Source: an uncultured Bordetella sp. (GTDB lineage Bacteria; Pseudomonadota; Gammaproteobacteria; Burkholderiales; SG8-41). Taken from it: DNA of 64,000 bases. How positions within the stretch are numbered: position 1 is the stretch's first letter; the number at the start of each line of letters is the position of its first letter. The stretch is taken from NCBI GenBank assembly GCA_964531455.1, contig CAZHFZ010000009.1, positions 7,414-71,413 of the forward strand. Reading direction: 5' to 3'. A model generated the notes under the pieces. It ran no database searches. It saw only the letters and a list, made by a program, of their open reading frames with translations, and had not been told where the DNA came from. Of this stretch, positions 1 through 64,000 are shown piece after piece. Both the position numbers and the translations under genes were made by a program.

Positions 1-839
1 TTGCGCGAATCGTACTTGTGCATGAAACGCTCGCCGTCGCCGTTGAGCAGGTAACCGCCGGCGCCGCGCAGGCCCTCTTCAATGATGGTGCCGGTGATGC
101 GTGTGTCCATGCCGGCAATCAGGCCGGTCGGGTGGAACTGCACCATCTCCATATCGCGCAACTGCAGCCCGGCGCGCATCGCCATCGCCATGCCGTCGCA
201 GCTCTTGTCGCCGGAGGGGGTGTGGTATTTGTACATCGTCGGCCCGCCGCCGGTGGCCAGCAAAACCGCTTGCGCCTGCACAAACGTGAACTCGCCGCTG
301 CGCATGTCGATCATCAGCACACCGGAAACCGCAGAACCGTCCTTGTTCTTGATGAACTCGACGGCGCGGTGTTCTTCCAGCCGGTTGATGCCACGCGCCC
401 ACACCTGTTCGGCGAGGCGGTTGATGATTTCGATACCGGTCAGATCGCCCTTGTGTACGGTGCGATCGAAGGTTTGCCCAGCGAAAGCCTTCTGGTGAAT
501 CGTGCCATCGGGATTGCGGTCAAAGAAACAGCCGAGTTCGTTTTCCAGTTCATGGATGCGCTCGATGGCTTTTTCCACGAGTGTCCACGCCAGGTCCTGG
601 TCGGGCAGCCACTTGCCGCCTTCGATGGTGTCCATGAAATGGCGTTCGACTGAATCACCTTCGGCAAGCGCGACGTTGTACCCGCCCTGCACCATGCGTG
701 TGCAGCCGCTTTTGCCGAGCAGGCCTTTCACCGCAACGGTGATCGACAGTTCGGGGTTGTGCTGATGGGCATGCAGCGCGGCAAACAGGCCGGCGCCGCC
801 GGAGCCGAGAATCAGAATGTCGGTTTTGATTGTTTTCAT
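1..839 (-). CDS. FAD-dependent oxidoreductase, succinate dehydrogenase/fumarate reductase flavoprotein (SdhA/FrdA)-like; 3' end lies outside the window
   Basis: The minus-strand frame is open from ATG 839-837 to the window edge, so it is absent from the ORF track (no stop in window). My translation is MKTIKTDILILGSGGAGLFAAL (GxGxxG) ... KSGCTRMVQGG ... MVQFHPTG ... EEGLRGAGGYLLN, colinear with SdhA/FrdA/NadB flavoproteins. Confidence 0.8.
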   Translation of the reverse strand, partial: MKTIKTDILILGSGGAGLFAALHAHQHNPELSITVAVKGLLGKSGCTRMVQGGYNVALAEGDSVERHFMDTIEGGKWLPDQDLAWTLVEKAIERIHELENELGCFFDRNPDGTIHQKAFAGQTFDRTVHKGDLTGIEIINRLAEQVWARGINRLEEHRAVEFIKNKDGSAVSGVLMIDMRSGEFTFVQAQAVLLATGGGPTMYKYHTPSGDKSCDGMAMAMRAGLQLRDMEMVQFHPTGLIAGMDTRITGTIIEEGLRGAGGYLLNGDGERFMHKYDSR

Positions 840-857
840 AAAGATTAAAACCTTTTA

Positions 858-949
858 GCCACAGAGAGCACAGAGAACACAGAGAAAACCGAAACCATTG
901 CGATCGAGATCGTCTTGCTGTTCTCTGTGTTCTCTGTGTCCTCTGTGGC
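858..949. repeat. Long imperfect inverted repeat (29-nt arms, 34-nt spacer) built from tandem CACAGAGA units
   Basis: gccacagagagcacagagaacacagagaa (858-886) and ttctctgtgttctctgtgtcctctgtggc (921-949) are reverse complements at 27/29 positions. Each arm is three tandem 9-10 nt CACAGAGA units. The element lies in the 122-nt gap between two co-oriented CDSs. Confidence 0.85.
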
Positions 950-961
950 TTGTTTTGAATT

Positions 962-1573
962 TCAGCTTTTCACACCTAACGCCGCGAGCACGCTTGCGCG
1001 CTGGTCCTTGGCGGCGGCGTTGACCGCGGTATACAGACTGCCGCCATGGGAATCCATCGCCACCAGCAGCGGGCCGAAGCCCTTGATGCGGAATTTCCAC
1101 AACGATTCGGGATTGAGGTCGTCGAGATCAACTTCTTCGATCTGTTCGATCCAGGTCGTTTCCAGCGCGGCGGTGCCGCCGATGATCGCCAAATACACAC
1201 CGCCAAGGTCAGCAAAGGCTTTGGCCGAAGCGGCAAACAACCCACCCTTGCCGATGATGATGCGCACCCCGTACTGCTCCATCAGCGGACGCGTGAAACG
1301 CTCCATGCGCGCGCTGGTGGTGGTACCGATGCAGATCGGCGCGTAGCCCGAAGGATGCGCCTGCGTCTCACCGACCCATTTGACGTTGGGGGCGGTGTGC
1401 ACCACCGCATGTCCCTTCAGATCGAAACGGGTCTTGCGACCATGGTCGAACATGTGGATCTGCGTGGCATCACGGATGCCGTACAGCGTCTGGTGCAGCG
1501 TGACCGTATCGTTGATACGCAGTTTTCGGACCTGCTCTTCCGTCACCGGCATATTGAGTTCGTAGTGCGCCAT
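962..1573 (-). CDS. Fe-S type hydro-lyase beta subunit (class I fumarate hydratase C-terminal domain / L(+)-tartrate dehydratase TtdB-like)
   Basis: 203-aa ORF containing GTTTSARMERF and IIGKGG motifs typical of the FumA C-terminal / TtdB domain. It sits 15 nt downstream of the alpha subunit gene. Confidence 0.85.
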   Translation of the reverse strand: MAHYELNMPVTEEQVRKLRINDTVTLHQTLYGIRDATQIHMFDHGRKTRFDLKGHAVVHTAPNVKWVGETQAHPSGYAPICIGTTTSARMERFTRPLMEQYGVRIIIGKGGLFAASAKAFADLGGVYLAIIGGTAALETTWIEQIEEVDLDDLNPESLWKFRIKGFGPLLVAMDSHGGSLYTAVNAAAKDQRASVLAALGVKS

Positions 1574-1588
1574 ATCGGTATCCCGTAT

Positions 1589-2464
1589 CTAGTACCCGTA
1601 CGTCAGGCCTTGCGGCGTGAAGGTGGCGCGCGCGCGCCGCGCCGAATGGCACTGCATATTGACCGCAACAGGGTTCATCGTGATGTGCGTGGCTGCCGTT
1701 TCAACATGCACCGCAAACGCGGTGGAATCGCCGCCCAGGCCCTGGGCGCCGACGCCCAGTTTATTGACCACGGCACTGAGTTCAGCTTCAAGCTTCGCGC
1801 CTTCCGGATCTTCACATTGACTGCCCAGCGGCCGTGTCGCCGCGACTTTGGACAGGTGCACGCACAGATCAGCCGTACCGCCAACGCCGACGCCGACAAT
1901 CACCGGCGGGCAGCTCTTGCCCCCGGCCTCAAGCACGCAGTCAATGACAAAGGTCTTGATCGCGTCGATGCCGTCAGCGGGTATCGCCATTTTCAGCCAC
2001 GAGTTGTTCTCCGAACCCGAACCCTTCGGAATCATCTCGATCGACAGCGTTTCAGCCTGCGCCGAAAAATCGATGTTGATCACCGGCACATGACGGCCCC
2101 CGGAGGTGTGCAGATTTTTGCGCGTGGTTGGATGCACCACCGAGGAACGCAACGGATGCTCCTGGGTGGCGCGGGTGCAGCCACTGACGATCGCCTGCTT
2201 CAGCGCGTGACCGTCAACTTCGACACCGCTACCGATCACCACGTTGTAAATCGGGATGCCCGTGTCTTGGCACAGCAGGTTGGTGTTGTCCTCAGCCACG
2301 GTGATATTGCGGATCATGGTGCCGAGGATGGCCTTGCCGGTGGCATTGGTTTCGGCGCGGTCCAGTCGCTGAAATCCCTGCTTGATGTCCGGCGGCAGCA
2401 TCTTGAGCGCGCGTATATAGAGCTCTTTGCACGCTTCTTCTAACTGTTTGAGATCGACCTTCAC
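1589..2464 (-). CDS. Fe-S type hydro-lyase alpha subunit (class I fumarate hydratase N-terminal domain / TtdA-like)
   Basis: The ORF contains LLCQDTGIP, GGKSCPP and NMQCHS, the three Cys ligands of the 4Fe-4S hydro-lyase family. I prefer the GTG start at 2464 (gaagg RBS 7 nt upstream) over the track start at 2524. Confidence 0.85.
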   Translation of the reverse strand: MKVDLKQLEEACKELYIRALKMLPPDIKQGFQRLDRAETNATGKAILGTMIRNITVAEDNTNLLCQDTGIPIYNVVIGSGVEVDGHALKQAIVSGCTRATQEHPLRSSVVHPTTRKNLHTSGGRHVPVINIDFSAQAETLSIEMIPKGSGSENNSWLKMAIPADGIDAIKTFVIDCVLEAGGKSCPPVIVGVGVGGTADLCVHLSKVAATRPLGSQCEDPEGAKLEAELSAVVNKLGVGAQGLGGDSTAFAVHVETAATHITMNPVAVNMQCHSARRARATFTPQGLTYGY

Positions 2465-2546
2465 GAATACACCTTCACTTGAATGAAAACCCGGGGACCG
2501 GTGCAGGGCATCGCGCCCGCACAAGCCGGCCGCCGTGATTGTTGCG

Positions 2547-3509
2547 TTACTTCACTTGCAGATTGCGTTCCTTGATGATCTTGGCCCAGCGCGCCGACTC
2601 CGCCTTGATGTCTTTTGCAAATTCCTCAGACGTGTTTCCGACAGTTGTCATGCCGATTTCGTTGATGCGCTTGCGCAAATCCGCACCGCCCAGCGCCTTT
2701 ACCGTGTCAGCGTGCACCTTTGCGATGACAGCCTTCGGCGTGCCGGTCGGAACCATAAAGCCGAACCAGCCGAGGTTTTCAAAACCAGGCAGCGTTTCTG
2801 CGACAGCCGGCACATTCGGCAGTTGTGCGGAACGCTCCTTGCTGGTCACCGCCAGAGCGCGCAGTTTGCCGGAATTGACGAGTGAAATTGCCGCGGACAG
2901 GTTGGGCGTGACGAACTGGATCTGACCGCCGACGAGATCACTCACTGCCGGACCTTCACCCTTGTATGGCACGTGTGTGACATCAATGCCCGATGCGTAA
3001 ATGAAATTCTCCGCAGCGAGGTGCGTCTGCGTGCCGACACCGGCCGAGCCGAATGTCATCGACTTCGGCTTGGCCTTGGCCAGCGCGATGAATTCCTTCA
3101 GCGTTTTTGCCGGATTGCTCGGATTGACAACAATGGCCTGTGGTCCGCTGGCCACATTGGTTACTGCGACCAGATCCTTCTCCGGGCTGAAAGGCATTTT
3201 TGCGTACATATGCTGGTTGGCCGTGACAATCGAGCCGGAGGTCATGAACAGCGTGTAGCCGTCCGGGTTTGACTTGGCGGCAATGTCGCCGCCGATGTTG
3301 CCGCCGGCCCCGGCGCGATTGTCGACCACCACCGGCTGCGCCCAACCTTCATTGAGTTTCTGCGCCACCAGTCGCGCCACGATATCGGTGGCGCCGCCGG
3401 GCGCAAACGGCACGATAATTCGCACCGGACGGTTGGGATAAACATCTGCAGCAAACGCTGTGGATGCGGCGAACATGCATGCCGCGGCGATCAATCCTGC
3501 TTTGCTCAT
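2547..3509 (-). CDS. Tripartite tricarboxylate transporter substrate-binding protein (Bug/TctC family), periplasmic
   Basis: MSKAGLIAAACMFAASTAFA is a signal peptide and is followed by YPNRPVRIIVPFAPGGATD, the Bug family signature. The start at 3509 is preceded by gaggag. No TctA/TctB genes are present in the window. Confidence 0.85.
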   Translation of the reverse strand: MSKAGLIAAACMFAASTAFAADVYPNRPVRIIVPFAPGGATDIVARLVAQKLNEGWAQPVVVDNRAGAGGNIGGDIAAKSNPDGYTLFMTSGSIVTANQHMYAKMPFSPEKDLVAVTNVASGPQAIVVNPSNPAKTLKEFIALAKAKPKSMTFGSAGVGTQTHLAAENFIYASGIDVTHVPYKGEGPAVSDLVGGQIQFVTPNLSAAISLVNSGKLRALAVTSKERSAQLPNVPAVAETLPGFENLGWFGFMVPTGTPKAVIAKVHADTVKALGGADLRKRINEIGMTTVGNTSEEFAKDIKAESARWAKIIKERNLQVK

Positions 3510-3607
3510 TATTTTCTCCTCACTGTCTGGTGTTGTTGGCTGCCATGCTGACCCGCGGATCACGATACCCGACGCCTCCGGGGGGAGCAAGCTACGGGCT
3601 GCTACTC

Positions 3608-5023
3608 TTAAAGTCCCAACGCTTCCGCGGCGAGAACGCGCAGATCCCGGGTCATTTTTTTGCGTATCGCCGCGTAGGCCGGTTTCTTGGCCACGTTGAT
3701 CAGTTCGTAGGGATCCTTTTCCAGGTCATAGAGCTCGTCGAGTTCGCCATTGCGTGCGCGATTGACCCAGTGAATGTATTTGTAGCGACCGGTACGAATC
3801 GCCCTGAAACTCATGCCGACCAGCCAGGGATAGGCATTCTCCGCCCAGTATTCGACAAGAAAAGACTTGCGCCAGCCGGAGCGCTTGCCACTGATCACCG
3901 GCAACAGTGAACGCCCCTGAATATGCTCTCCGGGTTTACCGCCGGCGATTTCAAGCAGCGTCGGAGCAATGTCCTGCAAAATCACCAGATCGCTCACACG
4001 TTTGCCGGCCTTGATTGATTTCGGCCAGCGTATGGTCAGCGGGGCGCGAATACCTTCCTCATAGGGGAATCGACGCTCGGGGCCGAGCCCGTGCTCGCCG
4101 AAAAAGTAGCCGTTGTCGCCTAGGAACAGGATTACCGTGTTGTCGAGTTCGCCGGTTTCCTCCAGCGCCTTGAACAACATGCCGACGCCCTCATCCACCG
4201 CCGCCATCATCGCCGCGCGCAGGCGGATCTCCTCCTGCTTGCCGGAGTGAATGGCGTCATGCATGATTTTCGAGGCCTCGGTCTTGCGCAGTTCCACCGC
4301 TTCCGCCCACACCGGTTTGTGCTTGAGGAACTCGGTGGGCTTCTGCATGTTTGGCTTCTTCGGGAATATGCATCCCTTGTACAGATTCTCGTGGCGCTTG
4401 GCCGGACGGTAGCCATCCATGCGGAACGAACCGTCAGCGGCCTGCTCGGCATCCGGATGCACCGCCTTGTGCGCAAACCACAGCGACCATGGTTTATCGG
4501 CGTTTTTCCCCTTGCGCCGGCTTTTGCTCTTGATCCAGTCGACCGCCATCGTGTTCATGATGTCGGTTACATAACCCTTGTGCTGCACGTATTTGCCGTT
4601 TTCGTTGAGCTTGGGATCGTAGAGATTGCCGTGGCCGTCATAGGCCACCCAGAAATCGTAACCGGGACGCGGCTTGCCGTCGTTGCCCATGTGCCATTTG
4701 CCGATGTGTGCGGTTTCGTATCCGAGACGTTGCAGTTCAAGGTGATAGTTCGGCAGACGATGGCTGGCCAGGTCGCGCGCGACGTTGTCGATGATGCCGT
4801 GGCGGCTGGCGTATTGGCCGGTCAGTATCGAGGCGCGGTTGGGTGAGCAGATCGACGTGGTATGGAAAGCGCGATCAAACATCACCCCCTCATGGGCAAT
4901 ACGATCAATATGCGGCGTTTTCATGTACGGATGGCCGCCGGCGCCGAACTCGTCGAAGCGCAGATCATCCACAAGGATCAGCAGGATATTCGGCTTCTTC
5001 GGTTTATTCTTTTTCATTTGCAT
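3608..5023 (-). CDS. Cys-type sulfatase (formylglycine-dependent), no signal peptide
   Basis: PNILLILVDDLR begins at residue 11. The signature CSPNRASILTG (C-x-P-x-R-x4-TG) starts at Cys59. LYDLEKDPYEL lies near the C-terminus. No N-terminal hydrophobic leader is present. Confidence 0.85.
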   Translation of the reverse strand: MQMKKNKPKKPNILLILVDDLRFDEFGAGGHPYMKTPHIDRIAHEGVMFDRAFHTTSICSPNRASILTGQYASRHGIIDNVARDLASHRLPNYHLELQRLGYETAHIGKWHMGNDGKPRPGYDFWVAYDGHGNLYDPKLNENGKYVQHKGYVTDIMNTMAVDWIKSKSRRKGKNADKPWSLWFAHKAVHPDAEQAADGSFRMDGYRPAKRHENLYKGCIFPKKPNMQKPTEFLKHKPVWAEAVELRKTEASKIMHDAIHSGKQEEIRLRAAMMAAVDEGVGMLFKALEETGELDNTVILFLGDNGYFFGEHGLGPERRFPYEEGIRAPLTIRWPKSIKAGKRVSDLVILQDIAPTLLEIAGGKPGEHIQGRSLLPVISGKRSGWRKSFLVEYWAENAYPWLVGMSFRAIRTGRYKYIHWVNRARNGELDELYDLEKDPYELINVAKKPAYAAIRKKMTRDLRVLAAEALGL

Positions 5024-5046
5024 TTACTCCGCACGATTTACGGCAA

Positions 5047-5394
5047 TCAGACCAGATTCAGAAGAAAAGCCAGAACCACCACAAGCGATACGCCGGCCGC
5101 AGTCGCGAGCAGCGTTTTCTGCCATTCGCGCCAGTCGAGAAACTCCATCATCAGCAGACGTACGCCGCCGGCCATGTGCGCGGCCAACAGCAACACCAGT
5201 CCGGTTTCGGCAAATTTCACCAGAGGGTTGTGGGTCCACTCAAGAAAGCGGTCCAGCCCTGTCGCGCCATGAAAAGCCTGACCCAGCGCCCAGAAATGCA
5301 AGGGCAGGAATAAGGTCAGCAGCAGCCCTGACAGGCGATGGACAATAAAAGCCCAGTATGCGGGATGATTGCGCGAGCGGAAATCGTTTTTCAT
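5047..5394 (-). CDS. Succinate dehydrogenase/fumarate reductase cytochrome b subunit (SdhC-like membrane anchor)
   Basis: From Met108 of the 222-aa track ORF: IVHRLSGLLL and AAHMAGGVRLLMMEF parallel E. coli SdhC HRVSGV and YHVVVGIRHMMMDF. Three hydrophobic helices are present. The start overlaps the upstream stop by 4 nt (5391-5394). Confidence 0.7.
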   Translation of the reverse strand: MKNDFRSRNHPAYWAFIVHRLSGLLLTLFLPLHFWALGQAFHGATGLDRFLEWTHNPLVKFAETGLVLLLAAHMAGGVRLLMMEFLDWREWQKTLLATAAGVSLVVVLAFLLNLV

Positions 5395-5741
5395 GCAGAA
5401 GCCCCGCCGAATACGGCCATCACCGCACGCAAGCCCCACATCGCCAGGCTCAGTCCAACGACCGCAGCAAAGACATTGGCGCCTCGACCACGCCAGTTGA
5501 ACATTTCGGCCAGTATGGTGCGCAGTCCGATTGGCGCGTGCACGGAAACCGCCGCAACAAACACGGCATAGAACATGAACCAGCCGACATTGCCCTGCGT
5601 ACGACCGAGAATCTCCGCACCGCTGAGGCCGCTGCGCACCGCATAGATCATGGTGATCAGATGCACGACGACACACACCGCAAGCACCATCGCGCTGAGC
5701 CGTTGCGCACCCCACAGCAGCACTTCGCTACGCCGGCTCAT
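5391..5741 (-). CDS. Succinate dehydrogenase/fumarate reductase hydrophobic anchor subunit (SdhD-like)
   Basis: 116-aa protein with three predicted TM helices. SVHAPIGLRTILAEM resembles the SdhD heme-ligand region HAWIGMWQVLTDY. Confidence 0.65.
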   Translation of the reverse strand: MSRRSEVLLWGAQRLSAMVLAVCVVVHLITMIYAVRSGLSGAEILGRTQGNVGWFMFYAVFVAAVSVHAPIGLRTILAEMFNWRGRGANVFAAVVGLSLAMWGLRAVMAVFGGASA

Positions 5742-5795
5742 GCGCTGCGACCCTCCCCGCAGATTAAATTTAAATTATTGTTTTTAAACATTTAT

Positions 5796-6509
5796 TTAGA
5801 TCTCACCAGATAACGTGGCGGCCAATACCGCACGCTTCAATCCGGCAATGCCGGCAGTCGGCGAAAGCCCTTTCGGACAGCGCTCGGTACAGTTCAGATG
5901 GGTATGGCAGGCATGGCAACCGGCATCACCGGCAACCGCAGCCAGGCGTTCGGCGCGCTCGGTATCGCGCACATCGTTCACCAGCGTCCACGCGCGATTG
6001 AGCGCCGCGGGGCCCAGATAATCCTTGTTCCAGGTCACTACATCGCAGGCGCTGTAGCACACGCCGCAGCCGATGCATTCGATGCCGGCATCCACACGCT
6101 TGCGTTCCTTCGATTCCGGAGACACTTGCGCAAAAGCTTCCTTGCGCGTGGTGCTGCCTGCAAAACGACCTCGCGCCTTGGCCCACTTGTCGAAGAATTC
6201 GCTCATATCGGTGACCAGATCCTTGATCACCGGCAGGTTGCGCAACGGCGCGATCTCCACCTTGTTATCTTCTGCCACCTTGTCGACATGGGTACGGCAG
6301 GTCCAGCGCGACACGCCGTTGACCGTCATGGCGCATGAGCCGCAAACGCCGACTCGACAGGCAAACCGATAGGACAGTGTCGGATCACATTTGCGCTGAA
6401 CGTAAGTCACGACATCGAGTACGGTCTGGCTTTCCTGCCGCGGCACCTCAAATTCCTGGAAGCCACCGTTTTCGCTACCGCGCCAGATTCTGACCTGAAG
6501 ATTTTCCAT
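5796..6509 (-). CDS. Succinate dehydrogenase/fumarate reductase iron-sulfur subunit (SdhB/FrdB-like)
   Basis: The CRVGVCGSCAM (2Fe-2S), CIGCGVCYSAC (4Fe-4S) and CHTHLNCTERCPKG (3Fe-4S) cluster motifs occur in canonical order. I place the start at Met33 (MENLQVRIWRG), which avoids overlap with the upstream gene. Confidence 0.85.
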   Translation of the reverse strand: MENLQVRIWRGSENGGFQEFEVPRQESQTVLDVVTYVQRKCDPTLSYRFACRVGVCGSCAMTVNGVSRWTCRTHVDKVAEDNKVEIAPLRNLPVIKDLVTDMSEFFDKWAKARGRFAGSTTRKEAFAQVSPESKERKRVDAGIECIGCGVCYSACDVVTWNKDYLGPAALNRAWTLVNDVRDTERAERLAAVAGDAGCHACHTHLNCTERCPKGLSPTAGIAGLKRAVLAATLSGEI

Positions 6510-6532
6510 ACGCAGGATTCCGTAAGACTCTA

Positions 6533-8188
6533 TTAATGTGCGCCGCCGGTTGTTGCTGCAGTCACTGTTGGCGCAGGCAGGCATTGAATCATCACATTGA
6601 CGCAAGCCGGTTTCCCGCTGGCCATTGCCCTCTGCAGTGCAGGCCGGAGTTCCGTAACACGGGTCACCAGTTCGCCATGACCACCCAGTGCCGCCACCGC
6701 CAGATCATAACGCGTGCCACCGGACAGTTCACAGCCATGTGCACGCTCCTTGCCGTAAGTGCGCAGTTGAATCTGATGTTCGGCGTTCCAGCAGGAATCG
6801 TTGCCGACCACAACCACCATCGGCACATTTGAACGCACCGCCGTATCAAACTCCATCAGATGAAAGCCGAAGGCACCGTCACCCATTACCGCGATGACCG
6901 GTGCCCCGGGGCGGACCATGCGCGCCGCAAATGCAAACGGTACCCCGCTGCCGATGGAGCCGCCGGGGCCATTGATGATGCGGGTTGGCGCGCCGATGCA
7001 GGCCTGCGCCCACTGGCCAATTTCGCCGCCGTCGGCGACAAACACCGCATCCGCTATGCCCTTGAGCGCTTCCTGCACCGCGCGACCCAGTTCGACCGGA
7101 TGCACCGGACCGGCATCGCCGCTGTTGATGTCGCGCCACGCGGCGGGACGGAAAGCCACCGCAGCGGCCACTTCGTCAAACCAGCCCTGCGCTGCTTTAC
7201 GCGTTACGGTTTTGATCAGTACGCGCACGGCCGCGGCAGAATCCGCCTCCGCCGACAGCACTACCCTGGCGGCACCGAGGTTTGTTACCGAGCGCTGCAA
7301 TACGTCGTTTTCCGGATCAATCACCGCAAAACGGCAATCAGCCGCCACTGCCGGCGTCTTGCCGAATTTCAGTGTGAAATCAGGCTGTTTGCCAAGCAGC
7401 ACCACCAGATCAGCCTTGGCCAACACGCCGGCAAAGGCGCCCAATGACGGATCATTGACCCCGCGCGGGCTTTCCATGCATACCGCCGGGACGCCGCTGG
7501 CATCAGCAAGCTGTTTCACCAACGCCGAAACCGGTGCCTGCGACATCACCGGGCCCAGTAAAATCAACGGCCTCTCCGCCGACTGCAGCAACGCTGCCAA
7601 TGCGGCAGCCGATTTACTCTCCAGGGGGTGCTCCGCGGGCGCAAATTGTGCGGCGGTTGCGATTGCGCGGTCGCCATCGGCCACCTTGGCTTCAAGCACG
7701 TCAAACGGCAGACTCAAATGCACCGGCCCCGGACGACCCGAGCGAGCAATTCGGCAGGCCTTGGCAATGTCGGCGCCCAGCGATTCGGCGCTGGATGCGG
7801 TCCACGCCGCTTTCACCAGCGGAGCGGCAATATCAGCCTGACGCATCTCCTGGAATGAGCCTCGTCCCAGTTCATTCAGTGGGGCGTGCCCTGATAACAG
7901 CACTACGGGTGACTCCGAAGCGAGCGCGGTATACAGCGCGCCGACACCATTGGCATGCCCCGGACCGCCAGTCAGCATCACAATACCCGGCTCACCGGTC
8001 AGGCGCCCCCAGGCATCGGCCATGTGTACGGCGGCTCCCTCATAACGCACGTGAGTGATGTCCAGCTTCGCTTCGATCGCCGCGTCATACAACGGCATGA
8101 TGTGATTGCCGGACAGCGAAAACACACGGGTCAATCCGGCCGCAGCCAGCGAACGAGCCAGGATATCGGCGCCGCGCAAAGGGGTCAT
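6533..8188 (-). CDS. Thiamine diphosphate-dependent enzyme (acetolactate synthase / oxalyl-CoA decarboxylase-like family)
   Basis: The N-terminal PYR domain shows HVRYEGAAVHMADAWGRLTG and GPGHANG. The ThDP-binding motif is GDGAFGFHLMEFDTAVRSNVPMVVVVGND. I place the start at Met20 (MTPLRGADILA). Confidence 0.8.
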   Translation of the reverse strand: MTPLRGADILARSLAAAGLTRVFSLSGNHIMPLYDAAIEAKLDITHVRYEGAAVHMADAWGRLTGEPGIVMLTGGPGHANGVGALYTALASESPVVLLSGHAPLNELGRGSFQEMRQADIAAPLVKAAWTASSAESLGADIAKACRIARSGRPGPVHLSLPFDVLEAKVADGDRAIATAAQFAPAEHPLESKSAAALAALLQSAERPLILLGPVMSQAPVSALVKQLADASGVPAVCMESPRGVNDPSLGAFAGVLAKADLVVLLGKQPDFTLKFGKTPAVAADCRFAVIDPENDVLQRSVTNLGAARVVLSAEADSAAAVRVLIKTVTRKAAQGWFDEVAAAVAFRPAAWRDINSGDAGPVHPVELGRAVQEALKGIADAVFVADGGEIGQWAQACIGAPTRIINGPGGSIGSGVPFAFAARMVRPGAPVIAVMGDGAFGFHLMEFDTAVRSNVPMVVVVGNDSCWNAEHQIQLRTYGKERAHGCELSGGTRYDLAVAALGGHGELVTRVTELRPALQRAMASGKPACVNVMIQCLPAPTVTAATTGGAH

Positions 8189-8298
8189 TAGCAGGTTCTC
8201 TCGTTCAAAAAAAACAAAGACCGCGCAGAATCCGCGAACAGCCACAACGCATCGCCATGCATTGCAGCCGAACCACGGACCCCTTGCGGCCTGTTGGG

Positions 8299-9468
8299 TT
8301 AAGCGCTTTCGTACAGACGGGTCAGCACAAACTCGCGATGGCCCAGCGCTTCGGCAGCGGTCAACCGTCCGTTGCAGGTGCGCAGCATGACTTCAATCAA
8401 CTCGTCGCCGGTCTGGTCGAGGTTCTTCTCCCGCTGCAGCAGGCCTGAGCAGTCGTAATCGACGTGTTCGCTCATCGTGCGCACAGTGCGCGGATTCGCG
8501 GTGAGCTTGACAACCGGCACGATCGGATTGCCGATGACATTGCCCTGGCCGGTCGGGAACAGGTGCACCACATAACCGGAGGCGGCGCACAGCGTAACCA
8601 TTTCAGCTGCGGCGGAGGATGAATCCATGAACCACAAGCCGGGCTTGGTCGGCTCTTCGGCTTTATCGAGCACGCCGATGACCTTGCACTTCTTGCCGAT
8701 TTTCTGGATGTTGCCCAGCGCTTTTTCCTCAATCGTGGTCAGACCGCCGGCAATATTGCCCTTGGTCGGCTGCGAATCGGACAGGTCGCTGGTTTTGTTT
8801 TTCTCGACGATTTCCTGGTAACGGTCAAACATGCGCATGAATTCCTTGCGCACTTCCGGAGTTGCGCAACGGTCGGCAACAATATTTTCGCCGCCGGTGA
8901 TTTCGGTGGTTTCACCGAAACACATGGTCACGCCCAGCGGCTCGAGCTTGTCGAAGGCGCTGCCGACAGTGGGATTGGAGCCGCAGCCGGAGGTCGTATC
9001 GGACTCACCGCACTTGGTCGAAACCCACAGGTCGCTGATCGGGCACTCGACGCGCTGCAGTTCGGACGCCCATTGCACGTACTCCTTGGCCACTTTGGAC
9101 GCACGCATGATGGTGTCATGGTCGCCATGCAGTTCAATGCCAAAGCCGGTGACTGGCTTGCCGGTCTTGGCAATGCCGTCGACGACTTTTTTAGCCCAGC
9201 CTTCTTCAATACAGATCACCACCACGGCGGCGACGTTGGGGTTGGCGCCCGCGCCGATGATGGTGCGGAAATGCAGGTCCAGGTCGGCGCCGAACTGCAG
9301 GCGGCCGTAAGGATGCGGAATCGCAATCGCGCCCTTGATGTTGTTGGCCACGGCTTCAGCAGCGGCGTTGGACAGATCGTCCACCGGCAGGATCAGGACA
9401 TGGTTGCGGACACCAACGCGACCGTTCTCGCGGCGGTAGCCCATGAATGTGGTTTTGCTGTCGATCAT
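8299..9468 (-). CDS. UxaA-family (altronate dehydratase C-terminal type) lyase large subunit; SuyB-like
   Basis: 389-aa ORF starting [21 protein letters not shown] and containing [11 protein letters not shown]. This is typical of the GD_AH_C / UxaA large domain encoded without its SAF domain. Confidence 0.8.
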
Positions 9469-9542
9469 TTGTATCTCCGTTTTGGATCGGAATCGGGTTC
9501 GGGTTCGTGCCGGCCTGAAAGCCAGCTTTTACAAACCGTCTT

Positions 9543-9824
9543 TTACCAACGCTTGGTTTTGATGTTGTGCACGTGGGCGTGCTCGCCGAGCTTGATGTCA
9601 GCCACGGCCTTGCCGATATCAAAACCGTATTTGATGATGGTGTCGCCCTTCTTGATCTCGCGCAACGCAGCCTTGTGCCCGATCGGAATGTCGTTAAGCG
9701 CCTTGACCTTGATCGTCGAGTCATCTTCCATGACCCAGCCAACCATCTCCTGGCCGGCCTTGATGCCTTCGATGACGGCCACGCCGACCGTGTCCTTTTT
9801 ATCGTGTACCAACAAGTGAATCAT
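9543..9824 (-). CDS. SAF-domain small subunit of a UxaA-family lyase; SuyA-like
   Basis: From Met63 of the track ORF: MIHLLVHDKKDTVGVAV ... IPIGHKAALREIKKGDTIIKYG ... HVHNIKT, a UxaA N-terminal/SAF fold. An aggagg RBS lies 5 nt upstream of ATG 9824. Confidence 0.75.
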   Translation of the reverse strand: MIHLLVHDKKDTVGVAVIEGIKAGQEMVGWVMEDDSTIKVKALNDIPIGHKAALREIKKGDTIIKYGFDIGKAVADIKLGEHAHVHNIKTKRW

Positions 9825-9919
9825 TTTGCCTCCTGGGTGAACGCTGGGTGATAAGCAAACTGTGCAACCGGAATGAAAACGGTAGTGCAGGTCCGCAGAT
9901 GCTAACTCCCGCGCTTTCA

Positions 9920-9971
9920 GGCAGTCAACTATATGACCTATATGAATCCGCGATCTGCGTGATAGACTGCC
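9920..9971. promoter_or_regulatory. Candidate operator in the divergent GntR / catabolic operon promoter region
   Basis: The inverted repeat GGCAGTC (9920-9926) / GACTGCC (9965-9971) encloses a direct repeat CTATATGA (9929-9936, 9938-9945). It ends 11 nt upstream of the GntR ATG. Confidence 0.35.
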
Positions 9972-9981
9972 GCGCGCCGCC

Positions 9982-10740
9982 ATGGACACGCCCACCCGCA
10001 TCACTGACAACCTCGCCGCCGCCCCGCTTTACCGTGAGGTGCAGTGGCAAATCACCCGAGCCCTGGCCGCAGGCGAGTGGAAGCCGGGTGAAGCCATCCC
10101 CAGCGAATCGCAGCTGGCGCGGCAGTTCAAGGTGTCCATCGGAACCATCCGTCGCGCAATTGACGAACTGGTCGCCGGCCGCATCCTGGTACGCCAGCAG
10201 GGTCGCGGCACCTTTGTCGCTACGCATAACGAAGACCGCACGTTGTTCTATTTTTTTCACGTCGTCGGCAAGGATGGCAGCCGCGAATTCCCGGTCTCCG
10301 AACTGCTGGGCTTCCGCAAGGAACGTGCCGATGCCGACGATGAAATCCAGTTCGGCCTCGCCCGCGGCAGCCGTGTCGCACGGGTCCGCAACCTGCTGAA
10401 GCTCGCCGGCAAACCGGTGGTGCTGGACGACATCACCGTGCCGACCGAGCGTTTCTCGCGCCTCGACGAATCCACCTTCCGCAATCGCGAAGGCACCATC
10501 TATGGCCTGTATCAGGCGCGTTACGGCGTCAATGTCGTACGTATCAGCGAACGACTGTCGGCCGCACATCCTCCATCAGACATCGCCGCCATCCTGTGCA
10601 TGCGTAGCGACCAACCGCTACTGCAGATTCGTCGCGTCGCTTACACATACAACGATACGCCTGTGGAATACCGTCGCAGCTGGATCAATACTGTCAACCA
10701 CGAGTACTTGAGTGACCTGTGGAAAAGCGCGGCGCGTTAA
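9982..10740 (+). CDS. GntR-family transcriptional regulator, HutC/UTRA subfamily
   Basis: The winged-helix region is PGEAIPSESQLARQFKVSIGTIRRAIDELVAGRILVRQQGRGTFV, followed by a C-terminal UTRA-like domain. The gene is divergent from the 9824-to-1 cluster. Confidence 0.85.
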   Translation: MDTPTRITDNLAAAPLYREVQWQITRALAAGEWKPGEAIPSESQLARQFKVSIGTIRRAIDELVAGRILVRQQGRGTFVATHNEDRTLFYFFHVVGKDGSREFPVSELLGFRKERADADDEIQFGLARGSRVARVRNLLKLAGKPVVLDDITVPTERFSRLDESTFRNREGTIYGLYQARYGVNVVRISERLSAAHPPSDIAAILCMRSDQPLLQIRRVAYTYNDTPVEYRRSWINTVNHEYLSDLWKSAAR

Positions 10741-10756
10741 GAACGCGCTTGTTTGA

Positions 10757-12490
10757 CTAGAACCCGAGCTCCCGCCGTGCCACCGCGATTTGCACCGGAT
10801 CACGTGCGTTTTTCAGCAGCCATTCGAACTGCACACGTGCATCATCGCGCAAGCCGCCACGGGCCAGATTGAATCCCGCACGCAGCCGCGCAGCGGCTGC
10901 AGCATCCGCGTCCGGCGCGCTCAACGCGAGACGCAAGTGATATTCCGCCGCAAGCAGAGGCTGGCTGCCCGAATCCAGCGCGCGCGCAGTGGCAGCCAGC
11001 AGCACGCGCCCCTGCGCCAAATCGGCATGAGGCAAAACGCGTCCGGCCAGCAACCGGGTTTCAGCCGCCAGACCGTGTTCAGCCAACTGCGTAGTCAGCG
11101 TGATCCACTCCGTAAGTTGCGCCGCAGGAATGGGCGTGTTGGCCGCAGCCAACTGCCGTGTGATGGCGGCAACATCTTCGCCGCGACCGGCGCGCAAGGC
11201 CGTTGCCGCCATGCGCAGATCCCAAACCGCAGAAGCGATACCCTCTGGCGCCGGCAAACCCAGCCGGTATTGCAGCGTACGCGCATGCAGCTGCAGCGCC
11301 TCGGCCGCGCTGCCCAGCTGATAACGCGTTTCTGCCGCGAGTGCCGCCGGATCTCCGGGCCATGCGCTGAAAACCTGCAACGCGGTACGCGACAGGCGCG
11401 CAGCCAGCAGGCTGGATACAAGCTGCAGCTGGGCGGTGCGGCGCAAGGATTCGCTGCGCCCCTCACGCGCCAGATAGGCCAGGTAGGCGCGTGCCACGAC
11501 CGGTTCCGCATCTTTACGCCTCAGCGCAAACTCCAGCCAGCTGGAATCGTCCCCCGCCAGCAGTTGATGTGTATTCGCGGCACTGCGCGCGTAAACAAGA
11601 TAGGCCTCCCACATGCGGGAGGCCTCCGCTGCCGTTGCGTCAGCTCGATCAAGCAATTGCTCAATGACTTCAATTTTCAGCAGCGGGGCCGGCTGCTTTT
11701 CAGCGGCGTCGAGCAACACCCGCCACCATGCCGGATCTTCACTGCGTGCGATGCCGGCCCGCGCCTGTGCCACCACATCCGCCGGGGACATCAATCCGGT
11801 GTGCAGACGCAGGCGTAACTTGGTCGCACTACGCTCGTCCAGCAAAGCCAACCACTGCACCGCTTCCTTGACGAGCTTCAGATCAAGGAGACCCTCCACA
11901 AATTGCGTTGCCGTCGCAGTATCGAGCGGCCGGTAATCCTGCTGAAAACGCAGCATGCTGCGATAGGCCTCATCCGCCTGCCCGTCATCAATCAGACTGC
12001 GGATCACCAAAAGGCGCAGTTCGCGCAAACGCGCCGCATCCATTCCGCTGGTCCACAACGCGCGGGCCGCCTGATCACGTGCCGCAGCGCCACGCCGGAT
12101 GGCCAGCGCTGAACGAGCAGCAATGGCATGAAACCCGGCTGCAGCTGCCGCATCAACCCCGGCAGGCATTGCGGCGACACGCTGCAGCAGGATTGCATGC
12201 GATCCGGCGGACTCCAGCAATTGCAAACGCAAACGCTCCCATTCAGTCCAGCGTGGCCCGAGGACGGGCCCCTTGGGGGATGCCGCAGACGGCACACCCA
12301 TGGCCAGCGGCGCGGCAAGCACAGCCGGTTGCAGCACGTCCACACGCTGAAGTGCGAGTTGGGCTGCTCCGGCTTCAGCCAGGCTGCGTGTAGCCGCGAG
12401 TTCGTCGGCGGCTTGAACCGTCGGCGCGACCATCACTACGGTCAGGAACACGCATGAAAAAAGAGGGAAGATCAGGCGTTGCAGAATCAT
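10757..12490 (-). CDS. Hypothetical secreted Ala/Leu/Arg-rich all-helical (TPR-like) protein
   Basis: 577-aa ORF with signal peptide MILQRLIFPLFSCVFLTVVMVAPTVQA-AD. The remainder looks helical-repeat-like. I recognise no catalytic motif. The opposite-strand ORFs are Arg-rich nonsense. Confidence 0.55.
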   Translation of the reverse strand: MILQRLIFPLFSCVFLTVVMVAPTVQAADELAATRSLAEAGAAQLALQRVDVLQPAVLAAPLAMGVPSAASPKGPVLGPRWTEWERLRLQLLESAGSHAILLQRVAAMPAGVDAAAAAGFHAIAARSALAIRRGAAARDQAARALWTSGMDAARLRELRLLVIRSLIDDGQADEAYRSMLRFQQDYRPLDTATATQFVEGLLDLKLVKEAVQWLALLDERSATKLRLRLHTGLMSPADVVAQARAGIARSEDPAWWRVLLDAAEKQPAPLLKIEVIEQLLDRADATAAEASRMWEAYLVYARSAANTHQLLAGDDSSWLEFALRRKDAEPVVARAYLAYLAREGRSESLRRTAQLQLVSSLLAARLSRTALQVFSAWPGDPAALAAETRYQLGSAAEALQLHARTLQYRLGLPAPEGIASAVWDLRMAATALRAGRGEDVAAITRQLAAANTPIPAAQLTEWITLTTQLAEHGLAAETRLLAGRVLPHADLAQGRVLLAATARALDSGSQPLLAAEYHLRLALSAPDADAAAAARLRAGFNLARGGLRDDARVQFEWLLKNARDPVQIAVARRELGF

Positions 12491-12558
12491 GCCGTTATTG
12501 TAACGGCGCCCCGCTGCAGAGAAATGAGCGGCAGTCGCGAACGAGGAAAACGGGCAAA

Positions 12559-12586
12559 GAAAAAGGCGGCCGCAGCCGCCTTTTTC
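12559..12586 (-). terminator. Rho-independent terminator of the rpsP-rimM-trmD-rplS operon
   Basis: Stem ggcggc (12565-12570) / gccgcc (12575-12580) with loop cgca. On the minus strand the stem is followed by tttttcttt. It lies 16 nt downstream of the rplS stop. Confidence 0.75.
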
Positions 12587-12601
12587 AGGGATGCAAAGTG
12601 C

Positions 12602-13009
12602 TTACTTCTCAGCAGTTGCGGCTGCCGGTTCCGCCTCGGCAACTACTGCCGTGCTGACCGTGAGCTTTTCCTTGATACGGGCCGCTTTGCCGGACAGGCC
12701 GCGCAGGTAGTAAAGCTTCGAACGGCCGACGTCGCCGCGACGCTTCACTTCGATGCTGGCGATAGAGGGTGAATAGGTCTGGAAAGTCCGCTCCACGCCC
12801 TCGCCCGAGGAGATCTTGCGCACGATGAACGAGGAGTTGATTCCCCGGTTGCGCTTGGCGATGACAACGCCCTCGTAGGCCTGAACGCGCTTGCGCTCGC
12901 CCTCGACCACATTGACGTTGACGATGACCGTATCACCGGCGACGAAGTCCGGGGTCTTGCGGCCCAGACGGTTCATTTCTTCCTGTTCCAGCTGCTGTAT
13001 GACGTTCAT
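12602..13009 (-). CDS. rplS: 50S ribosomal protein L19
   Basis: [12 protein letters not shown] ... [30 protein letters not shown] ... SFIVRKIS is unmistakable L19. Confidence 0.97.
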
Positions 13010-13058
13010 CTCTTGACTCCCTCAAACTTGATTGCGTCCGCCATCATGGCGTTCGCGG

Positions 13059-13823
13059 TTAAACCCTGCCGCTGTCCTGTTCGCGGCGAAACTCGTCGAG
13101 CAGTGACCGTTCTTCCGCGGTCAACACCCGCCGTTCCAGCAAATCCGGCCGTCGCTGCCAGGTGCGCCCCAGCGACTGCTTCAAACGCCAGCGCGTGATC
13201 ACCGCGTGGTTGCCTGACAACAGCACCGCCGGCACCGCCGCGCCCTCATACACTTCCGGGCGTGTGTAGTGCGGGTGGTCCAGCAGCCCGTCAACAAACG
13301 AATCCTGGCTGGCGGATTCGGCATCGCCCAACGCGCCGGGCAGTTGCCGCACCACACTGTCCATCAACACCATCGCGGCCAGTTCGCCGCCGCTCAATAC
13401 ATAGTCGCCAATCGAGACTTCCTCGATGGCTTGGCGCTCGATCAGTCGCTCGTCCACACCTTCGTAGCGTCCTGCCAGCAGCACCAGTCCCTGCTCATGC
13501 GCCAACTCTGCAACCAGCGCGTGGTCCAGCAATCTTCCCTGTGGCGTCAGATGCACGACCCGTGGCCGCTCCACACCTGCGCTCACCTGTCGCTGCCGCG
13601 CTGCTGCCAGCGCCTTGTCCAGCGGTTCCGCCATCATCACCATGCCGGGACCGCCGCCATAAGGCCGGTCATCCACGGTACGGTGCACATTCGTCGTGAA
13701 ATCCCGCGGATTCCACGCCACAAACTGGTAAAGCCCACGCTCCCTGGCACGACCGGTAACCCCCAATTCGGTTACCGCATCGAACATCGCCGGAAACAAG
13801 GTGACTACATCGAACTGCAACAT
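13059..13823 (-). CDS. trmD: tRNA (guanine37-N1)-methyltransferase
   Basis: [17 protein letters not shown] ... [14 protein letters not shown] ... [10 protein letters not shown] place the start at Met7, which aligns with E. coli TrmD and overlaps the rimM stop by 1 nt. Confidence 0.95.
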
Positions 13824-14368
13824 CAGTAATCTGCTTCCCAATCGACAGTTATCTTGCCGCCGGGAATATCAACCTTGCGGATCACCGTTTCGATGAAAGG
13901 CAAAAGCCGTTCGCTTACATCACCTGACACCTTATCTTCCACCACCAGCACATCGTTGGCCCCGGTTTCAAAAACACGGGATACCGTTCCCAGTTCAACC
14001 CCGGTCTCGTTGACAACCCGAAGCCCCACAAGGTCGGCCCAGTAAAACTCCCCTGATGCCGGCGCAGGGAATTCGTTGCGTGATATCGCGATTCGCATCC
14101 CCTGCAACAGCGCCGCCTGATCACGATCACTGATGCCGGCCAACTTCGCCACCACCGCAGCGCCGTGCACTTTGGCAGACTCCACGGATCGTGACTGCCA
14201 GGCGCCTTCGCGTCCGACCTGCCACGATGAATAATCGAGCAACCCCCGGCTTTCCTGCGTGAACGGCTGAACCTTGATCCAGCCGTTGACACCGTAGGGC
14301 GCAACCACGCGCCCCATGACTACCAGCCGTTCAGCGACCGACTGCTCAGGCAGCTGCTTTTTGGGCAC
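13823..14368 (-). CDS. rimM: Ribosome maturation factor RimM
   Basis: [22 protein letters not shown] is the RimM N-domain, with a C-terminal PRC barrel. The start is uncertain: GTG 14368 (preferred, 23-nt overlap with rpsP) or ATG 14317. The track start at 14581 would cover all of rpsP. Confidence 0.9.
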
Positions 14369-14603
14369 CAGCCTGCTTGACGAGACGGGTGACTGTGTCC
14401 GAAAGTTGCGCACCCTTGCCTTGCCAGAAAGCAAGACGCTCATTGTTGATACGCAGACGTTCGCGGCCTTCCGGCGCTTTGGGATCGTAAAACCCCAGAC
14501 GCTCGATAAAGCGGCCGTCGCGAGCGAAACGCGAGTCGGCAACGACAAGGTTGAAAAACGGGCGCTTTTTGGCGCCACCACGAGCTAAACGGACCACCAC
14601 CAT
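14346..14603 (-). CDS. rpsP: 30S ribosomal protein S16
   Basis: [41 protein letters not shown] is canonical S16. Confidence 0.97.
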
Positions 14604-14642
14604 GACGGATTTCCCGGTGACTGAAAAAGTCGAAAGGGGCGG

Positions 14643-14672
14643 ATTTTACGGTACTTTCCCCCTTCTAAGCAA
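14643..14672 (-). promoter_or_regulatory. Candidate sigma70 promoter of the rpsP operon
   Basis: On the minus strand: TTGCTT (14672-14667), an 18-nt spacer, then TAAAAT (14648-14643). This is about 40 nt upstream of the rpsP ATG. Sequence match only. Confidence 0.35.
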
Positions 14673-14757
14673 CGTTTAATCACAATACCTGTAAATGCCC
14701 GGGATTTCAGCGCCGACACCGAAAATCAACATAACCAATTGTTTTTAAAGAAAATTT

Positions 14758-15609
14758 ATGAATAATCCAGAAAAAACACCCAGCGAACGCATCGTCGCCG
14801 CCCTGAAGATCCGCTATGGCGCCGGTTTCCAGGTCAATCCCGACCAAGCCGGAATTAATGAACTGGCGCGCATTGCCGAGCATCGCTCGCTGCGCCGCTA
14901 CCGCCCGGACCCGGTCAGCACCGACCTGCTGCAGTTGCTTTGCGCCTGCGCGCTGTCGGCACCGACCAAGAGCGATCTGCAGCAAGCTGACATCATCCAT
15001 GTCGCCGATCCCGCCAAACGCCAGCGTATCGTCGCTCATCTGCCGGAAATGCCGTGGATCCTCGATGCGCCGCTGTTTCTGGTGTTTTGTGGCAACAACC
15101 GGCGGATCCGCCATATCGGGCAATGGCGCGGCAAACCGTTCGCCAATGAACACCTTGACCACTTCATGAATGCGGCCGTCGATGCCGGCATCGTCATGAT
15201 GAATTTCATCAGTGCCGCCGAAGCCGCAGGACTCGGCACCTGCCCTATCAGCGCGATCCGCAATGCCATTGACACCGTCAGCAAAGAACTGGAATTGCCC
15301 GAGGGCGTGTTCCCGATCGCCGGTTTATGCGTGGGATACCCCGAGGCGGCCGGCCATATCAGTCCGCGCCTGTCGCTCGACGTGACAGTCCATACCGACC
15401 GTTACGATGAATCGCAGCTAAAGGAACAGGTGGAAGCCTACGACCGTCGACGCCATGCCAACCACCCATACGGGAAGCAGCGACGCATCAAGCAGTTTGG
15501 CGCCGCGGATTTTTACGGCTGGTCCGAAGACAAGGCCCGGCAATACGCCGAACCGGAACGCGCGGATTTCGGCGCCTACATCCGGCGCCAGGGCTTCAGC
15601 CTGAAATAG
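14758..15609 (+). CDS. NADPH-dependent nitroreductase family oxidoreductase (NfsA-like)
   Basis: HRSLRRYRPDPV ... LSAPTKSDLQQ ... AAEAAGLGTCPIS are nitroreductase-fold motifs, followed by a long C-terminal extension as in the NfsA/Frp subgroup. Confidence 0.8.
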   Translation: MNNPEKTPSERIVAALKIRYGAGFQVNPDQAGINELARIAEHRSLRRYRPDPVSTDLLQLLCACALSAPTKSDLQQADIIHVADPAKRQRIVAHLPEMPWILDAPLFLVFCGNNRRIRHIGQWRGKPFANEHLDHFMNAAVDAGIVMMNFISAAEAAGLGTCPISAIRNAIDTVSKELELPEGVFPIAGLCVGYPEAAGHISPRLSLDVTVHTDRYDESQLKEQVEAYDRRRHANHPYGKQRRIKQFGAADFYGWSEDKARQYAEPERADFGAYIRRQGFSLK

Positions 15610-15630
15610 GCGAAGGCTCTCCGGGAATGT

Positions 15631-16986
15631 TTAGCGCATTCCCGGGAACATGCCTTTCATCGAACGCATCATTTTCGCCATGCCGCCCTTGGCAACCATT
15701 TTCATCATCTTCTGCGTCTGCTCGAACTGGTTCAGCAGACGATTCACTTCCTGAACCGTCACCCCGGCGCCGGCGGCAATGCGCCGCTTGCGCGAGGCCT
15801 TGATCAGTTCCGGCTTCGCGCGCTCGAGCCGGGTCATCGAATTGATGATGCCTTCTAGACGGCGGATTGCCTTGTCTTCCATCTGCGGAGCGCCCTGCGC
15901 CGCAGCCTGCGCCAGTTGCGCGGGAAGCTTGTCCATCAGAGCGCTGACGCCACCCATCTTGCGCATCTGGGCCACCTGCTGCTTGAAATCTTCCAGATCG
16001 AAACCTTTGCCGGACTTGACCTTGCGTGCGAGCTTTTCAGCCTCGACACGATCCACTGACTTGGTCACATCTTCGATCAGTGACAGCACATCGCCCATAC
16101 CGAGAATGCGCGACGCCATGCGGTCGGGATGGAAGGCTTCGAGTCCGGTAACTTTTTCGCCAGTGCCGGCAAATTTGATCGGCTTTCCGGTGACATGGCG
16201 CACCGACAACGCGGCGCCACCACGGGAATCGCCATCGAGTTTGGTCAGGATGACGCCGGTCAGCGGCAGCGCTTCACCGAAGGCCTTCGCCACGTTGACC
16301 GCATCCTGGCCCTGCATCGCGTCAACCACAAACAGCGTTTCGATCGGATGCACCGCGGCATGCAGTTCGCGGATCTCCTGCATCATCGCTTCGTCGATCG
16401 CAAGGCGGCCAGCGGTATCGACGATCAGCACTTCGTGATAATGGGTACGCGCATACTCCAGCGCGCGCTTAGCAATATCGACCGGTCGCTCGCCATTGGC
16501 GACCGGATGGAAATCCACCTCGACCTGCCCGGCCAATACCTTCAACTGCTCAATTGCAGCCGGCCGATACACGTCGCAACTGGCCAGCAGCACTTTCTTT
16601 TTCTGCTCAATACGCAACCAGCGCGCCAGTTTTCCCGCCGTCGTGGTCTTGCCTGCGCCCTGCAGACCGGCCATCAGAATAACCGCTGGAGGCTGGACCG
16701 CGAGATTGAGCGATTCATTGTGATCGCCCATCAGCGCGATCAGTTCACGGTGTACTACACCGACAAGCGCCTGTCCCGGTGTCAGGCTGCCAACCACCTC
16801 TTCGCCGACGGCTTTTTCGCGCACACGGTCTATAAAGGCCTTGACGACCGGCAAGGCCACATCGGCCTCCAACAGGGCCATGCGCACTTCTCGCAGAGCA
16901 TCCTGAGTATTGGCTTCGGTCAGCCGCGCTTCTCCGCGCAGCGTCTTGACAACTTTCGCGAGGCGACCGGTCAGGTTGTCGAACAT
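15631..16986 (-). CDS. ffh: Signal recognition particle protein Ffh
   Basis: The NG domain shows GLQGAGKTTT, DTAGR and TKLDGD. The Met-rich M domain tail is MMKMVAKGGMAKMMRSMKGMFPGM. Confidence 0.97.
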   Translation of the reverse strand: MFDNLTGRLAKVVKTLRGEARLTEANTQDALREVRMALLEADVALPVVKAFIDRVREKAVGEEVVGSLTPGQALVGVVHRELIALMGDHNESLNLAVQPPAVILMAGLQGAGKTTTAGKLARWLRIEQKKKVLLASCDVYRPAAIEQLKVLAGQVEVDFHPVANGERPVDIAKRALEYARTHYHEVLIVDTAGRLAIDEAMMQEIRELHAAVHPIETLFVVDAMQGQDAVNVAKAFGEALPLTGVILTKLDGDSRGGAALSVRHVTGKPIKFAGTGEKVTGLEAFHPDRMASRILGMGDVLSLIEDVTKSVDRVEAEKLARKVKSGKGFDLEDFKQQVAQMRKMGGVSALMDKLPAQLAQAAAQGAPQMEDKAIRRLEGIINSMTRLERAKPELIKASRKRRIAAGAGVTVQEVNRLLNQFEQTQKMMKMVAKGGMAKMMRSMKGMFPGMR

Positions 16987-17019
16987 GGCTTAAGGGGTGG
17001 CTTCAGGTAAACTGGACAT

Positions 17020-17844
17020 ATGCAGGCAATTTTACCGTATCTCGCCAGCGCGCTCCTTTACACGGCCATGGCCGTCTACTTCTGGCGGCTGCACTGGTCG
17101 ACCGAGGCGCCTTTAACGACCCCTTTGCGCAGCTTTGCCGAACGGGCTGCCGTGTTGGCTACCCTCACCGTTCATGGCACCGTGCTGTTCAGCGTAATGT
17201 TTGCCGGCAATACGCTGCGTATCGGCGTCGGCGATGCGATTTCCGCCATATTAGGCCTGACCGTACTCATCTACTGGCTGGGCAGCCTGTTCTACCGGCT
17301 CGAGGGCCTGCAGGCGATGATCATGCCTGCAGCAGCAATCGCAGCCCTCCTGCCGGGACTGCTACCCGAAGCAAAACCACTGCCAAACACTGAGCTGCTT
17401 GCATTCAAGCTGCACATACTGATGTCGATGGCGGCCTACAGTCTTTTTACCATTGCCTCGCTCCACGTGTTGCTGATGGCGATGCTGGAGCGCCGGTTGC
17501 ACATGGGTTCCCTGCCCACCGGGCTGCGCCGCCTGCCACCGCTGTTGACGATGGAGACATTGCTTTTCCGGATCATCTGGGCAGGGTTTGTGATGCTGAC
17601 GTTGACCTTGGTCAGCGGTATCTTTTTTTCGGAAGAAGTCTTTGGCAAGGCAGCGCGCCTCAATCACAAGACCATTTTCGGGTTTGTGTCGTGGACCGTG
17701 TTTGCCGCTCTTCTTCTTGGACGCCATTTTCGCGGCTGGCGCGGCCGTGTCGCCGTGCGCTGGACTCTTGCCGGGTTCCTGCTTCTGGTGCTCGCCTATT
17801 TGGGCAGCAAATTCGTTCTGGAAGTGCTGCTCGGCCGCAGCTGA
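17020..17844 (+). CDS. Cytochrome c assembly family inner-membrane protein (YpjD/CcsA-like)
   Basis: 274-aa polytopic membrane protein, divergent from ffh as ypjD is in E. coli. The C-terminal part is a WGxxW-like region (FGFVSWTVF ... RGWRGR). Confidence 0.7.
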   Translation: MQAILPYLASALLYTAMAVYFWRLHWSTEAPLTTPLRSFAERAAVLATLTVHGTVLFSVMFAGNTLRIGVGDAISAILGLTVLIYWLGSLFYRLEGLQAMIMPAAAIAALLPGLLPEAKPLPNTELLAFKLHILMSMAAYSLFTIASLHVLLMAMLERRLHMGSLPTGLRRLPPLLTMETLLFRIIWAGFVMLTLTLVSGIFFSEEVFGKAARLNHKTIFGFVSWTVFAALLLGRHFRGWRGRVAVRWTLAGFLLLVLAYLGSKFVLEVLLGRS

Positions 17845-17846
17845 CC

Positions 17847-17874
17847 AGACCGGCCTTTAGCCGGTTTCGTTTTT
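17847..17874 (+). terminator. Candidate rho-independent terminator after the ypjD-like gene
   Basis: Stem accggc (17849-17854) / gccggt (17860-17865) with loop cttta, followed by ttcgttttt. It starts 3 nt after the stop codon. Confidence 0.5.
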
Positions 17875-17887
17875 CGAGGCATAAAAC

Positions 17888-19183
17888 ATGGAATTCCTGA
17901 TACTCGCCAGCCTGATACTGCTCAACGGCGCCTTCGCAATGTCGGAGGTCGCGCTGCTGACCGCGCGCCAGTCAAAACTGTCCACGATGGCACAACGCGG
18001 CGACAAACTTGCCGCTGCCGCGATCAAACTCAGTTCCGATCCGACGCGTTTTCTCTCAACAGTGCAGATCGGGATTACTTCGATCGGGCTGCTTAACGGG
18101 ATTGTCGGTGAAGCTATTCTTGCAGAGCCCTTTGCCGTCTGGCTGCAAGCTCAGGGTCTGGAACACAAACCCGCGAACATTACCGCCACGGCGATCGTGG
18201 TTGTCGGGGTGACCTATGTATCGATCGTTGTCGGCGAAATTGTGCCGAAGCGGCTCGGTCAGCACAGCGCCGAGAACATTTCGCGCTTCGTGGCATGGCC
18301 GATGCGGGTACTTGCATGGACTACAGCGCCCTTCGTGCATATGCTGACAAGATCTACCGAGGCGGTGCTGGGAGTTGCACTCAGGATCCTGCGCCTGCAG
18401 CCGCAAGAATCCGGTTCGCAGCCGCTGTCCATCGACGAAATCCGCACCATTGTCCTCGAATCATCCAATGTACTGCCGAAAAAACACGCATCGGTACTGC
18501 TAAACCTGCTGGAAATCGGCGCAATAACGGTGGACGATGTCATGGTTCCACGCAACCAGATCGAGGGCATCAATATCGACCTGCCCATCGATGAAATCAT
18601 CCAGCAGCTCTCGACCGCACATCACCGTCGTGTCGTGGTTTACCGCGATCAATTCGATAGTGTCATTGGTACGCTGCGGGTCAGGCACGCATTGACACTC
18701 ATACAGCGCGACGAACTCACTCCGGAAAGTTTGAAAGAGATGATCCGCGAGGCGCATTTTGTTCCTTCGGCTACGCCTCTGCTCGCGCAGATCCAGAATT
18801 TTCAGGAACATGCAAACGGCGTAAGTTTGGTGGTTGACGAATACGGTGAAATCATGGGGCTGGTAACCTTGGAGGACATCCTTGAAGAAATCATCGGCGA
18901 GTTCACCACGCAATCGCCGCTGATGGCGCGCGGGCTGCACCCTCAACCAGACGGCAGCTTTGTCATTGAAGGCAGCATGCTGCTGCGCGAAATCAACCGC
19001 AAGCTGGGCTTCAGGTTTCCTCTTGATGGCCCCAAGACGCTTAATGGATTGATCCTTGAGCACATGCAGGACATCCCCGAACCCAGTACCAGCGTACGTA
19101 TCGCCGGCCATCCGCTGGAAATCCTGCAAACCCAGGACCGGGTGATCAAAAGTGTCCGGGTATACGCGCCCCATAAGCACTGA
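17888..19183 (+). CDS. HlyC/CorC-family transporter (DUF21 - CBS pair - CorC_HlyC domains)
   Basis: The N-terminal four-TM DUF21 begins MEFLILASLILLNGAFAMSEVAL. It also has a CBS pair and a C-terminal transporter-associated domain. It is syntenic with E. coli yfjD next to ypjD/ffh. Confidence 0.85.
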   Translation: MEFLILASLILLNGAFAMSEVALLTARQSKLSTMAQRGDKLAAAAIKLSSDPTRFLSTVQIGITSIGLLNGIVGEAILAEPFAVWLQAQGLEHKPANITATAIVVVGVTYVSIVVGEIVPKRLGQHSAENISRFVAWPMRVLAWTTAPFVHMLTRSTEAVLGVALRILRLQPQESGSQPLSIDEIRTIVLESSNVLPKKHASVLLNLLEIGAITVDDVMVPRNQIEGINIDLPIDEIIQQLSTAHHRRVVVYRDQFDSVIGTLRVRHALTLIQRDELTPESLKEMIREAHFVPSATPLLAQIQNFQEHANGVSLVVDEYGEIMGLVTLEDILEEIIGEFTTQSPLMARGLHPQPDGSFVIEGSMLLREINRKLGFRFPLDGPKTLNGLILEHMQDIPEPSTSVRIAGHPLEILQTQDRVIKSVRVYAPHKH

Positions 19184-19297
19184 CAGCACAAGCGGGAGTG
19201 TGCGGTATCGCCTTTACAAAGGGTGCTACTAAAGGCATCATTCCATCAATAACCGCTTGTAACTTATTGGTTCCTTGAGAGATTTTGGAGGCTCAGC

Positions 19298-20524
19298 ATG
19301 GCCACAGCCGCTGCCGCACGCAAACCGGATATCGTAGAAGTCACCTACCGTTGGGTCGGACAAGACCGGGCCGGGAAGACCGTTCGCGGCGAAATGCAAG
19401 CCAGCGGCGAGGCGCAGGTCAACGCGGTACTACGCCGGCAAGGCATCAAGGTCGTCGAGGTCAAGAAACAACGTCTTGGCAGGGGCGGCTCGGTCAGCGA
19501 AAAAGACATCACGCTGTTTACCCGTCAATTGGCCACGATGATGAAATCCGGCGTGCCGCTGCTGCAGTCCTTCGACATCGTCGGCAAAGGTCACGCCAAC
19601 CCGGCTGTGGCGCGTTTGCTGATGACGATCAAGTCCGACGTTGAAACCGGCATGAACCTCAAACAGGCCTTTGAAAAACATCCGCTGCATTTTGATGCGC
19701 TGTTCTGCAACTTGGTCGGCGCCGGTGAAGCTGCCGGTATTCTGGAAAGCCTGCTCGACCGGCTCGCCACCTACAAAGAAAAGATCCTGGGCATCAAGGC
19801 CAAGATCAAATCGGCGCTGTTTTACCCGATCGCGATTATCGTGGTCGCGGTAGTGATCACCGCGATCATTATGATTTTCGTGATTCCGGCGTTCAAGGAA
19901 GTCTTCAAGAGTTTTGGCGCAGACCTGCCGATGCCAACGTTGATCGTGATGGCAATGTCAGACTTTGTCGTTGCCAACTGGTTCATCCTGTTCGGCGGCT
20001 TGGGCGCCAGCATTTACTTCTTTTTCTGGACGTGGAAACGTTCGGTAAAAATGCAGATGTTCATGGACCGTCTGGTATTGAAAATTCCGGTATTCGGCGA
20101 CCTGATCCGCAAGTCTTCAATCGCACGCTGGACACGGACCCTGGCCACGATGTTTGCCGCCGGCGTACCACTGGTCGAAGCGCTGGGCTCGGTTGCCGGA
20201 GCGTCGGGCAACTACGTTTATTACGTGGCTACCAAAAAAATCCAGTCCGAGGTCTCCACCGGATCCAGTCTGACTTCGTCAATGCAGGGCACCGAGGTCT
20301 TTCCAAACATGGTGATCCAGATGGCGATGATCGGCGAGGAGGCCGGCTCCCTGGATGCGATGCTCGGGAAGGTTGCCGACTTCTTTGAACAGGAAGTTGA
20401 CGACACTGTCGAAGCGCTGGCGAGCTTGATGGAACCAATGATCATGGTAGTGCTGGGTACGCTGATCGGCGGCATGGTGATTGCCATGTATCTGCCGATT
20501 TTCAAACTCGGATCTGCGGTTTAA
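19298..20524 (+). CDS. pilC: Type IV pilus assembly platform protein PilC (type II secretion system F family)
   Basis: Two GspF repeats are present (LATMMKSGVPLLQSF ... ; LATMFAAGVPLVEAL ... GEEAGSLDAML). A ggagg RBS precedes the ATG. pilD follows. Confidence 0.9.
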   Translation: MATAAAARKPDIVEVTYRWVGQDRAGKTVRGEMQASGEAQVNAVLRRQGIKVVEVKKQRLGRGGSVSEKDITLFTRQLATMMKSGVPLLQSFDIVGKGHANPAVARLLMTIKSDVETGMNLKQAFEKHPLHFDALFCNLVGAGEAAGILESLLDRLATYKEKILGIKAKIKSALFYPIAIIVVAVVITAIIMIFVIPAFKEVFKSFGADLPMPTLIVMAMSDFVVANWFILFGGLGASIYFFFWTWKRSVKMQMFMDRLVLKIPVFGDLIRKSSIARWTRTLATMFAAGVPLVEALGSVAGASGNYVYYVATKKIQSEVSTGSSLTSSMQGTEVFPNMVIQMAMIGEEAGSLDAMLGKVADFFEQEVDDTVEALASLMEPMIMVVLGTLIGGMVIAMYLPIFKLGSAV

Positions 20525-20620
20525 GAATCACCGCGCCGAAACGCGCAGTGCCCAGGCAAGCTCACGCCAAGTACTGATGCGTCCAGAATTGACCACGCTC
20601 CCCGATTGCCGGCAGCATCC

Positions 20621-21472
20621 ATGATCAACGCCTTGTCCGATCCCGTTATTTTTGCCGCATGCGCCGCCCTGTTCGGCCTATGCGTCGGTAGCTTCCTGAA
20701 CGTCGTTATCCACCGCCTGCCCAAAATGATGGAGCGGGACTGGCGAACCGAATGTGCCGAACTGGCCGGGCAGGAAGCGCCGGTAACTGAACGCTACAAC
20801 CTCGTCGTGCCGCGATCCGCCTGTCCGTCGTGCGGGCAGCGCATCTCCGCGCTGCAAAATATACCGGTCATCAGCTGGCTCGCATTGCGCGGCAAATGCG
20901 CTGGCTGCGGCACACGCATATCCCCACGCTATCCAGCGGTCGAGCTTCTGACCGGCATCCTCTCCGGATTCGTTGCCTGGCATTTTGGCTTTGGCATCGC
21001 CGGCGTTGGGGCGCTGATCTTCACCTGGGCAATAATCGCGTTAACGTTCATAGACTTGGATACGTTTTACCTGCCCGACAGCATCACGCTGCCGCTGCTG
21101 TGGCTGGGCCTGCTGATCAACATCGACAACACTTACGTGACCTTGTCGTCGGCCGTCATCGGCGCTGTCGCCGGTTATCTGTCGCTGTGGTCGGTTTATT
21201 GGGTATTCAAATGGGCCACCGGCAAGGAAGGCATGGGTTACGGCGACTTCAAGCTGCTCGCAGCCATCGGCGCGTGGCTGGGCTGGACCATGCTGCCGCT
21301 GACCATACTGCTGTCGTCCTTGGTCGGCGCCGTGATCGGCATCGGCATGATTGCCTTTGCCGGCAGGGAACGCAGCATCCCCATCCCCTTTGGCCCGTAT
21401 CTGGCCATTGCCGGGATGATCGCCATGCTCTACGGCCCCGCCCTGACCCGGGCCTACCTCGGCCCGCTCTGA
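20621..21472 (+). CDS. pilD: Prepilin peptidase / N-methyltransferase PilD (A24 family)
   Basis: GSFLNVVIHRLP, the Zn-finger CPSCG...CAGCG, and the catalytic GMGYGDFKL are colinear with P. aeruginosa PilD. ATG 20621 is preferred over the track's TTG at 20606. Confidence 0.9.
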   Translation: MINALSDPVIFAACAALFGLCVGSFLNVVIHRLPKMMERDWRTECAELAGQEAPVTERYNLVVPRSACPSCGQRISALQNIPVISWLALRGKCAGCGTRISPRYPAVELLTGILSGFVAWHFGFGIAGVGALIFTWAIIALTFIDLDTFYLPDSITLPLLWLGLLINIDNTYVTLSSAVIGAVAGYLSLWSVYWVFKWATGKEGMGYGDFKLLAAIGAWLGWTMLPLTILLSSLVGAVIGIGMIAFAGRERSIPIPFGPYLAIAGMIAMLYGPALTRAYLGPL

Positions 21473-22101
21473 TGCCGTACTGCGTCGGCGTCACCGGCGG
21501 TATCGGATCCGGTAAATCAAGTGCCGCCGCCCTTTTTGCCGAGTTCGGCGCCTGCGTAATCGACACTGACGACATCGCCCATGAGATGACCCGCCCCGGG
21601 GGTGCTGCCATGTCCGAAATCGCCGCAGCTTTCGGCGCCAAAGCCGTTGCTGCGGACGGCAGTCTTGACCGTGCAGCAATGCGCGAACTGGTATTTGCCG
21701 ATTCCGCACGCCGCAAGGTGCTGGAGGGAATTCTCCACCCATTGATCCGTGCAGAGGCCCGGCGCCGCGTTGCCGGTGCAACGGCACCGTACGTGCTGCT
21801 GGTGGTGCCGCTGCTGCTTGAATCGGCCGGATATCCGGATCTGGTCCAGCGGATACTGGTCATCGACTGCGATGAATCACTGCAGATCAGCCGCACGATG
21901 CAACGCAGCGGCCTGACCGAAACAGCGGTGCGCGCGATCATGGCCGCACAACTGCCGCGACAGCAACGACTCGCCCGCGCCGATGACGTACTGCATAACG
22001 ATGGCGATCTGGCCGGATTGCACAGCCAAGTCGCCGCACTGCATGACCGTTACCGGAATCTGGCACGGATGTCCGCGGTCGGACCCCTGAATTTGCCCTG
22101 A
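21472..22101 (+). CDS. coaE: Dephospho-CoA kinase
   Basis: MPYCVGVTGGIGSGKS is the P-loop. The ATG overlaps the pilD TGA by 1 nt. The track shows it only as the tail of the 20830-22101 ORF. Confidence 0.9.
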   Translation: MPYCVGVTGGIGSGKSSAAALFAEFGACVIDTDDIAHEMTRPGGAAMSEIAAAFGAKAVAADGSLDRAAMRELVFADSARRKVLEGILHPLIRAEARRRVAGATAPYVLLVVPLLLESAGYPDLVQRILVIDCDESLQISRTMQRSGLTETAVRAIMAAQLPRQQRLARADDVLHNDGDLAGLHSQVAALHDRYRNLARMSAVGPLNLP

Positions 22102-22189
22102 CACGGTGCATTAAGCCTTTATTTTTTCTGCTTTTTGCCCGATACTCCGGCAACTGCATTCTTACCCAACTCCATCGGGCGCACAGGGC

Positions 22190-22945
22190 GTGATTGTCTA
22201 CGAGCATCCATTGAGCGAGCGTGTGCGAACCCTGCTGCGCCTTGAGGACCTGTTCGACCGCATCGACTACTTTGTCGGCAAAAACGACGGCGAAGAGCAC
22301 CATGTTGCCTTACTGCTGATTTTCGAGATCCTCGAAGTCGCAAGTCGTGCCGATCTCAAATCCGACCTGCTGCAGGAACTCGAACGCCAGAAACAGGTGC
22401 TCGAAGCACTGCGCGACAACCCTGACATTTCCGAAGAAGCGCTGGAGAACGTGTTGTGGCAGATCGACCAATCGTCGTCGCGCCTGTTTCAGGCTTCAGG
22501 CAAGGTCGGTCAGGAGTTGCGCGAAAACGAGTGGCTGATGAGCATCAAGCAGCGTACTGCGATCCCGGGCGGGGTCTGTGAATTTGACCTGCCCTCTTAC
22601 CACTATTGGCTGCAGCAGGAGCCGGATGCCCGCCGCCACGATCTGCAACAGTGGCTGGCGCCGTTCCTGCCCACACGCGATGCGATCGGCATCGTACTGC
22701 GCCTGCTCCGTGAAAGCGGTAAGACCACCGGACAGGTGGCGCAGCAGGGTGTTTACCAACAGATGATGGCGGGACGCCTCGCGCAAATGCTGCGCATTGG
22801 CCTGGCCGATGACTACGCCTGCGTTCCGGAAATCAGTGCCAACAAATACGCGCTGAATATCCGCTTCACGACCCAGGAAGGCATGCAGCGACCGAAGGCG
22901 TCAGAATCCGACGTCGAATTTGAACTGACCTTCTGCAATCTCTGA
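22190..22945 (+). CDS. zapD: Cell division protein ZapD
   Basis: (GTG)IVYEHPLSERVRTLLRLEDLF is the typical ZapD/DUF1342 N-terminus. The coaE-zapD-yacG synteny is conserved. Confidence 0.85.
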   Translation: MIVYEHPLSERVRTLLRLEDLFDRIDYFVGKNDGEEHHVALLLIFEILEVASRADLKSDLLQELERQKQVLEALRDNPDISEEALENVLWQIDQSSSRLFQASGKVGQELRENEWLMSIKQRTAIPGGVCEFDLPSYHYWLQQEPDARRHDLQQWLAPFLPTRDAIGIVLRLLRESGKTTGQVAQQGVYQQMMAGRLAQMLRIGLADDYACVPEISANKYALNIRFTTQEGMQRPKASESDVEFELTFCNL

Positions 22946-22948
22946 ATC

Positions 22949-23152
22949 ATGGCTGGAAGAATTGTCGCCTGCCCGCAGTGCGGTGCGAGCATCGAATGGA
23001 ATCCCGAAAACCGTTTTCGCCCATTCTGTTCGGAACGCTGCAAGATGATTGATCTCGGCGCATGGGCGACCGAAAGTTATCGCGTTCCGGTCGTCGAAAG
23101 CGACGAATCCGAAGAACTGCCGACAGCAGATCCGGACTTCAGGCCGAACTAG
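22949..23152 (+). CDS. yacG: DNA gyrase inhibitor YacG (zinc ribbon)
   Basis: CPQCG ... [19 protein letters not shown] is the YacG signature. Confidence 0.9.
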
Positions 23153-24117
23153 CCGGAAGAAGAAACGGGCTTCCACGCGCCGCGGATCATCGCCAGTCCG
23201 TGCGCGCCATTGACCAGCGCCTGCGCGCGGTTTGTCTCCTGCATACCACCCAGAGCGAATACCGGAATCCGTGTGTCGGCCACAGCAGCGGCAAAACCCG
23301 GCCAGCCCAGCAACTGCGCTTCAGGATGCGTTGGTGTCATCTGTACTGGCCCCAGCACGGCAAAATCCGCACCGAGCGCCTCTGCGCGGCGCAGTTCATC
23401 CGCGCTGTGACAGGAGGCACCGACCAGCGCCAGCGGCGGACGCGATGAGAGGGTATGCAATTGCCGTGATGTCAGATGTACGCCATGGGCATTGCAGCGT
23501 TGTGCCAGTTCAATATCACCGTTGATCAGTACGCGTGCCCCGCTGGCCCGGGCAAGGACAACGATCTTCCGGGCATAGTCCGCAAATGCGCCGACAGGCC
23601 ATTCCTTGCCCCGTATCTGGATAAGCCGCAGATCGCTGCGCAGCGCGGCATCAATCGCGGCCAGCGCACGCTGCTGTTCCGATGCAGCAAACCCGGTAAT
23701 GCCATAGGTTTCGGGAATAGCCAGCGCGTTGAGGATCGGACCGTTTGCCGGCAGCAGCGGCGATACATCAATCGCATCAATACGCTGCCACGAAAACGCC
23801 TGCGCCTCGCGACCATGCAGTTCACCGCGCCAGCCGCGGACACGGAAAAAATGCAGCCTGACGTCGGCATGTTCGTAATCAAATTCGCGGATCAACCAGG
23901 GGTAGGCTGTCGTAACCTCAATGCCAAGTTCCTCATGCAGTTCTCGGGCCAAGGCCTGCAGCGGCGTCTCACCGGGCTCCACTTTACCGCCGGGGAACTC
24001 CCAATAACCGGCGTAGACCTTGCCTTGCGGCCGTTGCGCCAGCAGGAAACGGCCGTCCGCTTGCTGCAACACGGCGGCGACGACCGCGATGCGGCGCCGT
24101 GCGGCCGGCAGATTCAT
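23149..24117 (-). CDS. Nudix hydrolase (MutT-like) fused to a ThiE/TenI-like thiamine-phosphate synthase domain
   Basis: The Nudix box is [23 protein letters not shown]. The C-terminal half (LIQIRGK ... LINGD ... GVHLTS ... GASCHS ... FALGGM) is a ThiE-type TIM barrel. I place the start at Met34 (ATG 24117), 5 nt after the upstream stop codon. Confidence 0.85.
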
Positions 24118-24122
24118 GGAAT

Positions 24123-25025
24123 TTATTTGCGCCGCGCGAGGCGCGTACGACCGGCCCAGTCGCGGGCGAATTGCCAGGCAACCCGGCCGCTGCGCGACCC
24201 GCGGGTCAGTGCCCATTGCAGGGCGGCGTGCTCGACCTCGGCGTTTTTCACACCAGGCACTTTAAAGTGCGCCAGCCAGACACGAACGATGCTCAGGTAT
24301 TCATCCTGATCGAATGAATGGAACGACACCCACAAACCAAAACGTTCCGACAGCGAAACCTTCTCTTCGCTGGTTTCGCCGGGGTGTATCTCTTCGCCGA
24401 CATGCTGGTATTCAAGATTCTCGTTCATGAATTCCGGCATCAGGTGGCGGCGGTTCGACGTCGCATAGACCAGGCAGTTCTCGGATGCTGCGGCCACTGA
24501 GCCGTCGAGCACCACCTTCAGCGCCTTGTAGCCGTGTTCATCGGCCTCGAATGACAGGTCATCGCAATACAGCACGAAACGCTCGGGCCGGGCATGGATC
24601 AATTCGACGATGTCCGGCAGATCAGTGAGGTCGCGCTTTTCGACTTCGATCAGGCGCAATCCGCGCGATGCATATTTGTTCAGCAGCGCTTTCACCAGCG
24701 ACGACTTGCCGGTTCCGCGTGCGCCGGTCAGCAGCACATTGTTGGCGGGAAGTCCCTCGACAAACTGGCGCGTATTCTGCTCAACCTGCTTTTTTTGGTC
24801 ATCAATGCCATGAAGATCACGCAGGTCGATGTGATGAACCTGATGGATGGGCTCCAGCGCCGCACGCTCACCCTTGCGCCGCCAACGGAATGCTATCGAT
24901 GCCTTCCAGTCCACGGTGGCTGCCGGCGCCGGGAGAATCTGCTCAAGACGCAGAAGCACCGACTCGGCACGGCCCAGCAGCGCAGCCATGTCAGCAGACG
25001 GAACCGTCAGTCGAGGATGCTTCAT
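24123..25025 (-). CDS. AAA-type ATP-binding protein (DUF815 family)
   Basis: Walker A is LLTGARGTGKSSLV and Walker B-like is VLYCDDLSF. The layout is typical DUF815. Confidence 0.75.
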   Translation of the reverse strand: MKHPRLTVPSADMAALLGRAESVLLRLEQILPAPAATVDWKASIAFRWRRKGERAALEPIHQVHHIDLRDLHGIDDQKKQVEQNTRQFVEGLPANNVLLTGARGTGKSSLVKALLNKYASRGLRLIEVEKRDLTDLPDIVELIHARPERFVLYCDDLSFEADEHGYKALKVVLDGSVAAASENCLVYATSNRRHLMPEFMNENLEYQHVGEEIHPGETSEEKVSLSERFGLWVSFHSFDQDEYLSIVRVWLAHFKVPGVKNAEVEHAALQWALTRGSRSGRVAWQFARDWAGRTRLARRK

Positions 25026-25050
25026 AACTTATTGTTTTAATATGACTTTT

Positions 25051-26289
25051 TTAACTTCTGTAGTCAGCATTGATGCTGACATAGTCATGCGACAGGTCAC
25101 AGGTCCAGACCGTTGTCATCGCGCGACCGCGGTTAAGCACGACGCGCACGGTGATTTCGGCCTGTTTCATTACGCGCTGACCCTGCGCTTCTTCGTACGA
25201 GGGACTGCGTCCGCCGCGTTCCGCGACCAGCACATCGTCGAGATACAGTTCGACGCCTTCAACCTCAAGATCGTTGATTCCGGCATAACCGATCGCAGCC
25301 AGTATCCGTCCGAGATTCGGATCAGAGGCAAAAAATGCGGTCTTGATCAAGGGTGAATGCGCGATTGCAAACGCAACCTTGCGACACTCCTCCTCGTCAC
25401 GCCCGGCTTCCACCTTGATGGTGATGAACTTGGTCGCACCTTCGCCATCACGTACGATGGCCTGCGCCAGAGTTGTGGATACCGCCGTCACCGCATCACG
25501 AAACGCCAGATACTCCGGGCTTTTCGCGTCGGTAATTTCAGCCATCGGCGCCTTGCCGGTGACAATCAGCATGAAGCTGTCATTGGTCGACGTGTCGCCA
25601 TCGACAGTAATGGCATTGAATGAATGTTGCGCAGCGTAAGCCACTGCAGCCTTGGCCAACGATTGGCTCACCTTCGCATCGGTGGCGACAAATCCCAGCA
25701 TTGTTGCCATGCCCGGGTGGATCATGCCGGCGCCCTTGGCGATACCGCTGATGGTGATCGTCGCACCGCCCACGGAAAACTGCCGCGACACCGCTTTCGG
25801 AACGGTATCGGTGGTCATAATGGCTTCGGCAGCTTCCGCCCAGGCATCCGGCTTGAGTGCAGCGATGCATTGCGGCAGGCCGGCGATGATGCGATCGACC
25901 GGTAATGGCTCCATGATCACACCGGTTGAAAACGGGAGCACCTGCGCCGCAGTGCACCCAAGCAATTGCGCAGCATCGACACAAGTCTGTCGCGCGCGGG
26001 CAAGCCCCTCGGCGCCGGTGCCAGCATTGGCAACACCGGTGTTGATAACAAGGGCGCGCACACCCTTGCCGGGATCAATCATTGACAGATGCTGGCGCGA
26101 GACCACGACAGGTGCCGCACAGAACCGGTTTTGCGTGAACACGCCTGCCACATGGGCGCCTTCATCAAGACTGATCAGCAGCAGATCCTTGCGTCCCGCT
26201 TTGCGAACCCCGGCCTGGGCAATACCAAGTTTTACGCCGGCAACCGGTAGCAGCGTTTTGGGATCGGGTGGATTCAGATTGACGGGCAC
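25051..26289 (-). CDS. argJ: Bifunctional glutamate N-acetyltransferase / amino-acid acetyltransferase ArgJ
   Basis: [14 protein letters not shown] and the autoproteolysis site [13 protein letters not shown] are present, with C-terminal [11 protein letters not shown]. Confidence 0.95.
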
Positions 26290-26304
26290 GATGCGTTCCC
26301 CAGC

Positions 26305-29112
26305 TTAGCTCAGCTTTCCATGGCACTGCTTGTACTTTTTCCCTGAACCGCAGGGGCAGGGGTCGTTGCGGCCAACTTTTTGTCCGCCGCGCACGTATGG
26401 CTGCAGGGCGTCGCTTTGATCATTGGGCGGCGCAACTGACGCCAAGTCATCAGCCACAACAGATTCTTCCGGCGCTGAGGCATGCTGGTATTGCACGTTC
26501 TGCAACGCTTCGTGCTCTTCGGCTGCGCGCAATTCCTCGGCACTGCGGATCTGCACCGTCATCAATGTGCGAGTGACATCGGCCTTGATCAAGTCGAGCA
26601 GCAGCGAAAACAGTTCAAAAGCCTCGCGCTTGTATTCCTGCGTCGGATTCTTCTGCGCATACCCGCGCAAATGGATGCCCTGTCGCAGATGATCCAGCGC
26701 CGACAGGTGCTCGCGCCAGTGCGAATCGACACTCTGCAGCATGATGGCCCGTTCGTACTGGCGCATCGCCGCCTGGTCAACCGAACCGGTCTTCTCCGCA
26801 TAACGTGCATGCGCCGCTTCAATCACGCGATCACGCAGAGCCGCTTCTTCCATATCCGGGCTGTCCTTCAGCCATTGCTGGATCGGCAGCTCAAGCCCGA
26901 GTTCGCCGCGCAGCACTGTCTCCAGCCCGGGAATATCCCACTGCTCCTCGAGGCTGCCGGGTGGAACATGCGTCGCCACATGGCTATTAACGACATCGCC
27001 ACGCATCGCCGAAATTGTTGATGAAATATCCGAGCTGTCGAGCAGATCGTTACGCTGCTGGTAAATGACCTTACGCTGGTCGTTGGCGACGTCGTCATAC
27101 TCAAGGAGGTGTTTGCGCATATCGAAATTGCGCGCCTCAACCTTGCGCTGCGCATTCTCGATTGACCGTGTCACCCAGCGATGCTCGATCGCTTCACCGT
27201 CCGGCATTTTCAGCCGCTCCATGATCGACGCGACGCGATCTGAAGCAAATATGCGCAACAACGCATCGTCAAGTGCCAGGTAGAAGCGGCTGGATCCGGC
27301 ATCGCCCTGCCGGCCAGCACGTCCACGGAGTTGGTTGTCGATGCGCCGTGACTCATGGCGTTCCGTACCAATGATATGCAGACCGCCGGCTTTAAGTACC
27401 TGATCATGGCGTTGCTGCCACTCGACGCGCAGTTCGGCGACGCGTCGCTCGCGAGCGGCAGGATCGAGGCTTTCGTCCGCCAGCACGCGGTTGATTTCCG
27501 GCTCGGGATTGCCTCCAAGCACGATATCCGTGCCGCGTCCCGCCATGTTGGTGGCGATGGTAATGACCTGCGGTCGCCCCGCCTGCGTGATGATCTCGGC
27601 TTCACGGGCATGCTGCTTCGCGTTAAGCACGTTGTGCGGCAGATTCTCTTTTTGCAGAATCCCCGAGATGTATTCGGAGTTCTCGATTGATGTCGTGCCA
27701 ACCAGAACCGGCTGGCCGCGCTCGTGGCAACCGCGAATGTCGTTGATGATGGCCTGGTATTTTTCCCGCGACGTGCGGAACACCTGGTCCATTCGATCAT
27801 CGCGGATCATTGGATGATGTGTCGGGATTACGACCGTTTCCAGTCCGTAAATCTGCTGGAACTCATAGGCCTCTGTATCCGCCGTTCCAGTCATACCGGC
27901 CAATTTGCCGTACATACGGAAATAGTTCTGGAAGGTGATCGTTGCGAGGGTCTGGTTTTCCTTCTGGATCTCCACGCCCTCCTTCGCCTCAATCGCCTGG
28001 TGAAGGCCTTCCGACCAACGCCGACCGGGCATCAGGCGCCCGGTAAATTCGTCGACGATGATGATCTCGTTGTCCTGCACGACATACTGCTGGTCGCGGT
28101 GGAAGAGGCTATGCGCGCGCAAAGACGCATTCAGATGATGCATCAGCGAAATATTGGTCGCATCATAAAGACTGCCGCCCTCCGGCAGCATTCCAGCCTT
28201 GGCGAGCAGAGCCTCTGCGTGTTCATGCCCGTCCTCGGAAAGGACAACCTGGTGCCCCTTCTCGTCGACCCAGTAGTCGCCTGGTTCTTTCTCACCTTTC
28301 TGGCGAACCAGCTGTGGGGCAATAGCGTTCATTCGCACGTACAGGTCCGTCGTATCCTCGGCCTGACCGGAAATAATCAGCGGCGTTCGCGCTTCGTCGA
28401 TCAGTATCGAATCCACTTCGTCGACGATGGCGTAGGCCAGTCCGCGCTGCACTTTTTCCGACAACTCGTAAACCATGTTGTCGCGAAGGTAGTCAAAACC
28501 GAATTCGTTGTTGGTGCCGTAGGTGATGTCGGAGCGATATGCCTCCTGCTTCTTGTTATGCTCCATCTGCGACAGATTGACGCCGACGGTCAGCCCCAGA
28601 AACCGGTAGATGCGCCCCATCCAGTCAGCATCGCGCTGCGCCAGATAGTCATTTACCGTGACGATATGCACGCCTGTGCCGGCAAGCGCATTCAAATAGG
28701 CCGGCAGCGTGGCGACCAGCGTCTTGCCTTCGCCGGTGCGCATTTCTGAAATCTTCCCGTTATGCAGCGCAATGCCGCCCACCAGCTGCACATCAAAATG
28801 GCGCATGCCCATCACGCGTTTGCCGGCTTCACGCACCACGGCAAAGGCTTCGGGAAGCAGGGCATCCAGCGCCGTGCGGCGGCGGCGTTCGATATCGGCA
28901 GCTTGCTCGGCGGCTGCAGCAGGCGATTCAGGCACCGCTACGGCCAGTCGGATACGTTCACGGAATTCATCGGTCTTGGCGCGCAACTGGTCGTCGGACA
29001 GGGCCGCGACCTGCGGTTCAAGCGCGTTGACCGCGCGGACCGTACGTCGATATTGCTTGAGCAACCGTTCGTTGCGGCTGCCGAAAACTTTCTTCAATAA
29101 ACCGGTAATCAT
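26305..29112 (-). CDS. secA: Preprotein translocase ATPase SecA
   Basis: [49 protein letters not shown], and the C-terminal zinc motif [15 protein letters not shown] place the start at Met19 of the track ORF. Confidence 0.97.
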
Positions 29113-29133
29113 GAACTTATGAGTTTCCCGAAT

Positions 29134-29159
29134 AAAAAAAGGGTGGGATAACCCCACCC
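29134..29159 (-). terminator. Rho-independent terminator-like hairpin between the M23 peptidase gene and secA
   Basis: Stem gggtggg (29141-29147) / cccaccc (29153-29159) with a 5-nt loop. On the minus strand the stem is followed by seven T (29140-29134), only 21 nt before the secA ATG. Confidence 0.6.
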
Positions 29160-29188
29160 CCTGCAATTCTTGCGTTTGGTACCGCTGA

Positions 29189-30115
29189 TCAGCCGGGCAA
29201 CTGCAGAAACCGCGCGGGGTTCAATGCGGCACCACGCTGGCGCACCTCGAAGTGCAGATGCGAACCTGTTGCGCGACCGGTCCGGCCAACATCTGCGATC
29301 CGCGTTCCACGGAAAACCACGTCGCCGACTTTCACGTATTTCTTCGACGCATGCGCGTAACGGGTAATCAGATCATTGCCGTGATCAATCTCGACCATAT
29401 TACCATATTGGGGGTGAAACTCGGCGTATACGACCACCCCTGCGGCGGCTGAAAATACCGGCGTTCCCTCCTCTGCCATGAAGTCAATGCCTTCATGAAA
29501 AGCGCGCTGTCCGGTGAAAGGATCGATGCGCCAACCGAAGTTCGAGGAATACCAGCCGCCTTCAACCGGCAGCTTGGTCGGTATCAGTTTTTTTCGCGCG
29601 CTTTCCTGCGTGTACATCGACTCCAACAGACCCAGCTTGTCTCCGCGGTCCTCAAGCTGGCGGGTCAATTGGTCAATCTGCTGGGTGAAATCACCGAGGG
29701 ACAGATTCTGGCTGGGAATGGATGAAGGTGCGCCGCCACGGCCGGGAACCTCGTTGAACATCAGGTCTTGCGGCTTGAATCCGGCCAGTTTGGCGAGACG
29801 CTCGCCCAACGTCTCCAGCCGCAGCAACTGGGCTTGCATCTGTCCGAGCCGAACCGCCATCGCATTCAGGTTATCCTGCAGATAAGACTGATTTTTTTCC
29901 TGCTGCTGACGATGGATGGATACCAGCACATCACGCACATAGGGAATATTCAGTTCTGAGGCAAAGCGCAGAATACCGTAATTGAGCGCACCGGCCAGCA
30001 GGATCACCAAACCGAACATGGCCACGCCTGAAGCAATCAGGTGCGGCCAACCCAAAGTAATGGTTCGCGCCTTATGCAGCTTCTCGGAAACCAGAATAAT
30101 ATTCATGGTCAACAT
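29189..30115 (-). CDS. M23-family metallopeptidase with N-terminal membrane anchor and coiled coil
   Basis: The C-terminal LytM domain shows HEGIDF ... GNMVEIDHG ... [12 protein letters not shown]. An N-terminal TM helix is followed by a coiled-coil region. Confidence 0.85.
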
Positions 30116-30127
30116 CCCCTTTTCGCC

Positions 30128-30568
30128 ATGCCCAACCGCAAACTAAGCGCCCTGATCGGCAACACCACGGGCTTATCAGCTCTCAATCGGACTCTGCAGC
30201 GCATTGCTGCACTGCAACGGCTATATGAAGCCTGCGCACCATCCGAACTCATCCCTGCAAGTCGCGTGGTCGGAGACCGTGGCGGCATACTGATGATAGC
30301 GGCAGACAACGGAGCAATCGGTGCAAAACTGCGACAGCTGGCACCCCGACTGCTTAAGAATATGCAAAAACAGAGGGCGGAGGTTACTGGAATTCACATC
30401 CAAGTTCAAGTTTTCCAACCCGCGGCCAAGCCCAGCGCGCCCCCCGAGAAAACACCGCTAAGCATTGATTCTATTGATAATTTTGAAAATTTATCGCGCC
30501 GCGTAAAAGATCCCGGCCTGAGCGCTGCATTGGCCCGATTTGCCGCAAGGCAGCGCGCCAAGGCCTGA
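30128..30568 (+). CDS. DUF721-family protein (DciA-like)
   Basis: From Met30 of the track ORF. ILMIAADNGAIGAKLRQLAPRLLKNM ... VTGIHIQV fits the DUF721 strand-strand-helix pattern. It has the same position (between lpxC and the M23/secA genes) as in pseudomonads, as far as I recall. Confidence 0.55.
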   Translation: MPNRKLSALIGNTTGLSALNRTLQRIAALQRLYEACAPSELIPASRVVGDRGGILMIAADNGAIGAKLRQLAPRLLKNMQKQRAEVTGIHIQVQVFQPAAKPSAPPEKTPLSIDSIDNFENLSRRVKDPGLSAALARFAARQRAKA

Positions 30569-30590
30569 ACGGGGCTTCAGCCCTGCCCGG

Positions 30591-30776
30591 TCAAACCACC
30601 AGCAGCAAGCGCTCAACGGCGTAGAAAGCCATCAGAGCCAGCGCAAAAGCGACCGTACCCAGAAACACCCTCCAGGCAAAGCGCAGGTAACGCGGTTCGC
30701 GATACCAAGCATATAACGCCAGCGAAACACCGATAGTGATGAGCGCCAGCAGACCGATCAAACGAAGCAGCAGCAT
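30591..30776 (-). CDS. Small two-TM membrane protein (hypothetical)
   Basis: 61-aa ORF 29 nt downstream of lpxC on the same strand, with two clear hydrophobic helices separated by YAWYREPRYLRFAWR. Confidence 0.45.
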   Translation of the reverse strand: MLLLRLIGLLALITIGVSLALYAWYREPRYLRFAWRVFLGTVAFALALMAFYAVERLLLVV

Positions 30777-30805
30777 GTTTTAGCCAGCGCGTGGGCGCCT
30801 GGACC

Positions 30806-31717
30806 TCAGACAACCTGGGGCTGCCAAGCCAGGAAAGCGGGCGCGTCTTCAACGCGATCGAAACTGACGTATTCCCAGGCTTGCGGTTGCTCCAGCAGAT
30901 GACGGAGCAGGCGATTGTTCATCGCATGGCCGGATTTGTGGCCACTGAACGCGCCGATCAGCGGATGCCCAAGCAGGTACAGGTCACCGATGGCATCCAG
31001 CACCTTGTGTTTGACGAACTCGTTGTCATAACGCAGTCCATCGTTGTTCAGGACGCGGTACTCATCCATCACAATGGCGTTGTCCATACTGCCGCCAAGC
31101 GCGAGGCCCTGCGAACGCATGCTTTCAACGTCCTGCATGAAACCGAAGGTCCGGGCCCGAGCCACTTCCTTGACGTAAGACGTTGACGCGAAGTCGACCA
31201 CCACGGTTTGTGCACTGGCATCAAACACCGGATGCGCGTAATCAATGGCCAGTTCAAGACGGAAACCGTTGTAAGGTTCGAAACGCACCCACTTGTCGCC
31301 GTCACGCACCTCAACCGACTTCAGGATACGGATGAATTTCTTCGGCACATCCTGCTCTTCGATGCCTGCGGACTGCAGCAGGAATACGAACGGGCCGGCA
31401 CTTCCGTCCATGATCGGCACTTCAGGGGCCGTAACGTCGATCCAGACGTTGTCGACGCCCAATCCGGCCAGAGCTGACATCAGGTGCTCGACCGTCTGCA
31501 CCCGCACACCGTCCTTTTCAAGGCAGGACGAAAGTCGGGTGTCATGCACCGCATACGGATCGGCCTTGATGTCGACCGGCTCGGCCAGATCAGTCCGCCG
31601 GAAAACAATTCCCGTGTTCGGCTGCGCCGGGCGCAAGGTCAAATGGACCTTTTCGCCAGTGTGCAGACCCACGCCGGTGGCGCGGATCACGTTCTTCAAT
31701 GTGCGTTGCTTGATCAC
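30806..31717 (-). CDS. lpxC: UDP-3-O-acyl-N-acetylglucosamine deacetylase
   Basis: [31 protein letters not shown] ... [13 protein letters not shown] ... HKSGHAMNN. Confidence 0.97.
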
Positions 31718-31864
31718 GTTTGCTTGAGCTGTGCGGTGATTGCCACGAATAAGTGCCGGCTCAATGCGGCCGGATCGTGGATTTTACCACGATGCCGCAC
31801 CGCAACACCTGCGCCGGCCCCCACTCCGGATTGCGCACTCCGCCTCAATTCAAACTACCCGCCT

Positions 31865-33031
31865 TCAGTCTGCCTGCTTGCGCAAAAAGGCAGGGATGTC
31901 GAGCATCTCAACGCCGGACTGACGCATCGCCTCAATTGTTGCATCCCGGTTGCGGCGACGGATCACCGCCGGCTGCTCCAGAGCCCCGTAGTCAACATCA
32001 GGGGAAACCGCCATGTTGTCGGTTCCGGTCTTCTGGGACACCACGATCATCGGTTTCGAAGCCTGCCTCGCCAGCGGCTTGCCCAGACCGGTGGCAACGA
32101 TGGTTACCCGCAACCCGTCTTCCAGGCTGTCATCGTAGACCGTGCCGACAATGACCGTGGCCGATTCGGCGGCAAACGCCTTGATGGTTTCCATGACGTC
32201 GTACATTTCCTGCAACTGGAACGTTGACTTGCTGGCTGAAATATTGACCAGCACGCCGCGCGCGTCGGAAATGTTGATGTCCTCAAGCAGCGGGCAGGCC
32301 ACCGCCTGTTCGGCCGCCTCGCGTGCACGACCTGTGCCGGCCGCTTTCGCCGAGCCCATCATCGCCATGCCCATCTCGCCCATCACCGTACGCACGTCAG
32401 CGAAGTCGACGTTGATCATGCCAGGGCAGCTGATGATTTCCGCGATACCGGCAACAGCGCCATGCAACACGTCATTGGCCGCACGGAAAGCTTCGTCGAG
32501 CGTAATCGAATTGCCCAGCACCTGCATCAGCTTGTCGTTCGGAATCACGATCAGCGAATCAACATGCTGGGCAAGCGCATCAAGCCCTTCCTGCGCGAGG
32601 CGCTGCCGTTTACCTTCGAAAGCAAATGGTTTGGTCACCACGGCTACAGTCAGGATGCCCAGTTCCTTGGCGATTTCCGCGACCACCGGTGCTGCGCCGG
32701 TGCCGGTACCGCCGCCCATGCCTGCAGTCAGGAACAACATGTCGGCGCCGGAAATCATCTCGGCGATGCGCTCGCGATCCTCCAGCGCAGCCTGGCGGCC
32801 GATCTCGGGATTGGCACCGGCACCCAGACCTTTGGTGATACCGGTACCAAGCTGTATCTGCGTCTTCGCCTGATTGCGCTTGAGCGCCTGGGCATCGGTG
32901 TTCGCACAGATGAACTCAACCCCCTGCACACCCTGGACGATCATGTGGTCGACCGCATTGCCGCCGCAGCCGCCGACACCGATCACCTTGATTACCGCTT
33001 CCTGCGCTTGTGCATCAATCAGTTCAATCAT
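31865..33031 (-). CDS. ftsZ: Cell division GTPase FtsZ
   Basis: VIGVGGCGGNAV and the tubulin signature GMGGGTGTGAAPV. I place the start at Met8 with an aaggag RBS. Confidence 0.97.
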   Translation of the reverse strand: MIELIDAQAQEAVIKVIGVGGCGGNAVDHMIVQGVQGVEFICANTDAQALKRNQAKTQIQLGTGITKGLGAGANPEIGRQAALEDRERIAEMISGADMLFLTAGMGGGTGTGAAPVVAEIAKELGILTVAVVTKPFAFEGKRQRLAQEGLDALAQHVDSLIVIPNDKLMQVLGNSITLDEAFRAANDVLHGAVAGIAEIISCPGMINVDFADVRTVMGEMGMAMMGSAKAAGTGRAREAAEQAVACPLLEDINISDARGVLVNISASKSTFQLQEMYDVMETIKAFAAESATVIVGTVYDDSLEDGLRVTIVATGLGKPLARQASKPMIVVSQKTGTDNMAVSPDVDYGALEQPAVIRRRNRDATIEAMRQSGVEMLDIPAFLRKQAD

Positions 33032-33143
33032 GTGAGTCTCCTTTTTCTGCAAGCAAAGTAATGTTTAAAAATACGAAATACAAAATGCGAAAAACAAAAA
33101 CTGGAAATCCTTAAACCGCAAATTCCTTTCCTCAACGCTGCTT

Positions 33144-34382
33144 CTAGAAATTTCCCGTGAACCAGGTTTTCATCCTTTCGAGTACTTGCTGAAAGCTGCT
33201 GACATGCATGCGCGCAACATCGCGCTGGCGATGCTCGTCAGCGCCGGCCATCAACAACCCGACACACGTTGCATAACGCGTACTGCGCACAACATCAGCG
33301 AGGCCGCCGGCGTACTGAGGCATGCCGATACGCACCGGCATGTGAAAGATTTCCTCGCCCAGCTCGACCATGCCCTGCATTGAACTTGACCCCCCGGTCA
33401 GCACTACACCGGATGACAACAGTTCTTCGTAGCCGCTGCGGCGAAGTTCCGCCTGCACCAGCGAATAAAGTTCTTCGACACGCGGCTCGATCACCTCAGC
33501 CAGCGTTTTTCGCGACAGCTGCCGCGAACTGCGGTCGCCAACGCCCGGCACGTCGACCATCTCCTGGGGATCCGCCAGCTGCGACAGCGCACAACCGAAG
33601 CGCTGCTTGATGTCTTCCGCATCCTTGGTCGGGGTGCGCAACGCCATCGCGATGTCGTTGGTGATCTGGTCACCGGCTATCGGGATCACCGCGGTATGGC
33701 GGATCGCGCCGTTGGTAAATACGGCCATGTCGGTTGTACCGCCACCAATATCAACGAGACACACCCCGAGATCCTTCTCATCCTCCGACAGCACCGCAAC
33801 CGATGACGCCAGCGGTTGCAGAATCAGGTCATTGACCTCCAGACCACAGCGCCGCACGCACTTGATGATGTTCTGCGCCGCCGATACCGCCCCGGTAACA
33901 ATGTGCACTTTCACTTCAAGCCGGACCCCGGACATGCCCAGCGGTTCACGCACGTCCTCCTGGCCGTCAATGATGAACTCCTGGTTGAGTACATGCAGGA
34001 TCTGCTGATCATTCGGAATCTGTACGGCTTTTGCGGTCTCGATCACGCGATCAATGTCCAGCTGTGCGACTTCCTTGTCTTTGATCGCCACCATGCCCTG
34101 CGAATTGAAACTCTTGATGTGGTTCCCGGCGATGCCCGTGTAAACCTCGCTGATCTTGCAGTCCGCCATCAGTTCGGCCTCTTCCAGTGCGCGCTGAATG
34201 GCGTTGACCGTGGTCTCGATATTGACCACAACACCTTTCTTCAATCCGCGCGACGGATGACTGCCCATGCCGATGATCTCGAAGCCCCCTTCGGGCTTCA
34301 GTTCAGCGACGATAGCGACAATCTTGGATGTGCCGATATCCAGGCCCACCACCAATTTCTTGCTTTCCTTGTTTTTACTCAT
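33144..34382 (-). CDS. ftsA: Cell division protein FtsA
   Basis: VVGLDIGTSKIVAIVAE and DIGGGTTDMAVF are actin-fold motifs. Confidence 0.97.
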   Translation of the reverse strand: MSKNKESKKLVVGLDIGTSKIVAIVAELKPEGGFEIIGMGSHPSRGLKKGVVVNIETTVNAIQRALEEAELMADCKISEVYTGIAGNHIKSFNSQGMVAIKDKEVAQLDIDRVIETAKAVQIPNDQQILHVLNQEFIIDGQEDVREPLGMSGVRLEVKVHIVTGAVSAAQNIIKCVRRCGLEVNDLILQPLASSVAVLSEDEKDLGVCLVDIGGGTTDMAVFTNGAIRHTAVIPIAGDQITNDIAMALRTPTKDAEDIKQRFGCALSQLADPQEMVDVPGVGDRSSRQLSRKTLAEVIEPRVEELYSLVQAELRRSGYEELLSSGVVLTGGSSSMQGMVELGEEIFHMPVRIGMPQYAGGLADVVRSTRYATCVGLLMAGADEHRQRDVARMHVSSFQQVLERMKTWFTGNF

Positions 34383-34415
34383 AGTCCGTCTTTATCCCAG
34401 CCTGTCGCCGATTTT

Positions 34416-35150
34416 CTAAACGCCGCGCTTCGGCTTGGCTTCCGCAGCAGGCGGCAGTCCAGGCACACGCGCAGCAAATCCGTTGGCATAACGCAGGTCA
34501 ACCCGGTCTACCGGCCGCGTCATGCGGGCAATCGTTCGCGGATAAGTCGATACAAACCGCCGAAGCCGCTCTTCCACGTTTTCGCGACCGAAATCCACGG
34601 TCATGCCATCATCAAGCCGGATCTGCCACGCGCGGCGCGGCGATACATTGATCTCCCCCGGCATCTTGCCGATCGCCGCGAGACTGCGCCGGAAATGCTC
34701 ATACTGGATGGCAATTTCCTTTGCAGTACCATCAGGACCGTTGAATATCGGCAGCGAGCCATCATAAGCCGCCTCAAAAACCTCGCCATGCACATTCACC
34801 AGTGCAGACTTGCCCCAGCGCGCCAGGGGTACATGTTCTGTAAGCACTACCTCGATCAAGCCTGGCCATTGGCGACGCACCTCGGCACGCCGCACCCACG
34901 GCAGCTTCTCGAACGCGACCCTGGTTGACGCCAGTTGCAGCGTAAAAAAATTGCCGCGCACTTCGCGGCGCACGATGGTTTCAACCTGCTCGCGGGTGAC
35001 ATGCGTCAACGGCGTAACTACACGCACCTCGGTAATCGGGAACACCGGGAGTTGCACTACCCACGCCGCACCGCTGTAAAGAAGGCCAAGCAGCGCTGCC
35101 ACGACCAGCAGGTCGGACAGGCGGTTGAGGACGGCGGGCTTATCCCACAT
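34416..35150 (-). CDS. ftsQ: Cell division protein FtsQ
   Basis: A single TM helix is followed by a POTRA domain ([19 protein letters not shown]). The position between ddl and ftsA is conserved. Confidence 0.9.
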
Positions 35151-36051
35151 GGGCCAGCTCCAGTATCCGCAGCACCAGATCGTTGAATGACAAACCGGCC
35201 TCGCGAGCAGCCATCGGCACCAGGCTGTGTCCGGTCATGCCGGGCGAGGTATTCATTTCCAGAAACTGCACACTGCCATCGGCGCGGCGAATCAGATCGG
35301 CGCGGCCCCAGCCGGCACAACCCAGAGCCTGCGCACTCTTCATCACCAGCGCACGGATACGCAATTCCTCGGCCTGCGGCAAACCGCAAGGGCAGTGGTA
35401 CTTCGTTTCGTCGCTGAAGTACTTGTTTTGATAGTCGTAATTGCCCTGCGGCGCCTCGATGCGGATCAACGGCAGCGCCTGCTCGCCAAGGAAACCGGCG
35501 GTCAATTCTTCGCCGGCGATAAACTCCTCCGCCATCACAAACGGATCATGGCGGGCGGCCAGCGCGTACGCCTGCGGCAATTGCGCGGCGTCAGTCACCT
35601 TGGTCAGGCCGATGGTTGAACCCTCGCGCGCCGGCTTGATGATCAGCGGCAGTCCGAGTCGTTTGGCAACGCCCGCCCAGTCGCTCCCGGCGTCGACCAC
35701 CTCAAACTGTGGTGTCGGGATCCCGGCGGCGGTCCACACCATCTTCGTGCGCACCTTGTCCATCGCCAGCGCGGAAGCCATCACGCCGCTGCCGGTGTAC
35801 GGGATGCCCATCAGTTCCAGTGCGCCCTGCACCGTTCCATCCTCGCCATAGCCGCCGTGCAGCGCGATGAACACTCTGGAAAATCCCTCGCGCTTGAGTT
35901 CGAAAATTTCACGCTCGGCAGGATCAAAAGCGTAAGCATCCAGACCGGCCTGCTGCAGGGCTTTCAGCACATTGCTGCCGCTCATCAGCGACACTTCACG
36001 CTCTGCGCTGCGCCCGCCGAACAGCACCGCGATTTTGCCGAATCCGCTCAT
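35140..36051 (-). CDS. ddl: D-alanine--D-alanine ligase
   Basis: [34 protein letters not shown], and C-terminal NTSPGMT. Confidence 0.95.
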
Positions 36052-37016
36052 GCGTACTCCCCGACCACGCGGACTTCGCGTTCCAGATGTACGCCGAACT
36101 GCTGCCGTACGGTGTTCTGCGCCAGTTCAATCAGAGCCTCGATATCAGCAGCAGTCGCTCCACCGTCGTTGACAATGAAATTGGAATGTTTTGCTGAAAT
36201 CGATGCCCCTCCGATGCGGCGGCCCTTCAGACCACAGACCTCGATCAACCGTGCCGCATGATCGCCCGGCGGATTGCGAAACACCGATCCCGCATTGGGT
36301 ATACCCAGCGGCTGCGCGGCGATACGCTGCGCAAGCAATTTCTTGATCGTTGCGCGGGACTGCTCTCCGTCGCCATGCGACAGCCTGAAAGTCGCCGCGA
36401 CAAACCATTCCTGGCCGCTTTCGTATGCGAAACCGCCATTCATGCTGGACATCTGATGGGATCGCAACTCCACGCTGCGATAGCCGATGGTGTAGTGCTG
36501 CGGGGTGCGCACGTGCAATGTTCCCGCACGGTCGATGGTTTCGACCTGCGCCACCAGATTCCACGTTTCACCGCCATAACACCCGGCATTCATCGCCAGC
36601 GCGCCACCGATGGTGCCGGGGATGCCGGCAAGAAATTCGGCGCCGGCGAGATTGTTGATCGCTGCGGTGCGCGCCACTTTCGGGCAGGCCACGCCAGCCT
36701 GCGCGCGGATTTCACCGCCGTTTTCGTCACTCCACAGGACGGTCAGACCGCGCAATGCCCAATGCGTGAATATCACCGTGCCGTCCAGTCCGCCGTCACG
36801 AACCAGCAGATTGCTGCCGAGCCCAACCACGTGCACCTGTTCACCATCCGGCAAGCCGCGCAGGAAAAGCGCCATGTCATCCAGATCGGCCGGGGCATAG
36901 GTGCAGCGCACACGGCCGCCGGCGCGCCAACTGACATGGCGCGCCATCGGCTCGTCGCTGCGCAGTTCCCCGCGCAGTCCGTGTGCCGATATCTGTTGTT
37001 GTTCGCTCATGTTCAT
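36048..37016 (-). CDS. murB: UDP-N-acetylenolpyruvoylglucosamine reductase
   Basis: [16 protein letters not shown] and NAGSVFRNP motifs. I place the start at Met42 (ATG 37016), adjacent to the murC stop codon (37018-37020). The track ORF begins with TTG inside murC. Confidence 0.93.
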
Positions 37017-37017
37017 G

Positions 37018-38409
37018 TCAGCCCTGCACCAGCCTGCCGGCCACGGCGCCGATCGAACCCGCCCCCATGGCCAGCAATACATCACCGTCACGCACTGCGC
37101 CGCCGATTGCCTCCGGCAGTTCCGCAACCTGTTCGACAAACACCGGCTCGACCTTGCCCATTACGCGCACCGCACGAGCCAGCGCCCGGCCGTCAGCGGC
37201 CACGATCGGCGACTCGCCGGCTGCATACACCTCGGTCAGCAGCAGCGCGTCCACGCTCGACAGCACCCGCGCGAAATCCTCGAAGCAATCGCGGGTCCGC
37301 GTATAACGATGCGGCTGGAAAGCGAGTACGAGACGCCGACCGGGAAAGGCACCGCGCGCCGCGGCGATTGTTGCCGCCATCTCCACCGGGTGATGGCCGT
37401 AGTCATCAATCAATTCGAAAGAACCGCCTGCCGCCAGCGGAACTGCACCGTAGCGCTGGAAGCGCCGGCCGACTCCCTTGAATTCGCCCAGCGCGCGGAC
37501 AATTTTTTCATCAGGCACGCCGACTTCCATGCCGACCGCAATCGCTGCCAGCGCATTGAGCACGTTGTGCACGCCCGCAAGGTTCAGCGTGATGTCGAGG
37601 TCGGGCAGGCGCCGGCCGTTCTTGCGCTGGACACGGAAACGCATCTGACCTGCAGCCGCGGTCACGGCATGGGCGCGAATCTGTGCACCTTCCATCAATC
37701 CGTAGGTCACCACGGTCTTGGTCAGGCGCGGCATGATCGAACGAACATTGACGTCGTCATTGCACAACACGGCCACGCCGTAGAACGGCAACCGCTCTAC
37801 AAAATCGACAAAGGCCTGCTTCAGCTTGTCAATAGAGTGGTCGTACGTCTCCATGTGGTCAGCATCGATATTGGTAACCACCGAAATCACCGGCTGCAGA
37901 TGCAGAAACGAGGCATCGGATTCATCCGCCTCGGCAACGATGAATTCGCCGGCGCCGAGCCGCGCATTGGCACCGGCGCTTTCGAGCCGGCCACCGATGA
38001 CAAAAGTCGGGTCCATGCCGCCCTCGGCAAGCACGCTCGCCGCCAGACTGGTGGTCGTGGTCTTGCCATGCGTGCCGGCAACCGCAATGCCTTGTTTGAG
38101 GCGCATCAATTCGGCGAGCATCAGCGCCCGCGGCACCACGGGAACCAGACGGCCTCGCGCTGCAAGCACCTCCGGGTTGTCGGCCTTGACCGCACTCGAA
38201 ATCACCACCACATCGGCATCGCTGACGTTCTCAGCAGCATGGCCGATTCGAACCTTGGCACCGAGACCGGCCAGTCGGCGCGTCACATTGCCTTCACTGA
38301 GATCGGAACCGCTGACGGCATAACCGAGGTTGAGCAGCACCTCTGCGATGCCGCTCATGCCGGCTCCGCCGATGCCCACAAAATGCACGTTGCGTACTTT
38401 GTGTCTCAT
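37018..38409 (-). CDS. murC: UDP-N-acetylmuramate--L-alanine ligase
   Basis: [18 protein letters not shown] and [11 protein letters not shown]. Confidence 0.97.
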
Positions 38410-39479
38410 CCCGGCGCGAGCTCCATACAGATATCGGCCACTTTGCTCGCAGCATCCGGCTTGCCGACTGCTCTTGCAGAGCGGGCCATCTCCAGCAGCT
38501 TTGCGCGCGTCATGCCGCGCAAAACACCGGCAAGGGACTCTGCAGTCAGGGCGGGTTGGGGCATCAACAACGCAGCACCGCGATCAGCCAGATAGCCTGC
38601 GTTGCGCGTCTGATGGTCATCGACCGCATGCGGAAACGGCACCAGTATGCTGCCCACTCCGGCAACAGCAAGCTCTGTCACGGTAGTTGCACCGGCACGG
38701 CAGATGATCAGGTCGGCTTCGCCGTATCGCGCCGCCATGTCATCGACAAATGCGAGGACGTCGGCATCAACGCCGGCTTCCTTGTAGATCCGCCGCAGCG
38801 CTTCCACGTGCCCTGCCCCTGCCTGATGCACCACCAGCGGCCGCTCTGACGGCGCGAGTTGCGCCAATGCCAGCGGCACGATTTCATTCAGTGCGCGGGC
38901 GCCAAGACTGCCGCCGACGATCAGTACGCGCAACGGGCCGCTGCGGTTGGCAAAACGCGCCTCCGGCGGCTCAAGATCGACGATTTCGGTACGCACCGGA
39001 TTACCGGACCAGATGACATCGACGCGACCTTCAAATGCATCCGGAAACGCCGCAAGCACGCGATCAGCAACGCCGGCCAGCACGCGATTCGCCAGTCCGG
39101 GCACTGCATTCTGCTCATGAATCACCAGCGGTTTGCCAAACAATGCGGCCATCATTCCGCCAGGGAATGCAGCGTAACCACCCATTCCCAACACCACATC
39201 GGGACGATGACGGAAAATGGCGGCAACGCTTTGGCAGAAAGCAATCAACAAGGCAGCCGGCAACACCAGCTTGCGTAACAGGCCTTTGCCGCGAACACCG
39301 CCAAAACTGATCCAGGCCGTCGCGTATCCACGGGGCGGCACCAGCCGCTCTTCCATGCCCCCTTTGGCTCCCAGCCAGACCACGTTCCAGCCGCGGGCAC
39401 GCATGACATCGGCAACCGCCAAGCCGGGGAAAATATGTCCACCGGTACCGCCGGCCATGACGAGCAGGGTCCGCGTCAT
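38406..39479 (-). CDS. murG: Undecaprenyldiphospho-muramoylpentapeptide beta-N-acetylglucosaminyltransferase
   Basis: [23 protein letters not shown]. The start at Met61 overlaps the ftsW stop by 4 nt (ATGA). Confidence 0.95.
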
Positions 39480-40621
39480 ACCGTGAACCCCCGCGTCATC
39501 TGCCTGTTCTCCCAATCCACGCGCATCAATACCGCCAGCGCGCAGCAAGTCGCGAGAATGGCGCTGCCACCAAACGACAGCAACGGCAATGTCAGCCCCT
39601 TGGTAGGCAACACGCCCATGTTGACGCCCATATTGATGATCACCTGGACGCCGATCCACAAACCGATGCCTTGGGCAACCAATGCGGCGAAAGGACGGTC
39701 GAGTTCGATAGCCCTACGGCCTATGGCAAATGCGCGCCACACCAGCCACGAAAACAGCAGAATGATGATCAGCACTCCGACGAAGCCCAATTCTTCAGCA
39801 ATCACCGCAAGCAGGAAGTCGGTATGCGCTTCCGGCAGATAGAACAGCTTTTCGACGCTGGCGCCCAGTCCGACGCCAAACCATTCGCCCCGACCAAAAG
39901 CAATCAGCGCATGTGACAGCTGATATCCCTTGCCATACGGATCGGCCCAGGGATCCATGAACCCGATCACGCGCTGCATACGGTAAGGGCTGGTCCAGAT
40001 CAGCAGCAGGAAGCCGATCACCAGCATCACGATCAGCCCGGCGAACAATCTCCAGTTCATGCCGCCGAGGAACAGGATGCCCATTGCGATCACGGTGATT
40101 ACCGCGAATGCGCCGAAATCCGGTTCGCTCAACAACAGGGCGCCGGTCAGAAACATCACGCCGAACATCGGCAGAAAACCCTTGCGCAGGCTGTGCATGA
40201 ATGCCGCCTTGCGCACGGTGTAGTCCGCCGCGTAAAGCACTGCCGCAAGCTTCATCAGTTCAGACGGCTGCAGGTTGAATACATAAAGCGACAGCCAGCG
40301 CCGGCTGCCGTTGACCTCGCGGCCAATGCCCGGCACCAGCACCAGAGCCAGCAAACCAAGGCCGGCGAGGAACAGGAACGGCGCGGCCTGCTGCCATATC
40401 CGCAAAGGCACCTGAAACACCATTGCTGCGGCGATCAAACTGATGACGACGAAAATGGCGTGCCGGGTCAGGTAATACATCGAGTTGTTGCCGGTCATCC
40501 GGCTGGCCTCGGCGATTGCAATCGAGGCGGAGTAAACCATCACCAGACCCAGAGAAAGCAACAGCACCGTCACCCAGATCACACTCTGGTCATAATCGGC
40601 GCCGGCGCTGCGCTGATTCAT
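39476..40621 (-). CDS. ftsW: Peptidoglycan glycosyltransferase FtsW (SEDS family)
   Basis: Polytopic SEDS protein with PSELMKL and LPEAHTDF motifs. I place the start at Met37 (ATG 40621), 17 nt after the murD stop codon. Confidence 0.93.
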
Positions 40622-40638
40622 GGTGGCGAAGTACTGGC

Positions 40639-42018
40639 TCACGCACACCTCCGCTGCAGCGATGCAACTGCTTCGGCAAAAACCTCGGCGCGATGGACGT
40701 AATTGCGGAACATGTCGTAGCTGGCGCACGCCGGCGAGAGCAGCACGGCGTCGCCGGGACGCGCGGCATCAAATGCCAAATCCACGGCCTGCGCCATATC
40801 AGCGGCTTTGATCAATGGCACGTTATCGCCAATGGCCTGCGCTATCAGCGGGGCATCACGACCGATCAGCACCACCGCACGCGCACGTCCGCGCGCAGCG
40901 GCAGCCAGAGGCGCAAAGTCCTGCCCTTTGCCGTCGCCACCGGCGATCAGCACCACGGGCTCGCGCATCCCCGTCAGCGCCGCAACAGTAGCGCCAACGT
41001 TGGTTCCCTTGGAATCGTCGTAGAACGTTATATTATTGATTTTATTAATTTTTTTGACCCGGTGCGGCAACCCCTCGAACGTCTGCCAGCCCCGCGCAAT
41101 CGCCTCGTCAGCAACACCAACAACACGGCAAAGCGCACCTGCGGCGAGAGCATTAGCCGCATTGTGCAGGCCGGCAATGCGCAGCGCGGATACGGGTGCG
41201 AGGCAACACGAACCACGTCGCATATCTGCTGCAGCATCGTGTGCCGACAACCCCCAGTCCTCTTGGTCGCGCGGCACATCAAGGCCAAAAGTAACCACCG
41301 AACGGCCAGGACGGGCCATCCCTGCACTGCGTGCATCTTCACGATTAAGCACTTGCACGCCGTCACCGGAAAAAATCCGCGCCTTGGCCGCAGCGTATTC
41401 CGTCAATCCTTCGTAACGATCAAGATGATCTTCAGAAATATTCAGTACCGTCGCCGCTTGCGGCTTCAGAGAGTAAGTGCTCTCCAATTGAAAACTAGAA
41501 AGCTCAAGCACGAAAGCACCGGGCATGGCCTTACCATCCTCGATGTCAGTCAGGGCATCCAGCACCGGAAGCCCGATATTGCCGGCGACCACCGGGCGCA
41601 AACCACCTGCCGTGCAGATCTCCCCTGCCATCGCTGTCACCGTGCTCTTGCCGTTCGATCCGGTAATCGCAATAACCGGTGCCGCATCCTGGCGCCGGGA
41701 AAGCGCCTGCGCAAACAACTCGACATCACCGACAACCGGTATGCCGCGTCGCGCAGCCTGCGCAATGGCACCCGTACGACGATCCACGCCAGGGCTCACC
41801 GCAATAACGTCGGCAGCAGCAATCGTTTCATGCAGGGGTATACCCAGAAAGAGCGCCATCCCGGGAAACTCCCGGCGCAACACCGCGGCCTGCGGCGGCG
41901 CTGCCCGCGTATCGGTAACACTGACGACGGCGCCCTGACGTTGCAGCCATCGCGCCAGTGACAGGCCGGTGTCCCCGAGGCCCACCACCACAACACGCGC
42001 ACCGTTGAGAACGAGCAT
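40639..42018 (-). CDS. murD: UDP-N-acetylmuramoylalanine--D-glutamate ligase
   Basis: [20 protein letters not shown] aligns with the E. coli MurD N-terminus, and GSNGKST is present. Start Met39 is preferred, because the 38 upstream in-frame codons do not look protein-like. Confidence 0.9.
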
Positions 42019-42133
42019 CAGCAGCGCCCCCTCACCGGCAACGCAGGCGATAACCATGCCCTGCACATGCGAACCGTTGCCGGCATCGTGACTGCGGCAA
42101 CGCATTTCATGTGTCGGGGTTCCGTTATGCATT

Positions 42134-43219
42134 TCATCGCAGCTTCAATGTCGACAGTCCGACCAGCACCAGCATCATCGTGATGATCCAGAAACGAACG
42201 ACGACCTGATTCTCTTTCCAGCCTTTGAGTTCGTAATGGTGGTGCAGCGGCGCCATGCGGAATATTCGCTTGCCAGTAAGCTTGAACGACGCCACCTGCA
42301 GCATGACCGACAGGGTTTCAACGACAAAAACGCCGCCCATGATGAACAGCACGATCTCCTGTCGTACGATGACCGCAATCGTGCCCAGTGCGGCGCCCAG
42401 CGCCAGCGCACCGACATCGCCCATGAACACTTCCGCCGGATAGGCGTTGAACCAGAGAAAAGCGAGGCCGGCCCCGGCAATCGCGCCGCAGATCACAGTC
42501 AACTCGCCTGCGCCGGGGATGTACGGGAACACCAGATACTTTGCAAACACCGCGTTGCCGGCCACATAAGCGAACACGCCCAGCGCACTGCCGACCATGA
42601 CCGTCGGCATGATTGCGAGTCCATCGAGTCCATCAGTGAGGTTTACTGCATTGCTGGTGCCGACGATGACGAAATAGGTCATCACTATGAAACCAACGGC
42701 GCCCAGCGGGTAAGCAACCTGCTTGAAGAAGGGAACGATAAACTCGGTTTGCTGCGGCAGATTTGTCGAGTACGCAATAAACAACGCTGCGCCGAGGCCG
42801 AAAACGGATTGCCAGAAAAACTTGACCTTCGCCGACAGCCCCTTCGGATTGCGATGCACAACCTTGCGGTAATCATCAACCCAGCCGATGGCGCCGAAAC
42901 CGACAGTCACACAAAGCACGACCCAGACAAAACGGTTCTGCAGATCGGCCCACAACAGCGTAGTCACTATGATCGAGACCAGGATCAGCGCGCCGCCCAT
43001 GGTCGGCGTACCGGCTTTGATCAGGTGGGTCTGCGGACCGTCATCACGCACCGCCTGGCCGATCTTGTAAGCCGTTAGCTTGCGGATCAGCATCGGGCCG
43101 ATCATGAACGAAATCAGCAACGAGGTCAGGCAGGCGAGCACCGCGCGCAATGTCAGGTAACTGAAGACATTGAAGGCACGGACATACTGTTCCATCCATT
43201 GCGCGAATTCGAGCAGCAT
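42134..43219 (-). CDS. mraY: Phospho-N-acetylmuramoyl-pentapeptide transferase
   Basis: [12 protein letters not shown] ... KAGTPTMGG ... [13 protein letters not shown] ... [10 protein letters not shown]. Confidence 0.97.
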
Positions 43220-43222
43220 CGC

Positions 43223-44584
43223 CTAGACTCCAGCCACTGAATCTTCGAAACTGCGTACCACGCGCTCCATCTGCATGAAGCGCGACCCCTTTACCAGCAC
43301 TGCAACCTGCGGACCAAGTGCCGCACCGACATCCAGCAGCAACGCCTCAATCGCCGCGTAATGCCGTGCGCCTGCACCGAATGCACGTGCGGCATGCGCC
43401 GCCAGCTCACCCATGGCATACAACTCGTCAATGCCGCGGTCTCGCGCATACTTACCAATCTCGACATGGAAATCCCTGCCTTGGGTGCCGACCTCGCCCA
43501 TATCGCCCAGCACGAGCAATTTGCGCCCGGGAGAACGCGCCAGTACGTCAATGGCAGCACGCACCGAATCCGGATTCGCGTTGTAGGTATCGTCAATCAG
43601 CAGCGCGCCCTGACGGCTGCGTTTGATCTGCAGGCGGCCCTTCACCGCGGAAAAACCGGTCAGCGCACGGATACACGAATCAAGCGTGGCGCCGGCTGCT
43701 GTAGAAGCTGCAATGGCGGCAAGCGCATTACGTGCATTGTGTTCACCGGCCAGCGGCAGATCAAAAGCACCAGCCCCCTCCGGCGTGCGGACTGCGAGGC
43801 GCGCCGAAACCGCCCGCAACTCGCAGCTTGCGCTGACGGCCGCCTTCGCATCAAACCCGAAATCACGTACCGCGCGTGCTCCGGCAGCCTTGCGCCAGAC
43901 AGCTGCATGAACATCATCGGCATTGATCACTGCAATACCATCGGCGGGCAGCGCCGCCACAAGACTGGCGTGCTCATCGGCGACGTCGGCCACGCTGCGC
44001 ATGAACTCCTGGTGCTCGCGCTGTGCGTTGTTGATGACGGCAACGGTCGGTGCTGCAATCTTCGCCAGTTCCGCAGTTTCACCGGGGTGATTCATGCCGA
44101 CTTCCACCACACCGACGCGATGCGCAGCGCGCAGCGTCAAAAGGGTCAGCGGCAGGCCGATGTGGTTGTTCAGGTTGCCGCGCGTTGCCAGCACCGCCCC
44201 ATCGCCGAAATGCGCGCGCAGACAGGAAGCGATCATTTCCTTGACCGTGGTCTTGCCGTTGGAGCCGGCTACCGCAATCATCGGGATACTGAATTGTCGG
44301 CGCCAATGTGCGGCGAGCGCCCCCAAAGCCGCTGTTGTGTCATCCACAGCGGCTACAGGCAACGGCGCAGTTTGCTGATGCCCACGGTCAATCAGGGCCG
44401 CAACCGCACCGGCAGCGGCAGCCTTGGCGACAAAATCATGCCCGTCGTAACGTTCGCCGCGCAAGGCAACGAACAGGTCGCCGGACTGCAGCGTACGGCT
44501 GTCGGTGCAGACATTCAGAAACCGCACATCGCTGCCGCGCAGTTCGCCGCCCAATACGGTCGCGGCCTGGGCCAGATTCATCAC
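43223..44584 (-). CDS. murF: UDP-N-acetylmuramoyl-tripeptide--D-alanyl-D-alanine ligase
   Basis: AVAGSNGKTTVKEM and DDTYNANP. 4-nt overlap with murE. Confidence 0.95.
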   Translation of the reverse strand: MMNLAQAATVLGGELRGSDVRFLNVCTDSRTLQSGDLFVALRGERYDGHDFVAKAAAAGAVAALIDRGHQQTAPLPVAAVDDTTAALGALAAHWRRQFSIPMIAVAGSNGKTTVKEMIASCLRAHFGDGAVLATRGNLNNHIGLPLTLLTLRAAHRVGVVEVGMNHPGETAELAKIAAPTVAVINNAQREHQEFMRSVADVADEHASLVAALPADGIAVINADDVHAAVWRKAAGARAVRDFGFDAKAAVSASCELRAVSARLAVRTPEGAGAFDLPLAGEHNARNALAAIAASTAAGATLDSCIRALTGFSAVKGRLQIKRSRQGALLIDDTYNANPDSVRAAIDVLARSPGRKLLVLGDMGEVGTQGRDFHVEIGKYARDRGIDELYAMGELAAHAARAFGAGARHYAAIEALLLDVGAALGPQVAVLVKGSRFMQMERVVRSFEDSVAGV

Positions 44585-46050
44585 TGCGCCCTCCCCGCCA
44601 ATGCAGCACGCACCACTGAGGCGTCGCTGTAGCGCCGGCGCACACCGCGGATTTCCTGATACTGCTCATGACCTTTGCCGGCCACCAGTACGATGTCGCC
44701 GCGCCGTGCTTCGGCAATAGCCGCGCTTACAGCCTCCCGCCGATCGACGATCTGCTCGTGTTTGCGGCGCACGCCCTTGGCGATTTGCGCAATGATTTCG
44801 AGCGGATCTTCGCTGCGCGGATTGTCGCTGGTGATGATCAGCTGATCAGCGTGGCGCGCGGCCGCCTCGCCCATCAGCGGCCGCTTGCCGCGATCACGAT
44901 CACCGCCGCAACCGAATACGCAGATCAGCCGCGCCTTGCCGCCGGCTGCGGCACGCAGGCTCTCCAGCACTTTCTGGAGTGCGTCCGGCGTATGCGCGTA
45001 ATCCACAATGACCAGCGGCGAACGGCCGCCGCCGTAACGTTCGGTTCGTCCCGGCACCGGCACGACCTTCTGCAGTGCCGCTACCGATTGCTCCAGGCCG
45101 ACGTCGCTGGCCAGCAGCGTCGCCAGCGAGCCCAGCAGGTTCGCCGCATTGAAGCGCCCGATCAGCGGGCTCTCCAGCGTCGCGCGCCCCCATGGCGAAG
45201 CGATGTCGAATGAAATGCCGTCGAGTCCCACACGGAGGTTGCGGCCTTCAACGCAAGGCGTGCGCAGACGGCCGCTGCGGCGGTCAAAACCGTAACCCAG
45301 CAGTGCGCTGCGGCGATGCTTCCAGCGCTGTGCCAGTTCGCAGCCGAAAGCGTCGTCCAGGTTGACCACGGCGTGACTCAGTGTCGGCCAGCGGAACAGC
45401 CGCGCCTTGGCCGCCTTGTAGCGCCGCATCGTGCCGTGATAATCCAGATGGTCGCGCGTCAGGTTGGTCAGCATGGCGACGTCGAATTCGACTCCGGCAA
45501 CGCGGTCCTGATCCAGCCCGATGGAAGACACCTCCATCGACACCGCCTTGGCGCCTGCCCGCACAAACGTTCTCATGTGCGCATGCAGCGTCACCGCATC
45601 CGGCGTGGTGTTGACCAATTCATCAAGGTGGCCGGGAAAACCGCTGCCCAGTGTGCCGACCACGGCGCATTTACGTCGCTCTCGGGTGAGGGCTCGGGCA
45701 ATCCACTGGCTGCACGACGTCTTGCCGTTGGTTCCGGTCACGCCTATGGTCCACAAACGGGCACTGGGTTTGCCGTAGATCTCGCTGGCAATCACGCCGG
45801 CGTTGCTGCGCAATTGAGTAATGCCGAGGTTCGGTACGCGCCAGCGGCGGTTCCACGAGAAACCATCCGCATCCCACAACACGGAGCCGGCACCGTTCTG
45901 CACCGCCTGCGCAATGTAATCACGGCCGTCGCGCGATTCACCGGGATAAGCAACGAAGGTATCGCCGGGCCGCACCGCACGGCTGTCCACCTTCAGCCGG
46001 CGCACGCCGAGGGTGAGTATTGCCTGCATGTCGGGTGCGCGGATCGTCAT
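44581..46050 (-). CDS. murE: UDP-N-acetylmuramoyl-L-alanyl-D-glutamate--2,6-diaminopimelate ligase
   Basis: GVTGTNGKTS and DYAHTPDAL, plus a DNPR motif (ITSDNPRSEDP) consistent with meso-DAP specificity. Confidence 0.95.
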   Translation of the reverse strand: MTIRAPDMQAILTLGVRRLKVDSRAVRPGDTFVAYPGESRDGRDYIAQAVQNGAGSVLWDADGFSWNRRWRVPNLGITQLRSNAGVIASEIYGKPSARLWTIGVTGTNGKTSCSQWIARALTRERRKCAVVGTLGSGFPGHLDELVNTTPDAVTLHAHMRTFVRAGAKAVSMEVSSIGLDQDRVAGVEFDVAMLTNLTRDHLDYHGTMRRYKAAKARLFRWPTLSHAVVNLDDAFGCELAQRWKHRRSALLGYGFDRRSGRLRTPCVEGRNLRVGLDGISFDIASPWGRATLESPLIGRFNAANLLGSLATLLASDVGLEQSVAALQKVVPVPGRTERYGGGRSPLVIVDYAHTPDALQKVLESLRAAAGGKARLICVFGCGGDRDRGKRPLMGEAAARHADQLIITSDNPRSEDPLEIIAQIAKGVRRKHEQIVDRREAVSAAIAEARRGDIVLVAGKGHEQYQEIRGVRRRYSDASVVRAALAGRAQ

Positions 46051-47780
46051 ACATCCTCCCGCACGACAGGCACTTCTTCCGGCGCCAGCACCGTGGTCTT
46101 GCCCGGGGCATCGGGTGGCACCGCCAACAGGCGCAAGGTACCGGCAGCAACCAGACTGAAAATCGGGGCGGCAACTGCCCCCCCATAATGCTGGCCGGCC
46201 GATGGCTCATCAATCATCACGGCGATAATCACGCGCGGCTTTGATGCCGGTGCCAAACCGACAAATGAGGCCACATAGCGGTTGGTGGCATAGCCCTTGC
46301 CTTCGAGTTTATGCGCCGTGCCGGTTTTGCCGGCCACCGTGTAACCCGCGATCTGCGCGCCCGGGGCCGTCCCGCCCGGTTGTGCGGCCATTTCGAGCAT
46401 GCGCCGCACTGCCAGCGCGGTCTGCGCAGAAATAACCTGAACGCCTTCAGGCGGTCCGTTACGCTTCAGCAACGTAACCGGGTAAAGCATGCCATCGGAC
46501 GCAAAAATCGTGTAAGCCCGCGCCAGTTGCATCAGTGAAACCGAAATGCCGTAGCCGTACGACATCGTGGCTTGTTCAATCGGCTTCCAGGTGCCATGGG
46601 CGCGCAACCGCCCTGAGACTTCGCCTGGAAAACCCGAGCGCGGCGGCGCACCGAAACCCGCTCGGCTGAACATGCTCCACAGCACCTCAGGAGGCATGGT
46701 CAAACCCATCTTCGCGGTGCCGACATTGGAGGATTTCTGAATCACCTGCGCAACCGTCAGCGCACCCTGCGGATGCGCATCATGAATGGTGCGATTGCCG
46801 ATGGTCATGCTTCCCGGCGCCGTCTGGATCACAGAGCTTGCCTGAAACAGTCCGGCCTCCAGCGCCGCCGCCGCTGTGAACGGCTTGAGCGTGGAACCCG
46901 GCTCAAAAAGATCCGTCAATACCCGATTGCGGGTACGCGACGCATCCACTTTGCCCCGGCTGTTCGGGTTATATGTTGGCAGGTTGGCCATCGCCAGCAC
47001 CTCGCCGTTCTGGGCATCGAGCACAACGATGCCCCCTGCCTTTGCACGATGCGCCGCCACAGCTTCCTTGAGCTCGCGGAACGCCAGATACTGAATGCGC
47101 GCATCAATCGACAGCTTGAGGCGTTCGCCGTTCTGCGGCACGCGGATGCTTTCGACGTCTTCGACGATGCGCCCAAGGCGGTCGCGGATCACTCGACGAC
47201 TGCCTGGTTTTCCGGACAGCCGGTCTTCGTAGGCCAGTTCAAGCGCTTCCTGGCCTTTTTCGTCAACGCCGGTAAATCCGATGATGTGCGCCATCACATC
47301 ACCTGCCGGGTAATAGCGGCGGTGCTCACGCTGCAGGAACACCCCGGGGATGCCGAGTTGAACGACACGCTCAGCCTGCTCCGGGGGCAATTGCCGCTTC
47401 AGATAGACAAATTCGCGCTTGGTGTCAGCGAGTCTGCCGTGCAGATCTTCCATGCTGACACCGAGCAATTGCGAAAGACGGCGCAGGTCGGCAGGCTCAG
47501 CTTCGATGTCGGCCGGACTCGCTGCTACGGATTCGACTGGCGTAGAGATTGCCAGCGGCTCGTTATTGCGGTCAACAATCATGCCGCGGCTTGCGCCGAT
47601 TTCAATCACACGTGAATACCGCGACTCACCCTTGGCCTGCAGGAAATCGTTATTCAGCGCCTGTAACCACAGCGCACGTCCGGCGAGTCCGATGAACCAG
47701 GCGCCGATGACAATCAACAGCAGGTTGGCGCGCCAGGTCGGCAGGCTCGGGGCCGGATCACGTTTCAGCGCCGGCTTCAA
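46047..47780 (-). CDS. ftsI: Peptidoglycan D,D-transpeptidase FtsI (PBP3)
   Basis: An N-terminal TM anchor is followed by the STLKPF (SxxK), KSSN and KTGTA active-site triad. Confidence 0.95.
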   Translation of the reverse strand: MKPALKRDPAPSLPTWRANLLLIVIGAWFIGLAGRALWLQALNNDFLQAKGESRYSRVIEIGASRGMIVDRNNEPLAISTPVESVAASPADIEAEPADLRRLSQLLGVSMEDLHGRLADTKREFVYLKRQLPPEQAERVVQLGIPGVFLQREHRRYYPAGDVMAHIIGFTGVDEKGQEALELAYEDRLSGKPGSRRVIRDRLGRIVEDVESIRVPQNGERLKLSIDARIQYLAFRELKEAVAAHRAKAGGIVVLDAQNGEVLAMANLPTYNPNSRGKVDASRTRNRVLTDLFEPGSTLKPFTAAAALEAGLFQASSVIQTAPGSMTIGNRTIHDAHPQGALTVAQVIQKSSNVGTAKMGLTMPPEVLWSMFSRAGFGAPPRSGFPGEVSGRLRAHGTWKPIEQATMSYGYGISVSLMQLARAYTIFASDGMLYPVTLLKRNGPPEGVQVISAQTALAVRRMLEMAAQPGGTAPGAQIAGYTVAGKTGTAHKLEGKGYATNRYVASFVGLAPASKPRVIIAVMIDEPSAGQHYGGAVAAPIFSLVAAGTLRLLAVPPDAPGKTTVLAPEEVPVVREDV

Positions 47781-48061
47781 GGCTGCCCCCCCGCACGGGA
47801 CGGCTGCACCACTTCAATACGAGCAGCCACCGGCAAGCGCATATCCAGTTCACGCGTCGCAATGCGCTCGACGCGGGCGTGCGTTGACCAGGTGCCCTGC
47901 TCAAGCTGCAGTTGCCCCCATTCAATCTCCAGTTGTTTGGCCGTCGACTGATCTTTCTGCAGTTCGACATAGAGCTTGCGCGCCTTGTGCTGCGAGGCGA
48001 CAACGGCCATCGCGCAGATCACCAGCGCGGCGAGCAGCAGGAAGGTAATGCGTGCGGTCAT
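47777..48061 (-). CDS. ftsL: Cell division protein FtsL
   Basis: 94-aa bitopic protein with a TM helix and a leucine-zipper-like region. It lies between rsmH and ftsI with 4-nt overlaps on both sides. Confidence 0.9.
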
Positions 48062-48996
48062 GCCGCAATGGCCTCCGTACGTTCGGCAACACGCATGACC
48101 GCGCTGCGTGCACGCGGATTGGCGGCTGTTTCGCGATCACTGGCGCGCACCGCGCGGCCGACCAGCCGCATCCGCGGTTGCGGCAAATCGCGAGCGCGCA
48201 CCGGCAAACGCGCCGGCAATGCGTCGGCCTGGGACTGTGCACGCATGAACCGTTTGACGATGCGGTCTTCAAGAGAATGAAAACTGATCACCACCAGCCG
48301 TCCGCCCGCCCCGAGCAGGGCTACGCACTGCGGCAGCACTACCGAAAGCTCCTCAAGCTCCTGATTGACGTGAATCCGTAAAGCTTGAAACGTGCGCGTC
48401 GCCGGATCCTGGCGTGGCTCGCGCGTGGGTACGGCATCTGCCACGAGCGTGGCAAGTTTTCGTGTGGTGTCAACAGGTCCCCGCGTCCGAGCCGCAACAA
48501 TCGCTGCTGCAATCTGTTTAGCAAACCGTTCTTCGCCATGGTTCCTGATGACCTCCCTGATTTCTGATTCTTCTGCTGTTGCAAGCCACTCAGCCGCGCT
48601 TTGGCCCTGATCCGGATCCATGCGCATGTCGAGCGGCGCATCGCTGCGGAAGCTGAACCCGCGGCGTCCGTCGTCGATCTGCGGCGACGACACACCAATG
48701 TCGAGCAGCATTCCGTCCACACCTGCCACACCAAGCTCCTGCAATACATCACGCACCCGGCTGAACGGACTGCGCACGATCAAAAACCGCGGATCGCGCA
48801 ATGCAGCAGCGGCCTGCACCGCCTCGGGATCACGATCGAGCGCAATCAACCTTCCGCCTTCGCCCAGCTTTTCCAGTATCAAACGGCTGTGACCACCCCG
48901 GCCGTACGTGCAATCGACATAAATGCCGTCGGACCGGATGTTCAATGCCTCTATGGCTTCCTGCGCGAGCACCGCGACATGCGCGCTGCTGGTCAC
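48058..48996 (-). CDS. rsmH: 16S rRNA (cytosine1402-N4)-methyltransferase
   Basis: [13 protein letters not shown] ... [11 protein letters not shown] ... DLGVSSPQ-type motifs. GTG 48996 overlaps the mraZ TGA (GTGA). Confidence 0.93.
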
Positions 48997-49439
48997 AAGG
49001 AGAAATCCTCCAGTTCCGTCGGCAGCCCGCCGGCACCGAAACCACCGGCGTTGTCGATGAGCTGCGTCCAGCGTTCGTCGTTCCACAGTTCGAATTTTTT
49101 ACCCTGTCCGACCAGCACGACGTTTTTCTCGAGCTGGGCGTAACGGCGCAGCTCCGGCGTAATCAGCACGCGGCCCGCACCATCCATGTCGACGTCGACC
49201 GCGAAACCGATCAATCGCCGCTGCAGTTCACGCACACGGGGATCAAGGTTCGACAGGCCTTCGAGTTTTTGCTGGATGAGTTCCCAGTCAGGCAGCGGGT
49301 AGATCAGCAGACAGCGATCGGCATCTGCGGTGATGACGAGATGTCCCGCGCAACGTTCGAGTAGCGTGTCGCGATGGCGTGCCGGTACGGCAAGCCTGCT
49401 TTTGCTGTCGAGATTGAGTTGTGCGACCCCGCGGAACAC
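48993..49439 (-). CDS. mraZ: Transcriptional regulator MraZ
   Basis: (GTG)[22 protein letters not shown] aligns with E. coli MFRGATLVNLDSKGRLSVP. An aaggggg RBS is present, as is the second SpoVT/AbrB-like repeat. Confidence 0.93.
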
Positions 49440-49497
49440 TCGCGCCCCCTTGCAAGGCAGGAAAACAGCGGTGCCGGACCCTTCCGGCGGCTTTTCT

Positions 49498-49549
49498 CCC
49501 ACTTTTTACCACTTCGCCCCACTATAAATAAGCGAGGCAGCAAGGTCAA
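49498..49549 (-). promoter_or_regulatory. Pmra promoter (TTGACC-17-TATAGT) with three MraZ-box direct repeats at 10-bp spacing
   Basis: On the minus strand: TTGACC (49549-49544), a 17-nt spacer, TATAGT (49526-49521), then GTGGG (49522-49518), GTGGT (49512-49508) and GTGGG (49502-49498), each 10 bp apart. This is about 60-110 nt upstream of the mraZ GTG. Confidence 0.7.
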
Positions 49550-49763
49550 GTGTCGATTTATCAAATTCCTTTTTTACGACAACGACTTACGTGCACTTGT
49601 TGAGGTCTGGAATAACCATTTTTTCGCAAAGAAATAATTCAATTAAAACAATGAGATATTACGCGTAATGAAAGTAGCGCATTAACTAATAATGCTTAAA
49701 AATCAGGCAATTAGGGAAAATCGGTCGTCGCTGTTGCCCGACAACGCTGAAAACAAGGAGGAA

Positions 49764-50093
49764 AAGTGAAGCTGGCCGTTAAGCCGGGTTCTGTCGTGGA
49801 CAGCCATTCCTCTGGGCCGCACATCACTGTGCGGCTCTAGCCACCTACCCGCAAGCTCGGCGGGACGCGTCAACGCTTGCCTATTCGGTGTTGCTCCGGG
49901 TGGAGGTTACCGCGTTTCACCCCGCAAACCTTGCGGCTTGCGGACTCGTCTCTGTGGCCCTATTCCTCGCCTCACGGCGGACGGGCGTTACCCGTCACCC
50001 TACCCTGTGGAGCCCGGACTTTCCTCTATGCACGGCACGTAAGGGTTGCCCCTTACGGTTTGTTCCGCACACAGCGGCTGCCTGGCCAGCTTC
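49764..50093 (-). ncRNA. rnpB: RNase P RNA (bacterial type A)
   Basis: The reverse complement starts GAAGCTGGCCAGGCAGCCGC, contains GAGGAAAGTCCGGGCTCCACAGGG, and ends ACAGAACCCGGCTTAACGGCCAGCTTCACTT, colinear with E. coli rnpB P1/P4 elements. The ends are approximate (plus or minus a few nt). Confidence 0.9.
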
Positions 50094-50141
50094 GTCGACG
50101 ATGTTAACACGCAGGCACTTGCACACCTGCGGAATTCGCCA

Positions 50142-50768
50142 TCAGGGCCCGCTGCCCGACTGGCACTCGCGCACCAGTTCAAGCAACCGATGCAGGTGAT
50201 GATCATGCACACCCAGCGCATCGAGATGCCGCAGCGTGTAGACGAGGTAATCGACATTCGGTCCGCGCTCTCCGCAACATCCTGCAATGATGCGCGCAGC
50301 ATCGTCGTTAGCCATCCGTCCGGCGTAACCGGAATGCTCACGGTTGGCGACAAACGCCAGCGCGTTACGGCGTCCGTTCGGCGCCGATACCGGGATCAGC
50401 CGCGGCCAGTACACACCGCGGCGCATCTCACGCTGCCACAGCGCCTCCAGCGCTGCCGGTTTGGCCGCCGCTGCGATACGGTAAACAATGCCATTGCAGG
50501 CGCCACCGGGATCGAGGCCCAGTACAAGGCCAGGGGCTTTGACTGTGCCACGGTAGCGGCTGGAGTAAATGCAGAATGCGCGGTGATAACCACGCAGCAG
50601 CGCCGGCTCGGCAGCGATATGCGCGAAACCCGGATCCCACATCAGCGACCCGTAGGTGAATACCCACAGATCGCCGCGCGGAAGTTCGAGGCTGCTGTAA
50701 TGAACAGGATCGGGTTCCGGCAGCTTCGCGCCGCCATTAAAATTACGTGGCGGCTGGCGCGGTTTCAA
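50142..50768 (-). CDS. Gamma-glutamylcyclotransferase, ChaC family
   Basis: [14 protein letters not shown] ... [12 protein letters not shown] ... LGLD are ChaC motifs. The likely start is TTG 50768, overlapping the pyrC TGA (TTGA). The track ATG at 50858 would overlap pyrC by 94 nt. Confidence 0.8.
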
Positions 50769-51802
50769 GCGCCGGCGATCTTCCAGTCCACTGTCGCGCC
50801 GGCGCGCAAAGGCACCAGCGTATCGGGACCGAACGGAACGCTGGCCGGCACCGGCCAAGCTTGCTTCACCAGAGTGATTTTCCCGGTATTACGCGGCAGG
50901 CCGTAATAATCCGGGCCAAAAAAACTGGCGAATCCTTCGAGGCGATCCAGCGCATTCACTCCGGCAAACGCCTCGGCATACAGCTCGATGCCGGCATGCG
51001 CGGTGTACATGCCCGCGCAACCGCAGTCGTTTTCCTTGGTATGCCGTGCATGCGGCGCACTGTCGGTGCCAAGAAAAAATTTCGGGTTGCCGCTGGTAGC
51101 AGCCGCCATCAGGGCTTCGCGGTGAATCTCGCGCTTGAGAATAGGCAGGCAATACAGGTGTGGCCGCACGCCGCCTGCGAACATCGCATTGCGGCTCATC
51201 AGCAAGTGGTGCGCCGTGATCGTCGCCGCGATCCGCGGCGGCGCTGCCATCACAAACTGCGCCGCTTCGCGGGTGGTGATGTGCTCCATCACCACCTTCA
51301 GTCCGGGAAAACGCTCGACCAAAGGTGCCAGCGTACGGTCTATGAATACGCGTTCCCGGTCATAAACGTCCACAGTTGCATCGGTGACTTCGCCGTGCAC
51401 CAACAGCGGCATGCCCGCCTTTGCCATCGCCTCAAGTACCGGATAACACTTTTCGATCGCAGTGACGCCGGAATCCGAATTGGTCGTGGCACCTGCGGGG
51501 TAATACTTGACCGCATGCACCGCCCCGCTCTGCCTGGCGACTGCAATTTCCTCCGGCCGGGTATTGTCGGTGAGATACAGGGTCATCAGCGGCTCGAACC
51601 CGCTGCCGGCAGGCAACGCGTCAACAATGCGCTCGCGATAGGCCAGCGCCAGTGCTGTCGTGGTTACCGGCGGCTTGAGGTTGGGCATGACGATGGCACG
51701 GGCAAAACGCATGGCGGTATGCGGCAAAACATCGCGCATCGCAGCGCCGTCACGCAGGTGCAGGTGCCAGTCGTCGGGACGGGTAATCGATATGGAATTC
51801 AT
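50765..51802 (-). CDS. pyrC: Dihydroorotase (homodimeric type II)
   Basis: [14 protein letters not shown] is the HxH metal site, and PNLKPP and GTDSAPH are also present, colinear with E. coli PyrC. Confidence 0.95.
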
Positions 51803-51866
51803 GATTAGAGTGATGTTAAACGCTGCGGGGCCCGGCGTAAATTCATACTGTTCCGCAGCAGCAGAC

Positions 51867-52727
51867 TCACATGCCGCCCTTCAGAGCAAGCGCACGCTCA
51901 TACAGCACGTTGCGGCTGCTCCCGGTCAGCTTCACCGCAAGTGCAACCGCCTGTTTCAGCGGCAACTCCTCAAGCAGGATCTTCAAGGTACCGTCAATAT
52001 CGGTTTCGGCATCGTCACGGGCCGCTGGCGCACCGGCAACAACCAGCACGAATTCGCCCCGCCGGCGATTTTCATCGGCCTCGAGCCAGTTCACAGCGTC
52101 AGCGAGCCGGCAACAGTGGAAGTCTTCATGAATTTTCGTCAACTCGCGGGCAAGAACAATATCCCGCTCGCCACCGAAAGCGGCACACAGATCGGCTACG
52201 CAATCGACAATGCGGTGCGGCGCCTCATAAAAAACCATGACGGCGATTTCTGCAGCGAGGTCAGCCAGAACCCTGCGTCGCTCAGTGGCGCGGGCAGGCA
52301 AAAAACCACAAAACAGGAAACGGCTGGCGTCCAGACCGCAAGCCGACAGTGCGGCAATTGCGGCATTGGGACCCGGAACAGGCACCACCGGATAGCCGGC
52401 AGCGCGCACGGCAGCAACAACATGGGTGCCGGGATCGGCAATACCCGGCGTTCCTGCATCGGTAACCAGCGCCACCGACTTGCCTTCCCCCAGCATGCCG
52501 GCGATACGCTCGGCCGATGCCCGTTCGTTGTGTTCATGAACGGCAACCATCCTGCCGGCAATGCCGTGGCGATCAAGCAACCTTACCGTAACCCGGGTGT
52601 CCTCCGCGGCAATGACGTCGACAGATCGCAATACTTCAAGAGCCCGCAGGGTGACATCTGACAGGTTACCGATCGGGGTTGCGACTACATATAATGTCGC
52701 CGTACCTGGTTTGCTTGAAATGCCCAC
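51867..52727 (-). CDS. rsmI: 16S rRNA (cytidine1402-2'-O)-methyltransferase
   Basis: [35 protein letters not shown]. Divergent from the lpoA-like gene, as in E. coli. Confidence 0.93.
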
Positions 52728-52750
52728 GCTGTTTCCCGTCGCCGGATTCC

Positions 52751-53837
52751 ATGATGAATATTCGCCTGCTGCGTTGCTTCACCGTCCTTGCGCTGGCACC
52801 CGTACTATACGGAGCGCCTGCGGCATTGGCCAGCGAAGCTGCGGCTATACCCGCAATTGCGGCCGAAAAACCGGCAACAGTCGCGCCCACACCCCACATT
52901 GCGCTTTTACTGCCCATACGTTCTAAAATCTTCGCGCGCCATGCAAGGGCATTGCGCGAGGGTTTCATGGCCGCAGCCAAATCGCAGTCACAACCCCTGC
53001 TGCCGGTGCGCGAATACCCGGTCAGCGAGGCTGTAGACGAAACCCTCAAGAACTACCGGAGCGCGATTGCCGCCGGCGCCAAAGTCGTGGTCGGGCCGCT
53101 GACGCGTGACGGCGTCACGGCACTGGCTTTCGGGGAACCCGTGCCGGTGCCGACGCTCGCATTGAACATCCCCGATCAAACGGGGCGAGTGCCCGGAAAC
53201 CTGTACATGCTGAGCCTGCAGGTCGAAGGAGAGGCGAGGCAGGCGGCGCAACTGGCCTACCGGGACAACCGCCGCCGCGCGCAGATCATCGTCAGCGGCA
53301 CCCCGGTGCAGCGTCGCACACAAGCGGCTTTTTCAGCGGAGTTCTCCCGTCTCGGCGGGACCGTGCTTGCAGAAGCCATACCACCGGACCCCAGCCGGCT
53401 GAAATCTGCAGCCCGTAACGATGCAGACATGGTGTTTCTTGCGCTGGACCACGAAGACGCACGCATTGTCAGGGCTTACCTTGGCACAATGCCCGCCTAC
53501 GCCACATCCAGTGTCAACGCGGGCGATCGCGGCGCGCTTGCCGCATTTGACCTCGCCAACATCACCTTCGTTGACATGCCGTGGCTTCTTGAACCCGACC
53601 ATCCGGCGGTAATGAATTACCCGCGCCCGGAACCCGGCTCCGCCGACATCGAACGGCTTTATGCACTGGGCATTGATGCCTGGCGTATTGCGCAATTGCT
53701 GCTCGCGGGGGCGCGCGAATTGAAACTCGACGGTGTTACGGGAGAACTGAAACTGGGCCCGGAAGGCATCATTGAACGTACTCTTCGCGCAGGCCGTTAT
53801 GTGGATGGCCGAACCCGACTCACCGAGCCGACGACGC

Positions 53838-53854
<17 letters not shown>
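52751..53854 (+). CDS. Penicillin-binding protein activator LpoA/LppC-family protein (short form)
   Basis: Signal peptide MMNIRLLRCFTVLALAPVLYGAPAALA, then a periplasmic-binding-fold domain. The rsmI / lpoA-yraN-diaA-BON synteny supports the call. I place the start at Met25 to avoid overlap with rsmI. Confidence 0.65.
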
Positions 53855-54808
<954 letters not shown>

Positions 54809-55375
54809 ATGCGCAAACTACTCACGTTAGCCTGTATCGCACTGCTGCCTGTCGTTTCAGGCTGCGCAGTGGTTGCAGTCGGCGGCGTTGCCGCCACCGG
54901 CATCATCGTGGCCGAGGATCGCAGGACCGTTGGCACCATCACCGAAGATCAGGGCATTGAATTGAAGGCCGCGTCCCGCATTGAGGAAAAGGTCAAGGAT
55001 GCCCACATCAACATCACCAGCTACAACCGCATCGTCATGCTGACCGGTGAAGTGCCGAGCGAGGCTGCAAAAGCCGACGCCGAGCGCATTACACGCGCCG
55101 TCGAAAACGTGCGCAACGTATTCAATGAACTGAAAGTCGGCGCCAACGCCCCGATGCAGGCGCGCACCAATGACTCGGTCATCACCTCCAAAGTAAAGGC
55201 GCGGTTTGTCGACGCAAACAAATTCAGTCCGGTACACGTCAAGGTCGTCACCGAGGCCGGCATCGTCTATCTGATGGGCATGGTGAAGAAGCAGGAAGCC
55301 GCCGATGCGACTGAAGTTGCACGCACCACCGGCGGGGTCACCAAGGTAGTTCGGGTGTTTGAATACCTTGATTGA
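54809..55375 (+). CDS. BON-domain outer-membrane lipoprotein (DolP/YraP-like)
   Basis: The lipobox is LLPVVSGC and two BON domains are present. It is the last gene of the conserved yraM-yraP-type locus. Confidence 0.85.
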   Translation: MRKLLTLACIALLPVVSGCAVVAVGGVAATGIIVAEDRRTVGTITEDQGIELKAASRIEEKVKDAHINITSYNRIVMLTGEVPSEAAKADAERITRAVENVRNVFNELKVGANAPMQARTNDSVITSKVKARFVDANKFSPVHVKVVTEAGIVYLMGMVKKQEAADATEVARTTGGVTKVVRVFEYLD

Positions 55376-55410
55376 TTTGAAATAAAAATAAATTTTATTG
55401 AATCAAATCC

Positions 55411-55854
55411 TTAATGGGGCGTCTTCAGACGCCCCATTCGTTTGAACCAGCGCAACAGGGCGCCAATCAGCGGCAGCTTTTCATACAGTTCCTCCGCCGC
55501 ATCCCAATAGTCCCGGTGCTCGCTCACCAGCCCGGCGGCATTGAAGGTGATCAGGCTTGAGCCATGTATGCGCTGAGTCACCTGCGGACGCCAGCTGCGA
55601 AAGCGGAACTCGAAATCCCAGGTCAGCAGCACTTGATCACCTTCAGCAACGCGATCTTTAACAATGAATCGCGGCGACTCGAGGGTATCGAACATGTGCG
55701 TGAATATCGCTGCGAGAGCCGCGGTGCCGCGCACATCGTTGAACGGATCACGGAAGTGGCAGTCGGCCGCGTAATACCGCGACAGATCGCTGACCGACTG
55801 CCGCGTCAGCGTTTCAAAATAGACCGCCAGTGCATCCACCTGCTGACGCTTCAT
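55411..55854 (-). CDS. NTF2/SnoaL-like fold protein
   Basis: From Met25: MKRQQVDALAVYFETLT ... YYAADCHFRDPFNDVRG is typical of SnoaL-like polyketide-cyclase-fold proteins. The ATG overlaps the upstream TGA (ATGA). Confidence 0.65.
   Translation of the reverse strand: MKRQQVDALAVYFETLTRQSVSDLSRYYAADCHFRDPFNDVRGTAALAAIFTHMFDTLESPRFIVKDRVAEGDQVLLTWDFEFRFRSWRPQVTQRIHGSSLITFNAAGLVSEHRDYWDAAEELYEKLPLIGALLRWFKRMGRLKTPH
55413..55438. terminator. Bidirectional stem-loop between convergent BON-domain and SnoaL-like genes
   Basis: Perfect 11-bp stem aatggggcgtc (55413-55423) / gacgccccatt (55428-55438) with loop ttca. It overlaps the last codons of the minus-strand gene and has T-rich flanks on the minus strand. 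Confidence 0.55.
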
Positions 55855-56627
55855 AATCGCGTTGCCTTGTGCACCAGTGCAAAATACCAGCGATATGGCA
55901 GCAGGCGCAGAAGCTTCAGCCACCAAGTGAATCGTTTCGGAAAATGAATCTCGAAATCACCACGGGAAAAGCCTGAAATGATCGCCTCTGCCGCAGCCTC
56001 GACACTGATCAGCGCCGGCATCGCAAAGGTGTTGAGATCGGTCAGCGGCGTTTTGACGAAACCCGGGTTGATCACATAGACCCCGATGCCCCGCGGCGCA
56101 AGATCCAGATAAAGCGTCTCTGCAAGGTTGATCAGCGCAGCCTTGCTCGCGCCGTACACCAGCGCCGTAGGCAAACCACCGTAGCCAGCAACACTGGACA
56201 CCACGGCAACACCACCACTGCCCTGCTGCAAAAGCTGCCGGATCACCGGCGGCAGGCAATTGATGACACCGTTGACATTGACGTCAAGCAAACGACGGGC
56301 TGACGCCGCTTCCAGTTCCCAGGCCCTTACCGGTTGGTGGCTGCCCGAACACAATACGACGAGATCCACTCCGCCCCACGCCGAGACCACGCGTTGCAGT
56401 GCCGGACCCGGAGCGCCACCGTCGGTGACATCCATTGGCAGCACCAGTGCCTGTGATCCGTGCGAGGAGGCCAGATGCTCGAGTTCAGCGGTACGTCGCG
56501 CCGATACCGCAACGCGTGCGCCACGGGCCAGCAATGCAGTCGCCAATCCTGCACCGATGCCACTGGATGCGCCAACGACCCATACACGCATTCCGTGCCA
56601 GTCGCGTATGGCCCGGTTCAGACTCAT
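55851..56627 (-). CDS. Short-chain dehydrogenase/reductase (SDR)
   Basis: VWVVGASSGIGAGLA (TGxxxGxG-type) and YGASKAAL (YxxxK). Confidence 0.85.
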   Translation of the reverse strand: MSLNRAIRDWHGMRVWVVGASSGIGAGLATALLARGARVAVSARRTAELEHLASSHGSQALVLPMDVTDGGAPGPALQRVVSAWGGVDLVVLCSGSHQPVRAWELEAASARRLLDVNVNGVINCLPPVIRQLLQQGSGGVAVVSSVAGYGGLPTALVYGASKAALINLAETLYLDLAPRGIGVYVINPGFVKTPLTDLNTFAMPALISVEAAAEAIISGFSRGDFEIHFPKRFTWWLKLLRLLPYRWYFALVHKATRL

Positions 56628-57154
56628 GAACGCTTGCGGAAGGTCAGGATCACCTCACCGAGCCGCACACCGAACTTGCTCATCACCGACCGGTTGAGCA
56701 TCACCTGATCATCCATCAAATACATCCAGTCGTCGAAATCGACATCCCAGCTGCGGCCATCGACATCCAGCCGAAGCACGTATTGCCAGCGCAACGCGTT
56801 GCCGTGAAGTTCGCCGATAGCCTCGCCCACCACGTCATCCGCAGTGCCGCGGAAACGATGCTGATCAAGCCGCTGCAGCGTCCATACCCGACGGCTTTTC
56901 GTACCGTCAGAATACTCGAAGTGCTCATCAAGGGTGCCAGTATCACCCGACCACCGGGCATCGATACGCACGCTGAAGCGTTTCACGACCTTGCCGTTTC
57001 GGTCCTGGAAAATACCCCATGCATCAATGGTTCCGTTGAAATACTGCTGCAGGTCAAGCACCGGCCGCTCATCGCGATAGTAATCCACCGGCACCGAGCC
57101 GCACCCGGCCAGCATGAGTACGGCGGCAACAAGCAGGGACTTAAATCTGTTCAT
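56624..57154 (-). CDS. DUF3833-family lipoprotein
   Basis: The lipobox is VLMLAGCGS. LDLQQYFNGTIDAWGIFQDRNGKVVKRF matches my recollection of the DUF3833 pattern. 4-nt overlaps on both sides. Confidence 0.6.
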   Translation of the reverse strand: MNRFKSLLVAAVLMLAGCGSVPVDYYRDERPVLDLQQYFNGTIDAWGIFQDRNGKVVKRFSVRIDARWSGDTGTLDEHFEYSDGTKSRRVWTLQRLDQHRFRGTADDVVGEAIGELHGNALRWQYVLRLDVDGRSWDVDFDDWMYLMDDQVMLNRSVMSKFGVRLGEVILTFRKRS

Positions 57155-58449
57155 GGTGCATCTCCCGTAAATGACGCTGGCCGGCGCAATGTGTCAGACA
57201 CCGTAATCCATAAAAGCAATGCCGCCAACAATTTGATTACACACGGCAGCAGCGCATAAACGACAGACAGCGCAGAGCCGGCGGCAGCCGGCGTGCCGGG
57301 TGAATACCCAAGCCATTGCAGCAGCGGCAAGGTAATACCGGCTGCCAAAGCAAGGGCCAGCTTTTCCAGCAGATGCCACATTCCGAAATACAAACCATCA
57401 GGACGGGCGGCACGATCCTCATCGCCGTCAATCACATCCGCCAGCAATGAGGCGGGCAGCGCAAGATCGGCACCAAAAGCCAGGCCTGAAAGAACGCACA
57501 CCACCGAAAAGGCCGCAGCATCGCCAGCACCCAGAAAAAAAGCCCAGACAAATGCTCCGGCAGCGAACGCCATTGAGACCAGCCACGCCCGCACCTTGCC
57601 GATACTGGCGGCAAGGTGCACCCATAGAGGCATGCCGGCAGCGCCGGCCACGAAATACAAGACCAGAAACAGCGGCGTCAGATCAGGCCGCTGCAGCACA
57701 TCCGCAGCAAAAAACAGCAGTAACGTCGCCGGCATGGCCGCCGCAACGCCATTGATCAGAAACACCGCCGCGAGCTTGCGGAACCGCGGATTACGCAGCG
57801 GCTGCATCAGCTCCGCCCAGGTCAGCGGCGCGGATACCAAGGAAGCAGGCGGGGATGGTCCCCGAAGCAGTGTGATCGCCGCCGCGACAGCCAGCACCGG
57901 AGTGAATCCGAGTGCGAACAATGCAAGACCCTCGGTCGCACCATACTGCTGCACCAGCAGTTCCGGCGCCGCTGCAGCCAGCAGCACACCTGCCAGCGCG
58001 GCCACGCCGCGCGCGGCGGTAATACGCGTGCGCTCCGAATAATCCCGCGACAGCGCACTGCCCAGCGCAAAATGGCCGATACTTGCCGCACTCAATCCAA
58101 GGTAGCTGAGAACAAGCGTCGCGGTCAGCCACAAGGCCAGCGAGTCCGTATCGGTCGGCGGGCTGAACAGCAGCCACAGTCCTGCGGCAAGAAAAGGCGC
58201 AGCGCCGCCGATCATCAGCTTGCGGCCGCCATATCGAACCGGAATGCGGTCGGCAAAGGCCCCAAGCAATGGGTCGCTGATCGCATCAAGCAGGCGCACC
58301 GCCAGCAGTATGAAACCGATCAGCGCGAGGTCCATGCCGAGTGCCGCGTAAAACTTGGGCACCTGCACATGCACCGGCAAGGCAGCCGCCGCCAGCGGCA
58401 ACGCAACTGCCGCATAGGCGGCCAGCGCGGATTTAGTCAGCGCGGCCAT
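57151..58449 (-). CDS. MFS transporter (glycoside-pentoside-hexuronide / folate-biopterin-like)
   Basis: About 12 predicted TM helices, with an RIPVRYGGRK loop after TM2. The preferred start is Met32 (ATG 58449). Confidence 0.75.
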   Translation of the reverse strand: MAALTKSALAAYAAVALPLAAAALPVHVQVPKFYAALGMDLALIGFILLAVRLLDAISDPLLGAFADRIPVRYGGRKLMIGGAAPFLAAGLWLLFSPPTDTDSLALWLTATLVLSYLGLSAASIGHFALGSALSRDYSERTRITAARGVAALAGVLLAAAAPELLVQQYGATEGLALFALGFTPVLAVAAAITLLRGPSPPASLVSAPLTWAELMQPLRNPRFRKLAAVFLINGVAAAMPATLLLFFAADVLQRPDLTPLFLVLYFVAGAAGMPLWVHLAASIGKVRAWLVSMAFAAGAFVWAFFLGAGDAAAFSVVCVLSGLAFGADLALPASLLADVIDGDEDRAARPDGLYFGMWHLLEKLALALAAGITLPLLQWLGYSPGTPAAAGSALSVVYALLPCVIKLLAALLLWITVSDTLRRPASFTGDAP

Positions 58450-58978
58450 CGCCGCCGAGCAATGCAGCGCGCAATTCCGGTTTCTGCGTGCGAGGATCAA
58501 GCCAGATATCGAAAAAACGCCGCGCAAATTCCGGGTCTTCAATATTGCCCAGCGAAGCCGTGGCGGAATAAAAATGTACGCCGCGCTGCGGCCGGTATAC
58601 GCCGATCAGACGGCTGCCTGACTGCACATCTGGAAACGTGCGCCGCATCGCGGCGTCCCAGCGGGCCAGCTTCGATTCATCGTTGACACCCAGCCGGCGC
58701 ATCTCGTCAATACTGGTTCCAGCCAACTGAGCCGTTGTGATGTTTCGGGCGTAGATGATATCGAGCACATAGGGCGCATCGGCACGCCAGCGACCGTCAC
58801 GGGACCACAGTGCGACGTCATAGACGTGGAATCCCCACCAGCGCAGACGTCCCTTGCCGACCATGCGGCAGGTTTCCATGGCACTGCATACCGCCGGCGG
58901 CAGCTCCGCCGGCACATTCACCGCCGCGACCGGGCCTGTGCAGAGCAATGCCAGAATGCCGAAGATTGTTTTACGCAT
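58433..58978 (-). CDS. Chalcone isomerase-like family protein, secreted
   Basis: Signal peptide MRKTIFGILALLCTGPVAA. GKGRLRWWGFHVYDVALW and FFDIWLDPRT ... LRAALLG resemble the chalcone-isomerase-like (fatty-acid-binding) fold family. Confidence 0.55.
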   Translation of the reverse strand: MRKTIFGILALLCTGPVAAVNVPAELPPAVCSAMETCRMVGKGRLRWWGFHVYDVALWSRDGRWRADAPYVLDIIYARNITTAQLAGTSIDEMRRLGVNDESKLARWDAAMRRTFPDVQSGSRLIGVYRPQRGVHFYSATASLGNIEDPEFARRFFDIWLDPRTQKPELRAALLGGDGRAD

Positions 58979-60182
58979 GCTCCAGAACAGCCTGCACTAC
59001 ATCAGTTGCACGGGAGCGGAAGCCGGCCTCGCAATAAGCAAGATAAAAACGCCATGTCCGCATGAATCTCTCGTCAAAACCCTGCGCCTTCACGTCGGTC
59101 TCCACGCAATCAAACACCTGGTGCCAGCGGCGCAGCGTCTCGGCGTAGTCCTGTCCGAACGGGTGCATGTGCTTCACTGCCAGTCCGCAACCGGACGCTT
59201 CCCCGGTGAAACGTTGCGGCGATGGCAGCATGCCGCCGGGAAAAATATACTGTTGAATAAAGTCGGTGCCTTTGCGGTAACGCTCGAACTTGGCTTCGGC
59301 AATGGTGATTGTCTGCACCACAGCGCGCCCACCGGGCTTGAGGCGGTCACGCAACATGCCGAAATACCCGGACCAGTAACGCTCACCGACCGCCTCGAAC
59401 ATCTCGATCGACACTACATGGTCAAAATGCCCGTCGAGATCACGGTAATCCTGCAACTTCAACTCCACGCGGTCCTGCAATCCGGCGGCAGCAATCCGGC
59501 GCTGCGCGTACTCGAGCTGCGCCGCGGAAATGGTAATGCCGGTCACCCGGCAGCCGGCACGCGCGGCATGCTCGGCAAACCCGCCCCAGCCGCAGCCAAC
59601 CTCGAGAATATGCTGGCCGGGCTGCGCATCCAGTTCGCGCAGAATACGGGCGTACTTTGCAGATTGCGCATCAGCAAGGCTGCGCGTGAGATCACCCTCG
59701 AACAACGCTGACGAATAAGTCATCGTCGAATCCAGCCACAGCCGGTAAAAATCGTTGCCAAGATCATAGTGGGCATGAATGTTTTTCCTGCTGCCGGCCC
59801 GTGTGTTGGGCCGCAGCCAGTGGCGTAAGCGGTAAACCATGGTTGCCCACCAGCGGCCATGGATCGCCTCCTCAATCGCCTTTTCGTTCATTGCCGCGAG
59901 CAGCAATAACTGCGTCAGATCTTCCGTAGCGACGCGACCTGCGATGTAGGCTTCAGCCAGGCCGATGTCCCCCCGGCTGAGAATGTCGCTGCAAACCTGC
60001 CAGTCAGCCAGGGTCAAAGTTGCGTGCGGGCCGGTTTGCGCACCGGAGAACTCAAGGGACCTCCCGTCAGGGCAGGTCAGCGTCATTTTTCCGCAGCGCA
60101 ATTGCGCCAGCAGGCGGAACAGCCAGCGGGCGGCTGCAGGTTCTGCGCTCATCGGCGAACGTTGTACAAATGTGCTGATCAT
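58971..60182 (-). CDS. SAM-dependent methyltransferase, cyclopropane-fatty-acyl-phospholipid synthase family (UfaM-like)
   Basis: HYDLGNDFYRLWLDSTMTYSSALF and the SAM motif ILEVGCGWGGFAEHAAR. The start at Met38 overlaps the upstream TGA (ATGA). Confidence 0.85.
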   Translation of the reverse strand: MISTFVQRSPMSAEPAAARWLFRLLAQLRCGKMTLTCPDGRSLEFSGAQTGPHATLTLADWQVCSDILSRGDIGLAEAYIAGRVATEDLTQLLLLAAMNEKAIEEAIHGRWWATMVYRLRHWLRPNTRAGSRKNIHAHYDLGNDFYRLWLDSTMTYSSALFEGDLTRSLADAQSAKYARILRELDAQPGQHILEVGCGWGGFAEHAARAGCRVTGITISAAQLEYAQRRIAAAGLQDRVELKLQDYRDLDGHFDHVVSIEMFEAVGERYWSGYFGMLRDRLKPGGRAVVQTITIAEAKFERYRKGTDFIQQYIFPGGMLPSPQRFTGEASGCGLAVKHMHPFGQDYAETLRRWHQVFDCVETDVKAQGFDERFMRTWRFYLAYCEAGFRSRATDVVQAVLEHA

Positions 60183-60952
60183 CTCGTGGTGTCCTCCGCA
60201 GGAGCCGGGGGTTTTGAAAAAAACGGTACGCGCTTCAGCCACAGCCGGAGCGCGTGATAGTGAATACGCAACATCACACCCAGCGTCATCCACGGGTAAC
60301 GGAAAAACGCGCGTAGCAAAGCACCCGTGGTCGCCGGCTGTGCGACGCCACTGACACTGGTCGTGAGTTGGTGGCCCTGGCCGTCGTCATAATCGATCCG
60401 GAACACACAACGGCCGGTGTGATCGGCAAAACGGAACCGGTACTCTCCGGTAACGGGGAAAAAGGGTGAAACATGAAAAACCTTGCGCGCCGTCAGCCAG
60501 TCGCCAGCCCTGATCGGCCGTGCATCGGCATGCGACACCAGATAGTTATGGCGCTCGCCGAAAGTATTGCTGACTTCAGCAAGTACGGCGCGCAATGCAC
60601 CGCTGCGATCGTGGCACAGCCAGAAACTCACCGGATTGAACACATAACCCAACACCCGCGGAAAAGACTGCAGCCAGATGGCGCCATCCGCACAGGCCAG
60701 ACCATGGCTGGCAAGCAGTTCGCGAATCCACGGCTCCAGCGCACTGCCGTCGCGGGGACCATGATCAGCATCGTTAAAACCGAAAAGATTCCAGCCATTG
60801 CGCGAGCACAGTGCAGGAAATGCCGGCGGTGCGCCGTCAATGCGCAAACGCATGAAAAACACGCCGTAACGGAAAGCATGCAGCGCCGGCGCAAGGCGGC
60901 GATGCAGGACATCTCCGAAATAAAGGCGCAAGCCTGAAACGGCATCGCTCAT
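60179..60952 (-). CDS. DUF1365-family protein (UfaO-like)
   Basis: From Met13: LYFGDVLHRRLAPALHAFRYGVFFMRL is the DUF1365 N-terminal signature. ATGA overlaps on both sides. Confidence 0.75.
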   Translation of the reverse strand: MSDAVSGLRLYFGDVLHRRLAPALHAFRYGVFFMRLRIDGAPPAFPALCSRNGWNLFGFNDADHGPRDGSALEPWIRELLASHGLACADGAIWLQSFPRVLGYVFNPVSFWLCHDRSGALRAVLAEVSNTFGERHNYLVSHADARPIRAGDWLTARKVFHVSPFFPVTGEYRFRFADHTGRCVFRIDYDDGQGHQLTTSVSGVAQPATTGALLRAFFRYPWMTLGVMLRIHYHALRLWLKRVPFFSKPPAPAEDTTR

Positions 60953-62259
60953 GCTGCTGCCTTCAATCCTTCGGGCTGCGCCAGCCACGGCACCGTCACA
61001 TTAAAAGCTTGAGCAACCGCAATGCCTGCCTTGAGCCCGTCCTCGTGAAAACCATAGCCGGTCCAGGCCCCGCAATACCAGGTGTTGTGTCGCCCCTGAA
61101 GACCGGGCAACCGCGCCTGCGCGGCGATGCTGCCCAGATCAAACACCGGATGGGCATAGCGGTAGCTGTCGATCAGGCACTCCGGGCGCGGCGGATGTGC
61201 AGGATTCAGCGTTACGATGACCGGCCGGGCAAACGGCAGCGGTTGCAGTTTGTTGATCAGGTAACTGACCCCCACCGGCCGACCGGCATCGGTTTCGCGA
61301 TCGGCGTGATAGTTCCAGGCTGACCACGCCGAACGCCGGCGCGGCAGAAAGCTTTCGTCGGTATGCAGCACGACTTCGTTGTCCTGATAACCAATGGCGC
61401 CAAGAACCCGGCGCTCTGCGGCATCCGCATCACCGAGCAGTCGCAGTGCCTGGTCACTGTGGCAGGCCATGACCACTGCATCAAAATGCTCTGCCGCATG
61501 TCCCATACAGTGCAAAGTTGCGCCGCGAGGGTCGCGAACGACCTGCTGCACCGGCATGTTGATCCGGATATCGGGAATGTCCGCAGCCAGTTTTTCAACA
61601 TACCTTTTCGCGCCGCCGTTCACCGTGCGCCACTTCGGCCGGTCGCTGACCTGAAGCAGGCCGTGGTTGGCACAGAACGTGAAAAACGTCCGCGCCGGAT
61701 ACTGCAACATTGCGGCCGTCGGACAGGACCAGATCGCGCCAGCCATCGGCAGCAGATACCAGTCGCGGAATGCCCGGCCATAACCGCCCTTATCAAGGAA
61801 TTCACCCAGGGACTGCACAGAGTCGACTGGTTGCTGCGCCAACGCGGTGGCTTCCTTGTTGAAACGCAGGATATCCCCGAGCATGCCCCAGAACGCAGGG
61901 AGCAGCAGATTGCGGCGTTGCGCAAACACGGTTGACAGGTTACTGCCCGCCCACTCCAGGCGTTCAGCCGCCAGCCGTACCGAAAACGACATGTCGCTGG
62001 CCGTGGACTCCACATCAAGGTGGTCAAACAGCGCGATCAGATTCGGATAGGTGCGCTCATTGAATACCAGGAACCCGGTATCCACCGGCGCGGTGATGCC
62101 GTCGAGAGTGACATCAACAGTATGCGTATGACCACCCAGATAATCGTTTGCCTCAAGCAGCGTAACCGTATGGGTGCGCGACAACAGCCATGCCGCCGAC
62201 AGCCCGGCAATGCCGGAACCGACGACAGCGATGCGTTTGCCGCGTTGCTCTTTTTTCAC
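60949..62259 (-). CDS. NAD(P)/FAD-dependent oxidoreductase, amine-oxidase / phytoene-desaturase-like (UfaD-like)
   Basis: KRIAVVGSGIAGLSAAWLL ... LLEANDYLGGHTHT is the dinucleotide fold plus GG motif. 436 aa. Confidence 0.85.
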   Translation of the reverse strand: MKKEQRGKRIAVVGSGIAGLSAAWLLSRTHTVTLLEANDYLGGHTHTVDVTLDGITAPVDTGFLVFNERTYPNLIALFDHLDVESTASDMSFSVRLAAERLEWAGSNLSTVFAQRRNLLLPAFWGMLGDILRFNKEATALAQQPVDSVQSLGEFLDKGGYGRAFRDWYLLPMAGAIWSCPTAAMLQYPARTFFTFCANHGLLQVSDRPKWRTVNGGAKRYVEKLAADIPDIRINMPVQQVVRDPRGATLHCMGHAAEHFDAVVMACHSDQALRLLGDADAAERRVLGAIGYQDNEVVLHTDESFLPRRRSAWSAWNYHADRETDAGRPVGVSYLINKLQPLPFARPVIVTLNPAHPPRPECLIDSYRYAHPVFDLGSIAAQARLPGLQGRHNTWYCGAWTGYGFHEDGLKAGIAVAQAFNVTVPWLAQPEGLKAAA

Positions 62260-62267
62260 GGCAGTGT

Positions 62268-63062
62268 TTATTTGACGCGTTCGACCAGTGCGTAGGCCGA
62301 GTGGTTGTGTATGGACTCGAAGTTCTCGGCTTCGACCTTGTAACTGCGCACGCGCTGGTCGGCGTCGAGGCGCAGCGCAATGTCACGCACCAGATCCTCG
62401 ACAAATTTCGGATTGTCGTAGGCGCGTTCGGTGACGTATTTCTCGTCAGGCCGCTTGAGCAGGCCATACACTTCGCATGAGGCCTCCTGTTCGGCTATGC
62501 CCGCGATTTCCTCGATCGTCAGCGTGGCGTCGGCCTGCACGGTGATGGTGATATGCGAACGCTGGTTGTGCGCGCCGTATTCGGAAATCTCCTTCGAACA
62601 CGGGCACAGGCTGGTAGCCGGTGCCGAAACCTGGGTGGTGAAGACCGTGCCGGCGGCAGTGCGCTCGCCGCGCAGCATCACCTTGTAATCAAGCAGGCTG
62701 GACACGCCGGACACCGGTGCGCGTTTGCTGATGAAATACGGAAAACGCATCTCGATCATGCCGGTATCGGCGTCGAGACGTTTGATCATCCGCGACAGCA
62801 ACCCGGCAAAGCCGGCAGCATCCAGCGCGTCATCATGCTGCTGCAGCACTTCAACAAATCGGGACATGTGGGTGCCTTTGACCTCGGGCGGAAGTCCCAC
62901 GGTCATGTCGACGGTTGCAACGCTTGAGACCACACCACCATTGGCGCTTGCAATCCGCACCGGGTGAACCAGCGATTTCACGCCAACATGATTGATGTAG
63001 ATGTTGCGACGGTCGGTGATGGCCTGAACATCAGGCAAAAGCCATTGATCGGGGGCGTTCAT
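62268..63062 (-). CDS. folE2: GTP cyclohydrolase FolE2 (type IB)
   Basis: LPDVQ ... INHVGVKSLVHPV ... VKGTHMSRF ... SLCPCSKEISEYGAHNQRS are FolE2/MptA family motifs. Confidence 0.9.
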   Translation of the reverse strand: MNAPDQWLLPDVQAITDRRNIYINHVGVKSLVHPVRIASANGGVVSSVATVDMTVGLPPEVKGTHMSRFVEVLQQHDDALDAAGFAGLLSRMIKRLDADTGMIEMRFPYFISKRAPVSGVSSLLDYKVMLRGERTAAGTVFTTQVSAPATSLCPCSKEISEYGAHNQRSHITITVQADATLTIEEIAGIAEQEASCEVYGLLKRPDEKYVTERAYDNPKFVEDLVRDIALRLDADQRVRSYKVEAENFESIHNHSAYALVERVK

Positions 63063-63102
63063 AAAATCTCCTGTTGGGGAATTGGCGCGACAGTCAGTGA
63101 AG

Positions 63103-63273
63103 ATTGGGACAATTGTTTACCAGCGATACGCAAAATTTGCGGGCTTGGTAAATCATCATGCAACATTGGGACGCGTTGACTTTGTCCAATGTTTGTCCAA
63201 TAATAACCTAGTCAAAGATACATAAAACTCCTTTAAATTCCCATTTTCAACCGACAAAACTCCTATTTGTCCA
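63103..63273. promoter_or_regulatory. Five copies of a GTCC(C)AAT-type motif in the folE2 / carH-like divergent intergenic region (candidate operator set)
   Basis: The minus-oriented copies are GTCCCAAT at 63110-63103 and 63172-63165. The plus-oriented copies are TTTGTCCAAT at 63181-63190 and 63192-63201. A partial copy TTTGTCCA lies at 63266-63273. Confidence 0.45.
63176..63204 (+). promoter_or_regulatory. Candidate sigma70 promoter of the carH/litR-like gene, with the tandem motif filling the spacer
   Basis: TTGACT (63176-63181), a 17-nt spacer, then AATAAT (63199-63204). This is 76 nt upstream of ATG 63280. Sequence match only. Confidence 0.35.
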
Positions 63274-63279
63274 TGACAG

Positions 63280-64000
63280 ATGATTAATGCCTCCGCAAAC
63301 CCCCGGGATACCACCGAAGCCAGCTACAACATAGCAGCGGTCGAGCGGGATACCGGCCTGTCAAAGGACACTCTGCGGGTATGGGAACGCCGCTACGGTT
63401 TTCCCAAACCACTGCGCGACCAGCACGACGAACGCCTGTATTCGCTGCCCGAACTGGAAAAATTGCGGCTGTTGCGCCTGCTGATCGATTACGGTCACCG
63501 TCCAGGCAAAATCATCAATCGCAGCATATCAGAACTGACACAGCTGATTTCCTCGCGTGCGCCTGAGCAGACGCCTCCGCCGGAAATTGACGCCATTCTG
63601 GGCCTGCTATTGAGTCACGATGTCGACGGCTTTCGAAACGCCCTGATGCAGGCATTGATGAAACAGGGGCTGCTTCGATTCGTAACAGATACGGTAACTG
63701 CCTTGAATCACTGGATCGGCGACGCCTGGCTGGCGGGCCGGGTTGCGATTTTTGACGAGCACTTGTACTCGGAACACATCCAGAACATCCTGCGCAACGC
63801 AATCATCGCGCAACCCGGCCGCGGCATGACGCCGCGGGTATTGCTGACCTCCCTGCCTGGCGAAAAACACCGCATCGGCCTGCTGATGGTTGAGGCCGTG
63901 CTGACGGCAGAGGGCGCCGCCTGCGTTGCGCTCGGCACGGAAACGCCGGTGATCGACATCAAAAACGCGACGCCGGCTTACCAGGTCGACGTCGTTGCAT
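63280..64000 (+). CDS. MerR-family regulator with cobalamin-binding domain (CarH/LitR-type light-responsive repressor); 3' end outside window
   Basis: Not in the ORF track (no stop in window). My translation from ATG 63280 is YNIAAVERDTGLSKDTLRVWERRYGFPKP (MerR HTH) ... WLAGRVAIFDEH (Wx9EH, 63727-63762) ... GEKHRIG (ExHxxG, 63862-63879) ... ALGTE. Confidence 0.8.
   Translation, partial: MINASANPRDTTEASYNIAAVERDTGLSKDTLRVWERRYGFPKPLRDQHDERLYSLPELEKLRLLRLLIDYGHRPGKIINRSISELTQLISSRAPEQTPPPEIDAILGLLLSHDVDGFRNALMQALMKQGLLRFVTDTVTALNHWIGDAWLAGRVAIFDEHLYSEHIQNILRNAIIAQPGRGMTPRVLLTSLPGEKHRIGLLMVEAVLTAEGAACVALGTETPVIDIKNATPAYQVDVVA

Follow-up and report, generated by a model that had tools for sequence, protein, structure and literature searches.

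The locus studied here raises the question of why proteins resembling succinate dehydrogenase and fumarase are encoded together with a sulfo-lyase and a sulfatase, and of which compound such a gene set would degrade.

Extent, regulation and conservation of the cluster

In the window (the whole 64,000-nucleotide stretch analysed, from an uncultured Bordetella sp.), 11 co-oriented minus-strand genes face a divergent GntR regulator of the HutC subfamily (9982-10740, plus strand), with GntR HTH and UTRA effector domains assigned by Pfam and NCBIfam. Coordinates and orientation were as described in the initial annotation. Its domain assignments also agreed with Pfam and NCBIfam for all proteins except the 93-aa SAF subunit, for which Pfam gave no hit and the only match was a weak, N-terminal one to galactarate dehydratase. 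The intergenic gaps measure 15-122 nt. The cluster does not stop at the window edge: identical metagenome contigs extend it to 13 genes, adding the remainder of the SdhA-like gene, a second TctC gene and a dehydrogenase of the Ldh_2 family, after which comes recQ. Neither TctA nor TctB is encoded in the cluster, and no sulfite exporter, sulfite dehydrogenase or formylglycine-generating enzyme was found in the window.

Comparison of 80 orthologous loci from uncultured Betaproteobacteria gave a conserved core order of GntR / SuyA-SuyB, SdhB-D-C, TctC, FumA-FumB, SdhA-like and Ldh_2. Since gene order is kept across dozens of species-level MAGs, many of them from groundwater and sediments, the cluster is not a chance juxtaposition. 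The FumA-like protein is at least 82% identical over all 80 loci, and a close relative is encoded in 371 genomes; among the plasmids searched, an orthologue was found in Methylobacterium only (67% identity), with suyAB in cis. The GntR gene occupies the same position, with 60-93% identity, in most orthologous loci reaching that far upstream. The gene set, its conservation and its division into core and accessory genes are established by these comparisons.

A promoter-like site is found upstream of suyA at 9928-9899, within a conserved operator/promoter footprint (9899-9947, minus strand) recognized by motif conservation and a -10 box. The footprint consists of ATTCATATAGGTCAT[A/C]TAGTTGAC, a spacer of 17-18 nt and a TAGCAT -10 box, and its motif is at least 80% conserved in 41 distinct orthologous intergenic regions that have otherwise diverged. 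The GntR protein would be the ligand of this footprint, which, together with the short gaps, fits a single regulated operon. A literature search gave no publication assigning the gene set to a pathway, in line with the earlier view that the operon is not a characterised one.

The sulfo-lyase and the enzymes resembling TCA proteins

The first two genes encode the small SAF-type subunit (9543-9824, 93 aa) and the large UxaA-type subunit (8299-9468, 389 aa, GD_AH_second and GD_AH_C domains) of (2R)-sulfolactate sulfo-lyase. SuyB is 82% identical to the Cupriavidus pinatubonensis protein downstream of hpsN-hpsO-MFS-hpsP and 68% identical to its counterpart in the GntR-suyAB-suyZ cluster of Paracoccus versutus, and among its matches there is an abrupt drop in identity, from 62% to 39%, on passing to other UxaA proteins. 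SuyA was assigned by its identity to other small subunits, which is 62% with the one adjoining SuyB in the hps-suy cluster of C. pinatubonensis and 58% with that of P. versutus. The pair had been called SuyAB-like; by these identities it is a true SuyAB orthologue.

The SdhB-like iron-sulfur subunit (5796-6509, 237 aa, Fer2_3 and Fer4) keeps every Fe-S cysteine ligand as well as W164 and H207 of the quinone site. It is followed by two Sdh_cyt proteins overlapping by 4 nt, the SdhD-like membrane anchor (5391-5741, 116 aa), in which the counterpart of the heme ligand H71 of E. coli SdhD is preserved in 60 of 60 orthologues, and the SdhC-like cytochrome b556 subunit (5047-5394, 115 aa), which scores above the TIGR02970 cut-off and has equivalents of H84 and R31.

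The SdhA-like flavoprotein is represented in the window by the N-terminal 279 of its 571 aa (1-839, minus strand), and its FAD_binding_2 and Succ_DH_flav_C domains were assigned on a full-length copy. Identity is 33-35% to canonical SdhA and 61-69% to family members from cultured bacteria. The histidine for covalent FAD is missing (GKSGCTRMVQGG) and its position is taken by an invariant Cys, which might imply a different flavin link or none. In addition, Glu stands in place of the catalytic Thr254, and a 6-aa insert with a conserved R/K lies at the site binding the distal carboxylate. Proximal-carboxylate and proton-shuttle residues are retained, with H242, E255, R286, H354 and R399 all present. 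These departures show no variation across 70 orthologues or among the cultured-strain and haloarchaeal homologues. Whereas E. coli SdhA and FrdA keep two residues needed for succinate oxidation, the SdhA-like protein has neither; judged from its residues, it is not a normal succinate dehydrogenase or FrdA, and the earlier proposal that the cluster performs something other than ordinary TCA chemistry was borne out.

The hydro-lyase is of class I (Fe-S), with a 'type 1' alpha subunit (1589-2464, 291 aa) and a beta subunit (962-1573, 203 aa) of the Fumerase and Fumerase_C families. It had been described as TtdAB-like, but scores as fumarate hydratase (alpha subunit with PRK06246, 297.8 against a cut-off of 276) and not as tartrate dehydratase (alpha subunit with TtdA, 173, under the cut-off of 365). 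The beta subunit has the RD, GTTTSARM and GKGG motifs for anion binding, in alignment with the M. jannaschii and Leishmania fumarases. Since all anion-binding residues of true fumarases are kept, this subunit does not discriminate between substrates.

An ordinary C4-dicarboxylate module standing by chance beside suyAB would explain why the domain families are those of TCA enzymes, why the alpha subunit passes the fumarate hydratase cut-off and why the Ldh_2 family, which includes malate dehydrogenases, is represented. The genes would then encode spare Sdh, fumarase and malate dehydrogenase isoenzymes, or a tartrate route through oxaloacetate, malate and fumarate to succinate, like E. coli tartrate fermentation. 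We consider this very improbable, given the low identity of the flavoprotein to canonical SdhA, its lack of the two residues conserved in E. coli SdhA and FrdA, the conservation of the suyAB gene order across dozens of species with one conserved promoter/operator, and the sulfite exporters or dehydrogenases found near the module in 10 of 11 unrelated settings, an archaeon included.

Related modules and the proposed substrate

Those settings were identified through SdhA-like orthologues (49-69% identity) in 10 bacteria and one haloarchaeon (M. radiotolerans, P. versutus, M. nodulans, Pseudomonas MPC6, Sulfitobacter THAF37, P. banfieldiae NT-26, P. seriniphilus, Natribaculum, Yoonia, Marivita and Hoeflea). 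TauE exporters and/or sulfite dehydrogenases lie within about 10 kb of the module in 10 of the 11, several of which also have a YeiH exporter, while the P. seriniphilus stretch has a YeiH-family gene only. In Marivita and Hoeflea, a sulfite dehydrogenase directly follows the module. The SdhA-like family is associated with sulfite-handling genes. In the haloarchaeon, an ArgH-type lyase (class II fumarase superfamily) replaces the class I hydro-lyase beside SuyAB-like, TauE and SdhA-like/SdhB genes, a non-orthologous replacement. Extra genes in the orthologous clusters encode a TauE sulfite exporter, a ComA-family protein and TauBC-like ABC proteins, which indicates sulfonates. Organosulfur catabolism, as first proposed, is supported by these genes and by the sulfite dehydrogenases of related clusters.

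The substrate had been suggested to be a sulfated or sulfonated C3-C4 (hydroxy)dicarboxylate. A sulfated substrate, and the emphasis on the sulfatase behind it, is not supported. The term 'dicarboxylate' probably does not apply either, since the C3 sulfonated monocarboxylate 3-sulfopropanoate is the most economical candidate. We favour, with a probability of roughly one half, a GntR-repressed catabolism of a small sulfonated carboxylic acid, in which a 3-sulfopropanoate route ends in a known desulfonation. Substrate, redox direction and hydration regiochemistry are inferred, the substrate by analogy and from neighbouring genes. 3-Sulfopropanoate is succinate with one carboxylate swapped for a sulfonate, and (2R)-3-sulfolactate is the spatial equivalent of L-malate; the operon route would be a sulfonate copy of the succinate-fumarate-malate segment of the TCA cycle.

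In this scheme, 3-sulfopropanoate would be captured by the TctC/Bug periplasmic binding protein (2547-3509, minus strand, 320 aa, TctC domain, with signal peptide), which is part of the conserved core and 43% identical to the TctC protein downstream of suyAB in C. pinatubonensis. There are precedents for small sulfo-carboxylates as ligands of TTT binding proteins, such as sulfoacetate with SauZ. The membrane-bound four-subunit Sdh-like complex, with SdhA-like as the proposed sulfonate dehydrogenase, would oxidize 3-sulfopropanoate to 3-sulfoacrylate and pass electrons to quinone. The two-subunit Fe-S hydro-lyase, as sulfoacrylate hydratase, would give (2R)-3-sulfolactate, and SuyAB would split it into pyruvate and sulfite. 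Ldh_2 may act as a side funnel that interconverts (2R)-sulfolactate and sulfopyruvate. Although Ldh_2 belongs to the core, the scheme gives it no essential role; this counts against the proposal, as do the absence of genes for sulfite export, sulfite dehydrogenase and the formylglycine-generating enzyme from the window and the failure of the beta subunit to discriminate between substrates.

Other microbes commonly release 3-sulfopropanoate as waste, and the operon, if the proposal is true, would account for its recycling. According to a thesis cited in PMC11489063, R. nubinhibens breaks down 3-sulfopropanoate via sulfoacrylate and sulfolactate, its degradation being otherwise unreported (PMC11489063); work also cited there has GABA-type enzymes producing 3-sulfopropanoate from homotaurine. 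A January 2026 review still describes the degradation mechanism as unclear, and our literature search found no published genes for the route from 3-sulfopropanoate through sulfoacrylate to sulfolactate.

The main rival substrate is sulfosuccinate (C4), handled by the same architecture. The Sdh-like complex would form sulfofumarate and the hydro-lyase 3-sulfomalate, which Ldh_2 would oxidize to sulfo-oxaloacetate; after loss of CO2, the resulting sulfopyruvate would be reduced by Ldh_2 to (2R)-sulfolactate for SuyAB. In clusters that lack SuyAB, water added at the sulfonated carbon would produce an unstable adduct breaking down to oxaloacetate and sulfite, and minimal clusters of TTT, Sdh-like, Fum-like and sulfite genes would need no other enzyme. 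The core Ldh_2 would gain an essential, redox-neutral role, both carboxylate-anchoring sets of complex II are kept (H242, R286, H354, R399), and TctC proteins classically bind tri-anionic acids. We nevertheless regard sulfosuccinate as unlikely. It requires more steps, and the replaced Thr and remodelled loop at one carboxylate site fit a changed anion there better than an extra substituent elsewhere. Neighbouring genes point instead to C3 chemistry: in Pseudomonas MPC6 the last base of fumB is also the first of a gene for a CoA-acylating (methyl)malonate-semialdehyde dehydrogenase, in NT-26 a succinate-semialdehyde-dehydrogenase-like gene and a TRAP transporter lie by the module, and in Yoonia an aldehyde dehydrogenase does, which hints at a C3 substrate. 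Moreover, sulfosuccinate is known chiefly as a fragment of synthetic surfactants, whereas genomes from groundwater, peat, marine and hypersaline habitats commonly carry the module.

The direction of the redox step was also considered. E. coli FrdA H44 mutants reportedly keep fumarate reduction and lose succinate oxidation, so loss of the covalent-FAD His makes it less likely that a succinate-like C-C bond is oxidized. This His is likewise missing from soluble and thiol-dependent fumarate reductases, the best NCBIfam match of the SdhA-like protein is TfrA (thiol:fumarate reductase), and groundwater and sediments are the origin of many host MAGs. The module might then serve a 'sulfoacrylate respiration' at low oxygen, with imported sulfolactate partly split by SuyAB and the rest dehydrated to sulfoacrylate, reduced by a fumarate-reductase-like complex to 3-sulfopropanoate and excreted. 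This electron sink seems quite unlikely, the module being common in aerobic marine Roseobacters and the SdhCD heme-b anchor being of the type typical of succinate:ubiquinone oxidoreductases. Furthermore, aldehyde dehydrogenases able to make 3-sulfopropanoate adjoin the module, and sulfite dehydrogenases are often coupled to it even without SuyAB nearby, which suggests that the module itself leads to sulfite release.

Accessory genes and the intergenic hairpin

Three genes, those for the sulfatase, the ThDP enzyme and the second TctC, are accessory: they are inserts that vary between lineages and lie outside the core mechanism. For the sulfatase and ThDP genes, all four combinations of presence and absence occur in the orthologous clusters, with clean junctions where a gene is missing. 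The ThDP-dependent enzyme (6533-8188, minus strand, 551 aa, with an alternative GTG start at 8245) has TPP_enzyme_N/M/C domains and falls below all NCBIfam cut-offs, reaching about 154-171 bits with Xsc models. Among solved structures, 2-hydroxyacyl-CoA lyase and oxalyl-CoA decarboxylase come closest to it, and it is 56% identical to the ThDP protein adjoining SdhA-like in M. radiotolerans. Where the gene is missing, as in many orthologous clusters, the gap is 7-140 nt.

The Cys-type (formylglycine) S1 sulfatase (3608-5023, minus strand, 471 aa, Sulfatase and SGSH_C domains) has no signal peptide and is leaderless, as its first beta-strand begins at residue 11; its nearest structures are GlcNAc-6-sulfatases. 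The emphasis placed on it initially invites a route in which it acts first, de-esterifying a sulfated hydroxy-acid whose skeleton would pass to the lyase, the hydro-lyase and the Sdh-like complex. The catalytic motifs (CSPNRASILTG, GYETAHIGKWH) are intact, the enzyme is cytoplasmic like small-molecule sulfatases such as choline sulfatase, and the gene, present in only some orthologous clusters, always takes the same slot next to a TctC gene. Such an entry role is nonetheless highly unlikely: the gene is absent, with clean junctions, from many clusters keeping all other core genes, its orthologues (73-78% identity) occur elsewhere alone, beside ComA or in a ComA-sulfatase-TctC unit, and cultured strains have the Sdh-like/Fum-like module and SuyAB without any sulfatase. 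The 3-sulfopropanoate scheme leaves the sulfatase and ThDP genes unexplained.

Between fumB and the SdhA-like gene, a long hairpin of 9-nt repeats (858-949, minus strand), recognized by its folding energy, occurs as a single copy in the window, with a minimum free energy of -58.6 kcal/mol (z = -9.1). Many orthologous loci have an analogous hairpin at this junction, built from repeat units that are species-specific.

Cluster layout and predicted sulfolactate end

The cluster is real and conserved. It is a probable organosulfonate operon, in which SuyAB forms the end and a complex-II-like and a fumarase-like enzyme make up a new front part. Eleven co-oriented minus-strand ORFs run from position 9824 down to the window edge, with intergenic gaps of 15–122 nt. 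They encode, in order, a SAF-like small subunit (SuyA, 9543–9824, 93 aa), a UxaA-type large subunit (SuyB, 8299–9468, 389 aa, with GD_AH_second and GD_AH_C domains), a ThDP enzyme (6533–8188), SdhB-like (5796–6509), SdhD-like (5391–5741) and SdhC-like (5047–5394) subunits, the last two overlapping by 4 nt, a sulfatase (3608–5023), a TctC binding protein (TctC1, 2547–3509), the Fumerase alpha (FumA, 1589–2464) and Fumerase_C beta (FumB, 962–1573) subunits of a hydro-lyase, and an SdhA-like flavoprotein, which begins at 839 and is incomplete because it runs past the edge. A GntR regulator with a UTRA domain is encoded divergently on the plus strand (9982–10740). This arrangement, already described in the initial annotation, was borne out by the ORFs, Pfam and NCBIfam; the two databases support all domain calls, the 93-aa small subunit alone having no Pfam match.

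In metagenome contigs with an identical sulfatase, the full cluster comprises 13 genes. Beyond the window edge, these contigs carry the complete SdhA-like gene (571 aa), a second TctC binding protein (TctC2) and an Ldh_2-family dehydrogenase, followed by recQ. Upstream of the GntR gene come a 577-aa protein and rplS-trmD-rimM-rpsP. The operon occupies a conserved chromosomal position, with rplS on one side and recQ on the other. The 577-aa protein (10757–12490, minus strand) is Ala/Leu-rich with a signal-like N-terminal segment and has no Pfam or NCBIfam matches; many orthologous loci keep it in this place, between the GntR gene and rplS, at only 35–80% identity, and one of them (L007) lacks it. 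Positions 12500–64000 are housekeeping DNA (rplS-trmD-rimM-rpsP, ffh, pilC/pilD, coaE, zapD, argJ, secA, lpxC and the full dcw cluster from mraZ to ftsZ), and a cyclopropane-fatty-acid-type cluster (DAO-DUF1365-CFA-synthase-MFS-SDR) lies near 56–62 kb. No sulfite exporter, sulfite dehydrogenase or sulfatase-maturation enzyme (formylglycine-generating enzyme or anSME) is encoded within the 64-kb window.

A scan with one genome per species gave 371 close FumA relatives. The best 80 of these 371 loci, nearly all labelled as uncultured Betaproteobacteria or Burkholderiales MAGs, were compared with every cluster protein in a tblastn matrix, which separated core from accessory genes. Across the 80 orthologous loci the core keeps a fixed order, with the divergent GntR gene followed by SuyA-like, SuyB-like, SdhB, SdhD, SdhC, TctC1, FumA, FumB, SdhA-like and Ldh_2. 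Three genes, those for the ThDP enzyme, the sulfatase and TctC2, belong to the accessory part; since they prove dispensable in this matrix, a single obligate pathway made up of all 11 genes was rejected. ThDP enzyme and sulfatase occur together, each alone or not at all among orthologous loci, so that all four combinations are found, and where either is missing the flanking genes are often just 7–200 nt apart. The slots between SdhC and TctC1 and between TctC1 and FumA are variable hot-spots, which in other MAGs are occupied by genes for a TauE sulfite exporter, for a member of the ComA family (phosphosulfolactate synthase), for a DUF3604 protein, or for an ABC ATPase and a permease.

SuyAB consists of a SAF-type small subunit of ~9 kDa and a UxaA-type large subunit of ~42 kDa, encoded by adjoining genes; here the two ORFs lie side by side, 74 nt apart. 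SuyB shares 82% identity with the protein encoded directly after hpsN-hpsO-MFS-hpsP (dihydroxypropanesulfonate cluster) on a plasmid of Cupriavidus pinatubonensis, and 68% with the protein of the Paracoccus versutus GntR-suyA-suyB-suyZ cluster. Identity then falls from 62% to 39%, the most that the next-best UxaA-family proteins attain. The match to GarD (6u7l) reached only 129 bits, and orthology sets SuyB apart from the other UxaA/GarD dehydratases. The pair is therefore predicted to be (2R)-sulfolactate sulfo-lyase (EC 4.4.1.24), and the operon would end in the release of pyruvate and sulfite from (2R)-3-sulfolactate. This enzyme was reportedly first purified from Paracoccus pantotrophus NKNCYSA.

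Two known systems share this ending. The hpsNOUP-suyAB cluster of C. pinatubonensis (strain HN-2, plasmid p2), also betaproteobacterial, ends in the same enzyme (SuyA 62% identical) and has a TctC-family protein after suyAB, 43% identical to TctC1. However, sulfolactate is made there from DHPS by the HpsN/O/P dehydrogenases, and the Sdh-like complex, Fe–S hydro-lyase, sulfatase and ThDP enzyme, all present in the window, are missing. Paracoccus GntR-suyAB-suyZ likewise has a divergent GntR gene and a two-subunit sulfo-lyase, and an Ldh_2-family (ComC-type) dehydrogenase is associated with Paracoccus suyAB and with the sulfolactate-racemising pair SlcC/ComC of Chromohalobacter salexigens, as in the window cluster. 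Unlike these systems, the window cluster lacks SuyZ, the TauE exporter and the SlcC partner, while it has, in addition, a hydro-lyase and a dehydrogenase resembling a respiratory complex. In P. versutus, an Sdh-like/hydro-lyase module lies ~20 kb from suyAB, under a separate regulator.

Complex-II-like flavoprotein and its hydro-lyase partner

The Sdh-like genes encode four subunits, as in complex II, with the ligands for three Fe–S clusters, an anchor with heme-b ligands and the residues of a quinone site. In 60 orthologues, the SdhB-like subunit keeps all Fe–S Cys ligands and quinone-site W164 and H207, and the anchor subunits keep H84 and R31 (SdhC-like) and H71 (SdhD-like), with the heme-b histidines retained. 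E. coli SdhCDAB and FrdABCD have the same four subunits, Fe–S ligands, pair of heme-b histidines and quinone-site Trp/His, as well as the same flavoprotein fold and most of the dicarboxylate-site residues, H242, E255, R286, H354 and R399 being retained in the window's family. They differ from it in gene order (B-D-C…A in the window, with other genes between C and A), in three features of the flavoprotein active site and in genomic company, which in the window's family includes sulfite-handling genes.

The first of these features is the flavin attachment site. In the reference proteins, FAD is bound through an 8-alpha-N3-histidyl link to H45 of E. coli SdhA or H44 of FrdA. This His is missing in the flavoprotein (GKSGCTRMVQGG vs. 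TRSHTVSAQGG in E. coli), RSHT being replaced by [S/C]GCTR in 70/70 orthologues and in 7/7 homologues from cultured strains and archaea. The invariant Cys, within GCT, corresponds to residues 44–46 (window ~702–710); the full-length gene copy is found at 14185–15900 of metagenome contig L001. A cysteinyl-flavin link is possible, as is non-covalent FAD. The loss of the His argues against oxidation of a succinate-like bond and keeps alive a reductive reading of the complex, a 'sulfoacrylate respiration', although the FAD-linking position holds the invariant Cys.

The other two features are the replacement of the active-site Thr (SdhA T254, FrdA T244) by an invariant Glu and, just ahead of it, a six-residue insert with conserved Arg/Lys. 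The flavoprotein changes are invariant in the 70 orthologues and common to homologues from Methylobacterium, Paracoccus, Pseudomonas, Sulfitobacter, Pseudorhizobium and a haloarchaeon; the signature motifs are GCTRMVQGG and T[RK]xTGTxxEEG. The best NCBIfam model was TfrA, with 499.7 bits, below its cut-off of 718, and sdhA_forward (342, cut-off 727) and sdhA_frdA_Gneg (437, cut-off 567) also remained below. Canonical SdhA is 33–35% identical to the flavoprotein, compared with 61–69% within the family in cultured bacteria. By sequence, the Sdh-like complex is genuine, yet no standard succinate dehydrogenase. Database names for its SdhA-like homologues are 'FAD-binding protein', 'L-aspartate oxidase' or 'fumarate reductase flavoprotein' only. 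An L-aspartate-oxidase-like cysteate oxidase was rejected, since the position of the NadB Glu (Glu121) holds an invariant Phe, as in Sdh/Frd, and the hydro-lyase would be left without a role.

For the hydro-lyase, FumA matched Pfam Fumerase with 287 bits and passed PRK06246 (297.8 > 276), FumB matched Fumerase_C with 103 bits, and the cluster and substrate motifs of both align to 7xky and 5l2r. Class I fumarate hydratases and TtdAB share the two domains, the alpha CQDTG cluster/substrate motif and the beta motifs RD, TTSARM and GKGG; the window enzyme differs in that its beta subunit scores below all cut-offs and in always lying inside a sulfonate cluster. The TtdAB-like label of the initial annotation did not hold, L-tartrate dehydratase being ruled out by NCBIfam scores below the equivalog cut-offs (TtdA 173 vs. 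365, TtdB 133 vs. 264). Beta-subunit residues were uninformative for separating carboxylate from sulfonate substrates, since FumB keeps all fumarase anion-binding motifs.

Two types of hydro-lyase were found with the same flavoprotein family. In type 1, the Methylobacterium subunits, encoded with suyAB in cis, share 67% (FumA) and 63% (FumB) identity with those of the window. In type 2, represented by P. versutus and Pseudomonas sp. MPC6, identity to the window is just 31–37% for the alpha and 28% for the beta subunit. FumA matches in Cupriavidus necator N-1 and Cupriavidus sp. P-10 reached only ~35% identity. No suyAB was found in cis in M. nodulans, MPC6, Sulfitobacter THAF37, P. banfieldiae NT-26 or the module-bearing replicon of P. 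seriniphilus. Type 2 genes, for example at 10983–12604, 12740–14409 and 12892–14528 of the compared loci L097, L099 and L098 (window counterpart 962–2464), co-occur with YeiH, TauE, NIPSNAP and sulfite dehydrogenase and lack suyAB in cis, and type 1 genes co-occur with suyAB in cis.

Outside betaproteobacterial MAGs, eleven independent settings were examined. SdhB-D-C-A-like genes adjoin the hydro-lyase in each, and sulfite-handling genes lie near the module in 10 of the 11, the exception being P. seriniphilus, with a TTT transporter and, in the stretch, a YeiH-family gene only. Plasmid pMRAD01 of M. radiotolerans carries GntR-Ldh_2-oxidoreductase-DctA-SuyB-SuyA, TauE and SBP-ThDP-SdhA-like-FumB-FumA-SdhC-D-B. 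On P. versutus pTAV3, the module is accompanied by a YeiH exporter, NIPSNAP and TauE, within an organosulfonate island with Ldh_2/hydroxyacid dehydrogenase, hpsN-like genes and suyAB. Its neighbours are two sulfite dehydrogenases, YeiH and TauE in M. nodulans; a TTT transporter, TauE, YeiH, sulfite oxidase and a CoA-acylating (methyl)malonate-semialdehyde dehydrogenase in MPC6; TauE, a TTT transporter, a ThDP enzyme and an aminotransferase in THAF37; YeiH, TauE, a TRAP transporter and a succinate-semialdehyde-dehydrogenase-like gene in NT-26; and TauE in Yoonia, Marivita and Hoeflea, with a Mo sulfite dehydrogenase straight after the module in the latter two. In MPC6, the malonate-semialdehyde dehydrogenase gene begins at the final base of fumB. 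A plasmid of the haloarchaeon Natribaculum luteum (locus L102, 5488–12456) carries SuyAB-like genes, TauE, an ArgH-type lyase and SdhA-like plus SdhB genes; its SdhA-like protein is 49% identical to the window's, and no membrane anchor genes are annotated alongside. The lyase, of the class II fumarase superfamily, is a non-orthologous replacement of the class I hydro-lyase. A plain TCA-isoenzyme module is unlikely in view of the active-site changes and this association with sulfite genes.

Candidate substrate and pathway

3-Sulfopropanoate is succinate with a sulfonate in place of one carboxylate, sulfoacrylate corresponds to fumarate, and (2R)-3-sulfolactate has the spatial arrangement of L-malate, with a different R/S label only because of the priority rules. 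In the mechanism that we infer, all of it from gene content and residues, TctC would take up 3-sulfopropanoate, the Sdh-like complex would dehydrogenate it, the Fe–S hydro-lyase would hydrate the resulting sulfoacrylate and SuyAB would desulfonate sulfolactate. The remodelled distal carboxylate loop, with Thr→Glu and the new Arg/Lys, would seat the sulfonate. In type 2 clusters, hydration would instead take place at the sulfonated carbon, giving an alpha-hydroxysulfonate that would spontaneously lose bisulfite and leave malonate semialdehyde, which fits the MmsA gene of MPC6 and its lack of suyAB. TTT binding proteins for small sulfo-carboxylates are documented in the literature.

The last core gene bears on the main rival. 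Ldh_2 gave 325 bits with Pfam; its best NCBIfam model was ComC (206 bits, cut-off 500), its closest solved structure DpkA and then ComC, and the sulfolactate clusters of Methylobacterium and Paracoccus encode Ldh_2 proteins with 42% identity to it. As a ComC-like enzyme it would connect sulfolactate and sulfopyruvate, and has no essential part in the 3-sulfopropanoate scheme, whereas that rival, a sulfosuccinate route (through sulfofumarate, sulfomalate, sulfo-oxaloacetate, sulfopyruvate and sulfolactate) would use it twice. 3-Sulfopropanoate is judged the most likely substrate. The Sdh-like complex and hydro-lyase would then form an unrecognised, widespread desulfonation module, in which a complex-II paralogue oxidises the C–C bond of 3-sulfopropanoate in place of succinate and two flavours of hydro-lyase either supply sulfolactate to SuyAB or hydrate the sulfonated carbon, with spontaneous loss of sulfite and formation of malonate semialdehyde; we give this reading a probability of about 40%. 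Of the sulfated or sulfonated C3–C4 (hydroxy)dicarboxylate initially suggested, the sulfonate part gained support from the SuyAB ending, while the emphasis on a sulfate ester (the sulfatase being accessory) and on a dicarboxylate did not.

3-Sulfopropanoate is excreted by bacteria using homotaurine as a nitrogen source, and by gut and other anaerobes that ferment sulfoquinovose or DHPS; few organosulfur compounds are more abundant than these two. The view that the operon was not a characterised one stood: the searchable literature yielded no assignment for the gene combination, for 3-sulfopropanoate/sulfoacrylate catabolism or for sulfosuccinate desulfonation, no genes or enzymes for the conversion of 3-sulfopropanoate to sulfolactate, and no enzymology for its return to sulfite/sulfate. 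In PMC11489063, a thesis is cited for the route 3-sulfopropanoate → sulfoacrylate → sulfolactate in Roseovarius nubinhibens ISM, and 3-sulfopropanoate degradation is otherwise called unreported; this route and the formation of 3-sulfopropanoate from homotaurine in C. necator H16, as given there, have the same intermediates as proposed here. A January 2026 review describes the degradation mechanism as unclear. R. nubinhibens was not among the 120 matches listed in a search with a Roseobacter orthologue.

If the reading is true, the module would be the missing route of 3-sulfopropanoate mineralisation in freshwater, soil, marine and hypersaline microbes and would fill a gap in the cycling of organic sulfur. 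Respiratory complex II would clearly have been adapted to a substrate other than a dicarboxylate, and many 'FAD-binding protein', 'L-aspartate oxidase', 'fumarate reductase' and 'fumarate hydratase' labels would be reassigned. The route is open to direct test, since several strains that grow in culture carry the same module on plasmids, namely M. radiotolerans JCM 2831, P. versutus, C. necator N-1, Pseudomonas sp. MPC6 and P. banfieldiae NT-26.

Accessory enzymes and intergenic elements

The sulfatase is a type I (formylglycine, S1) enzyme by its signatures, the C-x-P-x-R maturation motif within CSPNRASILTG at residue 59 (kept in 48/51 orthologues) and the second signature GYETAHIGKWH, with 164.6 bits for Pfam Sulfatase and no signal peptide. 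Its family gave >6,700 matches, the top 120 at ≥74% identity. One orthologue (~75% identity) stands alone in an unrelated context and another (78%) belongs to a sulfatase2-ComA-sulfatase-TctC unit. These recurring contexts tie the sulfatase to ComA and TctC, not to the Sdh-like module, and suggest a (phospho/sulfo)lactate-type ester as its substrate. The enzyme may be an analogue of phosphosulfolactate phosphatase, or else truly a sulfatase, acting on an O-sulfated C3 acid. The ComA-sulfatase-TctC triad was seen at L107 (5606–10398), L065 (3931–6175) and L088 (6804–8992), inside two orthologous suy clusters with ComA directly before the sulfatase, and once stand-alone with a second sulfatase, near RraA-like, MR_MLE and LysR genes. 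In four other loci, the sulfatase slot is filled by the DUF3604 protein of ~750 aa (L034 1299–3557, L041 4989–7235, L042 4767–7256, L045 255–2555), which may be a non-orthologous substitute hydrolase.

The ThDP enzyme is an orthologue (56% identity) of the one beside the SdhA-like gene in Methylobacterium, and Sulfitobacter and Marivita have it as well. Its nearest matches are 2-hydroxyacyl-CoA lyase and oxalyl-CoA decarboxylase rather than Xsc, whose model TIGR03457 scored 154 against a cut-off of 676, in a match split into two stretches. Decarboxylation of sulfopyruvate would be a guess at its role.

The regulator combines an N-terminal HTH (PF00392) with a C-terminal UTRA domain (PF07702), as in the HutC subfamily, and matches the HutC and PhnF models below their cut-offs. 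In the GntR–suyA intergenic region, a minus-strand footprint, ATTCATATAGGTCAT[A/C]TAGTTGAC (9899–9947), shows conservation of 80% or more over 41 distinct orthologous regions, with diverged surroundings. It overlaps the −35 box, a TAGCAT −10 box lying 17–18 nt downstream, and is probably the GntR operator, with ATTCATATAGGTCATATAGTTGAC as a candidate target sequence; this would fit a single regulated promoter for the operon. Terminator counts in the region were not above shuffled controls.

Between the fumB stop (962) and the SdhA-like start (839), the minus strand can form a hairpin of ~92 nt (858–949), consisting of three 9-nt units in tandem (CCACAGAGG ACACAGAGA ACACAGAGA) together with the inverted copies of these. 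Its minimum free energy is −58.6 kcal/mol (z = −9.1), and it is the sole copy in the 64-kb window. An Rfam scan of the region gave only spurious plant-miRNA matches, to this hairpin. It may be either a REP-like element that has repeatedly landed here or a selected mRNA structure. Other MAGs have an analogous hairpin at the same junction, with species-specific 9-mers (CGCCAAGAC, CGCAAAGGA, CGCAGATAG, CACGAAGGA and others), and some orthologous clusters have a gap of just 6 nt there.

Follow-up and report, generated by a model that had tools for sequence, protein, structure and literature searches.

Predicted (2R)-3-sulfolactate sulfo-lyase genes head an operon that also encodes a complex-II paralogue and a fumarase-like hydratase in an uncultured member of the Burkholderiales

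Described sulfolactate sulfo-lyases (SuyAB), namely those of Paracoccus pantotrophus NKNCYSA, Cupriavidus pinatubonensis JMP134 and Desulfovibrio sp. DF1, combine a small SAF-type subunit (SuyA, about 8-10 kDa) with a large subunit (SuyB) of about 42 kDa. The P. pantotrophus enzyme was reportedly purified by Rein et al. in 2005, and its genes are said to be laid out as suyR-suyAB-suyZ. As a proxy for it we used the pair from P. versutus pTAV3, which stands between a divergent GntR gene and a sulfate-exporter-family gene, an arrangement that we take to match the P. pantotrophus layout, and which belongs to an island also holding hpsNOP-like genes and a sulfite oxidase. In C. pinatubonensis, SuyAB activity is said to be inducible (reportedly Mayer et al. 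in 2010), and to our knowledge the enzyme has not been purified. Its genes close the cluster LacI-hpsN-hpsO-MFS-hpsP-suyA-suyB, described as hpsRNOUPsuyAB, in which the product of HpsN is R-sulfolactate (PMC11382572). Recombinant SuyAB from Desulfovibrio sp. DF1 splits sulfolactate to pyruvate and sulfite with Fe(II) present; SuyB alone is weakly active, and is the catalytic subunit, with SuyA stimulating it (PMC6278857). The Rhodococcus suyB gene has as neighbours genes for two dehydrogenases, one of the aldehyde and one of the hydroxyacid type, for an MFS transporter and for an oxidoreductase of the Ldh family (ComC-type). The large subunit shares its superfamily, defined by the domains GD_AH_second and GD_AH_C, with the Escherichia coli sugar-acid dehydratases UxaA and GarD (PDB 6U7L), which differ in having the SAF domain fused to the catalytic part (495-523 aa) and in expelling hydroxide rather than sulfite. 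Four cysteines are conserved across this superfamily except in sulfolactate sulfo-lyase (PMC6336799).

The DNA studied here (hereafter the window) is a stretch of 64,000 nucleotides from the genome of an uncultured Bordetella sp. The original prediction had singled out in it separate genes for a SAF protein and a UxaA-C-type protein, and both its coordinates and the 74-nt spacer between the genes are correct (table 1); C. pinatubonensis has 58 nt at the corresponding place and P. versutus 3 nt. The small gene starts with an ATG at 9824 preceded by an AGGAGG ribosome-binding site, and lies directly upstream of the large one on the same strand, as SuyAB requires. In the large protein, Pfam recognises GD_AH_second (E 1.3e-31) together with GD_AH_C (E 1.9e-86); the protein is devoid of the SAF part, and its sole solved relative is E. 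coli GarD (6U7L, E 3.7e-36). The small protein has a weak match, below the cut-off, to Pfam SAF (PF08666, E 0.016), and its sequence can be aligned with the N-terminal end (residues 6-75) of TIGR03248, a model for galactarate dehydratase (E 1.4e-7). More than 8000 homologues were found and both genes are kept together in 80 of 80 related loci, so that their pairing is far beyond chance.

A two-gene architecture of this kind does not by itself point to sulfonates. Pfam and NCBIfam detect only galactarate/altronate dehydratase domains in the two proteins, as would befit a dehydratase of the UxaA/GarD superfamily that has two subunits, acts on sugar acids or hydroxy acids (for instance one of the L-fuconate or altronate type) and has no relation to sulfonates. 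Split UxaA pairs in sugar-acid contexts do exist, and a heteromeric L-fuconate dehydratase with the same architecture and subunit sizes has been inferred in Paraburkholderia mimosarum (PMC6336799). The split pair of Bacillus sp. S3 sits in a fucose-type cluster with GH95 fucosidases, an amidohydrolase (possibly a lactonase), dehydrogenases, an FAH-family protein and FucU, that of E. albertii adjoins a KDG permease, and those of Variovorax and Haloferax lie among other dehydrogenase and transporter genes. Sequence identity separates the window proteins from all these forms. A tblastn search with the large subunit against 72,556 plasmids gave a sharply bimodal result, with 13 records at 62-82% identity and the next none above 39%. 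The protein is 82.3% identical to SuyB of C. pinatubonensis, 67.6% to that of P. versutus and 62% to that of Rhodococcus, versus 36-39% to other split UxaA pairs and 28% to the fused UxaA and GarD. The closer homologues are thus SuyB proteins (68-82%); had they been the split pairs from sugar-acid contexts (37-39%), this would have spoken against the original prediction. The small subunit behaves likewise, with 62% identity to SuyA of C. pinatubonensis and 58% to that of P. versutus, versus 35-40% to small subunits of other split pairs.

The phylogenetic analysis clearly agrees with this picture. We inferred an ML tree (IQ-TREE, LG+C20) from 21 large-subunit or fused sequences, a set assembled without those of Chromohalobacter salexigens and Desulfovibrio sp. 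DF1. The window protein falls within a SuyB clade with 100/100 support and a stem of 0.97, which comprises sequences from C. pinatubonensis, Caballeronia, P. versutus, Sinorhizobium (S. mexicanum) and Rhodococcus as well as eight MAG proteins; inside it, the window protein joins C. pinatubonensis SuyB in a betaproteobacterial subclade (96/91). All seven other forms (split non-SuyB enzymes, E. coli UxaA and GarD, and the fused paralogue from the same genome) branch outside, and a grouping with sugar-acid dehydratases, which had been named beforehand as the alternative result, was not recovered.

Individual residues tell the same story. The superfamily cysteines, C132, C166, C199 and C264 in E. 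coli UxaA, align with L32, R56, I87 and C153 of the window protein, so three of the four are replaced, in a pattern identical to that of C. pinatubonensis and P. versutus SuyB; the split enzymes of Bacillus and E. albertii retain all four. We further defined SuyB signature positions as those invariant in four reference SuyB proteins and absent from seven outgroups, leaving the window protein and the MAG sequences out of the definition, and the window protein keeps 32 out of 32 of them. (Across the superfamily, 29 residues are invariant in all 21 aligned sequences.) The cluster contains no sugar-acid genes (kinase, aldolase, uronate isomerase or lactonase), and the window locus therefore lacks the combination of four cysteines and a sugar-acid context that marks UxaA/GarD-type sugar-acid enzymes. 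We consequently regard a sugar-acid or hydroxy-acid dehydratase as highly improbable.

The reading as SuyAB, originally drawn from architecture, is thus borne out by identity, tree, residues and context, and orthology beyond mere architecture supports the window genes as clear orthologues of suyAB. As judged from these comparisons, the two genes very probably encode the SuyA and SuyB subunits of (2R)-3-sulfolactate sulfo-lyase (EC 4.4.1.24). What the comparisons show is orthology, signature residues and conserved context; from these we infer the substrate, the need for a metal and the connection with the enzymes encoded nearby. All members of the group to which the window protein belongs at 88-100% identity come from uncultured MAGs, and the reference at 82%, the C. 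pinatubonensis SuyAB, owes its assignment to the gene cluster in which it lies. If the enzyme works like characterised SuyAB and follows the UxaA/GarD mechanism, an Fe(II)-dependent SuyAB would abstract the proton at C2 of sulfolactate and next expel sulfite from C3, where a dehydratase would expel hydroxide; the resulting enol-pyruvate would turn into pyruvate. As an enzyme, the predicted SuyAB is an ordinary member of a well-known family, and the unusual part is the operon context.

The two genes open a long minus-strand operon, in which they are followed by genes for a ThDP enzyme, SdhB-, SdhD- and SdhC-like proteins, a sulfatase, a Bug/TctC protein, the alpha and beta subunits of a hydratase and an SdhA-like flavoprotein (table 1). 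Outside the window, the same contig carries the remainder of the flavoprotein gene, a second Bug gene (L093:5470-6444), a gene for an Ldh_2 dehydrogenase and then RecQ. The Ldh_2 protein is ComC-like, its best NCBIfam match being L-sulfolactate dehydrogenase (206 bits, below the cut-off). The divergent GntR regulator is 37% identical over 236 aa to the GntR encoded divergently upstream of suyA in P. versutus, and it is kept at this position in 62 of the 80 related loci; suyAB would accordingly be the first two genes of an operon controlled by this SuyR-like protein. A consensus scan of the region upstream of suyA found a weak sigma-70-like match, one site against 0.6 expected. The RNA hairpin after suyB is very stable (-54 kcal/mol for the fold of 8189-8298, z -4.6, with 0 of 200 shuffles as stable); the hairpin and its T-run are kept in the closest relatives only, and a simple terminator scan after suyB gave a match not above the shuffle expectation. 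The ThDP enzyme, the start of which is probably the ATG at 8188, stays under every NCBIfam cut-off and is not Xsc. It is a variable member of the cluster, since only some of the related loci have it, and shares 58% identity with the product of a ThDP gene in a Methylobacterium radiotolerans cluster (see below); the sulfatase is also variable and was not found in many related loci. SdhBDC-like genes, in contrast, follow suyB in most of them. The alpha subunit of the hydratase passes NCBIfam PRK06246.

Table 1. Positions of the suyAB genes and associated features in the window.
Feature	Position	Strand	Remarks
SdhA-like flavoprotein gene, 5' part	1..839	-	full gene 571 aa, extends beyond the window edge (L093:6540-8252)
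Class-I fumarase/TtdAB-like two-subunit hydratase, 'type 1'	962..2524 (alpha 1589-2524, beta 962-1573)	-	Pfam Fumerase, Fumerase_C
Bug/TctC solute-binding protein Bug1	2547..3509	-	Pfam TctC, E 6e-76
Leaderless Cys-type sulfatase	3608..5023	-	Pfam Sulfatase, E 4e-48
SdhB-, SdhD- and SdhC-like subunits of complex-II paralogue	5047..6509	-	Pfam and NCBIfam
ThDP enzyme, acetolactate-synthase/2-hydroxyacyl-CoA-lyase-like	6533..8188	-	Pfam TPP_enzyme N, M, C
Long hairpin followed by U-run directly after suyB stop, terminator- or attenuator-like	8205..8292	-	RNA fold
suyB, predicted large catalytic subunit (UxaA-type)	8299..9468	-	389 aa, 42.1 kDa
suyA-suyB spacer	9469..9542	-	74 nt, read from sequence
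suyA, predicted small SAF-type subunit	9543..9824	-	93 aa plus stop, 10.3 kDa
Sigma-70-like promoter match upstream of suyA, TTGACT-18-TAGCAT	9899..9928	-	consensus scan, weak
Divergent GntR/UTRA (HutC-type) regulator, SuyR-like	9982..10740	+	Pfam GntR plus UTRA

With known SuyAB clusters the window cluster shares, besides the two subunits, the divergent GntR gene (as in Paracoccus and Rhodococcus) and a ComC-type dehydrogenase gene. It differs from them in having no hpsNOP, slcC, suyZ or tauE; instead, suyAB head an operon whose further genes include those for the complex-II paralogue, the class-I fumarase-like hydratase, the ThDP enzyme and the leaderless sulfatase. The original prediction had also pointed to a TctC-family gene in the cluster and to the pairing of sulfolactate degradation with TTT-type uptake. 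The gene is indeed there (Bug1 in table 1, 45% identical to the product of the Bug gene after suyB in C. pinatubonensis), and a Bug gene directly after suyB in C. pinatubonensis and in two related loci, L034 and L082, is in favour of the argument. However, the genome contains about 202 Bug/TctC-like loci, so that chance would place one in the cluster in roughly every second case, and the argument is only weakly informative; for this reason we have downgraded the Bug gene as a sign of sulfolactate uptake.

Genes pertinent to sulfonates and sulfite occur elsewhere in the genome. The operon contains no sulfite exporter gene, and none of the nine TauE-family paralogues of the genome is located in it. 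A SoxC-type sulfite dehydrogenase scores 616 bits against an equivalog cut-off of 420, and a cytochrome c gene adjoins its gene. A true Xsc is also encoded (891 bits against a cut-off of 676), which makes the organism an organosulfonate user. The genomic setting of the predicted SuyAB thus comprises a SuyR-like GntR and a ComC-like gene at the operon, and TauE, SoxC and Xsc elsewhere in the genome. For sulfite released by SuyAB, one of the TauE-family proteins would provide the export and the SoxC-type dehydrogenase the oxidation. A tblastn search of the genome found no orthologue of HpsN and no SuyZ. The genome also has a fused UxaA-family paralogue of its own (519 aa, contig C41).

We compared the operon with the 80 related loci, which come from named assemblies, nearly all of them MAGs of uncultured Burkholderiales, and encode SuyB proteins with 88-100% identity. 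Their conserved core consists of GntR and then SuyAB, SdhBDC, Bug, hydratase alpha and beta, SdhA, Bug and Ldh_2. L034 and L082 hold only GntR, SuyAB, Bug and Ldh_2, and judging from these two loci, the Sdh/hydratase module seems to have been inserted into what was a plain sulfolactate cluster. Cultured strains carry the module as well. On pMRAD01 of Methylobacterium radiotolerans JCM 2831, the order is SBP-SdhB-SdhD-SdhC-hydratase alpha/beta-SdhA-ThDP-SBP, followed by a divergent TauE and then SuyA-SuyB-DctA-dehydrogenase-Ldh family-GntR. On P. versutus pTAV3, SdhBDC-SdhA-hydratase-YeiH-NIPSNAP-TauE lies about 20 kb from suyAB, in one sulfonate island. In Pseudomonas sp. MPC6, Sulfitobacter sp. 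THAF37 and M. nodulans, the module adjoins TauE with no suyAB nearby, and MPC6 and M. nodulans add a sulfate-exporter-family gene and a sulfite dehydrogenase or oxidase.

The SdhA-like proteins of these six clusters (the window included) are 63-69% identical to each other. In all of them a Cys replaces the FAD-linking His of FrdA/SdhA and a Glu occupies the position of FrdA Thr244, and the substrate His/Arg residues H232, R287, H355 and R390 are kept. The hydratases, in contrast, fall into two types. Type 1, found in the window and in M. radiotolerans, is encoded beside suyAB, the subunits of the two pairs being 68% and 63% identical; type 2, found in the other four clusters and not beside suyAB, is 64-91% identical among its members and 32-40% to type 1, the range being 28-40% when the window pair is compared with the type-2 pairs. 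Of 301 genomes drawn evenly from the order, including one unpublished genome (G205), 56 had SuyB, 47 had the SdhA-like paralogue and 45 had the type-1 hydratase (55, 46 and 44 of 300 when G205 is left out); as related genomes are not independent, these counts are descriptive and do not constitute a test. Each of the 47 genomes that have the paralogue has SuyB too; the two genes lie less than 20 kb from each other on a single contig in 30, far apart on one replicon in two, and on different contigs of fragmented assemblies in the remaining 15. In G160 and G266, whose paralogue is the most divergent, a type-2 hydratase gene lies beside the paralogue gene, on a contig other than that with suyB.

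The operon partners raise the question of whether the enzyme might act on something other than sulfolactate. A SuyB-clade enzyme could in principle use another 2-hydroxy acid with a beta-sulfonate group that its operon partners produce, for example 3-sulfomalate derived from sulfosuccinate, with oxaloacetate and sulfite as products. A complex-II paralogue and a fumarase-like hydratase would yield a sulfomalate if they acted on sulfosuccinate; di- and tricarboxylates are the usual ligands of Bug/TTT binding proteins; and HpsN, of which no orthologue was found by tblastn in the genome, is the canonical sulfolactate-forming enzyme. We nevertheless consider such a substrate unlikely, given that the window protein is 82% identical to a SuyB acting downstream of HpsN, whose product is R-sulfolactate (PMC11382572), that all 32 signature residues of the clade are unchanged, and that the minimal clusters L034 and L082, with neither Sdh nor hydratase genes, resemble plain sulfolactate clusters. 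With sulfolactate as the substrate of SuyAB, the other conserved members of the operon, i.e. the complex-II paralogue, the fumarase-like hydratase, the Bug proteins and the ComC-like dehydrogenase, would probably serve to supply it.

How they might do so is suggested by the compounds themselves. Among sulfonates, 3-sulfopropanoate corresponds to succinate, 3-sulfoacrylate to fumarate and 3-sulfolactate to malate, and according to the CIP rules the L-malate-like sulfolactate is the (2R) form, that is, the substrate of SuyAB. We infer, tentatively and rating the chance as somewhat short of even, that SuyAB performs the last step of an undescribed aerobic 3-sulfopropanoate pathway running via 3-sulfoacrylate and sulfolactate, together with the complex-II paralogue and the type-1 hydratase. 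The membrane-bound complex-II paralogue would oxidise 3-sulfopropanoate to 3-sulfoacrylate, the type-1 class-I fumarase-like hydratase would add water at C2 to give (2R)-3-sulfolactate, and SuyAB would then release sulfite, so that the conserved core would overall convert 3-sulfopropanoate to pyruvate and sulfite. Sulfosuccinate is a possible alternative substrate of the complex-II/hydratase module. We also considered the SdhA-like protein as a cysteate oxidase akin to L-aspartate oxidase that feeds ComC, and rejected this as our principal interpretation, since it offers no explanation for the conserved hydratase.

The clusters with the type-2 hydratase suggest a variant of the 3-sulfopropanoate pathway that is independent of SuyAB. 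In these clusters the complex-II paralogue accompanies the type-2 hydratase as well, with genes for sulfite exporters and sulfite dehydrogenases beside them, and in Pseudomonas sp. MPC6 the hydratase genes are followed by one for a CoA-acylating (methyl)malonate-semialdehyde dehydrogenase. The type-2 hydratase may hydrate 3-sulfoacrylate at C3 instead; the product would be an alpha-hydroxysulfonate, i.e. a bisulfite adduct, which would desulfonate by itself to malonate semialdehyde.

A 3-sulfopropanoate route via sulfoacrylate and sulfolactate has been proposed only in a thesis, the degradation of this compound being otherwise unreported (PMC11489063), and the route in Bilophila was called unclear in 2026 (PMC12890257). 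The operon described here offers candidate genes for this gap, and the distinction between SuyAB-linked and SuyAB-free types of the hydratase makes a concrete biochemical prediction. The predicted SuyAB further suggests that abundant uncultured Burkholderiales of freshwater and soil would be able to mineralise C3 sulfonates.

The operon that begins with suyAB, the sulfolactate sulfo-lyase genes, also carries a complex-II paralogue and a fumarase-like hydratase, and two related MAG loci (L034 and L082) lack this Sdh/hydratase module, consisting only of genes for a GntR regulator, SuyA, SuyB, a Bug solute-binding protein and an Ldh_2 dehydrogenase. The module therefore looks like an insertion into a plain sulfolactate cluster. 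The hydratases accompanying the complex-II paralogue, compared across the window (962-2524) and the clusters of five cultured strains (L094-L098), fall into two types, with 32-40% identity between types. The first adjoins suyAB; the second adjoins TauE, a sulfite-exporter family gene, without suyAB alongside, with YeiH and SorA also present in some clusters, and in Pseudomonas sp. MPC6 its neighbour is a CoA-acylating (methyl)malonate-semialdehyde dehydrogenase.

The nearest models to the ThDP enzyme of the operon are acetolactate synthase, 2-hydroxyacyl-CoA lyase and oxalyl-CoA decarboxylase, the cut-offs of all being missed; homologues occur in the clusters of M. radiotolerans (58% identity) and Sulfitobacter (48%). 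Immediately 3' of the suyB stop is a 110-nt spacer whose RNA fold is a single long hairpin (-54 kcal/mol, z -4.6); next comes UCUUUGUUUUUUUU, with a T-run retained in the nearest relatives only. This structure could serve transcription termination or attenuation between suyAB and the remaining operon genes.

Table. Features of the window and of related or other loci (G000, source genome; L093, same contig beyond the window edge).
Feature	Location	Strand	Remark
Minimal cluster (GntR, SuyA, SuyB, Bug, Ldh_2)	L034:9605-13500		MAG locus
Minimal cluster (same genes)	L082:9684-13400		MAG locus
ThDP enzyme	window 6533-8245		model matches below all cut-offs
Single long hairpin in spacer, with UCUUUGUUUUUUUU	window 8189-8298	minus	RNA fold
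FGE-sulfatase family gene	G000 C3:43260-44078		
FGE-sulfatase family gene	G000 C14:15823-16593		
FGE-sulfatase family gene	G000 C27:3663-4373		
TauD/TfdA-family dioxygenase gene	L093:3-806 (G000:C9, upstream of window)		at contig end
Genuine sulfoacetaldehyde acetyltransferase Xsc and TauE-family gene	G000:C11:48817-54553		Xsc 891 bits

No FGE-sulfatase family gene lies within the window, but three occur on other contigs of the genome, and candidate maturases thus exist for the cluster's Cys-type sulfatase (3608-5023). The 3.6-Mb genome holds about 202 Bug/TctC-like loci versus only seven TctA matches, an extreme surplus of orphan binding proteins that makes any one Bug gene weak evidence of substrate. 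The TauD/TfdA-family dioxygenase gene, which lies past RecQ and a metallo-hydrolase gene, is possibly a further sulfonate-related gene. Elsewhere in the genome, a TauE-family gene lies some 3 kb from the one for Xsc, and the source organism probably also degrades C2 sulfonates.

Follow-up and report, generated by a model that had tools for sequence, protein, structure and literature searches.

Organization of the locus

The window, that is the whole 64-kb stretch of DNA analysed, contains near one end a nine-gene operon running on the minus strand from 63062 to 55411. This operon is a betaproteobacterial copy of a widespread photo-oxidative-stress gene set that includes furan fatty acid enzymes. 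A litR/carH gene is transcribed divergently from it. The genes are as follows.

62268..63062, minus strand: folE2, GTP cyclohydrolase IB, 264 aa (PF02649, 307 bits; AGGAG ribosome-binding site upstream)
60949..62259, minus strand: ufaD-like FAD-dependent fatty-acyl desaturase candidate, 436 aa, GTG start (Amino_oxidase and NAD_binding_8 domains)
60179..60952, minus strand: ufaO-like DUF1365 protein, 257 aa (PF07103, 268 bits, full length)
58971..60182, minus strand: CFA-synthase-family SAM methylase, ufaM candidate, 403 aa (PF02353, 284 bits)
58433..58978, minus strand: chalcone-isomerase (CHI)-fold secreted protein, 181 aa (Chalcone_3, PF16036, 36 bits; N-terminal signal peptide)
57151..58449, minus strand: MFS_2-family transporter, 432 aa (PF13347, 220 bits)
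56624..57154, minus strand: DUF3833 lipoprotein, 176 aa (PF12915, 237 bits; lipobox LAGC)
55851..56627, minus strand: short-chain dehydrogenase/reductase (SDR), 258 aa (adh_short, 144 bits)
55411..55854, minus strand: SnoaL/NTF2-fold protein, 147 aa (SnoaL_2, 59.7 bits)
63280..64000, plus strand: litR/carH, N-terminal 240 of 309 codons, running off the edge of the window (Pfam MerR_1, B12-binding_2, B12-binding)

All nine open reading frames were found on the minus strand with the domains assigned in the original prediction. The refined gene starts are at 63062, 62259 (GTG), 60952, 60182, 58978, 58449, 57154, 56627, and 55854, and the final stop codon of the operon is at 55411-55413. The eight junctions comprise one 8-nt gap, five ATGA overlaps, one overlap of 8 nt and one of 17 nt. 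The gap and the two longer overlaps had been correctly described, but the ATGA overlaps had been counted as four, so that only seven junctions were listed. Junction spacing and comparative evidence both bear out the view that the nine genes are a single, tightly coupled unit.

Among related loci spanning both ends of the module, the eight genes following folE2 occur in the same order in 54 of 56, an arrangement far beyond chance. The cultured Azoarcus sp. KH32C has the full eight-gene order, and its annotation already shows a MerR-family gene in divergent orientation. A divergent LitR accompanies the module in 53 of 59 loci; the six others, all from Oxalobacteraceae, carry the module without an adjacent LitR. 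At the head of the operon, folE2 is optional (28 of 53 loci), and a secreted glutathione peroxidase gene is inserted there in relatives, which fits the oxidative-stress theme. The proposed link between the gene content and photo-oxidative stress is supported by comparison.

The regulator and the shared intergenic region

The full 309-aa LitR sequence was taken from identical metagenome contigs. The protein consists of a MerR-type DNA-binding domain, a four-helix bundle, and a Rossmann B12-binding domain, in this order, and aligns over its full length with Thermus thermophilus CarH (5C8D, E = 7.5e-27). It carries the motifs RVWERRY (RxWERRY), WLAGRVAIFDEH (Wx9EH), and GEKHRIG (ExHxxG), as well as SxS about 41 residues after ExHxxG, and GG. 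The three main motifs are kept in all 53 LitR homologues adjoining the module. The divergent gene therefore encodes a genuine CarH/LitR-type regulator, as had been proposed. It heads its own operon, where it is followed by a homologue of CryB/(6-4) photolyases (3ZXS, E = 3.5e-159); a diiron-protein gene also belongs to this operon.

Several elements can be placed in the region between the two operons.

63266..63279, no strand: site A, inverted repeat TTTGTC-CAT-GACA, putative LitR operator abutting the litR start codon
63181..63201, no strand: two tandem 11-bp direct repeats, TTTGTCCAATG and TTTGTCCAATA, from a repeat search; conserved in relatives
63162..63172, no strand: AACATTGGGAC, inverted half-site-like copy facing the tandem repeats
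63100-63110, no strand: AAGATTGGGAC, second half-site-like copy
63176..63204, plus strand: predicted litR promoter, TTGACT-17-AATAAT, 10 of 12 consensus positions
63215..63243, minus strand: predicted operon promoter, -35 TGGGAA (63243..63238), -10 TATCTT (63220..63215), placed by positional homology

All 21 close relatives in the alignment keep site A, and TGTC-N3-GACA shows an enrichment of about 119-fold between litR and the operon in relatives (67 sites in 14.7 kb versus 36 in 939 kb). On the operon strand, the tandem repeats read TTATTGGACAA and ACATTGGACAA, and both fit the CarH repeat nnnnTnnACAn (PMC9304148). Three copies of TTTGTCCA occur in the window, all of them inside a single 93-bp stretch at this locus. 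Conservation in relatives was not found for AACATTGGGAC and AAGATTGGGAC, whose role is uncertain. As judged from these sequences, the intergenic region carries putative CarH-type sites. Three or four direct repeats are the rule in characterised CarH operators, whereas only two canonical ones, together with an inverted repeat, are seen here.

Both hexamers of the litR promoter are conserved in the 21 relatives, and the tandem repeats lie inside its spacer. The operon promoter, a weak sigma-70 match on which a consensus scan made no call, was placed from the conserved blocks ATGGGAAT and GTATCTTTGAC and by analogy of position with Rhodocyclales relatives, whose TTGACA-17-TATCTT promoter is clear. 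The 5′ UTR would then be about 145 nt long, with the tandem repeats at about +7 to +27. In the Rhodocyclales relatives, including Azoarcus sp. KH32C, site A, TTGACA-17-TATCTT, a site B, and then the ribosome-binding site follow one another.

A candidate furan fatty acid pathway and its companions

The second, third, and fourth genes match, in order, the UfaD-UfaO-UfaM furan fatty acid pathway and are candidates for these functions. In Rhodobacter sphaeroides, UfaD (RSP1091) and UfaO (RSP1090, DUF1365) are necessary and sufficient for conversion of 11Me-12t-18:1 to 9M5-FuFA, and the adjacent ufaD-ufaO-ufaM genes of Rhodopseudomonas palustris (RPA2571-2569) suffice for the entire pathway (PMC7380195). 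UfaO of these two species are the sole characterised DUF1365 proteins (PMC7380195). Here, the position of the ufaD-like gene and its coupling to the DUF1365 gene match RSP1091/RPA2571; the closest solved relative of its product is LkcE (E = 3e-52). The methylase is a two-domain relative of the CFA synthases 5Z9O and 6BQC, its score is below all NCBIfam Cfa equivalog cut-offs, and its gene takes the place that ufaM (RPA2569) has in R. palustris. The original prediction assigned subsets of the module to the singlet-oxygen sigmaE-ChrR regulon of Rhodobacter, but it missed the furan fatty acid function of the core, despite its experimental definition (PMC7380195).

Five companion proteins follow. 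Foldseek matches the AlphaFold model of the CHI-fold protein (pLDDT 88.5) to CHI, CHIL, and AtFAP1, a fatty-acid-binding protein of Arabidopsis (4DOO, E = 3e-7, TM 0.65), among others. For the transporter, the closest solved sequences are those of the lysolipid symporter MFSD2A (5e-13, 6e-11), then MelB (7e-6). Cys18 of the DUF3833 lipoprotein is invariant in the alignment, and the protein is modelled as a beta-barrel of 10 strands (pLDDT 91). The model resembles ligand-binding barrels of the calycin type, among them nitrobindin/THAP4 (TM 0.64-0.68), the FABP-like Ycf58, and lipocalins. An SDR gene is also present in RSP1087-1091 and in gammaproteobacterial clusters, and NTF2-family genes occur in the equivalent clusters of Azoarcus, Pseudoalteromonas, and Salinivibrio. 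Most plausibly, though this is the least supported step of our proposal, the CHI-fold protein, the MFSD2A-like transporter, the lipoprotein, the SDR, and the NTF2-fold protein would bind, move or process a modified or oxidised envelope lipid. Since deletions of RSP1087-1089 in R. sphaeroides had no lipid phenotype (PMC7380195), the companions may act outside furan fatty acid synthesis.

The product of the head gene, FolE2, scores 275.5 bits against the NCBIfam equivalog NF010200 (cut-off 215). FolE2 would raise the pterin/folate supply in the light. The photolyase gene adjoining litR belongs to the FeS-BCP (CryB/(6-4) photolyase) family, whose known members have a lumazine antenna rather than a folate one; the simplest rationale for folE2 would thereby be weakened.

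Comparison with known systems

Light control of this gene set by the LitR family is not new, having been shown in Pseudomonas, where class II LitR and short LOV proteins mediate light induction of phrB, ufaM, folE, and neighbouring genes (PMC9758184). The pplR1/pmlR1 cluster of P. putida and P. mendocina is a nine-gene polycistron, translationally coupled like the present operon, which is induced by light under the control of a LitR/CarH-family repressor and contains SDR, FAD oxidoreductase, ufaM, and hypothetical-protein genes, one of them probably DUF1365 (PMC9758184). The two-site layout of P. mendocina P6650 is also comparable, with Site 1 over the -35 element and Site 2 downstream of the start site but ahead of the ATG (PMC9758184). 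However, the Pseudomonas regulators retain the four-helix bundle alone and detect light indirectly, by way of LOV proteins, whereas the B12-binding module is complete here; their site is TGTACA-N12-TGTACA instead of a TTTGTC/GGACAAA-based one. Furthermore, phrB is part of the Pseudomonas cluster, whereas the photolyase-family gene here is in the litR operon, and Pseudomonas folE, also light-induced, belongs to a separate folM-folE-folX operon instead of a type IB folE2 heading the module.

The order FAD desaturase, DUF1365 oxygenase, and CFA-family methylase is shared with R. sphaeroides RSP1091-1087 plus ufaM and with R. palustris RPA2571-2568; an SDR and small proteins are also encoded in these operons, and the system is part of a singlet-oxygen defence regulon (PMC7380195). 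Control there is by sigmaE-ChrR and not by a photoreceptor; the operons are devoid of folE2, and MFS, CHI-fold, and DUF3833 genes are unreported there. With class I CarH/LitR of T. thermophilus, M. xanthus, and B. megaterium, the present regulator shares the domain order, RxWERRY, Wx9EH, and ExHxxG...GG, tandem 11-bp TnnACA repeats over a promoter, and a divergent target operon. Characterised class I targets are carotenoid genes, in contrast to the fatty-acid-modification and pterin operon considered here, and no carotenoid gene was seen in 20 kb around the locus.

In the V. cholerae VC1118-VC1122 region, Salinivibrio, and Pseudoalteromonas, NTF2, SDR, FAD oxidoreductase, DUF1365, CFA-like, CHI-family, and DUF3833 genes are gathered in one cluster. 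Hence the idea that the module was extended at the present locus with a lipoprotein and two small-fold proteins does not hold, the NTF2/SnoaL, SDR, chalcone-isomerase-family, and DUF3833 genes being already clustered in Pseudoalteromonas and Salinivibrio. In these gammaproteobacterial clusters, NTF2 and SDR come first, unlike the order here; phrB, DUF523/DUF1722, and DUF2878 are present, whereas MFS and folE2 are absent. Their regulators are ChrR-sigmaE or a MerR-family protein, as in Pseudoalteromonas and Salinivibrio; the Vibrio regulator presumably has no B12-binding domain. VC1122 (CFA-like) is strongly up under blue light and VC1118 also responds to it. Light induction of the gene set in Pseudomonas and V. 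cholerae is a precedent for the light induction proposed here.

Possible mechanism and alternatives

With reasonable though not high confidence, we consider the locus as a light-derepressed envelope-protection operon making furan fatty acids under LitR/CarH. In the dark, adenosylcobalamin-bound LitR/CarH would sit on the shared intergenic region, at the two tandem repeats (in the litR promoter spacer and just downstream of the predicted operon start) and at the inverted repeat beside the litR start codon, thereby blocking both overlapping divergent promoters. Light would break the Co-C bond of the cofactor and release the repressor from DNA. Two units would then be transcribed: litR with the CryB/(6-4) photolyase and diiron-protein genes, and the nine-gene operon. 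As suggested by homology and gene order, the UfaD-like desaturase, the UfaO-like DUF1365 oxygenase, and the CFA-family methylase would convert vaccenate chains of membrane phospholipids into methylated furan fatty acids, which would scavenge singlet oxygen and radicals.

Departures from this scheme may be envisaged for the product and for the signal. In the first case, the lipid would be something other than a furan fatty acid: the CFA-like enzyme would make a chain with a cyclopropane ring or a methyl branch, and the homologues of UfaD and UfaO would carry out a different oxidation. We consider this unlikely. The specificity of the methylase, below all Cfa equivalog cut-offs, is unreadable from sequence. 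Instead of UfaM, it could be the counterpart of RSP1089, a CFA-like protein whose gene has the equivalent place in the R. sphaeroides operon but is not needed there for making furan fatty acids; other oxidation roles for DUF1365 are also allowed by the same authors (PMC7380195). Against this, genes in exactly this order, ufaD-ufaO-methylase, are enough to make 9M5-FuFA in R. palustris, and the Pseudomonas orthologue in an equivalent light-induced cluster is treated as ufaM. We find it rather improbable that LitR controls just itself and the CryB/photolyase operon, the nine genes answering another signal, such as singlet oxygen via a distant ECF sigma factor as in Rhodobacter and Vibrio. The gene set is under sigmaE-ChrR in Pseudoalteromonas, Qingshengfaniella, and R. 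sphaeroides, the operon's own promoter is a weak match, and the six Oxalobacteraceae loci dispense with an adjacent LitR. However, the TGATC-N15-20-CGTA/TAAG motif was not found in the intergenic region, even in relaxed form, nor was a sigma or ChrR gene within 20 kb. Moreover, divergent LitR pairing prevails (53 of 59 loci), and in Rhodocyclales a second operator copy lies between the clear operon promoter and the ribosome-binding site.

Very improbable, finally, is a secondary metabolite (pigment or signal) made by a SnoaL-type cyclase, a CHI-fold enzyme, an LkcE-like amine oxidase, the SDR, and the methylase from a polyketide-like substrate and exported by the MFS protein. Among solved structures, the FAD enzyme is closest to the lankacidin enzyme LkcE, and SnoaL and CHI folds are known in polyketide and flavonoid pathways; yet no PKS, NRPS or other scaffold-forming gene was found in or near the operon. 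The constant partners across proteobacteria are photolyases, ChrR, and LitR, the substrates of UfaD and UfaO are phospholipid acyl chains, and both the CHI-fold and DUF3833 proteins carry export signals.

The 3′ end of the operon

Two features mark the end of the operon.

55413-55438, minus strand: stem-loop with an 11-bp stem and a UGAA loop, overlapping the operon stop codon
54809-55375, plus strand: BON-domain gene, convergent with the operon

A simple terminator scan made no call on the hairpin, since the T-rich tract is set apart from the stem. Nevertheless, the stem-loop predicted at this place is real: folded within 75 nt of sequence it reaches -25.3 kcal/mol (z = -4.95; none of 200 shuffles as good), and relatives keep it, with compensatory substitutions in the stem. 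The structure probably serves as a terminator or a 3′ stabiliser, common to the operon and to the convergent BON-domain gene.

Organization of the operon and its conservation

Two known parts are combined at this locus, a class I CarH regulator and a furan fatty acid/photo-oxidative cluster. The cluster is an operon of nine open reading frames, read on the minus strand from 63062 to 55411, which according to Pfam and NCBIfam profiles carry exactly the domains listed in the original prediction. Starts were chosen by upstream context and by match to independent gene calls on identical contigs.

Genes of the operon (start, strand, product)
63062, minus, gene 1, FolE2 (PF02649, 307 bits)
62259, minus, gene 2, FAD amine-oxidase-type protein (Amino_oxidase/NAD_binding_8)
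60952, minus, gene 3, DUF1365 protein (PF07103, E = 6.9e-80, profile positions 1-234/235)
60182, minus, gene 4, CMAS/CFA-synthase-family methylase
58978, minus, gene 5, Chalcone_3 protein
58449, minus, gene 6, MFS_2 transporter
57154, minus, gene 7, DUF3833 protein
56627, minus, gene 8, SDR
55854, minus, gene 9, SnoaL_2/NTF2 protein

FolE2 passes the NF010200 equivalog cut-off (275.5 bits versus 215) and covers positions 1-260 of the 260 of the PF02649 profile. Of the eight junctions, one is an 8-nt gap and seven are overlaps: five of ATGA, one of 8 nt (ATGCGTAA) and one of 17 nt; the original prediction gave four ATGA overlaps, one too few. A promoter/terminator scan gave 11 internal terminator-like sites versus 11.4 expected from shuffled sequence. 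A search of the ~145-nt 5′ region of the operon against Rfam returned no riboswitch or leader, an RNase P RNA elsewhere in the window being the sole match. Some gene callers propose a 35-aa open reading frame at 63059-63166 (minus strand), which shares 4 nt with the start of folE2. It was considered as a leader peptide and rejected because its sequence and length vary among relatives; it is unlikely to be a genuine leader.

Conservation was followed in related loci from 80 species, scored with the proteins of the window. Of the 56 loci spanning both ends, 54 keep the order of the eight genes following folE2, including those of Thauera, Azoarcus, Dechloromonas, Azonexus, Accumulibacter, Methyloversatilis and Oxalobacteraceae. 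In the cultured Azoarcus sp. KH32C, the complete module is annotated on a megaplasmid, with a divergent MerR-family gene. The combination of a class I CarH with the furan fatty acid cluster is widespread in sequenced Betaproteobacteria, cultured strains included, and a complete B12-type CarH appears to stand in front of the gene set in many freshwater and wastewater members of the group. No paper describing the combination experimentally was found, a weak result as most subscription journals lay outside the search. Variation is confined to the operon head, where folE2 is present in 28 of the 53 loci having a divergent LitR and where many Rhodocyclales and Oxalobacteraceae have a secreted glutathione peroxidase gene instead of or beside folE2. 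This peroxidase gene fits a lipid-peroxide theme. At positions 3597-4169 of L052, 2901-3470 of L078 and 4057-4641 of L082 (three of the fetched loci), and in similar loci, the gene family was assigned by eye from sequence.

More distant clusters hold many of the same genes under other regulators. Pseudoalteromonas and Salinivibrio have a single cluster with genes for NTF2, SDR, FAD oxidoreductase, DUF1365, CFA-like and DUF3833 proteins, as well as phrB and genes for DUF523/DUF1722 and DUF2878 proteins; the DUF2878 and DUF3833 genes are separated by a chalcone-isomerase-family gene in Pseudoalteromonas and by a gene annotated as no more than hypothetical in Salinivibrio. The regulator of this cluster is sigmaE-ChrR or a MerR protein. 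On a Rhodobacterales plasmid, sigmaE-ChrR is divergent from FAD, DUF1365 and MFS genes. These clusters make the small-fold proteins and the lipoprotein standard companions, across proteobacteria, of the pair formed by UfaD and UfaO, the FAD desaturase and the DUF1365 protein of the furan fatty acid pathway. The view that the module had been extended with them at this locus is therefore abandoned. A variant cluster under a TetR-family regulator is found on a plasmid of Cupriavidus sp. USMAHM13 (L088; NZ_CP017753, 174036-192788). It contains genes for an FAD oxidoreductase, DUF1365, chalcone-isomerase-family and DUF2878 proteins, two CFA-family proteins and a DUF1295 protein, a lipocalin replaces DUF3833, and a cryptochrome/photolyase gene lies beside that of the excinuclease Cho.

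The predicted furan fatty acid core

Control by singlet oxygen and the chemistry of furan fatty acid synthesis are both established for Rhodobacter (PMC7380195). The R. sphaeroides proteins RSP1091 (UfaD, an FAD enzyme) and RSP1090 (UfaO, DUF1365) convert 11-methyl-12-trans-octadecenoate to a diene and then to 9M5-FuFA, and the adjacent ufaD-ufaO-ufaM genes of R. palustris (RPA2571-2569) are sufficient for the full pathway from vaccenate (PMC7380195). The original prediction rightly recognized subsets of the genes as members of the Rhodobacter sigmaE-ChrR regulon; it missed this established function. In the window, three matching gene types follow each other in the same order as in R. palustris, joined by ATGA overlaps. 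The FAD gene is directly upstream of the DUF1365 gene, whose start it overlaps by ATGA, and all related loci retain this pair, as do alpha- and gammaproteobacterial clusters. For the DUF1365 protein, a PDB sequence search returned nothing.

The methylase is a two-domain relative of CFA synthase (5Z9O, E = 4e-56) scoring under every curated NCBIfam Cfa cut-off; NCBIfam has no UfaM model. From the position of ufaM in R. palustris, it is a candidate UfaM, which would be specific for C11 of cis-vaccenate. This assignment is by position and not by proof, as the third position in R. sphaeroides is occupied by RSP1089, which is CFA-like and dispensable, the actual UfaM (RSP2144) being encoded elsewhere (PMC7380195).

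The regulator and its operon

The divergent regulator, litR/carH, starts at 63280 on the plus strand. Contigs encoding an identical DUF3833 protein, taken from ENA, Logan and JGI metagenome assemblies, reach beyond the end of the window and give its full length, 309 aa. The nearest genomes belong to uncultured Burkholderiales and include several MAGs with isolate names starting with 'ME'.

The regulator can be aligned over its whole length with CarH of T. thermophilus (5C8D, E = 7.5e-27) and keeps all the sequence features that define B12-dependent CarH, taken from PMC9304148. The RxWERRY motif of the recognition helix is found in LRVWERRYGF, aligned with the same stretch of 5C8D. The Wx9EH motif of the four-helix bundle, which in CarH contacts the upper adenosyl ligand (PMC9304148), is represented by WLAGRVAIFDEH, aligned with WHRGEIGVAEEH in 5C8D. 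The cobalamin motif of the Rossmann domain, D/ExHx2G/P-x41-SxT/V-x22-27-GG in CarH (PMC9304148), reads EKHRIG, 41 residues, SFS, 26 residues and GGGG, with Ser replacing Thr/Val at the third position; the Pfam B12-binding score, 30.7 bits, is slightly below the cut-off of 32.1 bits. RxWERRY, Wx9EH and ExHxxG are present in all 53 LitR homologues adjoining the module, and likewise in the Azoarcus protein.

Judged by these motifs, the regulator is a class I CarH/LitR in the Takano classification, neither class II nor class III. According to PMC9758184, the class II LitR proteins of Pseudomonas have retained the four-helix bundle only, and have a LOV partner and a TGTACA-N12-TGTACA operator. In contrast, the regulator of the window has a full Rossmann B12 domain, including the His ligand. 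TGTACA was not found in the litR-folE2 intergenic sequence, and there is no LOV gene among the genes called in the neighbourhood of the locus. Burkholderia multivorans has a class III LitR, which does not use B12 (PMC9758184).

litR heads a separate operon that continues past the end of the window (positions 343-3875, minus strand, of the fetched locus L001).

Genes following litR
Next after litR, litR strand, CryB/(6-4) photolyase homologue, FeS-BCP family, 508 aa (PF04244; 3ZXS, E = 3.5e-159)
After the photolyase homologue, litR strand, diiron protein, 305 aa (weak similarity to fatty-acid/acyl-ACP-desaturase and AurF)
Third after litR, litR strand, nucleotidyltransferase-like gene (Pfam CTP_transf_like)

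The diiron protein, for which a PDB sequence search gave no solved relative, shows 70-93% identity in relatives, above most operon proteins.

The control region

The litR-folE2 intergenic region measures 217 bp (63063-63279). A sigma-70 promoter directed toward litR, TTGACT-17-AATAAT (63176-63204), is a good match. Its spacer contains two tandem 11-bp repeats (63181-63201), TTATTGGACAA and ACATTGGACAA on the operon strand, both of which match the CarH repeat nnnnTnnACAn perfectly, whereas the adjoining 11-mers do not. Characterised CarH operators are made of three or four such tandem 11-bp repeats overlapping the -35 or the -10, some having two true repeats plus pseudo-repeats (PMC9304148). 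A third copy of the half-site lies in an inverted repeat, TTTGTC-CAT-GACA (63266-63279), which is immediately 5′ of the litR start and contains TnnACA. The three copies of TTTGTCCA in the 64-kb window are all inside the same 93 bp of the intergenic region; counted window-wide, neither TTTGTCCA nor TGTC-N3-GACA exceeds chance, and the clustering alone is notable. When all loci are pooled, 67 copies of TGTC-N3-GACA fall in the 14.7 kb of this intergenic zone and 36 in the remaining 939 kb, a ~119-fold enrichment.

An alignment of 21 close relatives delineates conserved blocks corresponding to the litR promoter hexamers, the tandem repeats, the inverted repeat, ATGGGAAT and GTATCTTTGAC, the rest of the region being variable. 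Distant relatives display an inverted repeat TTTGTCC-N-GACAAA, an operon-directed TTGACA-17-TATCTT, a second inverted repeat TTTGTCTAGGACAAA and a ribosome-binding site. By position with respect to these relatives, the operon promoter of the window likely consists of TATCTT (63220..63215) and of TGGGAA 17 nt upstream; the promoter scan of the window did not detect it. The tandem repeats would then take the place of the second inverted repeat, a short way downstream of the predicted operon start. Transcription is predicted to begin near 63208 on the minus strand and near 63211 on the plus strand. Such a two-site layout is comparable to that of P. mendocina P6650, where the footprint of the class II LitR PmlR2 covers a Site 1 over the -35 and a Site 2 between the start site and the ATG, though the site sequence differs.

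Other half-site-like sequences were noticed. Two copies of A(A/C)(G/A)ATTGGGAC, at 63100-63110 and 63162-63172, are in opposite orientation and lineage-specific; the latter forms with the first tandem repeat an 8-bp inverted repeat (AACATTGG, 16 nt, CCAATGTT). In several fetched loci (L049, L052, L053, L057, L062, L066 and likewise L069, L073, L076-L078, L085), an operator-like TTTGTCCAGGACA encoding FVQDT lies ~426 nt into litR. Its TTT codon is constant in 18/18 GC-rich sequences and flanking synonymous sites vary, a pattern that hints at a third, intragenic LitR site. The litR of the window itself reads FVTDT, without TTTGTCCAGGACA.

The companion proteins

AlphaFold models computed on homologue alignments reached pLDDT values of 91 for the DUF3833 protein and 88.5 for the chalcone-isomerase-like (CHI-like) protein, neither of which had a match in a PDB sequence search. 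The DUF3833 protein has a lipobox whose Cys18 is invariant in the homologue alignment. Its model is a 10-stranded barrel matching calycin-type ligand-binding barrels (nitrobindin/THAP4, FABP-like Ycf58, nitrophorins, lipocalins) with modest scores (E = 1e-4 to 1e-2, TM up to 0.68). The CHI-like protein has a signal peptide and, in the model, a chalcone-isomerase fold, with the Arabidopsis fatty-acid-binding protein AtFAP1 among the best matches (E = 3e-7, TM 0.65). By sequence, the MFS transporter is closest, among solved proteins, to MFSD2A, a lysophospholipid symporter (5e-13 and 6e-11); MelB, a sugar carrier, is more distant (7e-6). The SnoaL protein had a marginal match in the PDB sequence search (E = 0.057).

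As a lead, these folds and relatives, together with the Cupriavidus lipocalin, suggest that the lipid-modifying core is accompanied by proteins that bind and transport hydrophobic ligands in the envelope. Deletion of RSP1087-1089 in R. sphaeroides left the fatty acid profile unchanged (PMC7380195). It may even be imagined, as a rather improbable scheme, that the five companions constitute a light-switched route for handling envelope lipids. The MFS transporter would flip, at the inner membrane, a (lyso)lipid that carries a furan or is photo-oxidised, binding proteins would ferry it and cytoplasmic enzymes would process it. The two periplasmic binding proteins (CHI-fold and DUF3833) may move the lipid to or from the outer membrane, and the two cytoplasmic enzymes (SDR and NTF2-fold) may repair or process the oxidised product. 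Such a route, if true, would assign roles to several domains of unknown function and tie B12 photoreception to membrane lipid traffic. The locus narrows the question of the roles of the CHI-fold, DUF3833, SDR and NTF2 proteins, a question which is not specific to it.

A proposed mechanism of light control

We favor, with reasonable but limited confidence, an account in which LitR controls a light-derepressed operon for furan fatty acid synthesis and companion proteins. Bound to B12 in the dark, LitR would sit on the repeats and block both overlapping divergent promoters. Light would release LitR, and two transcripts would be derepressed, one giving more LitR, the CryB/(6-4) photolyase homologue and the diiron protein, the other giving FolE2, the furan fatty acid enzymes and the companions. 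FolE2 might provide additional pterin or folate in the light. In B. multivorans, folE2 and a cfa-like gene are reportedly light-induced. Blue light induces VC1122, the CFA-like gene of the equivalent cluster of V. cholerae. In Pseudomonas, the gene set is light-induced via LitR-family repressors, as described in PMC9758184, which for P. putida summarises earlier work.

Other, less probable readings have to be weighed against this account. The operon might answer to a signal other than LitR and light, and sigmaE-ChrR does accompany related clusters elsewhere. In the window, a sigmaE-type promoter (TGATC-N18-CGTAT or similar, relaxed pattern included) is absent from the litR-folE2 intergenic region and no sigma or ChrR gene is found among the genes called within 20 kb. 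A lipid product other than a furan fatty acid would be compatible with a methylase placed by position, and a secondary-metabolite pathway may also be envisaged.

If light control by LitR is retained, the protective gene set has, with this locus, a third kind of sensor ahead of it, besides sigmaE-ChrR (singlet oxygen) and class II LitR acting with LOV (blue light). How a B12-type CarH works is established for Thermus, Myxococcus and Bacillus, with carotenoid genes as targets (PMC9304148). Carotenoid genes being the target of all characterised CarH proteins that we found described, the window would contain a non-carotenoid CarH target. Current understanding is not overturned by the locus. Azoarcus sp. 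KH32C and Dechloromonas agitata DSM 13637 are tractable strains with the module.

The 3′ side of the operon

The stem-loop predicted at the end of the operon (55413-55438) is borne out, with an 11-bp stem and a z-score of -4.95 versus shuffles; it overlaps the operon stop codon. At the equivalent position in relatives, the stem of the hairpin is altered on both sides (e.g., AUGGGGCGUC, CAAGGGCGUC, CAAGCGCGCC), which argues for a functional RNA structure and not a coding accident. The hairpin was missed by the simple terminator scan because its T-rich tract is a few bases away from the stem. A convergent BON-domain lipoprotein gene (54809-55375, plus strand) ends 35 nt from the operon stop codon. 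The conserved hairpin is placed between the two and could terminate both transcripts.

GC content across the region is unremarkable. Past the operon and the BON gene come housekeeping genes, an RNase P RNA and a cell-division cluster opening with mraZ, rsmH and ftsL. The RNase P RNA, of bacterial class A (49764-50093, minus strand, 249 bits), is located between a ChaC-like gene and mraZ. A TGTC-N3-GACA-like match at 49792 falls within it, and this RNA explains the conserved, operator-resembling TGTCGTGGACA found there.
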